A program made the position numbers and the translations under genes. Of a DNA stretch of 64,000 nt, positions 1-64,000 are shown piece by piece. Origin of the DNA: Candidatus Bathyarchaeia archaeon (GTDB taxonomy: Archaea; Thermoproteota; Bathyarchaeia; Bathyarchaeales; Bathycorpusculaceae); the NCBI GenBank assembly GCA_049512935.1, contig JBEKWR010000002.1:64001-128000 (forward strand), in the 5' to 3' direction. The notes beneath the pieces were generated by a model, which ran no database searches, was not told the origin of the DNA, and worked only from the letters and a program-made list of their open reading frames with translations. The first letter of the stretch is position 1; the number at the start of each line of letters is the position of its first letter.

Positions 1-183
1 TGGTACATGCAAGACATAGCAAAATTCCTTCCGCTAACGTATGCTGCTGATGCAATGCGAAAAGTCATGGTGCTAGGCGCAGGAGTCCCCGCCATCTCCA
101 ACGACCTGATTATCATGATCGTGTTCGGTGTAGTCATGATTGCAATCGCTGTTCCGCTGTTCAGAAGAATGATGACCAGGTAA
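1..183 (+). CDS. ABC-2 type transporter permease, 3' fragment (truncated by window edge)
   Basis: Frame 1 is open from base 1: WYMQDIAKFLPLTYAADAMRKVMVLG...LFRRMMTR*. The 'LPLTYA.DA.R' motif plus a final TM helix is typical of ABC-2 permease C-termini. Confidence 0.8.
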   Translation, partial: WYMQDIAKFLPLTYAADAMRKVMVLGAGVPAISNDLIIMIVFGVVMIAIAVPLFRRMMTR

Positions 184-434
184 ACGGAGGCACATGCACG
201 AGTACCCTTTGCTCCAAATGCCCTTTCTTTCAGCTTGCCCCGCTGATAAGACGCAAGAACGCACGCAAGAGGTGCCGCATCGAACCGCAGCGGCAGCTGC
301 GAATCTACGAGTGCAAAGACTTCCCGAAAAAAAGGGCGCTCACTTGGAATCGATAAGCGATAATTTGGCAGGCACATTCGCTTGTAGCTAGGCTTTATAA
401 GCGGCGCGGTAATTTGTGCTCGGGAGATGTCGTT

Positions 435-1391
435 ATGTCTTTAGGCGATGTTCCATCGATTGAGGCTGTCAAGCTTACAAAACAGTTCGGTTCATTCGTA
501 GCAGTTTCAGAATTGAACCTCAAGATAGAAGGCGCGAAATGCGTCGGTTTCCTGGGTCCAAACGGCGCGGGAAAAACAACCACGCTTAAAATGCTCACGG
601 ATTTGATCCGTCCTTCTTCCGGGGAAGCTCTGATAAACGGCATAAACGTTCACACTAACAAGAAGGCGGCGTTGGCGTCTGTCGCTGCGATAATTGAGAC
701 GCCTGAAATTTACCCTTCACTGACGCCCCGCGAAGCGCTGACAATGATTGCTGAATACAGAGGAGTTCCAGCATCAGAAATTAAAAAGAGAATAGAAGAA
801 GCCGTCACCGAAGTCCATATGAACGAATGGATCGATAAGAGAGTAGGCAAGTTCTCCAAAGGAATGAAACAGAGAATTTGCATTGCCTCCGCAATTCTCA
901 GTGACCCATGTATCCTTCTTCTCGATGAGCCCACCAACGGGCTTGATCCTAGAGGCATGAGTGAAGTCAGGGAAATCGTTAAATCGCTTAAGGGCAAGAA
1001 AAGATTGGTTTTCATGAGTTCGCATCTTCTCAGCGAAGTTTCAGAGGTATGCGACGAAGTCGCCATGATTGACCATGGCAAGCTAATCGTGTATGATACA
1101 ATTTCAAATGTGACTTCCAAATTTTCCGGAGGAGCAAACATGGTTGAAGTTGAACTTCTGCGTCCCATTAATCCCCAATTAGTGACACAGAAGATCGCAA
1201 AACTTTCCAATGTGACTTCAGCGGAGCAAACAAATGATACAAACCTGCGGATACGGTTTAGCGGAGGCTTGGATGCGCAAGAAGGGATTCTCTCTGATTT
1301 GGTAAAAATGAATATTGGAATTATAAGTTACAGAGTAGCGGCTTCAGAACTCGAAGATGTGTATCTTAATTTGATTAAGGAGACGGTGTGA
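435..1391 (+). CDS. ABC transporter ATP-binding protein (ABC-2/DrrA type)
   Basis: Walker A GPNGAGKTT, signature FSKGMKQR, Walker B LLLDEP, H-loop SSH. The ATG at 435 is preferred over 414. Confidence 0.92.
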   Translation: MSLGDVPSIEAVKLTKQFGSFVAVSELNLKIEGAKCVGFLGPNGAGKTTTLKMLTDLIRPSSGEALINGINVHTNKKAALASVAAIIETPEIYPSLTPREALTMIAEYRGVPASEIKKRIEEAVTEVHMNEWIDKRVGKFSKGMKQRICIASAILSDPCILLLDEPTNGLDPRGMSEVREIVKSLKGKKRLVFMSSHLLSEVSEVCDEVAMIDHGKLIVYDTISNVTSKFSGGANMVEVELLRPINPQLVTQKIAKLSNVTSAEQTNDTNLRIRFSGGLDAQEGILSDLVKMNIGIISYRVAASELEDVYLNLIKETV

Positions 1392-2275
1392 TAAGTATGA
1401 ACGAGACAGAATCAATCGGTGGCAATAAAGTGCCGAGCAGCATGGCGCAAGTCGGCATATCAATGAAGTACACGTTTCTCGAATACATTAGGTCGCGACG
1501 TTTCCTAATAATGCTGATTATTACTCTTATAATAGCAGCGCTTCTTACCATCATAGTGGCTTGGCGGCGTCCTGCAGGTTTTCTGGTTTCAAACCTCGGG
1601 TTCTATTCCAGTTGGTGGGGTTTGTCAGTAACCTTTGTAATTATTCTGGCTGGAATTTTCTTCGGAGGGGACGCCATTTCAGGTGAGTTTCAGAATAAGA
1701 CGGGTTATTTCGGGATTCCAAACCCTGTTAGACGGTCGTCAATATACATTGGGAAGTGGTTGGCGGCTTTCTTGGCAGCAACTGCAATATTCGTCTTGTA
1801 CATGGTGATTACAATCGCCAATGGAGTTTACTATTCAGCTACAATAGCCGGTTTTGGCACAGGTCTGCCGTATCAATTCGGTTACTCTTTGCTTTTCGCA
1901 TGGATTTATCTCGCGGCTGTCATGGGATTGGCGTTCTTTTTCAGTTCAATGTTTAAGAGTAGCTCCATATCCATTCTTGTAACGGTTATCCTCTTACTGT
2001 TCGGATTCACGCTAATTCAAGAACTGGTCTCAGATCTTGTCGGGATTGAACCATGGTTTATTCTAACCTATGGGGCAGGGATAATAGGCAACATATTGCA
2101 ATCTCCTTATCCCCCCGCCAAAACCGTGACAACTACGCCGTTCGGTCATGGTCGTACATTTACCACCACTACATTCGCCGCCTCGGTTCCCCAAGGACTC
2201 GCAATCATAGGAATATACTTCATCGTCACCACAATCTTGGGACTACTATTATTTGAAAGAAAAGAATTCACTTAA
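1388..2275 (+). CDS. ABC-2 transporter permease
   Basis: About 6 TM helices, 'DAISGEFQNKTG...NPVRRSSIYIGK' motif, overlaps the ATPase stop. Confidence 0.88.
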   Translation: MISMNETESIGGNKVPSSMAQVGISMKYTFLEYIRSRRFLIMLIITLIIAALLTIIVAWRRPAGFLVSNLGFYSSWWGLSVTFVIILAGIFFGGDAISGEFQNKTGYFGIPNPVRRSSIYIGKWLAAFLAATAIFVLYMVITIANGVYYSATIAGFGTGLPYQFGYSLLFAWIYLAAVMGLAFFFSSMFKSSSISILVTVILLLFGFTLIQELVSDLVGIEPWFILTYGAGIIGNILQSPYPPAKTVTTTPFGHGRTFTTTTFAASVPQGLAIIGIYFIVTTILGLLLFERKEFT

Positions 2276-2454
2276 GTGAAAACCCGCTGGGATTTCGTCA
2301 AAATGAATCCCGGCAAACCACTTTTTAATTTTACCTTCGCCTATTTTGCCCTCCCAATTTCAGAAGTGCCAAGTTTATTGCAATTGCTTAGGCATCGTTG
2401 AAGTCGTGGTTGATAGTAAAATTTAACTACTAAAACATACTAAGGCACGGTCTA

Positions 2455-3624
2455 ATGAGAAGACTTCCGCTTCAGCTATTCAGTTCGGTATGCACGAACC
2501 CTGCGCTCATGATGAGCTTCAGCAGAGGAGCCTATCGTGAATTTGTCAAGTCGAAACTGGACTACGGGAACGAAGACGGAAGCAGTTCCTCACTTTGGCT
2601 GCTGAGCCTACGAATCACGCACCGCTGCAACCACAGATGCGCCATATGCGCGCAGTGGGGGCAAAGCGGGTACAACGCAATGGATGATACGCCGAAAGTT
2701 GCGGGAGAAGTTCCAGTTGAAGTTTACAAGAAAGTCATAGATGAAGTGGCGCCCAAGAAGGTTCACGTTTACATAACGGGCGGAGAACCCTTCCTTTACC
2801 AGCCGCTGGTTCCGCTTGTCAACTACATCAAAAGCAAGGGTCTGACGGTTCAAGTCGTGACAAACGGAGTCGGACTGGAACGGAACGCGGAAACCATCGT
2901 TGACAACGGGTGGGACATGATATGCGTCTCTTTTGACGGCCCAAGAGAAATCCATGACAAATGCCGAGGAGTCCCAGGAGCCATGGACACAGCGGTCAAA
3001 GGGTTGGCCGCGATTCAACGGATAAAGAGGGAGAAGAACAAGAGGAAACCCGCCATCTTCACGTTGACGACAATCTCCAGCAACAACCAGTACGCGCTGG
3101 TTGACACGGTGAAGGAAGCCGAGAAAATCCACCCAGGCGGCATAGTGATCTATTATTCTTGGTTCACCCGAGAATGGATTGGACAGGTACACACGAAAAT
3201 AGTTAACGATAAACTGGGGATAACTCCTTTCGCTTGGAAGGGCTACGTGCGCGACACAACAACCTTGGACATAGACGCCATCGTTGAGCAGGTTAAGAAG
3301 ATAAAAAGCCAAAAACACAAAAGTCACGTTCTTTTCGTACCCGACCTGAGAATTGAGGACGTTCGAGCGTACTATGAGGAACCTGAAAACTTCTTCGGCT
3401 ACAAGAAATGCGTTGCACCTTGGTTCCAGCTTGACGTGATGCCGAACGGGGACGTAGTGACATGCAGGGATTTCCCAGACTTCGTCACGGGAAACATCAT
3501 GGAATCACCTATCCTCGACATATACAACAGCGAGAAATACCGCAAGTTCAGGCGCGCCCTAAGAAGCTGCGATAACGGCGTTTTTCCAATTTGCTCCAGA
3601 TGCTGCGGCTTGATGGGGTACTAA
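2455..3624 (+). CDS. Radical SAM protein with SPASM/twitch domain
   Basis: CxxxCxxC (CNHRCAIC), TGGEP, and C-terminal C...GDVVTC...CxxC. Confidence 0.9.
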   Translation: MRRLPLQLFSSVCTNPALMMSFSRGAYREFVKSKLDYGNEDGSSSSLWLLSLRITHRCNHRCAICAQWGQSGYNAMDDTPKVAGEVPVEVYKKVIDEVAPKKVHVYITGGEPFLYQPLVPLVNYIKSKGLTVQVVTNGVGLERNAETIVDNGWDMICVSFDGPREIHDKCRGVPGAMDTAVKGLAAIQRIKREKNKRKPAIFTLTTISSNNQYALVDTVKEAEKIHPGGIVIYYSWFTREWIGQVHTKIVNDKLGITPFAWKGYVRDTTTLDIDAIVEQVKKIKSQKHKSHVLFVPDLRIEDVRAYYEEPENFFGYKKCVAPWFQLDVMPNGDVVTCRDFPDFVTGNIMESPILDIYNSEKYRKFRRALRSCDNGVFPICSRCCGLMGY

Positions 3625-3708
3625 AAAATGCTTTTCCCGTCCACGGTGAAACAAGCGTGGGAACACGAGAAAGCCGTCTTGATTAACCTCTTGAAAAAGG
3701 GTTGAATT

Positions 3709-4446
3709 ATGATTGGGCCCGTGGATGTCGCCATTCTCACAAAGAACAGCGCGGTGAAGCTGAGGGAATGCATCAACTCTGTTTACTTGAACGTGCCCGT
3801 TAAGAACCTCATCGTGGTTGACGGCTTCTCTACCGACGCCACCCCAGCCATAGTGGAGGAGTTCCGACGGCAGCGCGGCAACGTCATCTTCATCCAGCAG
3901 GGGGGGACAAGAGCCAGCGCGAGGCAAACGGCGATTAAACTGGTGAAAGGCGACTGGTTCATGTTTGTAGACAGCGACGTTATCCTTTCAAGAAACTGGT
4001 TTGCCGAAGCAGAAAAACAAGTCAGAGATGACGTGGGCGCAATCTGGGGAATCGAAATCTGGTCGGTTCTGCAGGGAAATGACATACTGCCCCTTTTCGA
4101 GAGGGTTACATTGAAGATTTTCGAGAGGAGAGGCGGAACCCACGACATGTTGATCAGGCGGAAAACGGTTGAGGACATCAAGATACCGTATCAGCTGCAC
4201 ACGTACGAGGACGCGTACATCAAATCGTGGATTGAGAAAAAAGACTTCAAGGTGCTCGGCGTCTACGAGCCTCACTGCATCCACTTCCGTGCGGACCAAG
4301 TGTGGACCGCAAAAAAACACGTTGAACTCGTGGTCACCGACCTAAAATTCGCCGTTCCCCGCCCGACACTTCTGCTGCCCTACCTGTTCTACTCGTCAGT
4401 AGTCACCTATCAAATCGTCATAAGCAAATTCAAGAGAAAAAACTAA
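3709..4446 (+). CDS. Glycosyltransferase family 2
   Basis: VVDGFSTDAT motif, FVDSD (DxD) motif, YED motif. Confidence 0.88.
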   Translation: MIGPVDVAILTKNSAVKLRECINSVYLNVPVKNLIVVDGFSTDATPAIVEEFRRQRGNVIFIQQGGTRASARQTAIKLVKGDWFMFVDSDVILSRNWFAEAEKQVRDDVGAIWGIEIWSVLQGNDILPLFERVTLKIFERRGGTHDMLIRRKTVEDIKIPYQLHTYEDAYIKSWIEKKDFKVLGVYEPHCIHFRADQVWTAKKHVELVVTDLKFAVPRPTLLLPYLFYSSVVTYQIVISKFKRKN

Positions 4447-4528
4447 AAAAACAGAGAAAAATGCAATCCCAGCGGAAATCCCATGGCAAATTTAGACGTT
4501 TGCCTAAATCTTTTAAGGACAATCAGCC

Positions 4529-5077
4529 TCAGCGCAAAGTTAAGGCGCCTTCCAAAATCCTCTTTTCAGGAACAGCCAGCTGCTCAGCCAACCAGGCTTT
4601 GAGAATGGACGAAAATTCTGGAAGACAACCCGTGTAAGTGACGATCTGGTTGTTCTTCAACGCGTTTGCCTGAAAAACTTTCTCGTCTTCTTTAAAGCTG
4701 AACGTCACCGTTTGAGCCCCAAAAGCCAAACTCTGGAAGTCTTCCCACCTTGCACACCGCAAAACAACCGCAGGCCCCTGAATTGCGCTGGCAGCCGCTG
4801 TTTCACCCGTTCGCTCCTTGGCTTCGGCAGGGACAGCAGCTTTGGGAGCGCTTGACAAGATGCTGATTAGGCTTGCCATTTCTTTCTGCAGATTGTTTAT
4901 TTTTTCCTCGATTTTCTCCATTCTGCCGCCTAACTTGCCAGTTTCGCCAATTTTCTCAGTGACGACGGATAATTCTTTGATGAGTTTGTCGAGGTCTTTC
5001 TCGTGCTCTTTGAGAACGTTCACTATGAAATCCAAAGCTTCTAACGTATCATCCCTAGATGGAGAGTCGTTTGCCAT
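4529..5077 (-). CDS. Hypothetical coiled-coil protein
   Basis: Likely start at MANDSPS... (5077) rather than 5380, which would overlap the dedA promoter and gene. Coiled-coil segment EHEKDLDKLIKEL. Confidence 0.65.
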   Translation of the reverse strand: MANDSPSRDDTLEALDFIVNVLKEHEKDLDKLIKELSVVTEKIGETGKLGGRMEKIEEKINNLQKEMASLISILSSAPKAAVPAEAKERTGETAAASAIQGPAVVLRCARWEDFQSLAFGAQTVTFSFKEDEKVFQANALKNNQIVTYTGCLPEFSSILKAWLAEQLAVPEKRILEGALTLR

Positions 5078-5309
5078 GTTGCCAGTCAGGCCTCTTTGAC
5101 GAGTTGTTTGGCGTATGTAACCGCCAAGGTTTCCCTTAAGTTGCCGTCGCTCTCCTAGAAGGAGTGATGTGTGGATAAACTTATGCTTGTTGAACTCAAG
5201 CGGGCATGCGTTTATGAAACTGTATCGTTGTTTTCTGTGCCCTCGGAAAAGCTTTGGGAATAACCCTAAAATATGTTCAAGCCAAGAACTTAACCTAAGC
5301 TGATGGTCA

Positions 5310-6086
5310 TTGGGGCAATCTTCGAGTCTTGGGCAGTTACGTAAGAAAGCGCCGCAGCTAATTGCCATAGCCATCGCCATAATCGTTGTCCTCTACTTCG
5401 TGCTTGACTTTTTGGATGACGTCGTCATCGAGGGCGCCCCAGTGACAAGCGAGCCCATCATCAGCCTCATCCTTTCCATAGTGCATGGTGTGACCTCAAC
5501 CGTGCGGGTTTTCGGGTACCCAGGCATCTTCGCTTTGATGCTGCTTGAAACAAGCTCAGTTCCTATTCCCAGCGAGGTTATTCTTCCTTTCGCGGGCTAC
5601 TTGAGCTTCATGGGGCAGCTTGACTTTTGGATGATTGTGGCAGTGGCGACCTTCGCAGGAATATTTGGGTCTTTAATCGACTACTACATCGGGTACAAAG
5701 GCGTCCAATCCCTCATCAAACATAAAATCTTGGGAAAAGTCATCCTTTCAGGAGCCCAACTGGAAGTCGCGGAGAAGTGGTTTGACAAAAACGGCGGCTT
5801 AATGGTTTTCACCAGCCGCCTCATTCCTGGCTTCCGAACCACCTTTTCGTTCCCAGCTGGGGCAGCGAAAATGCCGCTGAAAAAATTCCTTATCTTCACT
5901 ACTGCAGGATGCTTATTGTGGAACATAATTCTGGTTTATTTAGGCGTGTACCTCGGTCAAAACTGGACGCTGGTTGCTGGAGTATCTCGTTACATACTTG
6001 TGGCGGCTGTAGCGGGAGCGGCAGTTATAGTTGCAATCTACCTGCTTGTTAATAGAAGAAAAAAGGCAGCAGCAAAAACTATGTGA
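5310..6086 (+). CDS. DedA family membrane protein
   Basis: Motifs LETSSVPIPSEVILPFAGY and SRLIPGFRT...PAG. Confidence 0.92.
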   Translation: MGQSSSLGQLRKKAPQLIAIAIAIIVVLYFVLDFLDDVVIEGAPVTSEPIISLILSIVHGVTSTVRVFGYPGIFALMLLETSSVPIPSEVILPFAGYLSFMGQLDFWMIVAVATFAGIFGSLIDYYIGYKGVQSLIKHKILGKVILSGAQLEVAEKWFDKNGGLMVFTSRLIPGFRTTFSFPAGAAKMPLKKFLIFTTAGCLLWNIILVYLGVYLGQNWTLVAGVSRYILVAAVAGAAVIVAIYLLVNRRKKAAAKTM

Positions 6087-6110
6087 ACCCAACCCCGAAG
6101 GCAGTTAGCC

Positions 6111-7136
6111 TCATGTTAGTTTGGTGATTTGTGGTTTCACGTCGCCTTCTAACCCGAGGACTTTTGCTTCCTGAACCTGCAGCATGCAGTCAACGTTTGA
6201 GGCTTCGTTGAACGGCTTGTAATCAATCATGCTCAGGAATGCGGCGTCGATTGACACGGGCGAGTTGGACGCGAAGATGCCGACGTCTTTCATGACTGGT
6301 TCGCCGGGCATTGGCAGGCAGTCGCAGTAGGGCGTGATGTCTTTGGCGAAGCTGACAAATGATACCTTGCCGGCTTTGAAAGTCGATAGCACGCCGTAAG
6401 CGGCTGATGCAAGCGCCCTGAGGAAATCGTCTTGGTGAGTGAAACTTATAGCTTCCATGGGGCAGCCGTGCATGCACATTGGGCAACGCATACAAAGAGG
6501 CGACGTGTTGTGGGCTTTTCCCTCAACGATGTCGGGCAGATGCAACTCGCAAATTTCCTTACATTTGCCGCAGCCGACACATTTGGACTGGTCAATTTCG
6601 AGGCCCACGGTCCTATGCTGACGAAGTTTGCCTACGCCTGGGCAGCAGCCCATGCCGAGGTTTTTTATGGCTCCTCCGAAACCGCTGAGTTCATGACCCT
6701 TATCATGCGAAACAACAATCATGGCGTCGGCTTCCGCAATCATTCCTGACACCTCGATTTCGCTGAGAATTCCCTTTGTTGGGACGACTCGGTAGTTTTC
6801 GCCTTTCAACCCGTCTGCTGGGAAAAACGGCGCCATGCAAAAGCCGTTGGTTAACGCGTTGACTGTGTGGTCGTAGCCGTTGTGGCGGTTGGCATGGTAG
6901 AGCGTGTTGGAGTCGGTTAGAAAGGGTTTTCCGCCTGCCTCTTTAACCCTGCGAACTATCTCATGGACAAAAAACGGTTGGACATAGTATGGGTTCCCAA
7001 GCTCGCCTACATGCAATTTGACAGCGACGAGATCGCCTTTCGACACGCAGTCAAAGGTGCCTGCCTCATCGTAGAGGCGGTTTGCCTCCTCCAGCAGGTT
7101 ACGCGATGGGTCCCATGGAACTAAATGAACGGTCAT
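6111..7136 (-). CDS. DUF362 family Fe-S protein with 4Fe-4S dicluster domain
   Basis: VKLHVGE, SHDKGHELSGFGGAIKNLGMGC, two ferredoxin motifs (CVGCGKCKEIC; CMRCPMCMHGCP), CDC motif. Confidence 0.88.
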   Translation of the reverse strand: MTVHLVPWDPSRNLLEEANRLYDEAGTFDCVSKGDLVAVKLHVGELGNPYYVQPFFVHEIVRRVKEAGGKPFLTDSNTLYHANRHNGYDHTVNALTNGFCMAPFFPADGLKGENYRVVPTKGILSEIEVSGMIAEADAMIVVSHDKGHELSGFGGAIKNLGMGCCPGVGKLRQHRTVGLEIDQSKCVGCGKCKEICELHLPDIVEGKAHNTSPLCMRCPMCMHGCPMEAISFTHQDDFLRALASAAYGVLSTFKAGKVSFVSFAKDITPYCDCLPMPGEPVMKDVGIFASNSPVSIDAAFLSMIDYKPFNEASNVDCMLQVQEAKVLGLEGDVKPQITKLT

Positions 7137-7241
7137 GACTTTTTCACCTGCATTCTATCAGTCTACCAACTTAATATAAATATAATTCCATGGTTATGTG
7201 CTTAACCATTCAGGATAGAAAAAGGCGATCCTTTCAGGTCG

Positions 7242-8153
7242 TTGCGCAACTTGGGAACACTTGAATGCCACGGGTTAACGAAGGTTTACGAGGACCACCG
7301 CAAAGCCTTGGAGAACGTCACTTTCACAGTGGAAACCAGCGGCATCTTCGGGTTAATCGGCAGAAACGGCGCTGGAAAAACCACGCTTATCCGAATCCTC
7401 GCCACCGAGCTTCAACCCACCGCGGGAACCGCAAGCATCAACGGCTTTGACGTTCTAAAGCAGGAGGGTAGGTTGAGGGAGAAAATTGCGATTGTCCCTC
7501 AGGAAGCCAGGGTCATAAGGTGGATGACAGCTAAACAAGCTGTTTTATCGTATCTTCTTTGGCGTGGTTACAGCTACGGGGATGGGAAGAAGCTTGCCGA
7601 CGAGTCGCTTGCGAAGCTTGGGTTGCAAGAATACGCTAACGTTTTGACCAGCAAACTTTCGGGTGGCACAAAAAGAAAAGTTCTGATAGCAATGGTCATG
7701 GCATCAGAAGCAGAAATAATTTTTCTCGATGAACCCACAACGGGTTTGGACCCGATTTCAAGGCGGGAGCTATGGGAGATTCTTCGAACGCTGGGCAAAG
7801 AGCGGTTTATTTTTCTTACAACTCACTACCTTGAAGAGGCAGAGCAACTTGCGGATAAGATCGCGATTCTTAAGGATGGAAAATTGGTTTCACTCGGGAC
7901 TCTTGCAGAGCTCAGAAAAACCGCAAAATACCAGTACAGCATCAAACTGCCTCCTAAAGTTCAGGTTCCCCTGTTGAAAGACGCAGAGGTCACCACGGAC
8001 AAAACAGGGGTCACGCAGATTATGACCAACGAGGATGAAGCGTTCCGTTTAGCCAAGACGTTTGCTGAGCAATCGGTAAAGTTCTCGATTACACCCGTCA
8101 CTTTGGATGACATTTTCTTCTACCTTGTCGGGCAAAAAGCGAGGGATGAATAA
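7242..8153 (+). CDS. ABC transporter ATP-binding protein
   Basis: GRNGAGKTT, LSGG, FLDEPTTGLD, TTHY. Confidence 0.92.
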   Translation: MRNLGTLECHGLTKVYEDHRKALENVTFTVETSGIFGLIGRNGAGKTTLIRILATELQPTAGTASINGFDVLKQEGRLREKIAIVPQEARVIRWMTAKQAVLSYLLWRGYSYGDGKKLADESLAKLGLQEYANVLTSKLSGGTKRKVLIAMVMASEAEIIFLDEPTTGLDPISRRELWEILRTLGKERFIFLTTHYLEEAEQLADKIAILKDGKLVSLGTLAELRKTAKYQYSIKLPPKVQVPLLKDAEVTTDKTGVTQIMTNEDEAFRLAKTFAEQSVKFSITPVTLDDIFFYLVGQKARDE

Positions 8154-8213
8154 CTGAAACGCAGTAAACTCAGCCAAATTCTAGCTGGAATTCTGGTAAA
8201 TGCCATTTACGAA

Positions 8214-8897
8214 ATGGTAAACTACCCTATCGTTTTGTTAAGTGCTGTTATCGCCCCGTTTTCGATTCTTATTGTAATTACCTTCGTAAGCCATGGCGCT
8301 CTTTTCGGAACTGCGATTGAAGGCGGGTTGATAATGACTTTCTTTTCAGCGGGAATTTCACTTCAATCGGACCTTTCCCACTTAAAAAACGACTTCAAGC
8401 TTCAAGACATGATTGTGAGTTCGCCGACAAGCCCAGCCTTATACATGACGGGGATGACTCTTGCGGAGATAGTTTACTCAATCCCTTCTTTAGCTATCCT
8501 TCTTGTGCTTGCAGGAATCTACTTGCAGCATTCGCTTCTTCAAATAGCAATCTTATCCCTTGCGTTATTGCTGATGTTTGCTATTTCAGTGGCTTTAGGC
8601 TTTATGCTGTCCACGTTCTCAAATGATGTGGTTCAGAGCTACGCGTTCTCCAGGTTGCTTTCGCTCCTGTTTACCACGGTGCCGCCAGTTTACTATCCGA
8701 TAACCTATGTTCCTGCGCTGTACAGATACATCGCTTACCTGTCGCCGACAACGTATGTGGCGGAAATCATACAGTCAGCAACCGGCTATCTTACAATTCC
8801 AGTCAGCCTGGTAATTTTGGATTGGGTAGTTCTTTCTGTGGTGTGCGCCGTAATATTGTTCATCGCTTACAAGAAGACAAGATGGAAGGACGTTTAG
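8214..8897 (+). CDS. ABC-2 transporter permease (frame is open from a CTG at 8154)
   Basis: Multi-TM protein with PPVYYP...YLSPTTY motif, directly downstream of the ATPase. Confidence 0.85.
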   Translation: MVNYPIVLLSAVIAPFSILIVITFVSHGALFGTAIEGGLIMTFFSAGISLQSDLSHLKNDFKLQDMIVSSPTSPALYMTGMTLAEIVYSIPSLAILLVLAGIYLQHSLLQIAILSLALLLMFAISVALGFMLSTFSNDVVQSYAFSRLLSLLFTTVPPVYYPITYVPALYRYIAYLSPTTYVAEIIQSATGYLTIPVSLVILDWVVLSVVCAVILFIAYKKTRWKDV

Positions 8898-8901
8898 GGG
8901 C

Positions 8902-9153
8902 TCAGTATTTTTTTCCTACGCTCAGCTTCTTCAGAGCTTCGGCGGCGTCGGCTTCGCTGTCCGCCAGGATGTTGATCCACAGTTCGAATTCGGCTTTGGA
9001 GATTTCCTTCTGGATGACGCCTTTTTGGTCGCCTGAAAAAAACCTTGACGGCTGGGCGGCGAAGAGTTTGACGTAGAAGATTCTGTCGGCGATTGTGATT
9101 TTTGAGCTGCAGCCTGTTTTTTCGCCTGCGGCGTAGTCGACTTCGTTGCCCAT
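8902..9153 (-). CDS. Small hypothetical protein
   Basis: Probable ATG at 9153 (MGNEVDY...), 83 aa, globular-looking composition. Confidence 0.6.
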   Translation of the reverse strand: MGNEVDYAAGEKTGCSSKITIADRIFYVKLFAAQPSRFFSGDQKGVIQKEISKAEFELWINILADSEADAAEALKKLSVGKKY

Positions 9154-9270
9154 GTTTGACCCGCATTTGAGAAGCGCTGGTTTGTTACTTAAGTTTTCTC
9201 TTCCGCAAACCCGATTTTCCCTGAACGCTTCAGCCCGCAGCCAACCCAACTTGAATCCTGCAAGCTGGAC

Positions 9271-9330
9271 GCGAAGGGTCGAAAAGGGTCACTTTGGGTC
9301 GGGATGGGTCATTTAGGGTCGAAAAGGGTC
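9271..9330. repeat. Six tandem 10-bp units each ending in GGGTC
   Basis: gcgaaGGGTC gaaaaGGGTC acttTGGGTC gggaTGGGTC atttaGGGTC gaaaaGGGTC, read directly from the sequence. Confidence 0.9.
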
Positions 9331-9417
9331 GTGACTTACAAACGCTTCAAGCCCCAACCGTGGCAAGCAACCCAAAACGCAAACAACAAAAAACCAACCC
9401 ACCCCCAACGACTCCGC

Positions 9418-9456
9418 CTATAGATTCTATATAGATTATCAAGTTAATCTCTATAG
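9418..9456. promoter_or_regulatory. Candidate Pho-box-like operator (CTATAG-att-CTATATAG ... CTATAG)
   Basis: Same palindromic CTATATAG core as upstream of the AbrB-phoU gene and pstS. Confidence 0.5.
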
Positions 9457-9506
9457 GAGCGACCATGCATTTACTCTTTTGAACATGCGGAAGAGGTGAA
9501 AAAAGA

Positions 9507-9680
9507 ATGCTCTCAAGAGACTGCGACGGCTGCACCATGCTCAAAGAATGCAGCGTACGCTACAAAAAAGCCCTCAAAGGCGACAAGGTTTACTGCCCAG
9601 ACGGCACGGCTCACCTGATCGACAGGCACAGCATAAAGCAAGGAAACGACGTGATCTGCTTCTTTGAAGCGTTTCAATAG
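9507..9680 (+). CDS. Small Cys-rich (metal-binding) protein, 57 aa, missed by the ORF track
   Basis: MLSRDCDGCTMLKECSVRYKKALKGDKVYCPDGTAHLID...; GAGGTGA SD upstream of the ATG. Confidence 0.65.
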   Translation: MLSRDCDGCTMLKECSVRYKKALKGDKVYCPDGTAHLIDRHSIKQGNDVICFFEAFQ

Positions 9681-9787
9681 CGCAAAAAACCCAAAAACGG
9701 CTTAGCTGACGGGCGAAACCTTGACTAAAGTATTTATTTTAGGTATTTCGGCTTTTTTGGTTCTTAAACTTGGTAACACCTAACTTT

Positions 9788-9828
9788 TTATATAGAGGTA
9801 CTCCATAAAATATATAGTCTATATAGAG
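9788..9828. promoter_or_regulatory. Candidate Pho-box-like operator upstream of AbrB-phoU
   Basis: TTATATAGAG ... ATATATAGTCTATATAGAG. Confidence 0.55.
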
Positions 9829-9868
9829 TTACCTAATATAATTAGGCATCAATAGAAAACATAACTGT

Positions 9869-10927
9869 GTGCAACCCTTGACTAAGGAAATCGAAAAGCA
9901 AAACGAGGAACAACGAAAGCTCCAAGTGACAGGCGGATCAACATTCATACTCTCCCTGCCCAAGGAATGGGCCATCCGAAACGAACTCAAAAGAGGAAGC
10001 TCAATGGTGGTCCGCGAAGAAGACGACGGGTCACTATGCGTTGCGCCTTCAAAATTTGTCAAAAAAGAAAGGCAGGACGAAGCCTTCATCAAAGCGTCAA
10101 CGAGCGATAACCCCGACGCCGTTATGAGAACAGCGATTTCAGCCTACTTGGACGGCTACAACATCCTGCACATCAGAGCGCCCAGCCAAAAGGTGCTGTC
10201 AACCAAGGTTCGAAATCACCTTAAAAATTTTGCCAGACATTACCTGGTCGGAACCGAAATCGTAATTGACACGCCGACGGATTTGACTCTTCAGGTGCTT
10301 CTTAACTACCCTGAACTTACGGTTCAGAACGCGCTGAGTCGAATGTCGATAATAGCCTCATCCATGCATAAAGAAGCCTTAGCCGCGTTGACAAAACTGG
10401 ATTATACAGCAGCAAAATCCGTCATTGAGACCGACCGCGAAGTAAATCGGTTCGGGCTGTACATAGTCAGGCTTTTGAAGCTGGCGGTTTCAAACCCGCG
10501 GATCGTAAAGGAAATCGGTTTGAACTCGCAGAGAGACTGCTTGGGCTACAGGCTTATTGGGAAATCCGTTGAGAGAACCGCAGACCACGCAACCAAAATT
10601 GCCGAAAACACGCTTTGCCTAAAGGAACAGGTGAACGCGGAGCTTTTGGGAAAGATCGGCGAGTTAAGCGGCTTGGCCATTTCAATGTTTGAAAATTCGA
10701 TGGATGCCCTGTTTAGGCGAGACTTTAACTTGGCTGAGTCAGTAATCGAAAAACTGGGTCAGGTGCATAAACTTGAGAAGGAAACGGTGCTTTCCATGCA
10801 GAACACCAAGACGGAAGACGCCGTTAACCTCAGACTGATCATAGAAAGTGTGCGGAGAACGGCGGAGTACGCTAGCGACATATCCGAGGTTGTCCTAAAC
10901 CTAAACGTTGAAACCGTTCTGGGATAA
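9869..10927 (+). CDS. phoU: Phosphate uptake regulator (AbrB/SpoVT N-domain + 2 PhoU domains)
   Basis: RKLQVTGGSTFILSLPKEW (AbrB fold) and two PhoU repeats (ERTADHA; RRTAEYA). Adjacent to the pst operon. Confidence 0.88.
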   Translation: MQPLTKEIEKQNEEQRKLQVTGGSTFILSLPKEWAIRNELKRGSSMVVREEDDGSLCVAPSKFVKKERQDEAFIKASTSDNPDAVMRTAISAYLDGYNILHIRAPSQKVLSTKVRNHLKNFARHYLVGTEIVIDTPTDLTLQVLLNYPELTVQNALSRMSIIASSMHKEALAALTKLDYTAAKSVIETDREVNRFGLYIVRLLKLAVSNPRIVKEIGLNSQRDCLGYRLIGKSVERTADHATKIAENTLCLKEQVNAELLGKIGELSGLAISMFENSMDALFRRDFNLAESVIEKLGQVHKLEKETVLSMQNTKTEDAVNLRLIIESVRRTAEYASDISEVVLNLNVETVLG

Positions 10928-11038
10928 TTCATAAAATGGGTTCCCTAACTTTGAAAAAGCAAGTTCTTGCTGTTGTAAGAGATTAAATAGTCTGGGTAAC
11001 CCCGCTTTTACATGGACCCTTGATTTCTTTTTCGAGCG

Positions 11039-11704
11039 CTACCTCAACGTCACTTTTTCGCCCGTCGCAATGTAAACCACGGCTTCCATAATATGCATGG
11101 CGTGATCTGCGATGCGTTCAAGGTACCTTACGACAAGCACGCTGGAGATGGTACACTCGTTTGTGACGCCCGCCTGCTCCACAAGTTTGTCCAGATACTC
11201 AAAGTACGCCTTATCAACCGAGTCTTCAGCTTGAGTCATCGTTTTAACAAGTTCGGGGTTAAGCTTTCTCAGCGAGCTTATGCTTACCCTGACCATTTCG
11301 AGCACTTTCTCAGCGAGTTTACCGATGTAATCAAAAATCCACTTGTCGCAGTTGATGGTTTTCCCGTTGAAACGCGTTCCGATGAAGGATATGTCCCAGC
11401 CATACCTGCCGTAACGTTCAAAATCGTAGGCGACCTTCATGTAGGAGTTTATGATTCTCAAGTCAGAGGCAACTGGCTGATACCTAGCTATCAAGCCGAA
11501 AGCTTTCTCCTCAACTTCCACAGTCCTATTTACAAGAATTTCCGCGAGTTCATGAACGTCTTTTGAAACGTCTTTGCCATCGATAAAACCGCCCAGCGAT
11601 ATAGCCAAGGCTTTCTCGGCGACTCCGCCCATCTTGTAAACCAACACGGTTAATTCTTCTAATCCAGCATCCAATAGTCTTTGCATGTTACTCAATTTAA
11701 CCAA
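11039..11704 (-). CDS. phoU: Phosphate transport system regulatory protein PhoU
   Basis: [27 protein letters not shown] motifs; downstream of pstB. Confidence 0.92.
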
Positions 11705-12479
11705 ACTTCCCCGTTATGTATTTTTCTGTTAACTCGCTCTGCGGGTTCTCAAACACCCTCGCCGTTTCCCCGAATTCTTCCAGTTTTCCAAGGTACATGA
11801 AGGCCGTGTAGTCGGAGACGCGTGCAGCCTGCTGAAGATTATGCGTCACAATAATGACTGTGAACTCTTTCTTGAGTTCAAAAATTGATTCCTCGACCTT
11901 GGCTGTGGCGATTGGATCAAGAGCGGAACAAGGCTCATCCATGAGGAGTATTTCAGGCTGCACCGCAAGAGCCCGCGCTATACAAAGCCTCTGCTGCTGC
12001 CCGCCTGAAAGAGCAGTTCCAGGCTTCTTCAAGTCGCCCTTGACTTCATCCCACAAGAACGCCATTCGAAGGCTCTTTTCCGCCAGCTCATTAAGCTTCT
12101 TTTTGTCTCTTACCCCGTTGAGTTTTAGGCCTGCCACGGCATTGTCGAAAATGGACATAGTGGGAAACGGGTTAGGCTTCTGAAAAACCATGCCGATCCT
12201 TCTGCGAATAGCCACTGGGTCCACGTTTGGCGCGTAGATGTTTACTCCGTCCAAGATGACTTCGCCCTCGACTTTTGCGCCTGGCGTCAACTCATGAATT
12301 CTGTTTAAACACCTGATTAGGGTGCTTTTTCCGCATCCTGATGGACCCATAACGGCGGTTACTCGGTTTTCAGGGAACCTTAGGTTGATTCCTTTGAGCG
12401 CCTGCACCTTGCCGTATATAGCCTTCAAGTCTCTTGTCTCCAGCTTTGCGAGAGACAAATCTTGGCTGTTTTTGCTCAA
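11697..12479 (-). CDS. pstB: Phosphate ABC transporter ATP-binding protein
   Basis: [38 protein letters not shown]. Confidence 0.96.
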
Positions 12480-12538
12480 GTTCAGTCAATCCTCCCGAAG
12501 TTTACGTTGCGAGTTATCTTTTGAAATTCTGCCACTGT

Positions 12539-13414
12539 TTACTCCATCCTTGCCTCTGTTAAGTTTCTTCCTATAACAATTTTAACAAAAAGGTTCAATC
12601 CAAGCATTATAAGTATAAGAACCAAAGCTGCGCCCCACGCTTGAGTAACCCAGGTTGCATAAGGGGAAGTAGCGTAATTGTAGATTAGAACGGTCATAGA
12701 ACCAGTTGGCTGCGTAAACAGATTTGTGATGTAATAAGTGCTTGTCGCTGCCGTAAACAGTAACGGCGCCGTCTCTCCAGTTGCTCTGGCAATCGCCAAC
12801 ACTACACCAGTCAAAAGCCCAGTTTTCCCTGTGCTTATGACGATTCTGAAGATGGTTTTCCATCTTGGAACTCCCAGAGCCATTGAGGCTTCCCTTAACG
12901 TGTTAGGAACCAACTTCAGAGATTCATCTGTTGTCCTGGCGACTATCGGCAGCATTATGAAACTTAAAGCGACTGCGCCTGCAAAGGCAGAATAATGTTT
13001 CGTGTTCAGTACAATTATGATATAGACGAAAAGCCCTATAACCATCGAAGGGAACCCTGTTAGAACGTCGTTCATGAAACCTGAAATTGTGGATAGCTTA
13101 GATGAAGACCATTCTGAGAAAAAGATTCCTGCGCCAACCCCGATTGGCACGGAGATAAGGGCTGCTAAACCAACCATGGTGAAGCTTCCTGCTACGGCGC
13201 TGGCTATTCCGCCGCCTGAAAATGTAGGTCCCGTTGGCAAATGGGTTAAGAAATCTATGTTTATCGCTGGTGCTCCCTTTATCGCAACGTCTCCTAATAT
13301 TAGGATGAGGGGAACAACTGCAAGAAGCACGGCGACAATTATCAAAATAAACATTAACCTATTGACAATTTTTCGCCAAAGCGAAATACCCAGTGGCAAA
13401 TCAGTTCTTTCCAA
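12539..13414 (-). CDS. pstA: Phosphate ABC transporter permease PstA
   Basis: LREASMALG (EAA loop) and ARATGETAPLL. Likely TTG start at 13414 behind a GGAGG SD (ORF track starts at 13465). Confidence 0.92.
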   Translation of the reverse strand: MERTDLPLGISLWRKIVNRLMFILIIVAVLLAVVPLILILGDVAIKGAPAINIDFLTHLPTGPTFSGGGIASAVAGSFTMVGLAALISVPIGVGAGIFFSEWSSSKLSTISGFMNDVLTGFPSMVIGLFVYIIIVLNTKHYSAFAGAVALSFIMLPIVARTTDESLKLVPNTLREASMALGVPRWKTIFRIVISTGKTGLLTGVVLAIARATGETAPLLFTAATSTYYITNLFTQPTGSMTVLIYNYATSPYATWVTQAWGAALVLILIMLGLNLFVKIVIGRNLTEARME

Positions 13415-13428
13415 AAAAGCGTCCTCCT

Positions 13429-14346
13429 TCAAATCTTTTTCTGGGTGCCACGGGTCATCCTCCAAAGCAAAAGTCGAGCTAACACATTGATTATTAAGGT
13501 GACAGCAAACAGGATCAACGCAACCTCAATAATCGCAGACCGATAAATTCCTGTTGCTTCACCAAACTGGTTCGCAATCAGCGCCGACAAAGTGTAACCA
13601 GGTGTAAAAAGACTTGGTGTAATCTTAGCGACATTTCCGATAACCATAACAACCGCCATAGTTTCGCCAACAGCCCGTCCCAAACCAAGAACGAACGCAC
13701 CAAAAATCCCTGACCGCGCATAGGGTAAGACGCTTTTCTGGGTAACTTCCCAGTCCGTAGCGCCAAGCGAGTACATGGCTTCCCGCTGACTGTTTGGAAC
13801 AGCACTCAGGACATCCCTTGAAACTGCTGACATCGTTGGGATTATCATTATTGCCAGAATAACTCCTGCGGTGAAAAAACTTGTCTGATAAGGAGTCCCA
13901 GCAAATAAGGGGATGAAACCGAGTGAAAGGTGTAAGGGTTTTTCAACGTACGTGTATAAGAGGGGAGCTAAGATAAAGAGCCCCCAGAGACCGTAAATTA
14001 CGCTTGGCACCGCCGCGAGAAGATCAACCAATGTGCCCAGTGTGTAACCCAGACCTCGATGACTTTTGAGTCTTTCAGAAATAAAGATAGCCACGCCAAG
14101 GCTAATTGGGAGTCCGATGAGTATTGCAATGGCTGACGTTAATAAAGTTCCATAAATAAAGGGTAAAGCGCCGTAAATATTGTGAGATGGATCCCAAGTT
14201 GACCCAGTTAAAAAGCTGAATCCAAATTCGTTTATTGAGGCGGCTGAACCTGAGAAGAGTTCTACTGCAAGGGCAACAAGAAGAGCTATGACGAAGAAGG
14301 CTGCTGCTGCAAGAACTATTTTTACTACTGTATCGCCTCTTACCAG
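13429..14346 (-). CDS. pstC: Phosphate ABC transporter permease PstC (non-canonical start, extends beyond the ORF track call)
   Basis: LAAVPSVIYGLWG and LGLGRAVGETMAV. The frame stays open 84 codons upstream of 14094 and encodes a typical PstC N-terminus (FLTGSTWDP...YGALPFIYGTLLTS). Confidence 0.9.
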   Translation of the reverse strand: MVRGDTVVKIVLAAAAFFVIALLVALAVELFSGSAASINEFGFSFLTGSTWDPSHNIYGALPFIYGTLLTSAIAILIGLPISLGVAIFISERLKSHRGLGYTLGTLVDLLAAVPSVIYGLWGLFILAPLLYTYVEKPLHLSLGFIPLFAGTPYQTSFFTAGVILAIMIIPTMSAVSRDVLSAVPNSQREAMYSLGATDWEVTQKSVLPYARSGIFGAFVLGLGRAVGETMAVVMVIGNVAKITPSLFTPGYTLSALIANQFGEATGIYRSAIIEVALILFAVTLIINVLARLLLWRMTRGTQKKI

Positions 14347-14421
14347 CGTGATATGTACTTCGCCTCCTCAGTTTTTTGTTAATCGCAATACAAAAAAATA
14401 AGGAAAAGATTGTTTTTAAAT

Positions 14422-15708
14422 CTAGTTGAGCAGTGGTATTTGAGCGCCAGTTGATTGGTACGTTATCTGGCTAATTGTTGTAGTGTCGATGGCGACGATG
14501 TTAGCTGGGAGTGGAGCATAGCCCTCTTTTGTTGCGTACGCTTGGCCTTGGTTTATGACCCATGTTAGGAAGCTTACGAGAGCAGCGCCCTGATTGAAGC
14601 TTGTCTGCGATTCGTATACTAGAGCGTAAGTTAAGGTCACAATTGGGTAGATGCCAGTATCTGTTTTGTCATTGAAGATGTTGTCGATTATTGAAACGTT
14701 TGACCACACGCCGTTTCCAGCTGGAAGGTTAGTTGCGCCTGCTGCTAGCGAAAGCTGCATGTTTGACACGTTTGCCAAGATGGCGTTGCCCGCGGCGTTT
14801 ACTACGGCTCCATAGGAGATTAGACTTGGATTCTGGAGTGCGTAAGCTATTTCGAGTGGACCTATTGACCCTGTGTACAATTCAATGTCTTGTGCTACGC
14901 CAGCGTTTCCTTTAGCGCCTAAGCCTACTGGCCAGTTTGGAAGCTTGCTCTTTCCAGGTCCATTTGCCCATGCGGTGCTTGCCTGAGACAGATAATCGGT
15001 GAAGGCGAACATTGTTCCGCTACCGTCTGACCTGTGGATCACGGTTATTGCTGTAGAGGGCAATTGAGCTGCTAAAGTCGGGTTTAGCTGTTGGAGAGAC
15101 AAATCATTCCATGTGGTAATTGTTCCTAAGAAAATGTTTGCTAGCACTGTCCCGTTGAAAATGAGCCCGTCCGGACACATTGAACCGTTGACCAGTTTTA
15201 GGTTGTATGCTGGTACAACTGCGCTGGCAGATATTGGAATAGTTAATGCTGTTGTGCCTGTAGGGAGCCCCGCGATGTCTGCTGCTTGCAGCGGCATATC
15301 TGATTCGCCGAAATCGACAGTTTGACCTTGGAAGGCTGTGATTCCTGCGCCGCTTCCGACTGCATTGTAGTTAACCTGCACTTTGGGTTGGTATTGGTTG
15401 TAGGCTATTTGCCAGTCAGCCATTAATGGTTGGACAAGTGTGCCGCCTGCCCCGTTAAGCTGGGTTGCAGGCGATATTGTTGGAACAGGAGTTGGAGCTG
15501 GAGTGGGTGTTGGAGCGGCAGTTGGGCCTGCTGTTGGAGCAGCTGTTGGTTTCGCCGTTGGTGCGGCTGTAGGCGCAGCTGTCGGGGTTGGTGTGGGGCT
15601 TGAAGCTTGCTTTGAGGCGTTTGATGACATATACGTGTAAGCGAATACGCTACCTATTATGATGGCGATGACGACTACTGCGATAACTATCATGTATGTA
15701 GTTTTCAT
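14422..15708 (-). CDS. pstS: Phosphate ABC transporter substrate-binding protein PstS, membrane-anchored
   Basis: N-terminal TM helix, Pro/Thr/Ala linker, GSGAG, DFGESD, RSDGSGT, YPI motifs. Confidence 0.95.
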   Translation of the reverse strand: MKTTYMIVIAVVVIAIIIGSVFAYTYMSSNASKQASSPTPTPTAAPTAAPTAKPTAAPTAGPTAAPTPTPAPTPVPTISPATQLNGAGGTLVQPLMADWQIAYNQYQPKVQVNYNAVGSGAGITAFQGQTVDFGESDMPLQAADIAGLPTGTTALTIPISASAVVPAYNLKLVNGSMCPDGLIFNGTVLANIFLGTITTWNDLSLQQLNPTLAAQLPSTAITVIHRSDGSGTMFAFTDYLSQASTAWANGPGKSKLPNWPVGLGAKGNAGVAQDIELYTGSIGPLEIAYALQNPSLISYGAVVNAAGNAILANVSNMQLSLAAGATNLPAGNGVWSNVSIIDNIFNDKTDTGIYPIVTLTYALVYESQTSFNQGAALVSFLTWVINQGQAYATKEGYAPLPANIVAIDTTTISQITYQSTGAQIPLLN

Positions 15709-15774
15709 CTTTGTTACCTCTTTTTACAAGCGACAATGTAGAATCTGTTGTTATATCGATTCCCAACATAATTA

Positions 15775-15790
15775 CTATAGACTATATAGA
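15775..15790. promoter_or_regulatory. Candidate Pho-box-like operator upstream of pstS
   Basis: CTATAGACTATATAGA; its reverse complement shares TATATAGTCTATA with the phoU upstream site. Confidence 0.55.
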
Positions 15791-15954
15791 CGAGGAAAGA
15801 AGCGAAAGAAGCCTGTAAACCCCAAGAAAACACAGCTTAATCGCCAATTTTTTCGGGAAGGAAGTAAGCGGGGCACAGCTCAGCCGAGTTCACCATGCCT
15901 TTTCTATGAAAACGGGGTAACCTTCAAAAGAGAGCATGTACCGTCATTGGGACA

Positions 15955-16590
15955 ATGGTACCTATTCTGAACGTTAATTGGCAGAGTCTTCCAGAGGACT
16001 ATTACCTTAGCGAACGCGATGCTGACGTGTTGACGCTTATAGAAACTGAAGACTTAGCCGTATTCACGTTTGACGGGCTGAAAAGAAGAACAGGCTTGCA
16101 TCCTGAAACGCTTTCTCGCATCCTTGCCCGACTGGAGCAAGAGGGCATAGTGAAAAAGGAGCATGAAGGCTACAGGGTCACCCCTAAAATAACCAAGCTT
16201 AAACTCAGCCGAACACGCCCACGCAACGAAGAGGCTGCGACGCCGCTGATTCAAACTTTTCTTCCGTCAGACTTGATGACGCAGCAGCTTATCTTATCGC
16301 TTAAAGGCAAATGGTTCGGACTGCTCCGTTGGCTTGGCATTTCAGAAAATAGTCGAGGAGTGACGTTGAAGTGGGTCACGGAAGACGGCGGAATCCAAGT
16401 AGCCGCAAACATTCAGGGAACCGCGCTTAACATCGAAGCGAAATTCTTAACAAGCAACGACTTAAACCTCGCGTTGAAGGCTTCTTACCAGCTTATGGCG
16501 AACATCGGCAAGCTTTGCCAAGGCTCACATACAGCGACAGCGAGGAACGTGGCTTACTACGGCGGCTCGAACTTCTTCATGCCCGCTTAA
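15955..16590 (+). CDS. Winged-helix (MarR-like) DNA-binding domain protein
   Basis: FTFDGLKRRTGLHPETLSRILARLEQEGIV...GYRVT wHTH; divergent from pstS. Confidence 0.75.
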   Translation: MVPILNVNWQSLPEDYYLSERDADVLTLIETEDLAVFTFDGLKRRTGLHPETLSRILARLEQEGIVKKEHEGYRVTPKITKLKLSRTRPRNEEAATPLIQTFLPSDLMTQQLILSLKGKWFGLLRWLGISENSRGVTLKWVTEDGGIQVAANIQGTALNIEAKFLTSNDLNLALKASYQLMANIGKLCQGSHTATARNVAYYGGSNFFMPA

Positions 16591-16821
16591 TCGCACTGTA
16601 GTCTTTTTTTAGCGGAAACCTGCGTTTTGGTTATTCGCCTTTGCACCAAGTCACCTCAACACTAATGTATCCCCATGCCATTGCCAAAAGCACTAGCAGC
16701 AAAAAATTATGTGATTAATCGGTGACTAAATAGGGGTAAATTGGGAAAAAGCATTTAAAAAGCAAACATAAGCTATGAACGTCCAAATGGGGTTGGTAGT
16801 TGCGCGGGTCTTGGTTGCATA

Positions 16822-17829
16822 ATGGTGGAGCAAGAAACAGAGGAGACAGAGCTAAAGAACTTAAAGCTTGAGAAATTGAAGGCTGAAGTAAGCTTCGATT
16901 ATCACTCTTCAAGGTTCTTCTCTCTGCTTTTCTTAGCCATCTACATCGTCGCCGTAACCATTTTCTGCATAGAATACAGAATCATACCCGGCCCCGAATT
17001 CTTGGTTCTGGGAATTCTCTTCGTCGCCGCTTACAGCAAGCAGACCTGGAGCGCCCTGAAAGATTGGCTGCCGTTCATCACCGTGTTCCTCTCTTACGAG
17101 GTCATGTACAGCTTCGTAGGCATCGTCTCGTCAAGTAACCTCCACTCTGGACCGCAGATCATAGACACAAGCCTGTTCGGTCAACCGCTGTCGCTTACGC
17201 TTCAGCAGACGGTGAGGTTACCGATTCTTGACTACATGGGAGCCGTCTTCTACGGAATATACTTCTTTGTGCCCACCGTTTTCGCATACGTGGTTTGGAA
17301 AAAGAGCCCCAAGAACTACTGGAAGTACACCGTTGCCTTCGGCGTGTTGACTTACAGCGCTTTGATAACGTTTCTTTTCTATCCTGTCGCGCCTCCGTGG
17401 TTTCAATACAACTCAGCGTTTAACCCCACATACTCGGGGCCGCAGGTCATAAGGATCCTAACTGGGTCCGTTGACGTTCAACTGCATCTTCCCGTCTACA
17501 AGACACTGTTTGATTTTCTAAGCCCCAACCTTTACGCCGCCTTTCCAAGCATGCACTCCGCCATGCCCTGGCTGGTTTTCCTCTTCGCATTCAGAATCTG
17601 GAAATGGAAATCCCTTCCGGTGGCGATCATCCCGGTGGGCACATGGTTCAGCGCGGTTTACCTTGGTGAACACTACTTCACGGACGTCGTGGGTGGAATA
17701 GTTTACGCCACAGTCGCGTACTTCGCAGTCGTCAAACTCTTGCCGTACGTGTCAGACAGGATCAACTTCCTGCAGAAGCACGTTCCAAAAGAAAAAAAAG
17801 CCGAATCATCTACCCCGGTTTCGGGCTAA
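16822..17829 (+). CDS. PAP2 superfamily (Aur1/IPC synthase-like) membrane phosphatase/phosphotransferase
   Basis: YPVAPPW, AAFPSMH and HYFTD catalytic motifs; multiple TMs. Confidence 0.88.
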   Translation: MVEQETEETELKNLKLEKLKAEVSFDYHSSRFFSLLFLAIYIVAVTIFCIEYRIIPGPEFLVLGILFVAAYSKQTWSALKDWLPFITVFLSYEVMYSFVGIVSSSNLHSGPQIIDTSLFGQPLSLTLQQTVRLPILDYMGAVFYGIYFFVPTVFAYVVWKKSPKNYWKYTVAFGVLTYSALITFLFYPVAPPWFQYNSAFNPTYSGPQVIRILTGSVDVQLHLPVYKTLFDFLSPNLYAAFPSMHSAMPWLVFLFAFRIWKWKSLPVAIIPVGTWFSAVYLGEHYFTDVVGGIVYATVAYFAVVKLLPYVSDRINFLQKHVPKEKKAESSTPVSG

Positions 17830-17911
17830 ATCCGTTTTTCGTTCGAAAAACTCGCCGGCACCCCGTAATCTTAGTTTGCCAGTCTCGAAATCTAGTCGTA
17901 AAAACGGCTGC

Positions 17912-18028
17912 TTAGCGTTTAACGCATTGCCCCGTGGCGGCGTCGAAATGGTAGGTTTTGCTGTAGTCGCAGGTTCTGCAGTCGTCTTTTATTTCTTGAC
18001 CGTACGGGCAACCTTTCAAGTCAGCCAT
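17912..18028 (-). CDS. 38-aa Cys-rich micro-protein, missed by the ORF track
   Basis: MADLKGCPYGQEIKDDCRTCDYSKTYHFDAATGQCVKR*; four Cys; GGTGA SD upstream. Confidence 0.5.
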   Translation of the reverse strand: MADLKGCPYGQEIKDDCRTCDYSKTYHFDAATGQCVKR

Positions 18029-18111
18029 GATTTTTTCACCATGCTTGGAAGGATATCGAAATCTTGCTATTTAAACTGTGCAGATTTTTTGTCGCGTATA
18101 GCAGGTTGGAC

Positions 18112-18585
18112 CTATGAAGAGTCGAATTTTATTATGGCGGGCGAAAAATACGTGTTAAGGTCTTGAGTGAGGCTTGTTATTTGGTCGCTGCTTAGGGGAC
18201 TGTTTGCAAAAAGAACGACTACTTGGTTATCCAAACTTCCAGAGCCAGGGTAACCTGTGACATCCATGTTGAGTGTTGTTTGATCTGAGCCGCTTATTGG
18301 TATGGTTGCAAGTTCTGGATATTTCGACACCAAGGGTTGCAGGGCTTGCACGGAGGGAGTACCGATCCCGGCCTGAGCGTTTAAATTTGTAATCTTAAGG
18401 TGCCATGAATAAAATGTTAGGTTTGAATCTGGAAAGTTAGTTATACCAGCAGGAACGTAATTCTCGCCTAAATAGGTGAAAACAGCTGTTGGTTTAGAGG
18501 AATTAGAAATAACGAAGAAAACTGCCACAACTGCTACGATAATTACTAGCACGATTGCCAAGACAGCTGTAATTTTCTTGTTCAT
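18112..18585 (-). CDS. Hypothetical membrane-anchored/secreted protein
   Basis: MNKK followed by a hydrophobic helix, then a polar Ser/Thr/Asn-rich domain. Confidence 0.7.
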   Translation of the reverse strand: MNKKITAVLAIVLVIIVAVVAVFFVISNSSKPTAVFTYLGENYVPAGITNFPDSNLTFYSWHLKITNLNAQAGIGTPSVQALQPLVSKYPELATIPISGSDQTTLNMDVTGYPGSGSLDNQVVVLFANSPLSSDQITSLTQDLNTYFSPAIIKFDSS

Positions 18586-18745
18586 ATGGCACCAACTCTG
18601 GTTTATTTGGTTCAGCTGCTTTTAATCCCTTCGTAAGCAAACAAGCGTTTTACCAAAGCAGCAACCAAGCAGTTCGCAGAAGCATTACAGCTTTGACCCC
18701 GAAAACATGCAATCAAAACGCGCACAAAAGATGCTTAGAGCAAAC

Positions 18746-18762
18746 AAGTAGCCCGGGAGAGA
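18746..18762 (+). repeat. Left att direct repeat (AAGTAGCCCGGGAGAGA)
   Basis: Identical 17-mer at 60425-60441. Confidence 0.85.
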
Positions 18763-18864
18763 CGGGCGCCCAGGCATGAATCTATACGGAATTAGGCCTC
18801 GGAATAAAGCTCTTTCCCCCATTTTTTCTTTGTTTCTTTTTTTAGCTAGGAGGCTGAGCTAAGC

Positions 18865-19407
18865 TTGGTCGAGGAGCAGACCGTTATCGATGTTCAGCCT
18901 AAGAACCTAATCTGCAACTTTCGAGCTCCCAACTTGCAGCAATACCAGCGTTGGAAGGCTTACGTTCAATGGGCTAAAGAAAACGGCATGGACGTCTGCC
19001 ATGTCACACTTAGTCTGATTGATTCTTTTATGAAAGGAACCGAGGGCGCAGCCGAGGTACGTAACGGAAAGCAAGTCATCACTATCCAGCAGAACAACGT
19101 TTTTCAGTATCAGGTTTCCAAGCCCAGAAGAGAACCATATGACTTGAGTTGTGTTAAACGAGAGTACCAGAAAACATTTAGTAGTAGCCTTTTTGAGGCA
19201 TATGTCCTTAACAAAGCAAGAGAGCTAACGAGGGAATTTAGCTACATGGACTTTTTAGAGCTTAAACATGATGCTTTCCGCCGAATTGTACTACGCTTGA
19301 AGCGGAAAGGCAAAATTGTGGCTAATCCTCAGCGATCGGTTCCGAGATTTTACTTTTTAGCTGACCGCGTCAGCGACTACTCTTCAGATGGAAGAACAAC
19401 ACAGTAA
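18865..19407 (+). CDS. Hypothetical element protein with C-terminal wHTH-like region
   Basis: First ORF inside the left att; C-terminal FRRIVLRLKRKGKIV...PRFY resembles a wHTH. Confidence 0.6.
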   Translation: MVEEQTVIDVQPKNLICNFRAPNLQQYQRWKAYVQWAKENGMDVCHVTLSLIDSFMKGTEGAAEVRNGKQVITIQQNNVFQYQVSKPRREPYDLSCVKREYQKTFSSSLFEAYVLNKARELTREFSYMDFLELKHDAFRRIVLRLKRKGKIVANPQRSVPRFYFLADRVSDYSSDGRTTQ

Positions 19408-19527
19408 AACAAATGTTTACATGGGAAATTGCCAATTATTATCCCCACAGGATCTATCGGTGGTTTGCCACATTTGTTATTTTTGTTATGACTGTTATTT
19501 CGACTTGAAATGGGTCCTGACACCCTC

Positions 19528-20367
19528 TTAGCTATCTGGGACAACGCAGAACTTGTGTGGTTTATGGTCTTTGTCTACTAGAATTCGCTTCTCTTTCTCC
19601 AGTCGTTTGAGCTCAGCTCTGACAAAACTCTGAGGTTGCCTGATTTTTTCAGCGATACCTTGGACTGTGTTGTTTCCGCTTGCTATCTCTTTTAGCAAAG
19701 TTTCTCTGCTGAGTTTTTCAAGCTTTTCTTCTGCAACCCTTCGAATTTCCTTTTCTATGGGCGAGTATATGTGGTATCTTTGGTTGAGATCTTGAAGGTT
19801 TTGGGAGAGAGCCATTTCCCAAGGCACACCAGCTGCGGCTGACTGCGCTTGACATTCTCTGCTGATGAGTTTCCAGTCAAGCCCGGATTCTGCAAGGATT
19901 CGCATATCATCTAGGTCTGCCTCTCGTTCGGTTATTCCTTTGAATAGGAAGATATCCTCTTTTGATGTAATGAGAACTGTCAAGTGGCTGCCTTTGTAAA
20001 GCGGCTTTGCTCTTTGCTTGATCGCTTCTGACAGCGTTAGCGCATTGCAGACTTTGTTGACGAATAAGTCCCAGCGGAAGCCGTCTGTGTTTTCCATTAT
20101 TGCATTAGTTTGCATTTTACAATAGCTCTTTGTGATGAGAGCCTGAGCGGGCTTGTCGTAACCTGATTTACTTAGCGCAGTGAGCAAACTGTTAAGCTGT
20201 TCTGCGTTTGTTAGGATGATGTCGATGTCTTTGGTTGCTTCTTTGAGTCCATAGAATGCCATGGCGCCTCCTCCAATGAGGTAAAGTGTTGCAGGTTGTG
20301 TCTTGGTGTCGAGTTTGTCGAATTCTTGTTGGAGGTAGTTTTTGTTAAAGGAGCGCCTTTGCGTCAT
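19528..20367 (-). CDS. DUF6036-like nucleotidyltransferase (AbiEii-like) with C-terminal wHTH
   Basis: IGGGAMAFYGLKEATKDIDII (Pol-beta NTase motif) and FLFKGITEREADLDD. Confidence 0.75.
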   Translation of the reverse strand: MTQRRSFNKNYLQQEFDKLDTKTQPATLYLIGGGAMAFYGLKEATKDIDIILTNAEQLNSLLTALSKSGYDKPAQALITKSYCKMQTNAIMENTDGFRWDLFVNKVCNALTLSEAIKQRAKPLYKGSHLTVLITSKEDIFLFKGITEREADLDDMRILAESGLDWKLISRECQAQSAAAGVPWEMALSQNLQDLNQRYHIYSPIEKEIRRVAEEKLEKLSRETLLKEIASGNNTVQGIAEKIRQPQSFVRAELKRLEKEKRILVDKDHKPHKFCVVPDS

Positions 20368-21302
20368 GCGACCACCCTATAGTCTGTTGCTTTTTCGACG
20401 AACTCGTTCCAGGTTGGCAGCATTGAGTCGGCTTGACGTTTGTGAGTTTTTAAGAATTGTTGCATGGAATCGATTTGACTTCTAATGCCGAGTCGCTGGG
20501 CTTCACTTAGCAGATATGCCGTGTCCAAGTTGTTCCCGATTTTCTTGAGCAGAAGAAGAGCATAAGTTGTGTACCTCGTGCTGTCTGGCTCTATTAACAA
20601 AGTGTGCAGTATAGCGTCTTCTGGCCGGATTTCCTTCTTGTTTTTTGAATAGAGGTAGATTTCGGATTCCGAGAAAAGAGGCAGGTCGTATTCCTGAAAT
20701 ATGGAAGTTGCAGTTTTGAGGAAGCCTTTCGGAGGTCGCTGCACTGTCTTGGGTGCGCGCATCAAAAACTCTCCGTCTTTTTGCCAAAGGATGACTGCGT
20801 CTTTTGAGGCGGTGGCTGCTATTTTTCTCAGAAAGAAATCTTGATATTCCATAAGGAATTCGGATAGAGTTTGAAAGCGGGAATTAATGGAGCCGCTTTG
20901 AGTGATTATTCCGCGGGTTTTCAAGTTTTTAAGGTGACGCCAAAGAGTGTTTTTGGGAATAGTAACTGCGTGATTTTCAGGTCCGTTCAGAGTTTGAAGC
21001 AGGATGTCTATTGCTTTGCCGCTTAGAACATTTTCCCAGTCAATGTGGCTATGGACTGATAAGAGATCGTTAAGCAATATTGCATGTTTTGAATCACTGA
21101 AGTAAGTTTGCTTTTTGAATGCATGCTGGGTTGTTTTAATAAGACCTTTTTGTTCAAGCTTCTTTAGGTTGTAGGAGAGAAGTTGTGGTGTCATTGAAAG
21201 AGCTTTCTCTATGGAAAATAGTTCGTGATTTCCTTTTGCTATCCCTTTTAGTATGGATAGCTCAGCTTTACTGAAGGTGTATTCGGAGCTTGCAGTTTTC
21301 AT
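20364..21302 (-). CDS. wHTH transcriptional regulator / AbiEi-like antitoxin partner
   Basis: Two wHTH-like segments and C-terminal LPTWNEF; 4-bp overlap with the NTase. Confidence 0.65.
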   Translation of the reverse strand: MKTASSEYTFSKAELSILKGIAKGNHELFSIEKALSMTPQLLSYNLKKLEQKGLIKTTQHAFKKQTYFSDSKHAILLNDLLSVHSHIDWENVLSGKAIDILLQTLNGPENHAVTIPKNTLWRHLKNLKTRGIITQSGSINSRFQTLSEFLMEYQDFFLRKIAATASKDAVILWQKDGEFLMRAPKTVQRPPKGFLKTATSIFQEYDLPLFSESEIYLYSKNKKEIRPEDAILHTLLIEPDSTRYTTYALLLLKKIGNNLDTAYLLSEAQRLGIRSQIDSMQQFLKTHKRQADSMLPTWNEFVEKATDYRVVA

Positions 21303-21495
21303 AGACTTCCATAATATTGAAATGCTATATAAGCCTTTAAATTATATGGTGTGCGAAAAGATTAAGCAGCTGATTACAAGTAAACTAGCTTGCAGCACTT
21401 TCCACCGGGCTCTTAATGCTAAACCTATCTTCTATAATTGCCAGACCGCAGAGCAACGGCTTGCACCTTCTATCGATGTGTTATACAGCATTTAA

Positions 21496-23604
21496 TCAGC
21501 TCGAGGGTTTCACACTCGGAGAGAAATTCAGCTTGTAGTCCGCCAGATTCCCTGCAAACATTTCTCTTAGTTCTCCGTCATCTTTAAGCCATTCTCCAGC
21601 GCCAAGCAGTACCCGGGTCATTTCCGTTCTTTCCCTTATCACTTTCAGTATTCGTTCTTCATAAGTGCCCTTCAAATCAAATAGATAGATTTCGACGGGT
21701 TCCTTCTCCCGAAAAGCTAGTGAGTTGATCCTATCGACTCGACCCACCCTTTGCTCCATGGCAGATGGACTCCATTCAAGGTCATAGTGCATGATTCTAC
21801 GGCAGGAAAGGTGAAGATCGATGCTCTCCCTTCCCTTTTGGCTGCAGATTAAGACGTAAGGAGGCCCCGGAAGGTTGAATGCAAACTGAGTGTGTTCAAT
21901 GGGTTTGTCTTCTTCCGATTGGTCGCCAGTTATTGTTGCCACATAATCGATGTGCTGACTAGGACCCCATGTTTCACTCCAGTATTTGATTTGAGGTTCT
22001 CTTCCAATTAGCTCCTTGTTTAGCTGATTTAGGACCTCGTCGATTCGAGAAGCGTCAAGATCTTTGAAGTAGTATGAAGCGAATCTGGCTCTATCAATAT
22101 TTCCAGAAAATTCTCGTCTATGCAGTGCCGCTCTAACTTTCACCCATTTCTTTGCGCCATCTTTCTGTTCCCTTTGGAACCTGTCTTTCAGGCGTTTTCT
22201 CAACTCACGTATAGTAGCGTTTCTCTCACAGAATACGACAATTTTCTGGAACGAGGTTGGGTTGCTCCTTACGATTCGTTCGATTTCCGATACAGCGAAC
22301 TCCAACTTTGGGGACTCGTTTCCTGCTGCCTTTGGAGGAAGGAATGCAACTACATCATTAAACTGCCCGCTCTTCTCGTTTGAATGCCGGATAGCACTAT
22401 ATGACGAGCACAGCGTCTCTCGATTGCTTGCTATATGCGGCCTCGCACCCCCTGAGAGCATTTCCATGAATTTGCTTTCCAAGGCGAAAGTGGCGAATGC
22501 ATGACTTGGCGAAGCCATCAAGTCCTGAGGAACATCTAAAATGTTTAATCTTCGCCTTTCCTTGCCATTCGGCCACTTATCTGGCCAGGTATTTCGAACG
22601 AGATATCTGCGAAGTTTGGTCTCTACCTGAGTCTTTAGGTCTGTCGAAGGTGGATCTCTCGTCCTTACAGCCGACCGGAATTCATTCAAGGTTTCCTTAA
22701 GTCTCGCAACTTCTGTTCCTTCGTTAATGATCGTCGCGGTATACAAGTCCTTGATTCGTTCGATAAGCTCATCGATGTCCAGTGAGAATGGGGTTGCAGT
22801 AACCAGCAGAGCTCTGTGTGCTTTCGAAGATAACACTTCTTGGAGAAAAGCGTGATTCTGTTCTCCGCCGAGTCTATGGGCTTCATCGAGAATCAATAAG
22901 TCTGCAGCTGTACCGGCAGGTCTTCGAGTTGAAAGAACCAGCCGTTGCAGATTTCGATATGCTCCGTAAACACTGACCCACTTGCCAGAATTACGATCAT
23001 AGTTATCAAACCAGAAACGATTCATCTGCTTTCTTGATACAGTTCTTGGGTTTTCAACACCTGTCCCTACGGGAACGTCAACGAGCCTCTGAGCTCTAAA
23101 TAGCTCTTTCAGAAGACGGCTTCGATTCTTGCCTCGCGGTGCATTCTTAGCATGGGCGAGTTTTTCAAACATATCTCTAACCTCATTGCCAGTTGTGTTT
23201 TTCATCGATTCATATGAGACAAAAGAGATCCCGGATTTTATTCGATCCAACCTATCGACTTCTTTCCCTTTTGGGAGGAACGAGTTTTCAACCTGTTTAG
23301 ACCTCAACAAATCCCAACGCTTCCTCCAGATTTGTGTCATATTGTTGTTGGAAGTGAGAACTAGAACCTTTGTTTCTGGGCCTTTCCTTTTGAAAACCGA
23401 AGCGGCAACTGCGAGAGAGACATAGGTCTTTCCCATTCCGACTTCATCAGCTAGTATCGCGCCAGGAACAGCATTCGGCCCATAAAGCCGTTCTAAAATT
23501 GCAGCGGCCGTAATTTTCTGTCGGGCAATGTCAGGAGCTTCGACCAATTCATCCAGATTTAGGTTGAGCCAATTCAAATCATGCACTGAAAGAGATTGGC
23601 TCAT
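21496..23604 (-). CDS. SNF2-like SF2 helicase
   Basis: ILADEVGMGKT (motif I), DEAH (II), TATP (III), ESIDL (V), EQRVGRVDR (VI). Confidence 0.88.
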   Translation of the reverse strand: MSQSLSVHDLNWLNLNLDELVEAPDIARQKITAAAILERLYGPNAVPGAILADEVGMGKTYVSLAVAASVFKRKGPETKVLVLTSNNNMTQIWRKRWDLLRSKQVENSFLPKGKEVDRLDRIKSGISFVSYESMKNTTGNEVRDMFEKLAHAKNAPRGKNRSRLLKELFRAQRLVDVPVGTGVENPRTVSRKQMNRFWFDNYDRNSGKWVSVYGAYRNLQRLVLSTRRPAGTAADLLILDEAHRLGGEQNHAFLQEVLSSKAHRALLVTATPFSLDIDELIERIKDLYTATIINEGTEVARLKETLNEFRSAVRTRDPPSTDLKTQVETKLRRYLVRNTWPDKWPNGKERRRLNILDVPQDLMASPSHAFATFALESKFMEMLSGGARPHIASNRETLCSSYSAIRHSNEKSGQFNDVVAFLPPKAAGNESPKLEFAVSEIERIVRSNPTSFQKIVVFCERNATIRELRKRLKDRFQREQKDGAKKWVKVRAALHRREFSGNIDRARFASYYFKDLDASRIDEVLNQLNKELIGREPQIKYWSETWGPSQHIDYVATITGDQSEEDKPIEHTQFAFNLPGPPYVLICSQKGRESIDLHLSCRRIMHYDLEWSPSAMEQRVGRVDRINSLAFREKEPVEIYLFDLKGTYEERILKVIRERTEMTRVLLGAGEWLKDDGELREMFAGNLADYKLNFSPSVKPSS

Positions 23605-25364
23605 GGCAATTGCTTCCTTAGGACAGGACTAATATCCTTCTTGATTGGTTTCACAATTCTTATCATTGCTCTCCAAGCTTTCTTACGTTTGTCTCGAGAA
23701 AGAATGAACTTAGCTATTTCGAACTTCGACCATTCGCGCCAATAAATTTCTGTTGGACTCAGACCGGCAACGTCGGAAGCGGAACTTATGCAGCCCTTTA
23801 GAATAGCTTGAACATAGTTGAGCTCAAGTTCTGAGTCTGCATCTTCAATCATAGCCGCGAGATTCGTCAGAGCCTCTCGTAGCGCTACCATACGTTCATG
23901 CCAAGGGAAAGTGGAGTCGCTCGTTGAAGATTTGAAAAGGTCAGTTGTTTGGGCCCTTGACAGTTCACTATCCGTGTTTTCGAAATCTCTTTTTCCAGAT
24001 AGGAGGGCAAGATATTGGTCGAAGGACCATTTTTTTTCCAATGTCGAGTCATCGCATACATCAAATGGACATTCTATGGGAACCCAATCTGCTTCAAAAC
24101 CAATCTCGACGATCGGATTTCTGGGCAATGTCGCCACTGCCCTTTCTGACCCGAATTTTGGGTCCGACAGATTGATTCCCTGGGCAGGATTGACTTCAGT
24201 CCCCGCAAGTGAAACGACAGTGTCTTCGATATTGTGTGGTACAATCCATTTAGGAATTAGTCTCTGAGCTGAAGGCTCGTATCGTATAGACTCTAAAGAT
24301 ATCCAGCGCTTAATTCGTGGTTTTGCTTGTGGTTTGATAAAATTACACTCTTTGAAGCTTACTTCTTTTGCCTTGGGCAAGAAATCCATCGGAAGCGACG
24401 GAGATGTATATTTCAATTGCCAAGCCAGTTCAACGTTGCCAGACTGAGTCCACTTTCGTAACATGGCGGCAGTCGTCGCATTCGGAGACCCTCCCAGCAT
24501 TTGCCAGGTACCCTCTGTGTATACAGCCTGCAGTTTAGCGTGGAGTGGTCTGGAATTCTCTCCGCCTACACGAAAAACTTTGATATGCACCCTATCTTTT
24601 AGGCCAGCGAAAGTAGACCAGCTACCAAAAACTCGACCATCCGGTGCTCCCTGCAGATAGATGTTAAGAGAGGCGGTCTTTGAGTAGGAGTGCTCGACTA
24701 GATGCGAAAAGTAGCCCTCGTCCTCCTGGTTCGCTTCGTCCTCAGCCTGATCGGTAAAGGGTGCGATAACATGAGCACGCGTCCAAGATCCACTCCAATT
24801 CCATTGCTCCCAAATCGAAGCGGTTTCTGAACTTGCAATAATTTGATCATTAATGCGAGGCGGAACATTCCCGAAGTGTTTCTTCGAATACCAAGCTCCA
24901 AATTTTGTGCTTGATCCGATACTTCCAAGTGGAAATGCCCAGCGTTCTATCGCATCCGGAAGCACCCAACCATCCCATTCGAAATATGAGAAGACCTCAA
25001 GATTCTTCTCCCAGCCACTAGGCGTCAAGTTTCCACTCCCGATGAACAATGCAGTCTTGTAGAGCTTTGAATCCTTGTTACGAAGCATTAGTGCAATTAC
25101 TTTGGGATGCCATAGGTTAGTCCCTGGATATTTGCAAACATCGTAACCTGCACCCTGACCATGGAAGTTATCTCCATCAACTATGACAGTAACTAGAAAA
25201 TGTCCCTTCAATTGGCCATGACCGCAAAGAATTCCATCAAGAACTTCGGTTTCAAAAAATGACCTGCGAAAAGTATATGTACAAAACAGTGCAGCTTGGA
25301 TTCTGCAATCCCCTATGGCTTGCACTATTTCGCTCCCCAGATTACTATAGCGGATTTTACTCAC
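23601..25364 (-). CDS. Phospholipase D-like nuclease with two HxK motifs
   Basis: WHPKV...IGSGNLT...NLE and LHAKL...GSPNAT...NVE. Confidence 0.8.
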   Translation of the reverse strand: MSKIRYSNLGSEIVQAIGDCRIQAALFCTYTFRRSFFETEVLDGILCGHGQLKGHFLVTVIVDGDNFHGQGAGYDVCKYPGTNLWHPKVIALMLRNKDSKLYKTALFIGSGNLTPSGWEKNLEVFSYFEWDGWVLPDAIERWAFPLGSIGSSTKFGAWYSKKHFGNVPPRINDQIIASSETASIWEQWNWSGSWTRAHVIAPFTDQAEDEANQEDEGYFSHLVEHSYSKTASLNIYLQGAPDGRVFGSWSTFAGLKDRVHIKVFRVGGENSRPLHAKLQAVYTEGTWQMLGGSPNATTAAMLRKWTQSGNVELAWQLKYTSPSLPMDFLPKAKEVSFKECNFIKPQAKPRIKRWISLESIRYEPSAQRLIPKWIVPHNIEDTVVSLAGTEVNPAQGINLSDPKFGSERAVATLPRNPIVEIGFEADWVPIECPFDVCDDSTLEKKWSFDQYLALLSGKRDFENTDSELSRAQTTDLFKSSTSDSTFPWHERMVALREALTNLAAMIEDADSELELNYVQAILKGCISSASDVAGLSPTEIYWREWSKFEIAKFILSRDKRKKAWRAMIRIVKPIKKDISPVLRKQLP

Positions 25365-26440
25365 AGCAAATCATTCCGCTTCATCATCCTGACAGCATTC
25401 GACCATCGGCAGTCACCGAGGGTGCTTTCGGAACGGCTTCCGTTATACTGATGTGTATACAGCTTACCGTCTGAAAAGCTTAACCATAGATCCGACTCTC
25501 CCCTTCGCCTTGCTCTAAACTCTGTTTCATGCCAATCGCAAAGCTCCCGAAGAGTCGGAGGTCGGGAAGCAAAGGCTCGTACTGAATCCCAACGAGTTCC
25601 CATTAAATCTTTAGGTGGCAACATCTTGAGTACGGGCCATGAGTCAATGGAAGATTTTCCATCGAATACGACAGAATTGAATACCTTGCGTACTTCATGA
25701 GACCATCTGCAGAATTCATGGGCAAATGACGATATTGGGCCGTAGCTTCCAAGCAGAGGAGCAGCATCATTCCACGCCTCTTTCTCGGACCAATTCAACC
25801 TCTCCATCGCACAGTATAGCTCCGGCATCTTAAGCTTGAGTCTCTCATGAAACTTTCGCCGGAAGCTCGCAAGATTCGCAGAGCACACCTGCTCGAAAGA
25901 TACTCGCCACTGACTCCAGTCTCCATTCGAGAGCCTAGGCGGCTTGTTTGCCCCCTCAGTCCAAACTAAGGCAGAATCTGTTAACATAATTCTCTCTCGC
26001 TCGACAATATCTAGACTTCTGAAAGGTTGCAAGTGTACGCCCAACAAACCCTGCGAACGTTGGTTATGCAGTACTGGGCGGTAAGGTTTTTTTTGAGGGG
26101 CATCTTCCTCGTCTGATTGTCTACGTGACAGTTCGATTCCATCAAAGCTTTTTTCGTCGTGCATTTTTGGGAACTTAGCCCATGTAAGCTTGAGGCATCT
26201 CTCCCACGAGAGAAAATTTCTTACAGCGTCTGGATCATTCTTAAAAGGAATCGTAGACCATCTTAGTAGAATTAGTGTCCAGAAAGCGTCTTTGACAGAA
26301 ATTGTCCTTCCAGTAAGGCAGGGAACAAGTCTATTACTGAGTTCTTCCCTCATTGCGTCGAGTCCTAGCGGATCTGGCGGATTGTTGTTTCGCTCGGGGG
26401 TCGTCCAGAATAAATTAGCCAATCGAACACTAGCGGTCAT
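25361..26440 (-). CDS. DUF6361-like hypothetical protein
   Basis: N-terminal DPLGLDAMREELSNRLVPCLTGRT resembles the D.LG...RD.FS..L.PG.S..T pattern. First gene of the overlapping triplet. Confidence 0.55.
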   Translation of the reverse strand: MTASVRLANLFWTTPERNNNPPDPLGLDAMREELSNRLVPCLTGRTISVKDAFWTLILLRWSTIPFKNDPDAVRNFLSWERCLKLTWAKFPKMHDEKSFDGIELSRRQSDEEDAPQKKPYRPVLHNQRSQGLLGVHLQPFRSLDIVERERIMLTDSALVWTEGANKPPRLSNGDWSQWRVSFEQVCSANLASFRRKFHERLKLKMPELYCAMERLNWSEKEAWNDAAPLLGSYGPISSFAHEFCRWSHEVRKVFNSVVFDGKSSIDSWPVLKMLPPKDLMGTRWDSVRAFASRPPTLRELCDWHETEFRARRRGESDLWLSFSDGKLYTHQYNGSRSESTLGDCRWSNAVRMMKRNDLL

Positions 26441-26494
26441 GACTTATTCTTAGCCCTTTTATCTGATTAAACTTGTTCTTCGCTTGCTTCAGCT

Positions 26495-26803
26495 TCAAGG
26501 GCTAGTATTTCTATTTTCGGTCTCTATTAACTTCGGTATGAATTCAATGAAGTCTTCTTTTTGTTGGTAGGCAAGCTTCTCATAGCCGTCTATTAGGTTG
26601 TTTATGAGCACTCGGTAGACTCTGGTGACTTCCTTGAGCTTAAACTCAATTATCTCATGCGTGAAAGTGGCGAAGGCGTCTGTTTCTGTTTGGTCGTAGA
26701 TGTAGATGGTGCCTTGCTTTATTTCGCCATGAATAGACTTGGCATTGTCTGGTATCCAAGCGACAGAGAGCGGAATACCCAACCTATCCAAAATTCCTTG
26801 CAT
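26495..26803 (-). CDS. Small zincin-like (HExxE) hypothetical protein
   Basis: HGEI...IYIYD...TFTHEIIE motif. Confidence 0.55.
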   Translation of the reverse strand: MQGILDRLGIPLSVAWIPDNAKSIHGEIKQGTIYIYDQTETDAFATFTHEIIEFKLKEVTRVYRVLINNLIDGYEKLAYQQKEDFIEFIPKLIETENRNTSP

Positions 26804-27237
26804 CCGCTTGATGACATTTTCTTTTGCCGCGCTATTATCAAATTATCTTTCTTTATTTTCCATGTGGAAATTCTGTTATCAGGGTTTTGAACTCTTTGCA
26901 TGAGCGTAATTTTCGTTGAGAAAATATCTTTTAACAAAAAATTATTTTTTGTTAATTTTGTTATGATCGCTATTTAGCTGTTTTTCGCAAAAAGTTAGAA
27001 AAATCTAAACTTTTCACAATTTAATATGACCATGTTGAGCTTAAAATTGTAAAAACGGCTCAAATTGCGTTCATCAATGGTAAAAGCATTCTAACTTTTC
27101 ATGGAGCATTTAGTGTTAAACTAGGCTTAACTCATGCGATAAACAGGCTATTACACTGTTATTGCTTGCCACTTCAAGCCTTCAATTGCTTTAGCGCTTA
27201 TATCGGCGCAGACTGCGAGTTTCACAGTTACTCTGCA

Positions 27238-28026
27238 CTAAAGCTCTATTATGTCATAATCATTTGGGATTATGGTTTCACCCGAAAACCGGCTTGATGC
27301 TTCATCGAGTATTTCCTTTTCGGTTCCGTAAAGCAGATGGACAAGAACAAGTCTTTTGGCGCCTGATTTCTGCGCTAAATCAGCAGCCTCTCTAGCGGTA
27401 GAATGCTTTGTCAGCTCAGCAAGGCCATGCATTTTCTCGGTGCAAAAAGCTTCATGGATAAGAACATCAACGTCCTCGACCAAATCGCTCAAACCTTCAA
27501 AAGGTCGAGTATCCGGAACATATGCAATTGAAAACGAGGGATTTGCCATGTCAATTCGGTATCCGTATGCTGGAACCACATGCTGAAGAGGGATCGGTCG
27601 CAAAAGGGCATCTTTGTTTAATTGAATAACCGGTTGCTTTGCGATATCCTGATTGGTTATCTTGGTCATCTTCTCTAATTCGCTCAACTGGTAAGGAAAA
27701 AGGGTCTTGGTAATTTGCAATGTTTGGCTGTATACGACGCTATCAGCAAGTACATTGATTATCGAAGGAATTGGCTTTTGAGACACTATAGCTGTCCAAA
27801 ATGCATGGTAATACAAAGGTACCCCGAAGGTGTGGTCTCCATGAAGATGACTCAGGAATAGATAGTCGATTTTTTCAATCTCGTAGCCGAGCTTTGTCAG
27901 CCTAAGTGTAACGCTCCCACAGCACTCAGTTAGCAAACGTAATTTATCTGAAAAATCAATCAAGAAATTGGTGCTTTCTCTATGCAAAGGGAAGGTGTTG
28001 GTCCCAATAATTGCAATTTTGGGCAA
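27238..28026 (-). CDS. MBL-fold metallo-hydrolase, RNase Z-like
   Basis: SHLHGDH, HVVPAYGYRI, DT, HEA, HST, LVH motifs. Confidence 0.85.
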   Translation of the reverse strand: MPKIAIIGTNTFPLHRESTNFLIDFSDKLRLLTECCGSVTLRLTKLGYEIEKIDYLFLSHLHGDHTFGVPLYYHAFWTAIVSQKPIPSIINVLADSVVYSQTLQITKTLFPYQLSELEKMTKITNQDIAKQPVIQLNKDALLRPIPLQHVVPAYGYRIDMANPSFSIAYVPDTRPFEGLSDLVEDVDVLIHEAFCTEKMHGLAELTKHSTAREAADLAQKSGAKRLVLVHLLYGTEKEILDEASSRFSGETIIPNDYDIIEL

Positions 28027-28146
28027 TCTATAACCTCATTTGAGGTTAGAGCTCCTTATATTAAAGGTATTCTCAGGAGTCAAATATGCACTTGAGTTGT
28101 TTTAATCTTTCACACCGCAGAAAACCTAACAGTTTCATCCTTGAAT

Positions 28147-29352
28147 TTACTTCTTCTTTCGATGGCAGATTTCTTTGACGGTTTTCTCGGGCAGATTATC
28201 GCCAAACGAATCCTTCGGGACGTACTTGATTTTGAAGTATCTCAGAGATTCTTGATAGTGTTCTCTCTCAATCACTCTAATCAAGCGTTCGTATGTCACC
28301 TTTCTGCAGATTTCGTTCTCCGAGTTGTTTACGAGAACGAACTTTCGGTCTCCTCCATCCTCTTTATTCAGGTCCATGACTGCATGTCCAGTAGTTCCCG
28401 AGCCGGCAAAGAAATCCAAAACTAACGCATGCTTCCCCCCTGCTACCCGAACAAGCTCCTTCACGAGCTTCATAGGCTTCGGAGTCCGAAACATGTCTCT
28501 TCTCCCCAGAATCTCCTCGAGCTCGTCCTTGGCGGATGATGTTGTCCCCAGTCCCTTCAGTATCGTTTCCATGTGGGTCGGAGTCTCTGCATACTCTTCA
28601 CCGCTCCTAGGTGAAGGCATCATCATCGAGCTGAAGTTCGTCTTGTTTTTGTCCTTGAAACAAGCAAAGATGTTCTCATGCACGGTTTTGATGTTGTGAA
28701 AGGGCCTTTCCACACGATTCTGATCAAACTTGGGATCAGTCTTGGGCCAAACTAGAACTACCACGTTGGCTTCGCCAAAAATAGTTTGACATAAGAGGAG
28801 CAGAGTGCCTGTTTCATGTTCGTCAATATGAATGAACATTACACCATTTTCTGACAAAAGGCCATATGCAGCACGGATTCTCTTGTCCATGAAGCTGAGC
28901 CACTTACTATGAACGTATGCGTCGCCAGCGTCTGCATAGTCATAATCATCGTAGTTCAAGGATTCCATCCCTGTATTATATGGGGGGTCGATGTAGATTA
29001 CGTCTACTTTCCCAGCGTAAGACTTTGATAGATGTCTGAGGGCCGCGAGATTCTCCCCTTCTATCAAGAGGTTTGATCTCTTGCCATTGTTGATCGCCAG
29101 TTTCCTCATTTCCGCCAGCTTGATGTCGTTCTTATCCAATAGTTTCTCTATTCCCTCTAAATGCTCTTCGAAGGTAAGGCCGTACCCAGTCTCGACTAAT
29201 GCCCGTCTCACGTCGTCCAGATAACGCAGTAGAGTAGGATTTCCCGAGGCCTTCTCGACGAACCGCCTCACAGCAGATATATGTCTCAGAAGTTCGTCGT
29301 TTCGCCTTCTCGAGACATTTGCGTTACCAGGCGCATGCTTCTTTTTACTCAT
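28147..29352 (-). CDS. Beta-class amino-methyltransferase, Type III Mod-like, apparently lacking the TRD
   Basis: LLIEGENL, IYIDPPYNTG (motif IV), TPKP, LDFFAGSGTTGHA (motif I). Only 401 aa, with a very short segment where the TRD normally lies. Confidence 0.85.
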   Translation of the reverse strand: MSKKKHAPGNANVSRRRNDELLRHISAVRRFVEKASGNPTLLRYLDDVRRALVETGYGLTFEEHLEGIEKLLDKNDIKLAEMRKLAINNGKRSNLLIEGENLAALRHLSKSYAGKVDVIYIDPPYNTGMESLNYDDYDYADAGDAYVHSKWLSFMDKRIRAAYGLLSENGVMFIHIDEHETGTLLLLCQTIFGEANVVVLVWPKTDPKFDQNRVERPFHNIKTVHENIFACFKDKNKTNFSSMMMPSPRSGEEYAETPTHMETILKGLGTTSSAKDELEEILGRRDMFRTPKPMKLVKELVRVAGGKHALVLDFFAGSGTTGHAVMDLNKEDGGDRKFVLVNNSENEICRKVTYERLIRVIEREHYQESLRYFKIKYVPKDSFGDNLPEKTVKEICHRKKK

Positions 29353-29360
29353 AGTGTCAC

Positions 29361-31133
29361 CTACGATCTAGTCAGCCTTGTGTGTGACCTCGAAAACGCA
29401 TGATCTGCGATTGAAACGTTCTTTGGCACTTCCAGGACTGCTAAATTAGGGCAGTTATAAAATGCCCAATCTTCGATTTGAATAACACTTCTAGGGATTT
29501 TGGCTTTCTCTAGTCGTACGCAATTGGCGAAGGCTCCTTTTCCTATGAGCGCGACTCTATCAGGGAGGGTGGCGGACCTAAGATTGCCACACCCGAAGAA
29601 TGCGTTCCGTCCTATTGTTCTAACGGTGCCAGGTATCACGAATTCCTCTTCAGGGTTACGCATTGAGTAGTAAACTAGCTTGGTCTTGGATCTGTTATAC
29701 AACACTCCGTTTTCATAGACAAAGTTAGGACTATTGTTGGTTAGTGACAGGGATGGACAGTTGGCAAAGGGGTTGTAGCCGATGACCTCAAGGGTGCTGG
29801 GAAGGGTCACGTTCGACAGGTTAACACAGCCAAAGAATGAATGCCTCTGAATGGTAGTGACCCCCTCTGGAATGGCGAAGGATTTGGAAGAACTGTTAAT
29901 TGCAAAATAGAAGATTGACGTCCTATTTTTATCGTACAACGCGTCGTTCTCGAAAACGAAGTAAGGGCTGTTGTTCACCAAACTCAAAGATGGGCAACTT
30001 GAGAATGGGTTATTCTCCACTATCGCTACACTGGGTGGAATTGTTATCTTCCGAAGGGCAGAACAACCATGGATTGCATGCTTACCTATGCTGATAATAC
30101 TATCAGGAATCTCAAAGACGCTAGCGGTGTTACTCATCGAGTAGTATATCAACCGGGTTTTCGTCCGGTCGTATAGCGCCCCATCCTCTAGAATGAAGTC
30201 CGGGCTCTCATTCTTTAGGATTAAAGCCGGGCAATTGCTGAATGGATTGTCCCCTATTACTGAAATATGCCGTGGAATAGTTAGGTTGACTAAATTGGTG
30301 CAATCGGAGAAGGTCTCACCGCCTAGGTTTGTAACGGTGTCTGGTATTGTTACCTTCATAATTTCAGGGCGGTCCCAGAAAACTCCATTTCTCAGTTTCT
30401 TCACGCCTTTCGAAATTGCTACTAGTTTCCCGTTACCGAGATATCTAATCAACTCACCGTTTTCAATCTCAAATTCGGAAGAACCAGAGGTTGCTTTAGC
30501 TCGTGTTGTTTTGTCCTGCTGGTTTGTTTTTTCCACAATAATGGGGTGGTAGGCTTCTATCTCTTCCTCGAATAATCCTGTAGTGCTTGAAACTGCTCTG
30601 CCTTTCAGAGCGTGGTCGGGTTTTGCGCAATTGCCTGCTGTGAGGGGGAACATTGTGTATCCGTAATCGATCAATCCGGACCTTAGTGTTGATGCATATA
30701 CACATAGGAATTGGAACTGCTTGTTTTCACTTGCTGGCAGGACAGGCCGGCTCTGGAGTACCTTAACGGCCTCGACTTCTTTGTCATATTCCTTGTCGTC
30801 CCATCGTCTACACCTTATTGCAATCAGCCAGTCGTCGGGTTCAGCCTTGATCGCAATATCACACTCATTGGTAAATCCCATATACAGGCTGCTAGGGCGA
30901 TAACCCTTTAACAATAGCCTGTCAGCACATTCGACGATGACGTAGTTTCTTTGGGTGAACCTTGCGAATGCGATATCACCCAGTCGTATCTTATCCCCGT
31001 AATCAATGAGTTCTTTAGCTAGGTCCACCTTGATTGTGTATTGGCCAGGATACCTCTTTTGATATACATTCTGAGAGACTTCGCGGTATCCGAGCTTCCA
31101 GAAGTAGTTTAGGGGATTCAGGATGTCTGTCAT
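29361..31133 (-). CDS. Fusion of a degenerate restriction-endonuclease-like N-domain and BspA/LRR_5 leucine-rich repeats
   Basis: N-terminal VECADRLLLKGY...CDIAI...IAIRCRRW resembles Type IIG/HsdR_N REase domains with ExK replaced by RxR. C-terminal IPxxVxxIxxxAFxxCxxL repeats. No signal peptide. Confidence 0.75.
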   Translation of the reverse strand: MTDILNPLNYFWKLGYREVSQNVYQKRYPGQYTIKVDLAKELIDYGDKIRLGDIAFARFTQRNYVIVECADRLLLKGYRPSSLYMGFTNECDIAIKAEPDDWLIAIRCRRWDDKEYDKEVEAVKVLQSRPVLPASENKQFQFLCVYASTLRSGLIDYGYTMFPLTAGNCAKPDHALKGRAVSSTTGLFEEEIEAYHPIIVEKTNQQDKTTRAKATSGSSEFEIENGELIRYLGNGKLVAISKGVKKLRNGVFWDRPEIMKVTIPDTVTNLGGETFSDCTNLVNLTIPRHISVIGDNPFSNCPALILKNESPDFILEDGALYDRTKTRLIYYSMSNTASVFEIPDSIISIGKHAIHGCSALRKITIPPSVAIVENNPFSSCPSLSLVNNSPYFVFENDALYDKNRTSIFYFAINSSSKSFAIPEGVTTIQRHSFFGCVNLSNVTLPSTLEVIGYNPFANCPSLSLTNNSPNFVYENGVLYNRSKTKLVYYSMRNPEEEFVIPGTVRTIGRNAFFGCGNLRSATLPDRVALIGKGAFANCVRLEKAKIPRSVIQIEDWAFYNCPNLAVLEVPKNVSIADHAFSRSHTRLTRS

Positions 31134-31134
31134 G

Positions 31135-31737
31135 TTATGGAGACCTGCTTTGGCTATCTGATTTCAGGATCGGACGCAAGGTTTCCATCATGACTTCCAA
31201 AACTCCCTTCGCACTGAGGCTTGTAGTATCTATTGACTTGTACTTCATCGAGTACCTGATTAGGAAGCCTTCCATCTTCTCCTTGGACTCCTTGTAAAGT
31301 GCTACCTTTCGGAGGTCAGGGTCGCCCGGGTCTCTCTTTCGAAGCCTCTTCATACCTGCGTCTTCGCTGGCCCAGAGGAGGAAGGTGTAGTCTGGCTTGC
31401 CAATTAAGCCGATCAAGCATTGATAGATGGGTTCGGTCTTCTCCCCTCCGCACCAGAAGTAGTTTGACAGCAGATGTCTGTCAGTAATGATGTTCTCTCC
31501 GGCGAACTTGTGGTACAAGTATACGTTTCCAAGTCCGTAGAACCATGCTCTTAGGGCATCATCGTCTACCTGCTGATTGATGTAGTCTCTAATCCTGATG
31601 TAGTTTGTAAAACCTCCGTCAGGATCAAAGACGTAGTGCAGGGGCTTCTCGACGAATTTGAAGTTCAATTTCTCTGCCAGTTTCTTGGCTGCGGTGGTTT
31701 TCCCGACGCCGTCCATTCCCTCTATTGCTATGTGCAT
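31135..31737 (-). CDS. Thymidylate/deoxynucleoside monophosphate kinase-like protein
   Basis: IAIEGMDGVGKTT P-loop, ITDR and PD motifs. Start MHIAIEG at 31737 behind GGAGG. Confidence 0.8.
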   Translation of the reverse strand: MHIAIEGMDGVGKTTAAKKLAEKLNFKFVEKPLHYVFDPDGGFTNYIRIRDYINQQVDDDALRAWFYGLGNVYLYHKFAGENIITDRHLLSNYFWCGGEKTEPIYQCLIGLIGKPDYTFLLWASEDAGMKRLRKRDPGDPDLRKVALYKESKEKMEGFLIRYSMKYKSIDTTSLSAKGVLEVMMETLRPILKSDSQSRSP

Positions 31738-31747
31738 CAAATTCCTC

Positions 31748-33469
31748 CTACCAATCAAGGTGCGAAGTTGGATTAGGCCTTCTATGCGCGACCTCCGCTT
31801 TCTTGCCCGCGGTGAAGAAGCTAAGGTCTTCCAGATAGCCTGAAACTCGTCTCACCCGATATATGTCATTGCTGCCGCAACTCGGGCAATTGTCGAAGGT
31901 CCCAGTGAGGTTACATTTCAAGCATGTATCTAATGGAAAATTGATTCCGAGGTAGCTGACCCCGTAACTTATGGCAGCCTCGATGGTCTCAATAACCGCC
32001 TCGGTATTTTTCAATAATGCGGATGCAAATTCAACATACGAGATACATCCACCATTGCATAGCTCATGGAAGGGGCCTTCGAACCGCAACTTTTCTTTCG
32101 GATGTAAACCCGAGTCGACTTTGGTGTGGAAGGAGTTTGTGTAAAATCCCTTTTTAGACGCGTCATTGCCATAAATGTCATTGTCGATGGATGGAAATCT
32201 TCCAGAAACAAATTCGGCTGAAGTACCCAACAAGGAGAAGTTTAAGTTGCATTCTTTCCGGTACTTGTCCACCACATCTCTCATATGTCTGGCAATATCT
32301 ATGGCAATCGCATGGTTTTCCTCGGAGGCGTAGTATTCATGCCCAGTCAGGAGTTCCACCGTTTCTGATAACCCTATGAATCCAATAGCGAGGGTCCCAT
32401 TTTTGAAGACTTCTTCCAATGAGCCATTCGCAGGGAAGTCGTTTGCCCAGAGTTTGAACCTGAGATTGCAGGGAAAATCATCTGAGTCTAGCCTTAGTAG
32501 CCTGTTGTATCTGTCAATTAGGAGGTCTCTAACGATGTCAGCGGTCTTGTCCCATTCCTCCTTGAACATGTGGATCTTTTCAGCGGCATTAATCCCTGGG
32601 TATGACTTGTCTATCTCGAGGGCAATTCTCGGAAGGTTGATAGTGGTGAAGGCGATGTTGCCGCGACCTATGGCGGTGTTCTCGCCGAAGAGGTTATGTA
32701 CGACCCTTGTCCTGCACCCCATGATTGCCAGGTAGTGGGGATTGATGTTTTCATTGGGCTTGGAGTCGCAGAGCAGGTAGGTTGGTATCATCTTCTTGCA
32801 GGTTGACTCTACCGAGAGGCGGAACAGGTCAAAGTTGGGATCATCAGGCAAGTAGTTGACACCTTTCTTCACCTTGAAGATAATATTTGGTTTAATGCAT
32901 TCCATGGATGAGTCTTTGAAATGGTTCAATACTGAAGAGGTCACGAGCCTGGCGACCTTCCCCGTTCCGAGACCTATATTAAGCGAAACATAGTAACCGG
33001 TTTCTCCGGCTCTTTCCCTTGCCCGGTTTATCCAGTCAATGAACGCTACAATGGATTCGCTTAGAATCTGAAGGTTAGACTCAGTATCCGTGAGACCTAG
33101 TCTGTGGAACAGGGTCTCTACCTCTTCATCAAAGTTTGGAAAACCCATTCCGCCTGATTGTTCATTAGCAAGTTTTGCGATGACATCTTTGAAGTGGTCA
33201 AAAATTCCGAATATTCGGCTTGGCTCTGACACGCCATGGAGCCTGTCGAAAGGGAATCCGTTAATTGTGTTGAGCATAAGACAATTGTAGGTTTGCCCGT
33301 ACGCCTCGATGTTGTGAATGTGTATCTTCCCTTCACGGTGCAAGGTTGAGAACCTTGGGTCTAAGCTATTTAGGACCTCGCGCTTTCTGAGGTCTGCCCC
33401 CACCTCAAACACTGCTCCCATGAAAGATTTGCGCCTAGACGCATTATCAAACTTTGTTCCCTTAGACAT
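31748..33469 (-). CDS. nrdD: Anaerobic (class III) ribonucleoside-triphosphate reductase, no ATP cone
   Basis: IHIHN..YNC, EQSGG, MGCRT finger loop, INLPR, GFIGLSE, YTNSFH, CxxC..CxxC and RVSGYL glycyl-radical motif. Confidence 0.92.
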
Positions 33470-33908
33470 TCGCGTCCCCCAGCTCAATGAACTTCTGGTT
33501 GGAAGAGCCGACGTAGGGAATTGTTGTCGAACGTTTTTCTTGAAGGTATTTTCCCACTTTTATGTGTCTCAAGTATTTCATTATTTCCTTTGGTACCTGC
33601 TCGAGCTCGAAACCCGTGTAAAGCGCAATGTCAAAATCTGCAAGATTACGCACTAATTCGAGCACAGCTTGGTATTGTAATAGCGGTTCTCCTCCTGATA
33701 TTGTGAGTTTCTTGTTAAGCGACTTCGTGCGCAGCTCTTCAATGAGTTGCTCTGTATCAATGGTCTTCCCATTACTGATATCCCATGTAGAAGGGTTGTG
33801 GCAACCTCGACAGCTCAACTCGCAGCCTTGAACAAAGAGCACCGTCCTTATTCCCGGACCGTCTACCGTTGAGCCCCTGTAGTCAATCGAGTTAACCACG
33901 ATCTTCAT
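33462..33908 (-). CDS. nrdG: Anaerobic RNR activating enzyme (radical SAM)
   Basis: [36 protein letters not shown]. Confidence 0.92.
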
Positions 33909-33993
33909 ATATTTCGCTTCTTCTCTAACGAAATTTCGTAAATAGAACTATGGGCACTCTTTGATTAATATCTGATTGTTGTGAAGCCCTGTG

Positions 33994-34674
33994 TTATTTG
34001 AGAAGCATACAAGTTTCGGAAACCCATGCAAAATAAAGGTCAATTTCATCGATTCGTTTTGCAAGATAAGCCTTATTGGGAAAGGCCTTTATCCCGAACA
34101 AAGCCACAAATTTTGAGTAGTCACCAAACCACTTAGAGTCTTTGCTAAAAGAATGAATAAGCATCACTGCTGTTGAGGCGCCAAACCGTTTAGCTTCTAT
34201 AAGAGCGGAGGCTGCGCGATGAGTAAATTGGTAACGCACGTCTTGAAAATCGCGGAAGCGTATCCCAAGAAGACCGCTAAGGAAATCGAGTCGTCTAGTC
34301 TTGCCCTTTGAAGGTGTATTCAGCCACTCAGCAATGGTTTCTCCAAAAGGTTCGGATACTTTTCCTTCAACGGCTATAACGGCTAGGCCTTTTTTGAGTC
34401 TGGCTAACACAAGAATATCGTTCTGAGAAGGATGCCCACCACCAGGCAGGTATACTTTATGCTCGACAAATCCAGCGAGAAACTGTATCGGAATAAAGGC
34501 TTCATTTTCGCATAAAATATTCTCCACTGACTTAGGCAGCCCTTTTGCATTCATCCAGCAATAGGCTAATGTTTTAGCGGAGTATCCATCTTTCCATTGT
34601 CTGTCTGGCTCTGCTAGAAATAATTGCCAATCTTCCGGTTTCGAAGTTCTAACAAAGAAGGCCATCCTATGCAA
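33994..34674 (-). CDS. DUF6946-like PD-(D/E)xK nuclease-fold protein
   Basis: WKDGYSAKTLA, QNDIL...IAVEGKVSEPFG, RYQ. Confidence 0.7.
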   Translation of the reverse strand: MHRMAFFVRTSKPEDWQLFLAEPDRQWKDGYSAKTLAYCWMNAKGLPKSVENILCENEAFIPIQFLAGFVEHKVYLPGGGHPSQNDILVLARLKKGLAVIAVEGKVSEPFGETIAEWLNTPSKGKTRRLDFLSGLLGIRFRDFQDVRYQFTHRAASALIEAKRFGASTAVMLIHSFSKDSKWFGDYSKFVALFGIKAFPNKAYLAKRIDEIDLYFAWVSETCMLLK

Positions 34675-34721
34675 CCCAGTGAAATGATAACCAAGGTATT
34701 GTGTGAATGAAGGAAATAACG

Positions 34722-35699
34722 TTATCTGGAAAACACATTGTCTGGATCATACCCAAACCTTTTGAAGGATTCAAGCCTTAGCATCCAGGCAAAATAAAAG
34801 TATTCGTCAGCTAAGGCATCGGCAATGGGGTGAATAGCAACCACACCTGCCGATTGAGTGAAATGATCCCCATGCGTTACTGCCCTAACAGAAGACCTAC
34901 CATTTTCTAGTGCAAACTTGCCGTCATAGATGTGATGAATTGTCCACCCATGGTTAATGTCTCTACGGTTAGGTCGTTCTCCACCAGCAAGTAAATATGA
35001 CATAATCGCCGGTCCGTTCGTTCTTGTATCGACTAGGATTCCTTTTTCCTTGAACTTTCGAATTAACTCAGGTGAATAAGGAGGGGCCTTATCCTTTGGT
35101 CTAACTAGACCTGGAATTAGCAAGATGCCTTCTTTGGCCCATTTTATGTAGTCATCCTTGTTAGACCAAACTTCCAATATTATTTTCCGTTCAGATGGAG
35201 TAACTAGATCCAGTTTCTTTTGCAGAAATTCGGTGAATTGCTTTTCACCCATAAAAGAGATAGCCGCGCTTTGGGGTTGCTTTAGTAATTTGGGCTCAGG
35301 TTGCTGCATTGGAACCTGCTTTTGGCTGGTTAGACTTTTGCCAAGCATATCCCATCTATCTTTGTATCCCAAGATGAATTGCGATAATTCATGACTAAGG
35401 TCGAATGGTTGCCTCCAGGTGTATCTGCTGTTAGCGTATGCAGACGTTTGCCGTTTATTGAAAACAAATGGAAAATTGAAAAAACCATTAGCAGGCACTA
35501 CGCACGTTGGTCCTCCAGCCTTGGAGTAATCAAAAATTAAACAATAGTAATCCTTCCAAGCCTCGTCCCAACAAACCCAAATTTTGCCGTTCCTGAATTC
35601 CCTAGCGACGACTTGAACGATCTTGTCTCCATTAACCCAGTTGGTTTCTCGGTTTCTTTTATAGCCACGAGATAAGAGTTCGCTTTCAATTTTTTGCAC
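34722..35699 (-). CDS. Hypothetical two-domain protein with a C-terminal HNH-like His cluster
   Basis: WTIHHIYDG...HFTQSAGVVAIHP. Likely GTG start at 35699 behind GGAGG, just after the UvrD stop. Confidence 0.55.
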   Translation of the reverse strand: MQKIESELLSRGYKRNRETNWVNGDKIVQVVAREFRNGKIWVCWDEAWKDYYCLIFDYSKAGGPTCVVPANGFFNFPFVFNKRQTSAYANSRYTWRQPFDLSHELSQFILGYKDRWDMLGKSLTSQKQVPMQQPEPKLLKQPQSAAISFMGEKQFTEFLQKKLDLVTPSERKIILEVWSNKDDYIKWAKEGILLIPGLVRPKDKAPPYSPELIRKFKEKGILVDTRTNGPAIMSYLLAGGERPNRRDINHGWTIHHIYDGKFALENGRSSVRAVTHGDHFTQSAGVVAIHPIADALADEYFYFAWMLRLESFKRFGYDPDNVFSR

Positions 35700-35710
35700 T
35701 TTTTTGCCTC

Positions 35711-38700
35711 CTAGTCGCATAAGCATTTGTAGTCGCATTGGGTGCATTCCCATGTGCCTTTTTTGGGCTCAAACGCTGCTGCCTTAATTTTAGCTGCCAT
35801 ATCTGCGATTTCGGCTTGCATAGCATCAATGGCTTGTTTTTCAGGTTCGAAAAACACTTTTTCGTTTGAGCGCAAGAACCAGTTTCCGACCTTCAATGGA
35901 TTGCCATCCGGATAGATCTCTTTGACGGCAAGCGCGTAAACTAGCATCTGCATGTCCTTTTTGAGTTCATTTAGCGATGGCGCCTTCTTGCTGGTCTTAT
36001 AATCAACTACGGTGAAGCCGGATCCGTCCTTGTCGATGCGGTCAATTCGTCCTCTTAGTTTAACGTCGCCGATGGATGTTTCAAACCAGCGTTCAATATC
36101 TACGATCTCCGTCGTGCTTTTTCCTTGCTCATCCAGAAAAACCTTCAAAATGGCCTTGGCTTCATCGTAATCTCTCTTTTCATCAATCTTTGATTTGTAG
36201 CCTTTTGGATCCCAGAATTTGGCTAAAAGATCCAGAGCGACTGCCTCGTTGATGTCTGAACCGTATTTTTGCATCCTGGTTAATTGCTCCGCGATACTGT
36301 GAAGCGTGGAACCGAAGTCAAAGTAATATCTGGGCTTTTCAGGAATCTTCATGACATGACGGTACTGGTAGAGCCTGGGGCATTTTTTGTAACCGACAAA
36401 TTGTGATACGCTAAAAACGTGGTCCTCGGTGACTGTAAACGGTAGCTCTTCACAATGCTCAAGTGTTGAGTAGTCAGGTTCAGCTATCTTTTCTATCAAT
36501 TCAGTCTTGATGTTGAGGTTCTTATCGGTTGATTTTGCGTAGAGAAGGACATCTTGGATTGCTTCTTTGAATTTGTTGGTTGTGAGATTAGACATTACTT
36601 GTCTCATGAGGCGTGTTTGTGTTTCGTCTTCTATTGTGGTTGACTCAGTTGGTATTTCTTGAGAGTCAACTTGGTTAAAGACAATGTTTTCATTGTTCTG
36701 ATAGTCTATTTCGGATAGGAATCTTGAGGGTTTTGAGTCGGTCTTATTCTCGCCGTACCGTTTGGCATAAGTTACAATCAGCCTCTCTTTTGCTCGGGTA
36801 ATGGCTACATAGAAGAGCCTTCTCTCTTCTTGGATATGGAGTTCTTTTTCTTCAAATTTGGATTGGATGCCTTTGAGCAGTTCTTTTGGTATGGCGAATT
36901 TGTCCCTTTGATAGGTTGTTGGTAGCCTGCGTTCAATAACGTCTGGAATTATCACTACTGGGTATTGCATGCCTTTGACGCCGTGAATAGTGGAGATGAC
37001 TACGGCTTGTTCCTCGAGGTTCTTTTCTTCGATTTCGAAGTTTGCGGCAAAGGATAGGTAATCAGTGAAGTCTTCGATGTCGTTATTTGGATAAATGCTG
37101 TCAAATTCTTCCGCAAACTCGTAAAACTGGTTTAGAAGCTGGATATTTCGGTCATTTTTAAGCGCTATTTCGTACTTATAGAATTCCCTTTCAAAGAGCA
37201 AAGTGTGGATTAGATCGAGTGTTCGTAGTCTCTTCTTGGATCCAAGCATGTCAGCGAGAGTGTGTTTGACTTGGAGGAACTTGAATTTGTCAACGTCTAT
37301 CTCATTTAGGTGGTCGAAGACTTCGTACAGTGAAAGTTCGTTTTGGTCTGCATAGCAACTGAATTTGCAGATATCTATTTGTTTGATGCTGAAGTTTTGG
37401 CGGTTTAGGATCCTGACGATTTGGGCGTTGCTTTCCAGCGGGTTACTGATTATTTTGAGGTATGCTGAGACGTCTTTTATTATTGGTTCTTGGAAGAATC
37501 CGGTTTCGCCGACAAAATTGAACCGTATTTTTTGTTTTCTGAAGGCTTTTATTATTGGTTCAGCGGTTGCTCTTCGCCTGCACAGAACTGCTATATCTTG
37601 CAGGGGATATTTTTTGAGGAGCTCTTTTACTTCTTCAAGAATATAGTTGGCTTGCGAGCTGTCGGTTGGAGTCTCGATGACTTCTACCTTTTCTCCTTCA
37701 GGGTTGTTTGTAAAGAGTCTCTTAATTGTTCTTTCGGGGCTATTTTCTATCAGTTTGTTAGCCACAGCTACTATTTTTTTGATGCTACGGTAATTGTGTT
37801 CCAGCGCTTTTTCGACGTAGTTGGGGAACATTTTTTTGAATTCTGCAATGTTGGTTAGGTATGCGCCTCGAAAGCGGTAGATGCTCTGATCGTCATCTCC
37901 TACTACGGTAATATGGCCGTGCTTGCTAGCGATGAGATAGACAATCTGCAATTGTATGTAATTTGTATCTTGGAATTCGTCAACTATAACAAACCTGAAC
38001 TTTTCTTGATAGTTTCGCAGAACGAGCGGTTTGTTTTTCAGTAGATTGAGTACTGTGCAGAGCATGTCTCCAAAATCTATCATGTTATTTTGGAGTTTGT
38101 AGTCTTCGTAGGCACGATAGATTTTTAGAATATCTTTTAGGTTGTTTAGGTCTTCTTGTGCTTCTTCGTCAAGTGAGGCTTTTTCCTGTTTCCCGATGTA
38201 GTGCTGTATATCGTCTGGGCTTATGGCTTCGTCTTTGCATCTTGAGATGAACTTTCGCATTTCTTCCGCTAAGGTGTAAGGTTCATGATTAAATTCCAAA
38301 TGTTCAATGCCAAATCGGTTAATGTTTTTAGTTAGATAGACCAGTTGAGCGGTGTCTGTGATCACCTTAAAGTTTGCATTAAGTTTAGTGTTTAGAATAT
38401 TGTCTTGGATGACTTGGTTGCAGAACGAATGAAAAGTGGATATGCTCAGGTCCTCAGAGGTTTCTAGCATACCCATGACCCTTACTTTAAGTTCCTCTGC
38501 AGCCTTCTGATTAAATGCCAATGCTAGTATGTTCTCGGGTTCTGCACCCTGTTGGATCAAATAGGCGATTTTGCTAGCAACAGTAAGTGTCTTTCCCGAT
38601 CCGGCACCTGCAATTATTAGAAGTGGGTTATCAATTTCTCTTACAGCTTCTTTTTGTTGAGGATTTAAGGAGGCAAATATGTCCTCTGTTGTTTCTGGTA

Positions 38701-38722
38701 ATCGAGAGTTTGCTGATTGCAT
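35711..38722 (-). CDS. UvrD/PcrA SF1 helicase fused to an Fe-S PD-(D/E)xK (AddB/Cas4-like) nuclease
   Basis: AGAGSGKT, VDEFQD, VGDDDQSIYRFRGA, EERRLFYVAITRA. C-terminal CPR...GRIDRID...DYKT...CxxCxxxxxC. Confidence 0.92.
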   Translation of the reverse strand: MQSANSRLPETTEDIFASLNPQQKEAVREIDNPLLIIAGAGSGKTLTVASKIAYLIQQGAEPENILALAFNQKAAEELKVRVMGMLETSEDLSISTFHSFCNQVIQDNILNTKLNANFKVITDTAQLVYLTKNINRFGIEHLEFNHEPYTLAEEMRKFISRCKDEAISPDDIQHYIGKQEKASLDEEAQEDLNNLKDILKIYRAYEDYKLQNNMIDFGDMLCTVLNLLKNKPLVLRNYQEKFRFVIVDEFQDTNYIQLQIVYLIASKHGHITVVGDDDQSIYRFRGAYLTNIAEFKKMFPNYVEKALEHNYRSIKKIVAVANKLIENSPERTIKRLFTNNPEGEKVEVIETPTDSSQANYILEEVKELLKKYPLQDIAVLCRRRATAEPIIKAFRKQKIRFNFVGETGFFQEPIIKDVSAYLKIISNPLESNAQIVRILNRQNFSIKQIDICKFSCYADQNELSLYEVFDHLNEIDVDKFKFLQVKHTLADMLGSKKRLRTLDLIHTLLFEREFYKYEIALKNDRNIQLLNQFYEFAEEFDSIYPNNDIEDFTDYLSFAANFEIEEKNLEEQAVVISTIHGVKGMQYPVVIIPDVIERRLPTTYQRDKFAIPKELLKGIQSKFEEKELHIQEERRLFYVAITRAKERLIVTYAKRYGENKTDSKPSRFLSEIDYQNNENIVFNQVDSQEIPTESTTIEDETQTRLMRQVMSNLTTNKFKEAIQDVLLYAKSTDKNLNIKTELIEKIAEPDYSTLEHCEELPFTVTEDHVFSVSQFVGYKKCPRLYQYRHVMKIPEKPRYYFDFGSTLHSIAEQLTRMQKYGSDINEAVALDLLAKFWDPKGYKSKIDEKRDYDEAKAILKVFLDEQGKSTTEIVDIERWFETSIGDVKLRGRIDRIDKDGSGFTVVDYKTSKKAPSLNELKKDMQMLVYALAVKEIYPDGNPLKVGNWFLRSNEKVFFEPEKQAIDAMQAEIADMAAKIKAAAFEPKKGTWECTQCDYKCLCD

Positions 38723-38850
38723 GTCAGTCTTTTAAAAGCGATTCTAAATTTAACTCTTCCCTGAAGACGCTTTTTTCAGGGTTGATTTATCTCGACTATC
38801 GCTTCTCAAAAAGTTTCTAATTAGCGTACAAAGTAAATGCCATAGTCCAA

Positions 38851-39285
38851 TTACACTCTGCAAATTAGTCTGTGGCATTGGTTGGTTTTCATTACCTTGA
38901 CGCCCTTTTTTGCCAGTTCCTTTTTCACGTTACCTTGAAAATCGCTATCCTCTGAAACAAGGATTTTATCAGGAGTTCTTATAGAGACACAAGCGAAACA
39001 ATTATCCATTTCCTGTAAATTGCCAATTTGGAACCCTATCCCCGGTCTCTTTTTTACTTTATTTCTCAATCTCATATTCATAAACCAAGTTATAAGCGTC
39101 TGATTACCATTTAAATGAGGATTGTATTCTCGTTCAACAATTTTTCCTTCGTTATCAACGGCGATAGATTGATTTTGATCATTAAGGATTCGCCAAATTA
39201 ACTCGCTAGCTTCACTGTTGAAATCACTGCCGTGCTTGGGCGTTGCTAATTCCAAAATATTCGTATCAAGAACCAACATCACCAT
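38851..39285 (-). CDS. PIN-domain protein
   Basis: LVLDTNIL ... D ... LVSEDSDF acidic PIN motifs. Confidence 0.72.
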   Translation of the reverse strand: MVMLVLDTNILELATPKHGSDFNSEASELIWRILNDQNQSIAVDNEGKIVEREYNPHLNGNQTLITWFMNMRLRNKVKKRPGIGFQIGNLQEMDNCFACVSIRTPDKILVSEDSDFQGNVKKELAKKGVKVMKTNQCHRLICRV

Positions 39286-40642
39286 TTTCGACTTCCTCTG
39301 AATGCTTGTTTGTTTGTGCCTTCAGGTGCTGCATGGTTTCTTGCAAGTCAGTTTCAAAAAAACCTGCAGGCCAGTATTCTATGTTTCCGTTTTTATCAAA
39401 ATCAATTCGCTTGACAATTGTGCCGTTTGAATCTAAAGTAAATTCGTACAAAACAATATCTTCCCTTTTCAATTCGCCTTCTGCAATTCTACGCGCAAAT
39501 CTTAGCATCATGTGTTCACTGTGAGTCTCTATTACAGAGGTCTTATCGCTTTTGGCTAGATCAATAAATAAATCAGCTAATTCAGCCTGAGCTTTGGGGT
39601 GAAGGTGTATTTCTGGCTGTTCGATTAGTAGAAGCGTACCCTTCTTAGCCGTTATTCCTTCTGTAACGATCGGCAGTACTTGTGAAATGCCGAAACCAAC
39701 GTCTTTTAAGTTATCGTTAGACCCGGTCCGCATGTTTTTAAGTTCAACTTTCCAGATACTCGCTTTGGGAGAAAGTTTTTCAATCGTTATACTCTCTGCC
39801 ATTTCGAATTTTCTGAACCAGTAATTAATTTTGCGAATATTCTCTTCATACAAGGAATACAAGTAATCTATTGTTTTCTCGCCTCGAAGACCTACGTCTG
39901 AGGGTTTCTCGCCTGAAGATATGTAGTACCTTTTGGGATATTCTCTGAGAGGGCCTAAGTATAAGAGAAATTCTTGGAAATATTCTTCGATTGCATTGGG
40001 ATATCTTCTTAGCCAAAGTTCATTGATCATAACTCCCTTTGTCTCTAAGGGCATAGAAACAGACCACATAAAATGTCTCTGGGTAACGAAAATACGACTT
40101 GTTCTAGGCTCTTGTAGACTTTTATCTGACGAAATTTCAATTGGTGTCTTAAGATCTTTATTGAAGAGGCTGACTATAACCTTATTTTCAACATTAATAA
40201 GGGAATCTGCCTCATTTCGATTCACTTTCAAATCTTTCAGGAAAATTGTTTCGCTTCTCTCGTCATATTTTACTCGGAAAGTGATTGAATGTGGCAAAAA
40301 TCTGGAAATTTCAAAGATAGAACTGTTTTCGCTGCTATTTGGTGCCCTAAGGAGTAGGGCAGAAAAGCCTTTTTTTGAAAAAGTAAGCCCTACCTCAATT
40401 TCATTCTCTATTTTATGTCCGTAAACAACATCTCGGTAACTGCCTAGTTGAACTAATGGTCCTTCTAAGATTAAGGGAGATTTATCGCTGCGACTACTCA
40501 ATGTTTGCTTAAGAGTCGTCAACAGAGAAATTAATGAAGATTTGCCGCTGTTATTTGGACCTATTAACAGTGTAATCGGTTTAATCTCAAATTGCGCATC
40601 GTGCAGCGATCTGAAATTCTTCACCTTAATACCATTCAGCAA
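39266..40642 (-). CDS. AAA_15/AAA_21 ABC-type ATPase with DUF3696-like C-terminus
   Basis: NFRS, GPNNSGKSS, VGFGISQVLP, IEQPEIHLHP, ETHSEH, WPAGFF. Confidence 0.85.
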   Translation of the reverse strand: MLNGIKVKNFRSLHDAQFEIKPITLLIGPNNSGKSSLISLLTTLKQTLSSRSDKSPLILEGPLVQLGSYRDVVYGHKIENEIEVGLTFSKKGFSALLLRAPNSSENSSIFEISRFLPHSITFRVKYDERSETIFLKDLKVNRNEADSLINVENKVIVSLFNKDLKTPIEISSDKSLQEPRTSRIFVTQRHFMWSVSMPLETKGVMINELWLRRYPNAIEEYFQEFLLYLGPLREYPKRYYISSGEKPSDVGLRGEKTIDYLYSLYEENIRKINYWFRKFEMAESITIEKLSPKASIWKVELKNMRTGSNDNLKDVGFGISQVLPIVTEGITAKKGTLLLIEQPEIHLHPKAQAELADLFIDLAKSDKTSVIETHSEHMMLRFARRIAEGELKREDIVLYEFTLDSNGTIVKRIDFDKNGNIEYWPAGFFETDLQETMQHLKAQTNKHSEEVENGDVGS

Positions 40643-40784
40643 GAGTCATCACCAAACGACTGTTAGCCTTATTGCCTATCAATTTAACAGTAGGTTTGTT
40701 TTTAATTGTTTCTATAAAGGAAAAAAAACCAGCTTTCTAAATCGAACAGTGCAAAAAAAGGAAGGTTGTTAAGAAAGGGTTTCT

Positions 40785-42836
40785 CTAACTGACTTCGATA
40801 GCCTTAACTAATGCATCTCGTGCATCAGAATAAAATTGGATAGCAATCTTGGTTGCCAACTCATCAGGCAAGTCAATAAGCTGGCGCCTGCTGGAAATGG
40901 GCATCAGTAAACTCGTTGCACCTTTTTCTACTGCTACTTCGGCCATAGAAACCGGATTATTGAGAGGTTCAATCGATCCGCCAAGAGCGATTTCTCCAAC
41001 AATAACTAGCCCGCCGCGAACGTTTCTCTTCAGTAGGGACGTACAGAGAGCAATTAACGTTGCCACTCCTAGCTTGGCACCTGATTTCGAAAGATCAAAA
41101 GCTCTTAGTTGGACGGTGAATTCGTGGTTTCTTGGGTCTTTATCGCCGACTAATTGGACCGATCGAGCGTAGAGGTTTTGTTCTGCATAGCTGACGCTTT
41201 CCCGGAATGCGGAAGGTGCGGGTTTGTTGAGGATCTTTACACCTGTTCCTGGTCCCTCATTTACCTCTATTCTGTATAGTCCGGGATGCTCGTCAGCTAC
41301 GTCGGGGTTTATGGTCCACACTTGCCCTGGCTCCAGAGGGTCTCCACCTATGCTGTTTTCGCTAAGAAGTTCAGGTGTTGAGACAAATTTTTCGATACCG
41401 TCTACTCCGAGAACGTAGCTAAAAGCGGTGTTTCTGAATTCTGCTGAGCCTATTCTCTTCTGCTGCTCCTTGACTCGGCGTCTAGACTCCATTGCTATTC
41501 TGATAGCCCACTCGAGTTCTTCATCGGGGATTTCTGAGTTAGGTTCTGGATAGAGTAATTTCAGTAATCCGCTGGCAGTTTTATTGACTGCGTTGACATC
41601 TCTGGGGCTCAGTGCTCCGCCATATAGTGCTCTGCCTTGGAGTTGAGGGAGTCTGCTTTGGTTTCGCAGCTCGCTCCAGCATTCAGAAAGGAAATCGCTT
41701 ACTAGCCCAAAGTGATTAGTAAGAAATTCTTTGCCGATTTTTGGCACGTCCCACCCCGGTACATAGGCATGAATGCGATCCATAAATGCGGTATCGTTCC
41801 TAATTTCCTCGGGCATAGGACCAAAAAGATGCCCTATTCTTTGCTGATGCTCGACGTCGACCTCGAAATTGCCTACTAGAACTATGCTTCCTGCGGCGCG
41901 TATGTTTTCTTTTCCTCTACTGAACTCGCCTGATTCCATGTAGCCTTTCATTATGTTTACGCCGTCTTTTTGGTCAAAAGAGATGCCTGATATTTCGTCG
42001 AAGCAGACGACGTCGTATTGGCAGACGAGTCCTCTTTGACCGGTTGAGTTATTAACGAACATTTTGGCCACGGTGGCTTTCCCGCCTGAGATTAAGTGGG
42101 CGTACGGTGAGATTTGTTGGAAGAGGTGACTTTTACCGGTGCCTCTTGGTCCCAATTCTACTTGATTGTAGTTTCTTTCTACGAAGGGCACCATTCTTAG
42201 AAGTAATGCGTTTTTTGCTCTTTCCTGTAGTGTTGCTGATTCGATTCCTATGCTACGGAGCAAAAAGGCTTTCCACTCTTCTGTTGAGAAATTCTTTCTG
42301 GCTTTTGCTAATATGTCAAGTATATCATGTTTTGATAACTGAATCTCCCTAAGATTTGTTACTCCGAAAGGTCTACCTTTGTTTTCTTCAGTGATTGTTG
42401 GATCATAGGTTAATGTGATTTCAGCGTAGAAACCTCCAGTAAGCATTCGCTCGTGTTGTCTTACCATTTCATCTGGAATCCGAGCGTCTGTTAATTGGAG
42501 GCTTGGCAGGGTTGCTACGTATGAATCGGTTTTGGCATCCAGCCTTGCCGTGATAAGGTCGATAAGTTTTACTTCGCCGTTTTCTCTGGCTCTTGACTTG
42601 AATAATTCCTCTTCCCCGGCTTTGACTGTTCGGGATTCTAGCTGACGTTGGACGATCTCTAAGCCTTCGTCGATTTCTTTTTGGTTTATGCTTGCGCAAT
42701 AGCGTCCTAAGAGGAATTCCACTACGTATGTTGGGACGGGGAATTGGCGGCTAAAAGTGCGAACAAGGTCTTTTCTAACAATGTACCCATCGAGCGAAGA
42801 TGCGGCTAACTTGTCTATTTGGTCTAATTCGGTCAT
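40785..42836 (-). CDS. brxL: BREX Lon-related protein BrxL
   Basis: VPTYVVEFLLGRYC, ELGPRGTGKSH, FDEI, DTAFMDRIH; C-terminal Lon-like domain. Confidence 0.93.
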   Translation of the reverse strand: MTELDQIDKLAASSLDGYIVRKDLVRTFSRQFPVPTYVVEFLLGRYCASINQKEIDEGLEIVQRQLESRTVKAGEEELFKSRARENGEVKLIDLITARLDAKTDSYVATLPSLQLTDARIPDEMVRQHERMLTGGFYAEITLTYDPTITEENKGRPFGVTNLREIQLSKHDILDILAKARKNFSTEEWKAFLLRSIGIESATLQERAKNALLLRMVPFVERNYNQVELGPRGTGKSHLFQQISPYAHLISGGKATVAKMFVNNSTGQRGLVCQYDVVCFDEISGISFDQKDGVNIMKGYMESGEFSRGKENIRAAGSIVLVGNFEVDVEHQQRIGHLFGPMPEEIRNDTAFMDRIHAYVPGWDVPKIGKEFLTNHFGLVSDFLSECWSELRNQSRLPQLQGRALYGGALSPRDVNAVNKTASGLLKLLYPEPNSEIPDEELEWAIRIAMESRRRVKEQQKRIGSAEFRNTAFSYVLGVDGIEKFVSTPELLSENSIGGDPLEPGQVWTINPDVADEHPGLYRIEVNEGPGTGVKILNKPAPSAFRESVSYAEQNLYARSVQLVGDKDPRNHEFTVQLRAFDLSKSGAKLGVATLIALCTSLLKRNVRGGLVIVGEIALGGSIEPLNNPVSMAEVAVEKGATSLLMPISSRRQLIDLPDELATKIAIQFYSDARDALVKAIEVS

Positions 42837-45184
42837 CTATTTTCTTCCCCGCCAACGAAAGTATCTATTTGGGCTACGAGTTCCCCTTTTTGATTGATAA
42901 GTACTATGGTGGAATTGGAACCTTCTAAGTCTTCGTTTTCCACCACGACTGATGCTGTTCCGTTTTCCTTGAGGGGTTGAGTGCGAACCACAATGCTTGA
43001 TGTTGAGTCACCGGGCTGCGTTCGTATGTCTAAAGAGAGTCCTTCATAGACGCTGTCGGTTGCGATTGTGCATCGCAAACCCTTCCATGCTATATCGGTT
43101 ATTTCAGGCGCAATGTGGAAAGTATGCGATTCGCTAGGGGAGACTTCGAGTTCCATGATTACGCATTCCTGTAGGCTGATTCCGCCGTGGTCGTATTCTG
43201 TTCCGTTACGAAAGCAGCTGATGCCATTGGCTAGGGCAAAGTGTTGGTTAGGATTCCAGTACCATGGATACAACTGTCCATCTGTTACTGCGCCAGGTTT
43301 TATGGCGGCGCAGCGGCCCCATTTAGTTGCAGTTTGAGCGCTTGGCAACTCAATTTTTGGTAGATCACCTGGCATGAGGAGCCAACCGTGATCTGTAACT
43401 ATTTTGACTTTTTTCCATCCAGAATTTAATAATGTGATTACTTGGTCACTTATGTCGGCCAATATTGCGTCAATTTGTTTAACTATTTTCCATCCTCTTT
43501 CATGTCCCGCACGGTCGATGTCTCCAAATTCGATCCATCCATTACCGTTGACATCGCCGCTTTGGTTGACGTCGAGAATTTGCCATCCAGCTTCAATCAA
43601 TAATTTTTTGAGATAGTATGCATTGAGAGGTTGACCGGTATCTGCAACTGATGGTTCAAACGAATTCGCAGCATCCTTTCCAACAATTCTGTTTTTAATT
43701 GGAGAAACAGCAGGTTTGCCTGTTGAGGTAACGGTTGGAAGTGGAGCCCAAGCAGGCTTTTCTTTAATTTGGTAGCCACACACTTTTAGCAAGCCAGCGA
43801 GCCTTTTTGCCGCATCAAACCGTAAGCCATCTACAAAGAGTATACAGTCCCCGTTTTTATGGTCGCCGTCTTTCTTTTTGTCTGAACGTTGAAGTGGGTA
43901 ACCATTTTCGTCTATCACTTTTTGAAGGTATCTTGCTGATTCTTCAGCCCAGGGAACGTAGATGGCTCTTATTGATTTGGTTATCACCTCAATATCTTGC
44001 TGTTTCTCTACATAGGCCAACGCTCGTAGCACAGCATCATCTGCTTGCCAACCTGTGCTTTGGTATTCTTTCATGAGATCGTCTGCGGAACCCATCACCA
44101 GTCTCTTAGCTGTTGTCTCTGCGAGAATAGCCAGGTGTTCCAGTGATTGAGCAAGTGGGGCTTCGCATAACTCTGCCCATATTAGGTTTCGTCTTGACCG
44201 GTGTTCTTTTTCAAGTTCCAGGATTTTTTCCCTTGCCTTTAAGGGCGGGTTGTTGTCAATATCGCTCAAGCTTTTTCGGAGATTGTTTTCTTGTGCGTCG
44301 TTCCATTGAGGCCATCTATTGTACGTTGTCTTTCCTGGGCTATACCAATCCATGCTTGCTGGCGGCTTGCAGTTCCTAACCCTTTTTGGTATATTGGGGT
44401 AACGTTTTGGGGCTTCGCAGAATCTGTCCCATACAGGTTGCCATTGGCTGTCTCGAGATGCCAGCTTTTTAGCGCCTGAAAGTGGGCCATCTTTGTCGGG
44501 ATTAAAAGTTAGCTTTGATTCGCACATTTCGACAAATGCTTGCCATCTTTTCTCGCCCAAGTTTGTCTTGAAGGAGTCGCCTTGATCAAGCCACTGCAGA
44601 ACAAGCCGTACGTAATCCCCAGCGTAAATCGAGTTGAAAAAATCTTTATCAAGTCTTTCTCCCTTGAGCGCTTCTATATCCATGTCTAAGAGTGGATCGA
44701 GTGCTCGAAGCATGGCGTTCTTGGTGTCATTGTCTTGAGCTACATCTAATCCCAAGCCGCCTTGATCTGATTTGAGAAATGCTAGTACTGTCCAGTCTTT
44801 GGAGTTAATTTGTGACCACACAACGCTTCGATATTGGAGTTCTGCAAGAGGCCTTAGCGCTTCTTTGATTTTGTCGGCTCTAAGATCTTGACGCCCTGTT
44901 CCAGGTAAATAAATAATGGGAATTCTATCTGTGGGAAGTTGAATTTCATCTGCTTTCCCAGCAATAGCACAGCGTAGCCAGATTGCAGGTCCCGTACGTT
45001 TCTCAGGACAGTATTCTCCAAAAACCAGTAATTCAGGCAGCTTGGTCAGAAAAGCTTGAGTTGCATCTTTCCATTGGTTTTCGCTGTCAAGCCATAAGAC
45101 GCAGGCTGGAACAGTTTGTATATCTGGGTTGTAGTTTGTTGCCGTAGCGTGAATTTTATTTATGAGATAGTCAATAACCTGCAT
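42833..45184 (-). CDS. pglZ: BREX-1 phosphatase PglZ (type B)
   Basis: FVDGLRFD, LPTVT, VTDHGW, HGGISLQE alkaline-phosphatase-fold motifs. Confidence 0.92.
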   Translation of the reverse strand: MQVIDYLINKIHATATNYNPDIQTVPACVLWLDSENQWKDATQAFLTKLPELLVFGEYCPEKRTGPAIWLRCAIAGKADEIQLPTDRIPIIYLPGTGRQDLRADKIKEALRPLAELQYRSVVWSQINSKDWTVLAFLKSDQGGLGLDVAQDNDTKNAMLRALDPLLDMDIEALKGERLDKDFFNSIYAGDYVRLVLQWLDQGDSFKTNLGEKRWQAFVEMCESKLTFNPDKDGPLSGAKKLASRDSQWQPVWDRFCEAPKRYPNIPKRVRNCKPPASMDWYSPGKTTYNRWPQWNDAQENNLRKSLSDIDNNPPLKAREKILELEKEHRSRRNLIWAELCEAPLAQSLEHLAILAETTAKRLVMGSADDLMKEYQSTGWQADDAVLRALAYVEKQQDIEVITKSIRAIYVPWAEESARYLQKVIDENGYPLQRSDKKKDGDHKNGDCILFVDGLRFDAAKRLAGLLKVCGYQIKEKPAWAPLPTVTSTGKPAVSPIKNRIVGKDAANSFEPSVADTGQPLNAYYLKKLLIEAGWQILDVNQSGDVNGNGWIEFGDIDRAGHERGWKIVKQIDAILADISDQVITLLNSGWKKVKIVTDHGWLLMPGDLPKIELPSAQTATKWGRCAAIKPGAVTDGQLYPWYWNPNQHFALANGISCFRNGTEYDHGGISLQECVIMELEVSPSESHTFHIAPEITDIAWKGLRCTIATDSVYEGLSLDIRTQPGDSTSSIVVRTQPLKENGTASVVVENEDLEGSNSTIVLINQKGELVAQIDTFVGGEENR

Positions 45185-45213
45185 TTATGTTACCCTAAGC
45201 TTGATTTATCCTT

Positions 45214-48200
45214 TTACTGGATGACAATTGGTCCTTTATTTAGTGCTGCCTTAAGTTTTTCTCTGACTTCTTCAAGCCATGACTCGATGTCTTCTTCAGT
45301 CTTGAGGGTTCTTCGCGGGATTTTTACGATTTGCGTTTTAGGTTCAAGCTCTTTGGCGGCCAATTCTCGGGCACGTTCGAAGCGTCCTGCAAGTGCATCT
45401 ATTCGGTCGTTCCATGAGTGGAGAGGATGCTGTTTGAGTTCTTCTATTACGTCTTCTCGTGTTCCGATTGTTATTTCGTCTATTTCTGCTATGTTGGATT
45501 TTTCTTTTATTTCCTCTTGTGACGTCTGAGTTAGTTCCTTCCATGATGAGTCTCGTTCTAGCAATTGGTTTTGATTAGTGAATTCGATTGTGTAGCGTTT
45601 GTTGTATTGAGTGATTTCTTTTCTTAATGCATCTTCTAATGGTCGGATTAGCGGCGAAATTAGGTCGGGTTCTGCAAGTAATAGCCGGTGTTCTTCAATG
45701 GCTGTTGCTTGTTGCTTTGTTGCCTCGGATTCTTTTATGTCGTCGGTATATTGGAGTAACTCCTTGAGGCTTAGCCATGATTCCCACCGTTTTTGTATAT
45801 TGGCGGCAAGTGCTGTCCACTCGTCGAATTTTTTTGTTAATTCTTCACTGCGGTTATAGATAGCCAGAAGTTGCTCATTGCCTGCGGTCCGTCGAATTTC
45901 ATCTATTATTAATTTGTCTGGTTGTGCTGGTTTTGGGGGGTCTCCGCCTGCGTTTGTTGCTAGTTCTTCCATTTTCTCGATGAAGCTTTCGGTATTTGCT
46001 AGCTCTTCGCCAGGTTTTGTTGCGATGCCCGCATGTTGAAGTAGTTTGCGAATTTGGAGTCGTTGGTCTGTTGTTACTAAGATCGATTCTATTTTGAATG
46101 TTGCCTTGCCGATTGCTTTTCGTTCCAGGTCTTTGGGGTCTACTATTTGCCAACGTTCATCTTGGGCCAGAATTAAATTGCATATGAGGAGCACTTGGAT
46201 TCCGCCATCCACTGCATCTCTGGACCAACCGTACGGCGGGTCTTCGAAGTAGGTACGTATCTCTGTTCCCTTTTTACCCCCTGCAATGTACCCTAAAATA
46301 GCTTTGCAAACAGGATTCTTTGCGGGTTCGCCGTCAAAGTGTACAGTTTTAAGTGCATCTGGTGAACCTTGTTTGGCTTTGATATAGACGGCTCCCCATC
46401 CAGCGTCATCAGCAGTATCAAATTGGGGATAGAGCCTTTGGAATGATTTCTCAGATGCGTCTAAAATCATTTCTTGCAGATTGCTTCCAGGAATTTCGTT
46501 TCCGCCGCCTTGGTAGACTCTGGCTCCAGAGAAGACGTCGTCTAGCAGCTCCTCTATTTTGCTGTCGGCAGTTCTACGTATAGTTTCTATTGCAGCGTAA
46601 GCTTCTTTGCCTTCAGGATTGTCGGGCAATCCTTTTTTTTCTATTGTGGCGTTAGCAGCTTTGTAGTCAATTATGTTTTGGCGTAAATCATCCGCTGAGC
46701 GTTTGGGAATAAAGATGAAGATAGTTGGCGATTGATCCCTTGCTTGTCTTGCGTCTGCAAGAACTGATGCGTCATCTATGCTCCAACCATCCCGTATCCA
46801 GACGTAGACTTTTTTATCACTGTCTGTAGGAAGTTGGGGGTCAAACGTAGGGTGGATTTCTCGTGGGACGTTGGAGTTGCCTTGGTTAATTTGAAGTGTT
46901 TTTACTAGTTTAGAGAAGTGACTGCGGATGCGATCATCTCGTTCTGATTCGATGCGGTGGGAACTTTCGTTTATGAGCGCGGCGCGTTGATTTTGGAATT
47001 CGTTCGACCATTCAGCGCTTTGGGCAGTTTGGATGCGGTATTCGTCGCGTACCTTGATTATAAGTTCCTTGCAACCATCTAACAATCCAGGAAGTTTGTT
47101 TCGTAGAGAGCTGCTTCCTTCATTTAAGTCCTCTACCATTAAATCAGCAATTGTATCTACGTTTGCTTTGATGCCTATTTCGCGATTGCTAGATTCAAGC
47201 TTGTTAATGAGAAAGATAAGACCGCATGCACGTGCTAGAAGACGTTTATCTTCTGAGGGATCATTTTTCCAGCTCTTTGTTTTCTCATAAACGTTCCTTG
47301 GCAGTACACGGAATTGTTGCATCTTATCTGCGGAGTCAAAATAGAGGTAATCCGCCGGAATTACGTTACCTATTTCCTTGGTTATGTTGCTTTGGATGGC
47401 TTTGTGAACCATGCTTAATTGGTTTCGGAGTTGACTGGCAGTTGGATCTAGAACATTGAAGATGCTTTCCCAGAAGCGGCGTCTAACAGGCAAGATTGGG
47501 TAGTCTTGGACAAAATAGTTGAAATCCTCTTGTTTGTGGGCAAGAGTTGTCCCTGAGAGGTGACGAGAAATTTCTCCTATGTTGGTTTGCATTATCTTTT
47601 TGAGGGGATCAATGGCGCTCGGTTTTTTAGCTAAAATTACTTTGCGAATAACTGCATCTACGTCTGTATCAGATAATTCCACTCTGACGGTGAATCGTCC
47701 TTCGAGTTTTCTTAGGTTTGATGTCCCTGTGATGGCTGTTTGCCCCGTGCCTAAGAAAAGCAGCTTTCCTCCAAAGCTCTCGCTGCATGCCTCCACAACT
47801 TCTTGAACATCCAAAGACCGTTGTGTGTCTGAACCGATAAACTGTTGGATCTCGTCTAAGGCAACTAGGGTTAGTGGAAACTTGCCGTCTTTATTTAATG
47901 CCTGACGAATTGCTTTTACCATTTCCTCGCTGGAAACGTCTTGCACATTGGGGTAGAAATTCTTAAGAATTTCAGCACAGGCGGATTGTGTAGGAAATAT
48001 ATTAGGTTTAGCCTTTACAAGTGCCTTGTGAAGTTCTTCGGCGACGTAGAAATTTGCAAGCTCTTCTTCCCAGTTAAGGCCACTTTGTTCAACAGTATGG
48101 CGGACTGTTTCGTAAATTCCTTCGTGTTGGAGCCACATTACAAAGCGGGCAAAGGGATATTTTTCAGGAAGGTTAATCGATTCAAATATAATACTCAGGA

Positions 48201-48636
48201 GGGCTAAACGTACGCTTCCGCTGGGGCTTGCTTCTAGTGTTCCCGATGCCGCGTGGAGTCCACCGTATCGCTTTGCTTGGGTACTAAGTTCTTTTAAAAG
48301 GGTAATAATATTGGTTGGAAGTTGCGCTATGCCACGTGCTGTTGCTCCGTCATCAAAATGCGTATCTACCCACAGGGCTCGAAGCATTTTGACCATGTGT
48401 GATTTGCCTGAGCCGAAAAAGCCGCTTATCCAGACGCCGGGCTGCTTTGGTTGTTCTATATTGTTGAGAAATGTCTCAAGGATGTGTTCCAGCCCTCTGG
48501 CATATTCTCCCTCGCAAACGAAGGTTTCAAGTTCATTTCTGAGTATCGAATTTGCTTGGTCGTTGACATGTGCCACTCCATCGTTGGCGAGTTTATGAAG
48601 GGTTGGATCCCTTAGGTATATTTCTTGGTTTATCAT
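45214..48636 (-). CDS. brxC: BREX P-loop ATPase BrxC
   Basis: ELETFVCEGEY, WISGFFGSGKSH, LDEIQQFI, PPYGWSRD. Confidence 0.93.
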   Translation of the reverse strand: MINQEIYLRDPTLHKLANDGVAHVNDQANSILRNELETFVCEGEYARGLEHILETFLNNIEQPKQPGVWISGFFGSGKSHMVKMLRALWVDTHFDDGATARGIAQLPTNIITLLKELSTQAKRYGGLHAASGTLEASPSGSVRLALLSIIFESINLPEKYPFARFVMWLQHEGIYETVRHTVEQSGLNWEEELANFYVAEELHKALVKAKPNIFPTQSACAEILKNFYPNVQDVSSEEMVKAIRQALNKDGKFPLTLVALDEIQQFIGSDTQRSLDVQEVVEACSESFGGKLLFLGTGQTAITGTSNLRKLEGRFTVRVELSDTDVDAVIRKVILAKKPSAIDPLKKIMQTNIGEISRHLSGTTLAHKQEDFNYFVQDYPILPVRRRFWESIFNVLDPTASQLRNQLSMVHKAIQSNITKEIGNVIPADYLYFDSADKMQQFRVLPRNVYEKTKSWKNDPSEDKRLLARACGLIFLINKLESSNREIGIKANVDTIADLMVEDLNEGSSSLRNKLPGLLDGCKELIIKVRDEYRIQTAQSAEWSNEFQNQRAALINESSHRIESERDDRIRSHFSKLVKTLQINQGNSNVPREIHPTFDPQLPTDSDKKVYVWIRDGWSIDDASVLADARQARDQSPTIFIFIPKRSADDLRQNIIDYKAANATIEKKGLPDNPEGKEAYAAIETIRRTADSKIEELLDDVFSGARVYQGGGNEIPGSNLQEMILDASEKSFQRLYPQFDTADDAGWGAVYIKAKQGSPDALKTVHFDGEPAKNPVCKAILGYIAGGKKGTEIRTYFEDPPYGWSRDAVDGGIQVLLICNLILAQDERWQIVDPKDLERKAIGKATFKIESILVTTDQRLQIRKLLQHAGIATKPGEELANTESFIEKMEELATNAGGDPPKPAQPDKLIIDEIRRTAGNEQLLAIYNRSEELTKKFDEWTALAANIQKRWESWLSLKELLQYTDDIKESEATKQQATAIEEHRLLLAEPDLISPLIRPLEDALRKEITQYNKRYTIEFTNQNQLLERDSSWKELTQTSQEEIKEKSNIAEIDEITIGTREDVIEELKQHPLHSWNDRIDALAGRFERARELAAKELEPKTQIVKIPRRTLKTEEDIESWLEEVREKLKAALNKGPIVIQ

Positions 48637-51600
48637 TTTTGAATCCTCGAGTTACTTTGAATCATTTTCTCCTCTGCTGTACGTTTCTCAGATAGGCTTA
48701 GATGGTGGTCATTTATGCGGTCACCCGCATGTCCACCATACGATGGACCTAGTTTAAACCATGGTGCGGATTCTACATCTCTACCCCTATCTTTATCCCA
48801 AGTAATATTAGGTTTATTACGTAGCACGCCTGCGCCTTTCTTTCCGTCTGGCATAGTCACGAACGGTCGAATGTTTACTCTTACACCGTCGTTTAAGTCA
48901 GGAGTCCAGCCGATAGGTTGCTGTTCAATGGGTTTCCACCGCACAAAAATGTCGTAAGGCTTTTCGCCTTTAAGAATAAGTTCCAAGCGTTTCTTCAGCC
49001 CTTCGGCGGCGTCTAATTTTGTTTCCGCTCCATCTACACCGCGAGCCTTCTCTTGTCTCTGTTGGCTAATCCAGTCGCCCAAGTAATTATAGATTAAAGT
49101 TTCCAACAGCTTGTAGTCCAATTTGTGATAGTTCACAAGAGCCGCAAAGCCATCATTTAGGCCATCCCAAACATGCCAGATGAACGGTCGATCATGGAAT
49201 AGCCTACAATGTTGAATGAAGAACTTGTCTCTTAACCAAGATTCTAATGTCTTACCCGTATGGTCCGCTTGAGCTAGCAACTCCGCTTTTTTGGCTGGTG
49301 ACCACTCAGCACCAAAAGCAGCTGCGAGAAGGTTTTCCAAACGATCTTCAGCTTTCTGTTCTCCCCTTATGGATGGAATACACACAACACCGTTCACATC
49401 AGCAAAGGACAGCAAGGCATTTGTCTTCTTTAACCATGAGTTCGTTTCGCTCGAAAGCTCCATTTTGCAATTAAGTTCGCCAGGCCATCGATAACCTAGC
49501 AGGCGAGCTATTGCAATATGTAAATGATGTTGCCCTTTAGCTGGATTTCCGTGGAAGACCCATTGAGTTGGATCTTCAGAATATGGTTTAGGCAATCCCA
49601 TCGGATATTTTTCCTTAGCGATTGCTCTCCAGCATTCTATATCAAATGGTATTAACTTTAAGTATTCATTATCAACGCTCAGTTTTTGATTCACTTTTCG
49701 TACATCCTGTTCAAAACTACCGCTCGAACAGTAACTCCAAATCGATTCTAAATCTTCGGGATTATTTGGGATTAGGATTGCCGCATTATCGTCAAACAAC
49801 TCTCCTGTATAAATTGTTGCAGATAAGCCAGCGACCCGACTGACAGAAACGCCTCTTTTACCCCAAGCGGTATTTCCTCTAATCCATGCGCTGATGTTGC
49901 CGTCTAGCCTTTCCTTAACATATTTTACGAATTCGCCCGCACCATCTTGCCAAAAAAGAATGCCTTCCATACCAGAAAACATGTTCGTTTCACTAACAGA
50001 AGTACGAAAATTAACCCAGCCATTGGCAAGCTTTGGCTGTTCCCAGAAGTATTGGATGAATCGGGCTGAATCTCCAGTACAAACGCCTTTACTCGTTGTC
50101 AGATAATTGCTCAGCAATTTGCCAGCGCTTAATTCTATACGAGAAATGATGCTTTTAGGATTATGCAACTGTTTTAATTGTGAGAGCGTAAGTATTGAAG
50201 CATCCGCTAGTCTTGATGCTTTCAACTTTGAACCGGTTAATGTAGATACATCAATTCCTGTAAAGCTTGTATTGCTTTGTGGTGGCGATTTCCCGATCAC
50301 TAGAAGTATAGCCTTCACAACTTCGCCGGATATTGAATCAAAAGCACCAGGACCTAGCCACGTAATTGATTTCCAAGTATTTCTTGACAGTAGGCGTTCT
50401 CGAAGCTTTGTGTAGCTTGACAGAAACAACCAATTTTGAGGAAGAACGATGCTTACATTCCCATCATGAGAACAATAATCAAGACATCGAGCAAGAAATA
50501 CGGTCGCTAGGTCATTGTCAGCATAGTCGTAGTTTTTCCTTCCATACTCCAGAAGCTTCTCAGATTGCTTGCCCGCTCCGAGATATGGCACGTTTGTAAT
50601 TATCCACTGATATTTCATGGCAAGTAGTTGAAAGGCTTTCTCCATCCCGTAGACATTTATGCCAATGTTGTTTTCGTAATTCTTTTGCTCATCAAGCTTT
50701 GTTTTAATAATTTTTACGATTTTTTCCCAATCATTGGCAAATAGACTACCTTTTTCAAAAGATATCATAGGATTGAGTAAGCTACCCAATATTGGCGCGT
50801 CTTTAAACAAGGAATAAAGCCTGTCTAAATGTGATCTTAAGTCAGGGTCATCTTCGGCTAGGGTCAACCATTCTTCTCTTTTAATGTTGACTGATTGACC
50901 GCACCATGCAATCTGCAACTCAGGTAACTCTCTGTAACCACCTGCATCTGGATATTTCCATGCCGTTAGTGCCAAAGCAAAGGCAGAAAGCTCAACGCAA
51001 CGCTGATCTATTTCTAGCCCATACAAATTCTCTTGCAAGACTGCATCACAGGCTTTTCTGGCAGAAAGCCCTTCAAGTTCCATTCGCATAGGAACAAGCA
51101 TTAGAAGCGCGGATACTAAAAAGTGACCTGATCCACAGCACGGATCAAGAGCTTTAAGTTCGCTCAAGAGTTTAGGCCATTCGTCAAAAGTTCCAGCCGT
51201 AGGCGCCCATAACCCGTCTTTTTTTACAAAACGCAAATATTCTAAGGGAACGCCTGGCAATGAGGCCTTAAGCCTCAGCTCTTCTTCACTTTTTGCGGCT
51301 GTCAAGTCGTCCTTTCTTAGCCTGTGAAATGCCCACCAGGCACCCAGAGCATTATCCAGCAAATAATTTACCATGTAGGGTTCAGTGAAGAGTTGAGTTA
51401 CTGCAGGCAACTCACGAGAACCGATTTTCAACTCTGATGCGTTCACTTCATCTTTTTGCTTGGCTTGCCAAAACTGGTATACCCAACCAAGAGAATCAGA
51501 CGCAGTGAAAACCTCAACAGGCAACGCATCTAGCAGTTGCTCTAACTCTTGCTGACGCTCAGGAGGTAAGGATAATTGAAATACAGGTGAATTATGCCTA

Positions 51601-52037
51601 AATATCTGTGGAAGCATCCGTGCTGCATAGCGGGCTGCGAGTTCCCAGCCGTTCTTTGCTCCTTCTTTGGCTGCCAGGTCCTCGCATTCTTCAAGTGTTA
51701 TGGGAACCGGATTGGCTGGGTCAGGATACATCAGGAGATTATTTTCGGCTAGAAATCGGGCAAAAAGCATTCGGTGCCAGTGCTCATAAGCGACTTCCTC
51801 GATAAGTCGTTCCATTGTCTGAGTTTTTTCGCCGTTAAGCGAATCGCCCAATTGGCGACCGTGAACTCTAAGTTTGCGTCTTAACTCACGCTCTTCTTCT
51901 GTTAGGTGGGGGAAAGGGTTGGCTTCTCCAACACCTAACTGCTCTAACTTGTCTTTAGCGGCTTTTTCAGCGACTCCTCGTGCTTCTCGCACGGTTCTTT
52001 CAAGCTGATTCCTCAATGCTTTATCTAACGGTTTCAT
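48633..52037 (-). CDS. pglX: BREX adenine methyltransferase PglX
   Basis: PAVTQLFTEPYMV, LDPCCGSGHF (motif I), TNVPY (motif IV), RPFIWH, PDLNDGVRVNIRP. Confidence 0.9.
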   Translation of the reverse strand: MKPLDKALRNQLERTVREARGVAEKAAKDKLEQLGVGEANPFPHLTEEERELRRKLRVHGRQLGDSLNGEKTQTMERLIEEVAYEHWHRMLFARFLAENNLLMYPDPANPVPITLEECEDLAAKEGAKNGWELAARYAARMLPQIFRHNSPVFQLSLPPERQQELEQLLDALPVEVFTASDSLGWVYQFWQAKQKDEVNASELKIGSRELPAVTQLFTEPYMVNYLLDNALGAWWAFHRLRKDDLTAAKSEEELRLKASLPGVPLEYLRFVKKDGLWAPTAGTFDEWPKLLSELKALDPCCGSGHFLVSALLMLVPMRMELEGLSARKACDAVLQENLYGLEIDQRCVELSAFALALTAWKYPDAGGYRELPELQIAWCGQSVNIKREEWLTLAEDDPDLRSHLDRLYSLFKDAPILGSLLNPMISFEKGSLFANDWEKIVKIIKTKLDEQKNYENNIGINVYGMEKAFQLLAMKYQWIITNVPYLGAGKQSEKLLEYGRKNYDYADNDLATVFLARCLDYCSHDGNVSIVLPQNWLFLSSYTKLRERLLSRNTWKSITWLGPGAFDSISGEVVKAILLVIGKSPPQSNTSFTGIDVSTLTGSKLKASRLADASILTLSQLKQLHNPKSIISRIELSAGKLLSNYLTTSKGVCTGDSARFIQYFWEQPKLANGWVNFRTSVSETNMFSGMEGILFWQDGAGEFVKYVKERLDGNISAWIRGNTAWGKRGVSVSRVAGLSATIYTGELFDDNAAILIPNNPEDLESIWSYCSSGSFEQDVRKVNQKLSVDNEYLKLIPFDIECWRAIAKEKYPMGLPKPYSEDPTQWVFHGNPAKGQHHLHIAIARLLGYRWPGELNCKMELSSETNSWLKKTNALLSFADVNGVVCIPSIRGEQKAEDRLENLLAAAFGAEWSPAKKAELLAQADHTGKTLESWLRDKFFIQHCRLFHDRPFIWHVWDGLNDGFAALVNYHKLDYKLLETLIYNYLGDWISQQRQEKARGVDGAETKLDAAEGLKKRLELILKGEKPYDIFVRWKPIEQQPIGWTPDLNDGVRVNIRPFVTMPDGKKGAGVLRNKPNITWDKDRGRDVESAPWFKLGPSYGGHAGDRINDHHLSLSEKRTAEEKMIQSNSRIQK

Positions 52038-52591
52038 GAATACAAATCCTTATCAGCTGTAATGGGAAAGGCAAGGTAATTCCAGCCATCATACGCATTA
52101 AATAAACGGTAATTATTATGCTCATCATAGGTTCCGGGGAAAAAAACCAGTAACCTTCCTTCAAAAGCAGGCGCCAATGCATTAACAACTTCTTTCACTT
52201 TTAAAAATCCGAAAAGTGAACCAACACCCTTCAAAGCAACAACCGTATTTCTATTTATTTTGTGAGCTTTAAGAAAGCAATCAAACTCTTTCTTAATAAA
52301 TTCAAGATACTGGGGCAAGAGAGCCGAAAGAAACTCGGGGTTCTTAAAATAACTCTTCTTGTAACGTTGATTTGCAAGCCACACTGCAAAAGTGTCAGTT
52401 AGGTCAAAGACAGCCCATTCATGTCCAGCTTGTTTAGTTACAATTTCGAACTCATCAATCTTGGCTCTAAGCTGAAGTTCATCATCCTCTTTATAAACGC
52501 AAAAAATAACGCGTTGAGGGGCAGCGACATCTTCCCAAGGTAGAGCAATATGAACATTGTACTTTTCAATAAGTCGCTTAATTCTGTTCAT
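52034..52591 (-). CDS. brxB: BREX protein BrxB (DUF1788)
   Basis: GRLLVFFPG...YRLF...DGWNYLA motif; position after brxA. Confidence 0.88.
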   Translation of the reverse strand: MNRIKRLIEKYNVHIALPWEDVAAPQRVIFCVYKEDDELQLRAKIDEFEIVTKQAGHEWAVFDLTDTFAVWLANQRYKKSYFKNPEFLSALLPQYLEFIKKEFDCFLKAHKINRNTVVALKGVGSLFGFLKVKEVVNALAPAFEGRLLVFFPGTYDEHNNYRLFNAYDGWNYLAFPITADKDLYS

Positions 52592-53378
52592 GAATCCACT
52601 CCCTTTCTTGTGCGGTTAACAAATTTGGAAACTGAACCTCCATAACCTTTCCTATGCGCTTAAAGTTAATCCAGCCTCGACGTGAAGCATCTTCCGCCAA
52701 CTCCACCGCACGTGCAGATGAGCAATCCAGCAACTTTGCGAATTCTGTTGTGAAGAGAGCTTCGCCCCGTACACCGCAAAGATAACCTAAGAAAAGGGCG
52801 TATGCAGTGGACCCCACCGTGGCTTTTGCTTTGGTTCGAATCTTGTTTTCTTTTTCGATTAGGTGTCCTGATTTTGTCCAGGTAGCGCTAAGGTTTCTAA
52901 CAACCGATCTAAGCGAAACTTCAGTGAAACGGTTTGGGTTGTCTCGGTTAATGTATTCTTCGAGTTTTTCCTTGTGAAAGGTTTCTCCTTCTGCTAGCGG
53001 TAGAATCACAGGGGCGCTCATTCTTACCAAACCATCACGCGCATAAGCAGAAAGCAAAGCCAAGAGTGGTCGTCCAGCAACGTCTCGGTCCCAAAAATAC
53101 CTCAGAGCCCTAAACGTGGTGATTGATGGGTCTAAACCATAAAGAAAACCAAGATGCATGCTTGTGATTTTTCTGGTTTTTTCAGAGCGTTTGCCTAAGC
53201 AGTTCTCTTCCACAATAGCCTTAAGATAATCACTCTTGACGGAATTAGGATTGATCACGCACGATAACAAAGCTTGAAGGTCGTCAAGCATCATTGAACG
53301 TGCCGCATGCGTGTTTCCTTTTTCCAGGCGAAAGCCGAAACGAGACAAGATATCACTGTTAAGGTTGGGGTTTTCCAT
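52578..53378 (-). CDS. brxA: BREX protein BrxA (copy 1)
   Basis: First gene of the BREX operon, overlapping brxB; ENCLGKRS, LLALL..YARD, AYALFLGYL. Confidence 0.78.
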   Translation of the reverse strand: MENPNLNSDILSRFGFRLEKGNTHAARSMMLDDLQALLSCVINPNSVKSDYLKAIVEENCLGKRSEKTRKITSMHLGFLYGLDPSITTFRALRYFWDRDVAGRPLLALLSAYARDGLVRMSAPVILPLAEGETFHKEKLEEYINRDNPNRFTEVSLRSVVRNLSATWTKSGHLIEKENKIRTKAKATVGSTAYALFLGYLCGVRGEALFTTEFAKLLDCSSARAVELAEDASRRGWINFKRIGKVMEVQFPNLLTAQEREWIHEQN

Positions 53379-53584
53379 GCTTCACGAGCCTCTATTCCCC
53401 CTGCGTCTCGTTAACAGGGCGATCGGAATGCTGCCATCAACGTTACTGCAGGAGAGTTTTGATACTGTATGCTGAGTTTCTTATTTAGAACTTGCTATTT
53501 ATAGGTAAATCAGGAGAACCTGAATTGCCAAAGGATATTAGGAAACTACGACTAACTTAGGTCTGCGACAAGCCTTACACCTTA

Positions 53585-54160
53585 GTGAGAGCGATGAATA
53601 AAGAAGAAGCGAGAGCAATTGTTCGTGCAAACTTGAAGGGCAAGAAAAAGAAGGAAGCACCGCTACTTGTTATTGCTGAAGCGGTCAGATTACTGGTGTC
53701 CGACCGAGAGTTTGGATCAACCACTAAACTTGCAGACAGCTTTAGTGTGAAAAGACCGACGATAGAATCTTTTGATAAAATGAATGATCAACCCGTTGAA
53801 GTAAAGAAACTTATTAAGGAAGGTAAAATCGGTATTGACAACAATCCTAAATTAGCAAGCATCGTTGATGTGCAAAGACGAATCGCGGTAGCTTATACCA
53901 TAGCAGGCCTAAGAACAAGGGATGCACGGGAAATAATAGCTAAATGCAAGAAGGACTGCAATCTTGAACCTGAAGAGTGCAAGAAAGCCATTATTAATGT
54001 TAAACCGCCAAAGAAACCGATAAAATCACTGGCAATACCTTTAGAACCAGAGGAACATTCTAAATTTTTTGAAGCATCGAAAAAAGCTGGTCTCAGCCCA
54101 AAAGAGGCAGGTAAACAAGCTATCGCTGAATGGGTTAAAGAGCAAGAAAAAAGCAGCTGA
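53585..54160 (+). CDS. ParB/Spo0J-like HTH protein with RHH-like C-terminus
   Basis: KLADSFSVKRPTI HTH followed by PVEVKKLIKEGKI (ParB central domain). No ParB N-terminal CTPase domain. Divergent from brxA. Confidence 0.6.
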   Translation: MRAMNKEEARAIVRANLKGKKKKEAPLLVIAEAVRLLVSDREFGSTTKLADSFSVKRPTIESFDKMNDQPVEVKKLIKEGKIGIDNNPKLASIVDVQRRIAVAYTIAGLRTRDAREIIAKCKKDCNLEPEECKKAIINVKPPKKPIKSLAIPLEPEEHSKFFEASKKAGLSPKEAGKQAIAEWVKEQEKSS

Positions 54161-54163
54161 CTC

Positions 54164-54910
54164 TTAGATTAAGCACTCACTGCTACAGAGTCTTTTGACG
54201 TAGACATCGGGTAGGGTCTCTTTCTTCTCAAGTTTTTCCTGCAAAGTTCCGAGCGTCCATTTCATTAGCCGCTGTTTAGGGAAATGCTTTGAATTCTCTT
54301 CTAGCTCTTTTGCCTTCATAAACAGGTCCTTATGTTTTTCGTAAATCTCGGTCCATCTCGATAAAGAATTGAACGGACAGAAGAAACAGCCGCTTCTCAC
54401 AGGCATTGAGAAATCGAAGTCTGAGAGCAAGATTATGTCCATGCACTCTTGGCGTGCAATCTGCTTCTCAACTAGAGGGAAGACATTCTTAACGTAGGGT
54501 ACTCCGCTTTCCTTCATGCGGTCTCTTTCTTCATAGGCTATGCCAAGATACTGGTTTACGGGAACGCCAAAAGACCGATAGTGCGAATAGATGGGCGTTA
54601 TCTTGTAGTCACGTGTGGACCAGCGCCAAATCTGTGAGGGTATGACTTTTCGGCGCTTGCAAGTATCATACAGCGTCCCATTCTTAGACCTAACAACCGT
54701 CAACGGTACACCGTGTTTGCTTAAGTAAGAATCAACTGTCTTCAAGTGCTCATAGGTCTCAGGCACCTCGGCGCCCGTGTCGGCGAAAATAACCTCGTCT
54801 AAAGGGTACTCCTTCTCAACGAGCATAATCATAAGAGCCGTCGAATTTAGTCCTGCACCGAAACTAAGAACATACTTCTCATCAGGCTTTCGTTCAAGCA
54901 TTACTGCCAC
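54164..54910 (-). CDS. PAPS reductase family (PP-loop) protein
   Basis: LSFGAGLNS PP-loop, FADTGAEVPETY, RSGCFFCPF. Confidence 0.82.
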   Translation of the reverse strand: MAVMLERKPDEKYVLSFGAGLNSTALMIMLVEKEYPLDEVIFADTGAEVPETYEHLKTVDSYLSKHGVPLTVVRSKNGTLYDTCKRRKVIPSQIWRWSTRDYKITPIYSHYRSFGVPVNQYLGIAYEERDRMKESGVPYVKNVFPLVEKQIARQECMDIILLSDFDFSMPVRSGCFFCPFNSLSRWTEIYEKHKDLFMKAKELEENSKHFPKQRLMKWTLGTLQEKLEKKETLPDVYVKRLCSSECLI

Positions 54911-55034
54911 CGCTTGCAGGACACTATCCTGCGCATGCAGGACATTATGGATTGTCCTGCAATAAAAAATTTTCTAGCCTACCGCTTGAAAAGTTGCCTT
55001 TAGCTGATAAGAATTGGGCGGTTATAGAAAAAAA

Positions 55035-55202
55035 TTATGTCTTGGGTATGGTAAAGCCAAGTTTGCCCTCATGATAATACATGAATGTAGTTTTCTTGCA
55101 GTTGGAACACGGATAGGCTTTAACTTGATAGTAGCCTTTTCTGAAAGGCCATTCTTTCGAAGGCTTGTTAGGTAATTCAGAGCCACATCTTGGACACTTC
55201 AA
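55035..55202 (-). CDS. 55-aa zinc-ribbon protein, missed by the ORF track
   Basis: TTG start behind GGTGA: MKCPRCGSELPNKPSKEWPFRKGYYQVKAYPCSNCKKTTFMYYHEGKLGFTIPKT*; two CxxC motifs. Confidence 0.7.
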   Translation of the reverse strand: MKCPRCGSELPNKPSKEWPFRKGYYQVKAYPCSNCKKTTFMYYHEGKLGFTIPKT

Positions 55203-55294
55203 GGCAATTCACCAAGCCTATGTTTTAGCATAAGAAGGATATAAATTAAGGCACTCTTTCTTTTGCCTGCTCAGCCACCGAAGGTTCGTTCCCC

Positions 55295-56107
55295 TTATTG
55301 ACGGATCAGATCCATTTGCTCTTTCGTCAAGAGATTCGGAAATTGAGCTTCCATTACATCCTCTAACCGCTTAAAAGAAAGCCATCCCCGAGATGACGCA
55401 TTTTCCGCCAGAGCAATGCAATCATTCACTGGCGAGTCGAGCAAGTGCATGAACTCAGTTGAAAATAATTGCTTTCCACGACTTCCCAATAAGTAACCAA
55501 GAAAAAGGGCGTATGAAACAGAACCCTCTGTAGCTACAGCCCTCGAACGAGTCCTTCCTGCTCTCTGTATATGGCCAGACCGAATCAGACTTCCACAAAC
55601 ATTTCTAACCAATCCACCCAGGCAGAACTCGCTCAATCGACCGGCTGCTTCCTTATCAAGAAACTCTTTGAAAGCCGTTCGATCAATAACTTCCCCTTCC
55701 TTAAGTGATAAAATGTACGGGACGCTCATTCGAAGCAAGCCATCCCGCGAATATGCACTGAGCAATGCTAACAAAGGTTGGCTGCTGACGCCTCGTGTCC
55801 AGAAATATCTAAGAGCTTGAAAGGTAGCAACAGATGGGTCGAGTGAATAAAGAGTCATTAAATGCCTTGCTGAAAGCTCCCGATTTTTCTGTGACCTCTT
55901 CCCCAAGCAATTATTCTCTATAATTACCGTTACATAATCTCCTTTCTGAGCGTCTGGAGATGGAACGCACGAAAGTAGCGTCTGGAGTTCTTCAAGCATT
56001 ATTGTTCGACCGATGTGTACGCCGCTCGGGCCCAAGCGGAACCCTAGCTTTCTAAGAACTGATTTACTAGCTGTGGTTTGATTATGTTCTGCAAGCTCAC
56101 TTAACAC
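55295..56107 (-). CDS. brxA: BrxA paralog (copy 2)
   Basis: Co-linear similarity to 52578-53378: GFRL, LLSCV, NCLGKRS, LLALLSAY.RDGL.RMS, YALFLGYL, ASSRGW..FKR, QFPNLLT. Confidence 0.75.
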   Translation of the reverse strand: MLSELAEHNQTTASKSVLRKLGFRLGPSGVHIGRTIMLEELQTLLSCVPSPDAQKGDYVTVIIENNCLGKRSQKNRELSARHLMTLYSLDPSVATFQALRYFWTRGVSSQPLLALLSAYSRDGLLRMSVPYILSLKEGEVIDRTAFKEFLDKEAAGRLSEFCLGGLVRNVCGSLIRSGHIQRAGRTRSRAVATEGSVSYALFLGYLLGSRGKQLFSTEFMHLLDSPVNDCIALAENASSRGWLSFKRLEDVMEAQFPNLLTKEQMDLIRQ

Positions 56108-56276
56108 GTTAGCAGCCCCCTGTTAAGTTTTTAGGCGATCCAAACTTAAGCTTTGTTCTTTTTTCCAGCATGCTAAGAGTGGAAAGACTCGAACAACTAA
56201 AAGTGAGGCAAACTCTGCTAAACAACAATTTATAAACCGACAGCACCAACAAAACACATGGACACTAGGTGAAAGA

Positions 56277-56540
56277 TTGGATGCATTTTCCGTCTTGCTT
56301 ACAATCTTTATTGTTTCCGTACTCTTCGTAGGAGCGCTGATTGCCATTGCAATCTTTTCTGCATTGTTCAGAAAAAAAGAATCGCGGCCGACTTACAGCT
56401 CAACAAATCAAGAACCTTCATCTCCGACCAATCAAGCCGCGAGCGACATAATTGAGGATAGTGAGGGGGACGGTTTGATGCTCTTTGACGACCCTATGTT
56501 TCCTCCAGAATTCAATGATGAGGAAGAGGACGACTTTTGA
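56277..56540 (+). CDS. Small single-TM protein with acidic tail
   Basis: N-terminal hydrophobic helix; C-terminal EFNDEEEDDF. Confidence 0.55.
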   Translation: MDAFSVLLTIFIVSVLFVGALIAIAIFSALFRKKESRPTYSSTNQEPSSPTNQAASDIIEDSEGDGLMLFDDPMFPPEFNDEEEDDF

Positions 56541-56638
56541 TGGAGAAGACTGAAATTTTGTTTGAAGAAGAACCAGACGACGAAAAGGGGGATTGGCCAG
56601 TTCCAGATGAACCTGATAACCCCGAGAATGAGCCCTAA
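56540..56638 (+). CDS. 32-aa highly acidic micro-ORF
   Basis: TGATG stop/start overlap with the upstream gene; MEKTEILFEEEPDDEKGDWPVPDEPDNPENEP*. Confidence 0.35.
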   Translation: MEKTEILFEEEPDDEKGDWPVPDEPDNPENEP

Positions 56639-56683
56639 GCCTTAATGGCTTTTTTATAAGATCATTGAATCAAATATTTGCTA

Positions 56684-57403
56684 TTAGAAAGGCGCAGTGT
56701 TTTTTGTTGAAATGCCGATATTGAAGAGTTCTCTTTTTTCTCCATTTTTTATTGCGTAGAACTTCATTTCAAACCCTTCCGCGAGCGGAAACCGGCTTTG
56801 TGGGGGAAAAATCATACTGGGAAAACCATCAACCGTCGGATTATCAAGATCCAAAATGTAATCTAATTGTCGAGCAGTCTGCGGATGTGATTCTCGCCGC
56901 CCATGGCTCGCCAGCAGCCGATGTACGCTCTTGGCTGCAATTCTAAGGTCTTGTTTGAGAAGCCGAAGCTCTTCATTGACAGTTAACCCTTTATAACGCT
57001 GCTCAAACTCTCTCCTCCGCGCATCCGCAACCTGCATAATTTCCCTGTTGACTTGACCCTTAACGTAGGATCGTGTCTTATCCCAATCACGCTTAACAGT
57101 CCTTGTTGAAACACCAAGCTCATCGGCGATCTGCTTCTGCGTAAAACCCTTCTCAGCCAAAACCCTCACCTGACGTCTACGCTCCCTTTCCCGTTTATAC
57201 TGCACTACACTCTTAGTATAGGCCGAAACCCTGCGATAAGACGCCTCTTTCACCTTAGAATGCTCCTTCTTTGTGCTGAAATGCTCATTTTCTTCCAGCT
57301 GAAAACCCCCATTTTCGCCTATTTCGCGAAAAGGCTCATTTTCCAAAGCTTTCTCCGCAACAATATCCTCCATTTCTGGCAATTTTTCACCATTAGTGGA
57401 CAA
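56684..57403 (-). CDS. HTH domain protein
   Basis: GFTQKQIADELGVSTRTVKRD HTH. Confidence 0.7.
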   Translation of the reverse strand: MSTNGEKLPEMEDIVAEKALENEPFREIGENGGFQLEENEHFSTKKEHSKVKEASYRRVSAYTKSVVQYKRERERRRQVRVLAEKGFTQKQIADELGVSTRTVKRDWDKTRSYVKGQVNREIMQVADARRREFEQRYKGLTVNEELRLLKQDLRIAAKSVHRLLASHGRRESHPQTARQLDYILDLDNPTVDGFPSMIFPPQSRFPLAEGFEMKFYAIKNGEKRELFNIGISTKNTAPF

Positions 57404-57582
57404 ATTTTACGCTCACTTCCAACATTATTTTGAATTTTAACAGAGCAATTTTTCTAAATTTTGTCACCCTCTGAATTATCATCTTTTCCCTCAAACCTAT
57501 CGCACTTCTGCATGCACTTTACTTCAACTTGCTGAAATCACCTCATCTTCAACAGCAACCTTGAAAGAGTCTGCAGTCAAAC

Positions 57583-57610
57583 CACAGAATACACAGAATA
57601 CTTTATATTT
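57583..57610 (+). promoter_or_regulatory. Tandem 9-bp repeat (CACAGAATA x2) abutting the TATA box of the integrase operon
   Basis: cacagaata cacagaata c tttatattt, about 40 bp before the RHH gene. Confidence 0.45.
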
Positions 57611-57651
57611 TAAGATTACGCATAACTACCCAACGGAAAGAGGAGTATAAA

Positions 57652-58137
57652 ATGCCAAAAAACGTAACAATTTACCTTTCCGACGAAATAGCCGGAAAAA
57701 TGGAAAAATACCCTGAAGTGAACTGGTCCGAAATCTGCCGAAAAGCAGTAGTAGAATACATAGATACCCGCAGCCAAATAGACATAGCATCAATACTTGA
57801 AAAGCTTAAAGCCGAAAGCAATGAAGCCTACAAGCAAGGCCAGATACTATTCTATCAGATAGCGCCAAAAATGTCTCTGAAAGAATTTGACATATGGTAT
57901 CCACGAGTGAGCGCAACTATTTTGGAAGGCGGTGAAGGCGGTTTGCTTGGTGATTCACCTTCGCTTTCCCCAGAAGCCGCAACATATCAAGCTAAAAAAG
58001 GTATGGCACATATGATGGGCAGTTTTTGCCGAGACAACAGCATAACTTACCCCTCAGACGCTTCTGACGCTTTCTGGGAAGGCGCCATAGCCGCATTCAT
58101 GAACGTCTACACCAAAATAAAACCGAAAAAGAATTGA
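57652..58137 (+). CDS. Ribbon-helix-helix (CopG-like) regulator
   Basis: MPKNVTIYLSDEIAGKMEKYPEVNWSEICRKAV. Confidence 0.72.
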   Translation: MPKNVTIYLSDEIAGKMEKYPEVNWSEICRKAVVEYIDTRSQIDIASILEKLKAESNEAYKQGQILFYQIAPKMSLKEFDIWYPRVSATILEGGEGGLLGDSPSLSPEAATYQAKKGMAHMMGSFCRDNSITYPSDASDAFWEGAIAAFMNVYTKIKPKKN

Positions 58138-58215
58138 CTACAACAATGCAGCAATATCAAAGCTTCCAAAACTTTTCTTGGGACAATAAAAAAGCGATAG
58201 GAGGCACCTAAAAGA

Positions 58216-58662
58216 TTGCAATTGAAACGACTGGTTGTGGGCAAAGGAAAAACATCTAGACCTGGCGAAGCAGATGAATGGGTAAAAAACTACTTTGAGA
58301 TTGAAGCGTCTGTCGAAAATCCAGCTGAGCTTGAAGCCGCAAAAGCAAACCTCAGCGGACTTATCGATGGATGGCTTTCCACACATAAACCAGTCCCAAG
58401 GGAAACGCCGAAAAAGACTCAACTAATATCGCAAGATCTTGAAAAGCTGCCGTGGAAAACCTACAATTCAAAAGAAGACTGCAAACCTAACGAGGCAGGC
58501 TGGATCTTCACAAACACGCCTGGGGCAGAAGCTCTCTCAGAATTAATTAAAAAACAAGACAAAGAACCCGTTATCCAAATAGGCGATTGCAACTTCACCG
58601 TAAGATTCAGCGGCGCGGAAAAACAATTCATCGGAAGAGCACCAGTAAAAACCCAAACTTAA
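58216..58662 (+). CDS. Hypothetical element protein
   Basis: 148-aa ORF in the integrase operon with a GGAGG SD. Confidence 0.6.
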   Translation: MQLKRLVVGKGKTSRPGEADEWVKNYFEIEASVENPAELEAAKANLSGLIDGWLSTHKPVPRETPKKTQLISQDLEKLPWKTYNSKEDCKPNEAGWIFTNTPGAEALSELIKKQDKEPVIQIGDCNFTVRFSGAEKQFIGRAPVKTQT

Positions 58663-58683
58663 CCAAGAACGTGAGGCAACATA

Positions 58684-59055
58684 GTGACTCCTCTTACTTT
58701 TTCCTTGGGTTCGCCTGTTTATATCCGCTATAAAGACCACGTTCTCTTCAAAAACATTCAGCAACCCATGGAAGAAGCAATGGAGAGGGAAACCATCGGC
58801 TGGCTATCAAGAGAAAACGGCGAAATAATTCTCGTCGAGCACGACCGAACAATGCCAAATGCTGAACTCTGCAGCGGTCAAAGCAACGGACTAATTATTT
58901 TAAAGAGCTGCATCATAGAAATCCGCAAGCTACCACTACAAGAAAGTTCAAAGTGGCACTTAAATTCTCAAGAAACTACAGATAAAGCAGAGTATGCGCT
59001 TCAGCCAAAGAAGCGAAAAACTCCAAAAAGAAACAGGACGGGAGCAAAAAAATGA
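58684..59055 (+). CDS. Hypothetical beta-rich (Sm/SH3-like) protein
   Basis: VYIRYKDH...ETIGWL...IILKSCIIEI; 4-bp overlap with the integrase. Confidence 0.55.
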   Translation: MTPLTFSLGSPVYIRYKDHVLFKNIQQPMEEAMERETIGWLSRENGEIILVEHDRTMPNAELCSGQSNGLIILKSCIIEIRKLPLQESSKWHLNSQETTDKAEYALQPKKRKTPKRNRTGAKK

Positions 59056-60587
59056 AAACCGTAACCATAACGGAGAGCTCCCGAGGCACCAAACTGCAAA
59101 AACCACTAACTCTCACCTTGCCTGAAGCAGAGACAGCCGCAGACAAAAAGCTCCAACAATACATAATCGACGCATTACTAACCAAAATGCCAAGCCTCGT
59201 AACCTTAACCTTCCAAAACACCACAACCATAGAACTAGCAAAACACCTCTTACGTCACAGAACAGGCAGCCCAGCCACCCTCTACCAATACATCTACGGC
59301 GTCCACCGCTTCAGTCTCTGGACAAACACCCAACCCGACCAACTTGTCAAAGCCTGCCAAGATCAAGACGGAGACCCAAAACCAAAAGCTCTTTCGCAGA
59401 CTAGCCGCATGCTAGATGACTTCGTCGCCAACCTGCAAGCCGAAAACTTGGCACCAGGAACCGTAAGCAATCACGTTAAGGGCGTCAAAGCATTATTCCG
59501 CTGCAACGGACTAAAACTTGAACTTCCTTACAATCTGAGTAAAAGAAGCGTCTACGAAGATAGAGCACCAACACCTGAAGAGCTACAAAAAATGCTCGAC
59601 TTAGCCGATCTACGCGAACGAGTAATAATATCGCTACTGGCGTTAGGCGGATTTCGCATCGGCACTCTATCCAAGCTACAGTATCGCCATGTCAGACGCG
59701 ACCTAGAAAAAGGCATAATCCCAATCCACGTGCATGTTGAATCAGAGATAACCAAGGGCAAATACCACGACTACGACACATTCCTGGGACTGGAAGCAGC
59801 CGAATATCTCAAAGCCTACTTGGACTTACGAAAACAAGGCAGCCCAACAGGGCGAAAACAACCAGAAATTATCCACGACAACTCACCATTAATACGCGAT
59901 GGACAAAGCAACCTTGCCAAACCAATAACAACAGGCAGAATTCACTCAGTTGTCCACAACCTCTACGTCAAAGCAGGATTAGTAACCAGCAACCCTCGAG
60001 GAAGACGCTACGACCTAAGAGCCCACAGCATTCGCAAATACTTCCGGACACAGCTAGCCGCACTTAGCATTCAAACCGATTACATCGAATACATGATGGG
60101 ACACACAATCAGCACCTATCACGACATACGCATGAAAGGCATAGAATACCTCCGCGGCGTATACATCTCCTCAGGCCTAAGCATAAAACCAAAAACTCGC
60201 CTAAACAAACTTGAAGCCCTCAAAGAAATGATTCGCGCATGGGGACTCAACCCTGACCAAGTGATGTCCAGAGAAGCATTAGCGCAATCCAATGTAACCG
60301 TCATAGACCGAGCCCAACTAGAACAAACTCAACTGACACAATTAACAGCTGTTTTAAAGCAGCAGATGATCAAAGAAATATACGAGAGTCAAGGTCAAAA
60401 AAGTATGAATTCACGCCTGGGACAAAGTAGCCCGGGAGAGATTCGAACTCCCTTAGGGGCAGTTTTCAGGCGATTTATTAATTTCAGTCATTTCTATAAT
60501 CTCATTGGTAGACGTGGTGGCAATTTGGGATTAAAAGGCTTCTCAACCACAATAAGAGCTTCAAGATTCCAGAACAGGACACAATAG
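59052..60587 (+). CDS. Tyrosine recombinase / integrase
   Basis: Catalytic R (GFRIG), K (ITKGK), HxxR (HSIRK), H (MMGH), Y (STYH). Confidence 0.92.
   Translation: MKTVTITESSRGTKLQKPLTLTLPEAETAADKKLQQYIIDALLTKMPSLVTLTFQNTTTIELAKHLLRHRTGSPATLYQYIYGVHRFSLWTNTQPDQLVKACQDQDGDPKPKALSQTSRMLDDFVANLQAENLAPGTVSNHVKGVKALFRCNGLKLELPYNLSKRSVYEDRAPTPEELQKMLDLADLRERVIISLLALGGFRIGTLSKLQYRHVRRDLEKGIIPIHVHVESEITKGKYHDYDTFLGLEAAEYLKAYLDLRKQGSPTGRKQPEIIHDNSPLIRDGQSNLAKPITTGRIHSVVHNLYVKAGLVTSNPRGRRYDLRAHSIRKYFRTQLAALSIQTDYIEYMMGHTISTYHDIRMKGIEYLRGVYISSGLSIKPKTRLNKLEALKEMIRAWGLNPDQVMSREALAQSNVTVIDRAQLEQTQLTQLTAVLKQQMIKEIYESQGQKSMNSRLGQSSPGEIRTPLGAVFRRFINFSHFYNLIGRRGGNLGLKGFSTTIRASRFQNRTQ
60428..60452 (-). other. 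3' fragment of a tRNA-Gln-like gene (T-arm + acceptor 3' strand); right att site
   Basis: Minus strand GGGAG-TTCGAAT-CTCTC-CCGGGCT-A gives T stem-loop, acceptor strand and discriminator. The implied AGCCCGG 5' end fits archaeal tRNA-Gln. No D or anticodon arm is present. Confidence 0.75.
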
Positions 60588-60843
60588 AAAAAGTAAGTAG
60601 AGGCATTAATCAACGAAGAAGCTCTCTTGTTCGCTAAATATCTGAGGAACAGAAAGAGAGAATGGATTCCAAGAGTTAATATTGTGCGCACGCGCTAAAA
60701 TAGGGCTGTTCTAACGTTCTATTAACACATTCTCGATAGATTATGGCTAATTTAGCTTATTGAGCCTTAAGAAAGCTTAAATATTACTTCAGACTATTAC
60801 TTGTCAGCAGTTCCAGTTTTGCCTTGAGGCAGATGGATGAAAA

Positions 60844-61653
60844 TTGTCCGAATTGGACAAGACAGATCTATTAATGGGACTGGGGTTAAGCCCTAATCAA
60901 GCAAAAGTTTATCAAACCATACTTAAATTAGGCAACGTTCCAGTTGGTATGATAGCGAAATCTTCTTCGGTAAGGCGAGAAGATGTATACAAGGTTTTGC
61001 CAGCACTTGAAAAGATGGGTCTAGTAGAAAAGTTACTCGGCAAACCAGCCATGATTCGGGCTACTCCTGTTGCCGGTGCTTTGGCTTCTTTAATAGTTGA
61101 TGAAAAAGTCAAATCTGATGAAAGAATAGCCTCAATGAAAGCGAAATTTCAAGTCCTATCTAAGTCGATGTGGGTACAGCCTATTGTTTTGGGTGAAGAA
61201 GAAAGTCGATATGCTCTAATACCAGAAGGTAAAGCAGTACTCGCTAAAATAAACAGTTTAATTGCCAGCTCTAAAATTAATGTTTTCTGGATTGATACCC
61301 AGAAAGAAATCTCGCATGTCACATCTCTTCTTGTCGCTGAAATCAAAAAAGCAATTCATAACAGAGTGGAAGTTAAAGTGATTATTGAAGATTTCAAACT
61401 TGATGAATCCCAAACGAAAGACGTACAACACACCATAAACATCGAGTCTGTTAGTATTAGGTTTCACCATCAACCCCTGAACCGGTTCGCAGTTTTTGAT
61501 GGCAGAGAAGCCATGATTTCAACCACCAATAGAAAGAGTACGGCTGAAGAAACTTCAGCATTGTGGACAACCGACACCAACCTTATCGGCGTGCTGAAAG
61601 GATACTTTGAGACTGCGTGGAGTGAATCCGAAGAATTAAAAACAAATCAATAA
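60844..61653 (+). CDS. TrmB family transcriptional regulator
   Basis: LGLSPNQAKVY..L...VRREDVYKVLPALEKMGLV wHTH and C-terminal FAVFDGRE...YFETAW. Confidence 0.85.
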   Translation: MSELDKTDLLMGLGLSPNQAKVYQTILKLGNVPVGMIAKSSSVRREDVYKVLPALEKMGLVEKLLGKPAMIRATPVAGALASLIVDEKVKSDERIASMKAKFQVLSKSMWVQPIVLGEEESRYALIPEGKAVLAKINSLIASSKINVFWIDTQKEISHVTSLLVAEIKKAIHNRVEVKVIIEDFKLDESQTKDVQHTINIESVSIRFHHQPLNRFAVFDGREAMISTTNRKSTAEETSALWTTDTNLIGVLKGYFETAWSESEELKTNQ

Positions 61654-61828
61654 ACAACTAAAGTAACCTATCGATAACAAACTTGGGAAAGTTACGCTTT
61701 AAATCGTTCAAACAATTCAACTTCTCGCAAAGTAGGCCAAACATCAAATCGCCAAAAAAGTACACTGTGTTTTTGTTTGAAGAAACAAGTTTGTTTTCCC
61801 AATAATTTATAGGTGACATCTGTGAGGA

Positions 61829-62161
61829 TTAACAATATTCTTTGTGTTCATTCTGGTTAAGTTCATTCTTTGCTTTGGTTAAAGGGATTTCACTTCTAAT
61901 TTTCACAGTTGGAATCACTTGGTTCAGTTCTTTGAAGTACCTGATCAAGTACAAGCCACGCTCAGTAATCGCGTAAACAATTCTATCCCGCTCAACATAC
62001 TTCGCTTCAACTGCACCTTGTGTAATCAGAAAATCAAAATAATTCTTCAGTACGTTGCAGTTGAGGTTAGCCTTTTGCATTACGTGAGTTATCTTTAAAG
62101 GACCATGACTAGCTAATGTCTCAAGAATGCTCAAACACGTTTCCAGTTTGGATCGTCTCAA
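61829..62161 (-). CDS. Small archaeal wHTH regulator (MRRSKLE family)
   Basis: RRSKLE..ILE.L...KITHVMQKANLN...YAITERG. Confidence 0.82.
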   Translation of the reverse strand: MRRSKLETCLSILETLASHGPLKITHVMQKANLNCNVLKNYFDFLITQGAVEAKYVERDRIVYAITERGLYLIRYFKELNQVIPTVKIRSEIPLTKAKNELNQNEHKEYC

Positions 62162-62317
62162 ATTTAGATTTTCCCTTTTCGAAGTTAAATTACTGTTTTA
62201 ATGTTTTACCGCATATTTGCTATTGTTCTGCCTCATAAAGGCGGGTCGACCAGTTAATGTATCCTTCGAGAGTAAACGCGCATGAATGCTCATCGCGCCT
62301 CTATCAGAATCAAGAAA

Positions 62318-62638
62318 CTAAGTATCGTTTTGTTGGGTCATTTTTATCAGTGTAAGTTGGCTTAGCAGTTGATTGATTTTGCCAGAGGTGACTGCCCTCT
62401 TCTGAGTGTTTCTTTCTTTTTTTCTGTGTTCGGCAACATGAGTCTTGATGGCACGATTCATAGCCTGTAAATCTGGCACCACCAGTATTTCGGCTCCGCA
62501 TTCGCAACTAATGATTGGCAAACCTTCCTTCAAGCGCCCATCCACTTCAGCGGATTTGCCTTCTAGAATGTTAGCAATTCCTATTTCTTCTGTTGGCAAC
62601 AATTTCTGAATTCTCTTAACTCTACTTCCACTACGCAT
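62318..62638 (-). CDS. Hypothetical Zn-binding protein
   Basis: CECG...HxxxH motif. Confidence 0.55.
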   Translation of the reverse strand: MRSGSRVKRIQKLLPTEEIGIANILEGKSAEVDGRLKEGLPIISCECGAEILVVPDLQAMNRAIKTHVAEHRKKERNTQKRAVTSGKINQLLSQLTLIKMTQQNDT

Positions 62639-62828
62639 CTAAACTCGAAAATCTCCGTTCACTTTCTTAATGGCTAACTATATTCAAGTAAATTCTTTTT
62701 ATGGTCATGTCTGTATAACCCTCCATCTACAAGGTTAAAATGTCTTCAGATGTACTTGTTTAGCTAAAACTGCCAGTCGATTTGCACATAAAAGTCCCTG
62801 ATCTGATAGATGTTGGATTTTAGAAGAA

Positions 62829-63011
62829 TCATGTGCAGAAGCCTAAGTCTAAAAAAGCACTTCCAACAGAATAATCGTTCTGTTCAGTTGGATCCTCCCA
62901 ATGAAGGCTCCAGCCAATCCACCAGAGAAAGACGGCTATTGGCATTAAAAGGAAAACGCGTGCCCTTCTTCTCCGATGTCGAGGCTGGATGCATATTGCG
63001 TTTTTATTCAT
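62829..63011 (-). CDS. Small hypothetical membrane protein
   Basis: Basic stretch followed by FLLMPIAVFLWWIGWSL. Confidence 0.4.
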   Translation of the reverse strand: MNKNAICIQPRHRRRRARVFLLMPIAVFLWWIGWSLHWEDPTEQNDYSVGSAFLDLGFCT

Positions 63012-63723
63012 ACCTCATAAGGTATAGGGGTTTTTCTGCCTCTTTTCGTCTTTTTTGCTGAGGAATATTCTTTGCGTTATTGATGCTAATAGCCATTTTC
63101 GAGGTCTCCTGTCTTAGTCCTTCTTGAATGATGAAGTAGAATTCATCGTCGTTTAGGAGTTTTTCATATTTCTTGTCTTGAGAACTCGCTTTCTCACCTC
63201 CCGTGGAAATAAACTGTGCTCTCCTTAGACGCTATTCTTTGTTGCATTTCGGAAAGATTTTTTGAAACTTCCTCCATGCGACTACTCTCAAGCTAGCGAA
63301 TCTTGCTTTTAGGGGGGAAGGAGGACAGATAGAGGCGGTCATAACTGTTTTAGCAAGATTCGCTGCTTACCATGAACATTGATTTAAATTATATATTAAT
63401 ACTATGAATTTGAAATTCATGTTTTTGGCTAACAATGAAACTGGTGCCCCAAAACCAATTACTTGACAATGCAAAATTAAATACGGTCATATTGTCAACA
63501 AAAGACCAAGAAAGCCGTTTTACAATAACCAAGTTTTTGCATTTGAAATGTGCATTTTTAAATATTATTATCAGATAATAAATGTAATTTTCTAATATTC
63601 CATGAGTTAATTCATTATGCCTATAAGCTTGTATCACCACTATAGTGCATGGAGAAGCGTGCACTAACCCCGTGAATAGAAGTGCGTTGTTAAGAAAAAT
63701 GCGCGTCAAAAAAAAGATAATGT

Positions 63724-64000
63724 ATGAGAAGATCTAAACTGGAAATACATGTGGATATCCTGAAGACCTTGGCTCACTGGGGTCCGTTGAAACTGACGCG
63801 CGTCATGTACAAGGCTAACGTTAACTGCAGCGTGCTGAAGGTGTACCTTGACTTCTTGACCAAGCAGGGGCTGGTTGAAGAGAAAATCATTAGAAAAGAA
63901 AGATTAGTCTATGCGATCACGCAACGCGGCGTGACAGTGCTCAAGTATTTCAGAGAGCTCAAAGAAGCACTTCCCATAGTTGAAGAAACAGGAAACAAAG
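63724..64000 (+). CDS. Small archaeal wHTH regulator (MRRSKLE family), truncated by window edge
   Basis: MRRSKLEIHVDILKTLAHWGPLKLTRVMYKANVNCSVLKVYLDFL...YAITQRG; paralog of 61829-62161. Confidence 0.85.
   Translation, partial: MRRSKLEIHVDILKTLAHWGPLKLTRVMYKANVNCSVLKVYLDFLTKQGLVEEKIIRKERLVYAITQRGVTVLKYFRELKEALPIVEETGNK

Follow-up and report, generated by a model that had tools for sequence, protein, structure and literature searches.

Phages are established users of pre-replicative base modification with a dedicated kinase, and prokaryotic viperins, together with associated kinases, make abnormal nucleotides. Mod enzymes are specific for adenine. To our knowledge, no reductase has been described that is devoted to a modified base or that acts as a defence component. 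The Metis system senses m6dAMP from degraded DNA via MisA and MisB (bioRxiv 2025.11.05.686725). For single enzymes, the respective papers state that cleavage by BsaXI requires E73, D90, E105 and K107 (PMC11997821); that C171, C416, N435, E581 and G711 are key residues of P. copri NrdD, in which a flap Asn binds the base amino group and a loop-2 Gln contacts the substrate (PMC11226230); and that Arg70, Ser97 and Gln101 of S. aureus TMK bind a thymine-based inhibitor (PMC10610096).

The window, i.e. the whole 64,000-nt stretch of DNA analysed here, contains a cassette of five genes, which overlap or sit at most 8 nt apart and run in the order nrdG, nrdD, NMP kinase, LRR gene and Mod-derived methyltransferase (Table 1). 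The combination of a radical enzyme with an NMP kinase offers an analogy to viperins and their kinases for making an abnormal nucleotide, but the cassette has no viperin, its radical-SAM protein is NrdG, and it adds a reductase, a methyltransferase and an LRR protein. Like Metis, some operons of which carry a methylase (bioRxiv 2025.11.05.686725), the cassette may use an N6-methyladenine nucleotide; unlike Metis, it possesses synthetic enzymes and lacks MisA and MisB genes, and no Pfam family of a MisA metallophosphatase, a MisB HAD phosphatase or a type II membrane effector was found among the five genes. Our verdict is that this five-gene system is real and undescribed. As for its function, we tentatively favour an anti-phage defence in which the five genes, controlled by the LRR protein, would yield an N-methylated deoxynucleotide, probably m6dATP; this reading is drawn from sequence.

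Table 1. Features of the cassette; positions refer to the window unless a locus is named.
Feature	Position	Strand	Remarks
nrdG, radical-SAM activase	33462..33908	-	Pfam Fer4_12; heads the cassette at every locus
nrdD paralogue without ATP cone	31748..33487	-	radical residues kept, base contacts replaced
NMP kinase, thymidylate-kinase fold	31135..31758	-	P-loop and DR motif intact; thymine contacts replaced
LRR protein gene	29361..31133	-	590 aa; pseudo-nuclease and BspA-type LRR
Degenerate HsdR_N/BsaXI-type PD-(D/E)xK domain	30534..31133	-	residues 1-200 of LRR protein
Active-site remnant	30807..30878	-	G86, D92, R107, R109 vs BsaXI E73, D90, E105, K107
Three 79-aa repeat modules	29544..30254	-	residues 294-530, within LRR region 219-590
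Type III Mod-derived amino-methyltransferase	28147..29352	-	DPPY and FAGSG intact; TRD and C-terminal tail largely missing
PF01261 TIM barrel gene	L001:11824-12579	-	
PF01261 TIM barrel gene	L002:13391-14179	-	
PF01261 TIM barrel gene	L005:9165-9935	+	

A scan of GTDB genomes, using patterns that fit only one clade and so do not reach the Bacillota clade, gave 112 pattern matches, eight of which are relatives. These come from two Nitrososphaerota-type archaea, three methanogens, Planctomycetota, Myxococcota and Poribacteria, and all eight loci carry the five genes in identical order at 39-79% identity. A further complete cassette lies on the gut phage PV036423.1 beside the phage's own serine recombinases; its LRR protein, from a sister clade, has an N-domain trimmed further. 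Pairwise distances of the five genes correlate with one another (rho 0.71-0.94) while the hosts are unrelated, and cassette GC differs from that of the flanks in several hosts, e.g. 0.31 against 0.51 and 0.43 at locus L003. From these congruent distances, the phage copy and the deviating GC, it follows that the cassette moves as a block; the five genes are one co-inherited unit. At locus L002 an IS66 transposase (L002:11230-12642) splits the LRR gene and the remaining four cassette genes are intact. In three of ten loci a xylose-isomerase-like TIM barrel gene (PF01261) stands between the LRR and methyltransferase genes, in either orientation, and in proteins P0216 and P0219 this barrel is fused to the methyltransferase, so that it appears to be an optional sixth component.

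The same chemistry could also serve self-protection: a mobile element or prophage would make m6dATP (or m4dCTP), its own new DNA would be methylated irrespective of sequence and escape restriction, and the LRR protein would set the timing. A complete cassette next to recombinases on a temperate phage, the deviating GC and the established phage strategy mentioned above all speak for this explanation. We nevertheless regard it as unlikely, since the kinase was matched in only one of 50,697 phage records and in none of 72,556 plasmid records, and since the other nine cassette copies are found in cellular contigs, that of the window among defence systems.

In the defence reading, control lies with the LRR protein, whose N-terminal part shares fold and sequence ancestry with BsaXI (Type IIB) and with IIG-like enzymes of the composition HSDR_N_2, N6_Mtase and Methylase_S. 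A likeness of this part to restriction endonucleases had been proposed in the first-pass annotation of this DNA, and several searches agree with it. Residues 13-161 match the start of the PADLOC Type IIG model PDLC03624 (E 2.2e-14). For a predicted structure of residues 1-200 (pLDDT 87.4, leaning on a 116-row alignment of mostly active relatives), the BsaXI endonuclease domain was the top Foldseek match (E 9.4e-6) and BsaXI entries were the only matches with E < 0.001, so the anticipated PD-(D/E)xK fold was indeed found. Structure comparison of the same residues gave Z 7.5 (rmsd 4.1 over 116 aligned residues) and 7.3 for HsdR nuclease domains and 6.8 for BsaXI; values of Z < 8 are modest, yet restriction-fold proteins dominate the match list. 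An Atlas model of the N-terminal domain reached TM 0.81 to restriction-modification proteins. No match was obtained in PDB sequence searches with residues 1-200 or with a nine-sequence profile, and the domain was not found in plasmids. A profile of nine N-domains had 497 matches with E <= 0.001 among 1.84 billion representatives, many of them 1000-1400 aa long, and the two such long relatives that were scanned consist of HSDR_N_2, N6_Mtase and Methylase_S. The gamma-class methyltransferase and TRD of these enzymes are absent from the LRR protein, where Pfam finds only LRR_5 after the N-domain.

The active site of this domain has decayed. Its ExK position reads R107-C108-R109, as annotated at first pass; three of the four BsaXI cleavage residues are replaced and D92 matches BsaXI D90, and the upstream catalytic Glu (BsaXI E73) is gone together with a loop of 8-9 residues. 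E68 was considered as a catalytic remnant and rejected, for it is common to the IIG and LRR groups and aligns with no BsaXI cleavage residue. We aligned 171 N-domain sequences, comprising 89 of IIG type, 27 LRR-bearing ones (the query and some near-duplicates included) and 55 fragments that were set aside. All four cleavage residues are present in 88 of the 89 IIG-type sequences and in none of the 27 LRR-bearing ones, 23 of which keep one. The loop ahead of the catalytic Asp comprises 14-18 residues in the LRR-bearing group vs 18-25 in the IIG type, and in a tree with 40 sampled IIG domains the degenerate domains form a group of their own (support 0.78). At the level of conserved residues, these comparisons confirm a predicted nuclease-dead N-terminal domain with family-wide degeneration. 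Counting against uniform loss of the nuclease site, fragment P0036, one of the 55 set aside, falls in the LRR group or its sister clade and has D and ECK, with the first Glu absent. Such partly intact motifs, also seen in fragment P0132 (D and ECL), may be decay intermediates.

Pfam assigns LRR_5 as the sole family to the 590-aa protein (E 1.1e-57). NPF occurs at residues 296, 375 and 454, giving three 79-aa modules that are 37-51% identical to each other, and self-similarity peaks at 1.30 at lag 79 compared with at most -0.36 across 200 shuffles. The three supermodules of about 79 aa and the LRR_5 turns described in the first-pass annotation are hence real, and so far as hydropathy tells, its cytoplasmic placement also stands: the query has no signal peptide or membrane helix (best 19-residue mean 1.11), and no leader or anchor is seen in the 27 LRR-bearing sequences including the query (best 19-residue mean <= 1.26). 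These relatives also establish that the fusion is not unique to this genome. The repeat region measures 370-377 aa in 18 full-length sequences, with a fixed number of repeats, and at positions where the repeats differ among themselves any given repeat holds nearly the same residues in all 18 (W253, G271-G272, K351-H352, E373-N374-N375, R430, G452-Y453-N454, R509 and W556). Fixed repeat number and invariant repeat-specific residues disfavour the variable specificity subunit that had been suggested; from its sequence the protein looks like a receptor for one fixed ligand. Likewise, DNA binding by the dead nuclease domain, also suggested at first, found no support. The N-domain is less conserved than the LRR region, its net charge ranges from -18 to +4 and the family does not conserve the basic RCR, which argues against both DNA binding and a variable specificity role. 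In a full-length model built from nine sequences, residues 108-218 lie below pLDDT 50, and Foldseek with this model gave matches to the LRR part only. The protein differs from both of its closest described relatives: from BsaXI and IIG-like enzymes by three of four replaced cleavage residues, a shorter loop and LRR instead of a gamma-class methyltransferase; and from BspA/TpLRR (LRR_5) surface proteins, with which it shares repeat type and solenoid fold, by its 79-aa modules, a repeat number that does not vary, invariant residues on the surface, the absence of a leader and an anchor, and a place in a cytoplasmic operon.

Adjacent to the LRR gene, the methyltransferase shares with Type III Mod proteins (EcoP15I Mod, Mbo45V) the beta-class order of DPPY then FAGSG, both motifs being intact in 10 of 10 cassettes, and Type III Mod proteins are its best matches in PADLOC and PDB. 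It differs from them in lacking most of the TRD and the C-terminal tail, and in having no adjacent Res. The spacing from DPPY to FAGSG is about 85-100 residues below that of the solved Mods 6k0w and Mbo45V, and alignment with P0236 and P0263 shows as a gap the TRD insert and C-terminal tail of relatives of 540-548 aa. No adjacent res gene was detected with one Res probe over the ten loci, at two of which (L007 and L008) little sequence follows the cassette; the only match was a separate Type III restriction-modification locus near the cassette of L003, in pieces and on the opposite strand (L003:14691-19401). REase_III had no match among 29 window proteins. Among the best 120 matches of the methyltransferase (P0164-P0282), spacing is short in 89, long in 24 and unscorable in seven. 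Source names at the top of the list include Thermoplasmata, Heimdallarchaeota, Lokiarchaeota and Patescibacteria, so that the cassette may be much more widespread. The LRR protein aligns with two Atlas clusters of 527-aa proteins, which have 83 and 115 members, and with two of Bacillota proteins of 802 and 806 aa, which have 60 and 217; every member of the latter two has LRR_5 and N6_N4_Mtase. Since the 437-470 aligned residues exceed the 372-residue LRR region, we read the 802- and 806-aa proteins as putative fusions of the LRR protein to the methyltransferase. This and the fixed adjacency support the link between LRR protein and neighbouring Mod made by the first-pass annotation; that nrdG, nrdD and the kinase, with altered pockets, belong to the same co-inherited unit had been missed.

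From these data the LRR protein might also be seen as standing in for the lost TRD, so that both proteins would form a two-subunit DNA methyltransferase, while kinase and reductase would salvage or sense methylated nucleotides from genome degradation in a Metis-like manner. We consider this distinctly unlikely. The methyltransferase does derive from a DNA-modifying Mod without its TRD, LRR-methyltransferase fusions exist, m6dAMP is a known danger signal and some Metis operons have their own methylase (bioRxiv 2025.11.05.686725). On the other hand, m6dAMP derived from DNA is already a deoxynucleotide, which would leave the remodelled reductase without a role; the LRR residues do not vary, basic charge is not conserved in the dead domain, and the cassette contains no MisA-like effector. 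Under the defence reading the methyltransferase would instead act on ribonucleotides.

In the kinase, P-loop and DR motif are intact in 10 of 10 cassettes. The thymine-contacting Arg, Ser and Gln of TMK correspond in the window kinase to N78, N99 and C103, as mapped by counting from the motifs, and read Asn, Asn and Cys or Ser in all ten, Ser being found in the phage copy. The thymidylate kinase model TIGR00041 scores 49 bits against a cut-off of 83, and PADLOC VakA is weakly matched (E 1.4e-9). The enzyme is thus probably a monophosphate kinase other than thymidylate kinase.

NrdG carries CxxxCxxC in 10 of 10 cassettes and scores 113 bits as NrdG vs 24 bits as viperin. Its partner NrdD shares the radical residues and the triphosphate and zinc motifs with formate-type class III RNRs (P. 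copri, T4 NrdD), the five key P. copri residues having their equivalents in C69, C258, N277, E425 and G550 of the window protein. It differs from those enzymes in having no ATP cone, in the changed NxN flap, loop-2 Gln and TPxE Pro, and in its long separate branch. In the window copy the flap Asn is S17 and the loop-2 Gln is T163, and Y166 and S423 are also changed. The flap Asn (NxN), the loop-2 Gln, the Phe following it and the Pro of TPxE are kept in all 11 control NrdDs, which are distant sequences from plasmid and phage records in a sample without close non-cassette NrdDs, and in none of ten cassette NrdDs, where they are replaced by Ser/Ala, Thr/Val/Tyr, Tyr and Ser, respectively; the phosphate loop is changed as well. 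A long branch separates the cassette NrdDs from the 11 controls. Eight of the ten have a Gln immediately ahead of the loop-2 position, and in the phage NrdD an Asn directly follows the flap position; base contacts may thus be shifted, not lost. The cassette NrdD, as read from these alignments, keeps the residues of radical chemistry and has its base-contacting residues changed. A class III reductase without a highly conserved substrate motif in every copy would be a surprising lead even if the defence reading fails.

The reductase could itself be the effector, skewing or draining NTP/dNTP pools when the LRR protein senses infection, with a protein or small regulator as target of the methyltransferase. 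In favour of this are the missing ATP cone at 564-588 aa, the changes in loop 2 and phosphate loop, and the attack on nucleotide pools as a common defence theme (PMC12265719). However, control NrdDs of about 620 aa are also without a cone and keep the pocket intact, and the changed kinase pocket would be left unexplained; we therefore hold this explanation to be improbable. That ordinary anaerobic dNTP-supply genes hitch-hike with a decayed restriction-modification locus, or that the LRR protein is a surface adhesin, is very improbable and already largely refuted: each part has a routine annotation and BspA repeats resemble surface proteins in the PDB, but the five-gene order is fixed across domains with congruent trees, the pocket changes occur in all copies and the 27 LRR-bearing sequences have neither leader nor anchor.

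In the reading that we favour, the LRR protein would be a non-catalytic cytoplasmic control subunit of a mobile five-gene cassette making a non-canonical deoxynucleotide. The methyltransferase would act on a ribonucleotide, free or within RNA, and methylate its adenine at the exocyclic amine; the kinase would phosphorylate the methylated monophosphate, and NrdD/NrdG would reduce m6ATP to m6dATP under anaerobic conditions. We infer this line of methylation, phosphorylation and reduction from an amino-methyltransferase without TRD, a monophosphate kinase other than thymidylate kinase, and a reductase without the exocyclic-amine contact. Methylation is placed at the ribonucleotide level because only a base methylated at that level would call for a reductase, which would also set the cassette apart from Metis with its m6dAMP from degraded DNA; m6dATP is the simplest product, Mod enzymes being specific for adenine. 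In mammalian cells, m6AMP is known to reach DNA by a comparable route. The product may poison or mark replicating phage DNA, or serve as a signal. The LRR protein would bind the methyltransferase and hold it off until a conserved trigger occupies the repeat surface, a switch suggested by its being adjacent or fused to the first enzyme, and the dead nuclease domain may be a structural or docking remnant. Against m6dATP as a defence product counts that it is deduced from three pocket changes, which N4-methylcytosine or no methylated base at all fits too, and no toxic effector is evident in the cassette.

It is possible, and we put this more cautiously, that the cassette represents an undescribed immune pathway common to archaea, bacteria and prophages. 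An LRR receptor derived from a dead nuclease would then activate a methyltransferase of nucleotides rather than of DNA, and kinase and retuned reductase would yield m6dATP as antiviral nucleotide or second messenger. If true, prokaryotic nucleotide-based immunity would gain a reductase, a kinase and a methyltransferase retooled for a methylated base, a control by an LRR receptor, a type better known from eukaryotic immunity, and a route from restriction enzyme to sensor. Models for the LRR region and the NrdD are absent from PADLOC, and full-text literature searches, with subscription papers and supplementary tables of large defence screens beyond their reach, found no published description of the five-gene cassette; such sources could contain it as a candidate without a name.

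The window cassette shares its island with BREX, Azaca-like and further defence genes and with an integrase. Apart from the window, only L003 has clear defence neighbours, and they are sparse elsewhere; PADLOC gave no convincing system match on the flanks of L001, L005 and L009, those of L002, L007 and L008 being left out. Searches for island markers found neither a tRNA gene nor an Rfam match nor a convincing attachment-site repeat, and promoter and terminator counts are at chance level. An RNase Z-like metallo-beta-lactamase gene (27238-28026) follows 120 nt downstream of the methyltransferase. This MBL hydrolase and the DUF6946 gene were rejected as cassette parts, being absent from the eight loci and the phage and lower in GC3. 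On the other side, positions 33994-40642 hold the DUF6946 protein, a 343-aa protein, a UvrD helicase-PD-(D/E)xK fusion and, matching NsnB/HEC-03B, an AAA_15 ATPase whose 144-aa partner is PIN-like by eye. The BREX locus (40785-56107) comprises BrxL, PglZ, BrxC, PglX, BrxB and two BrxA copies, as well as a stand-alone PAPS-reductase-like gene (54164-54910) with a match to SspD/BrxP. A three-gene Azaca-like or PDC-M27-like set at 21496-26440 encodes an SNF2 helicase, a PLD-like protein and a 359-aa protein without match, and at the island edge (19528-21302) an HVO_2833-like HTH and a DUF6036 nucleotidyltransferase form a possible toxin-antitoxin pair. Upstream of the phage cassette (L009:4312-5581), a 225-aa protein is followed by a 205-aa protein in which a nucleotidyltransferase-like motif is seen by eye, both without a PADLOC match. 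Upstream of the cassette at L005 (L005:241-1050), peptide repeats in spurious ORFs suggest a candidate CRISPR array.
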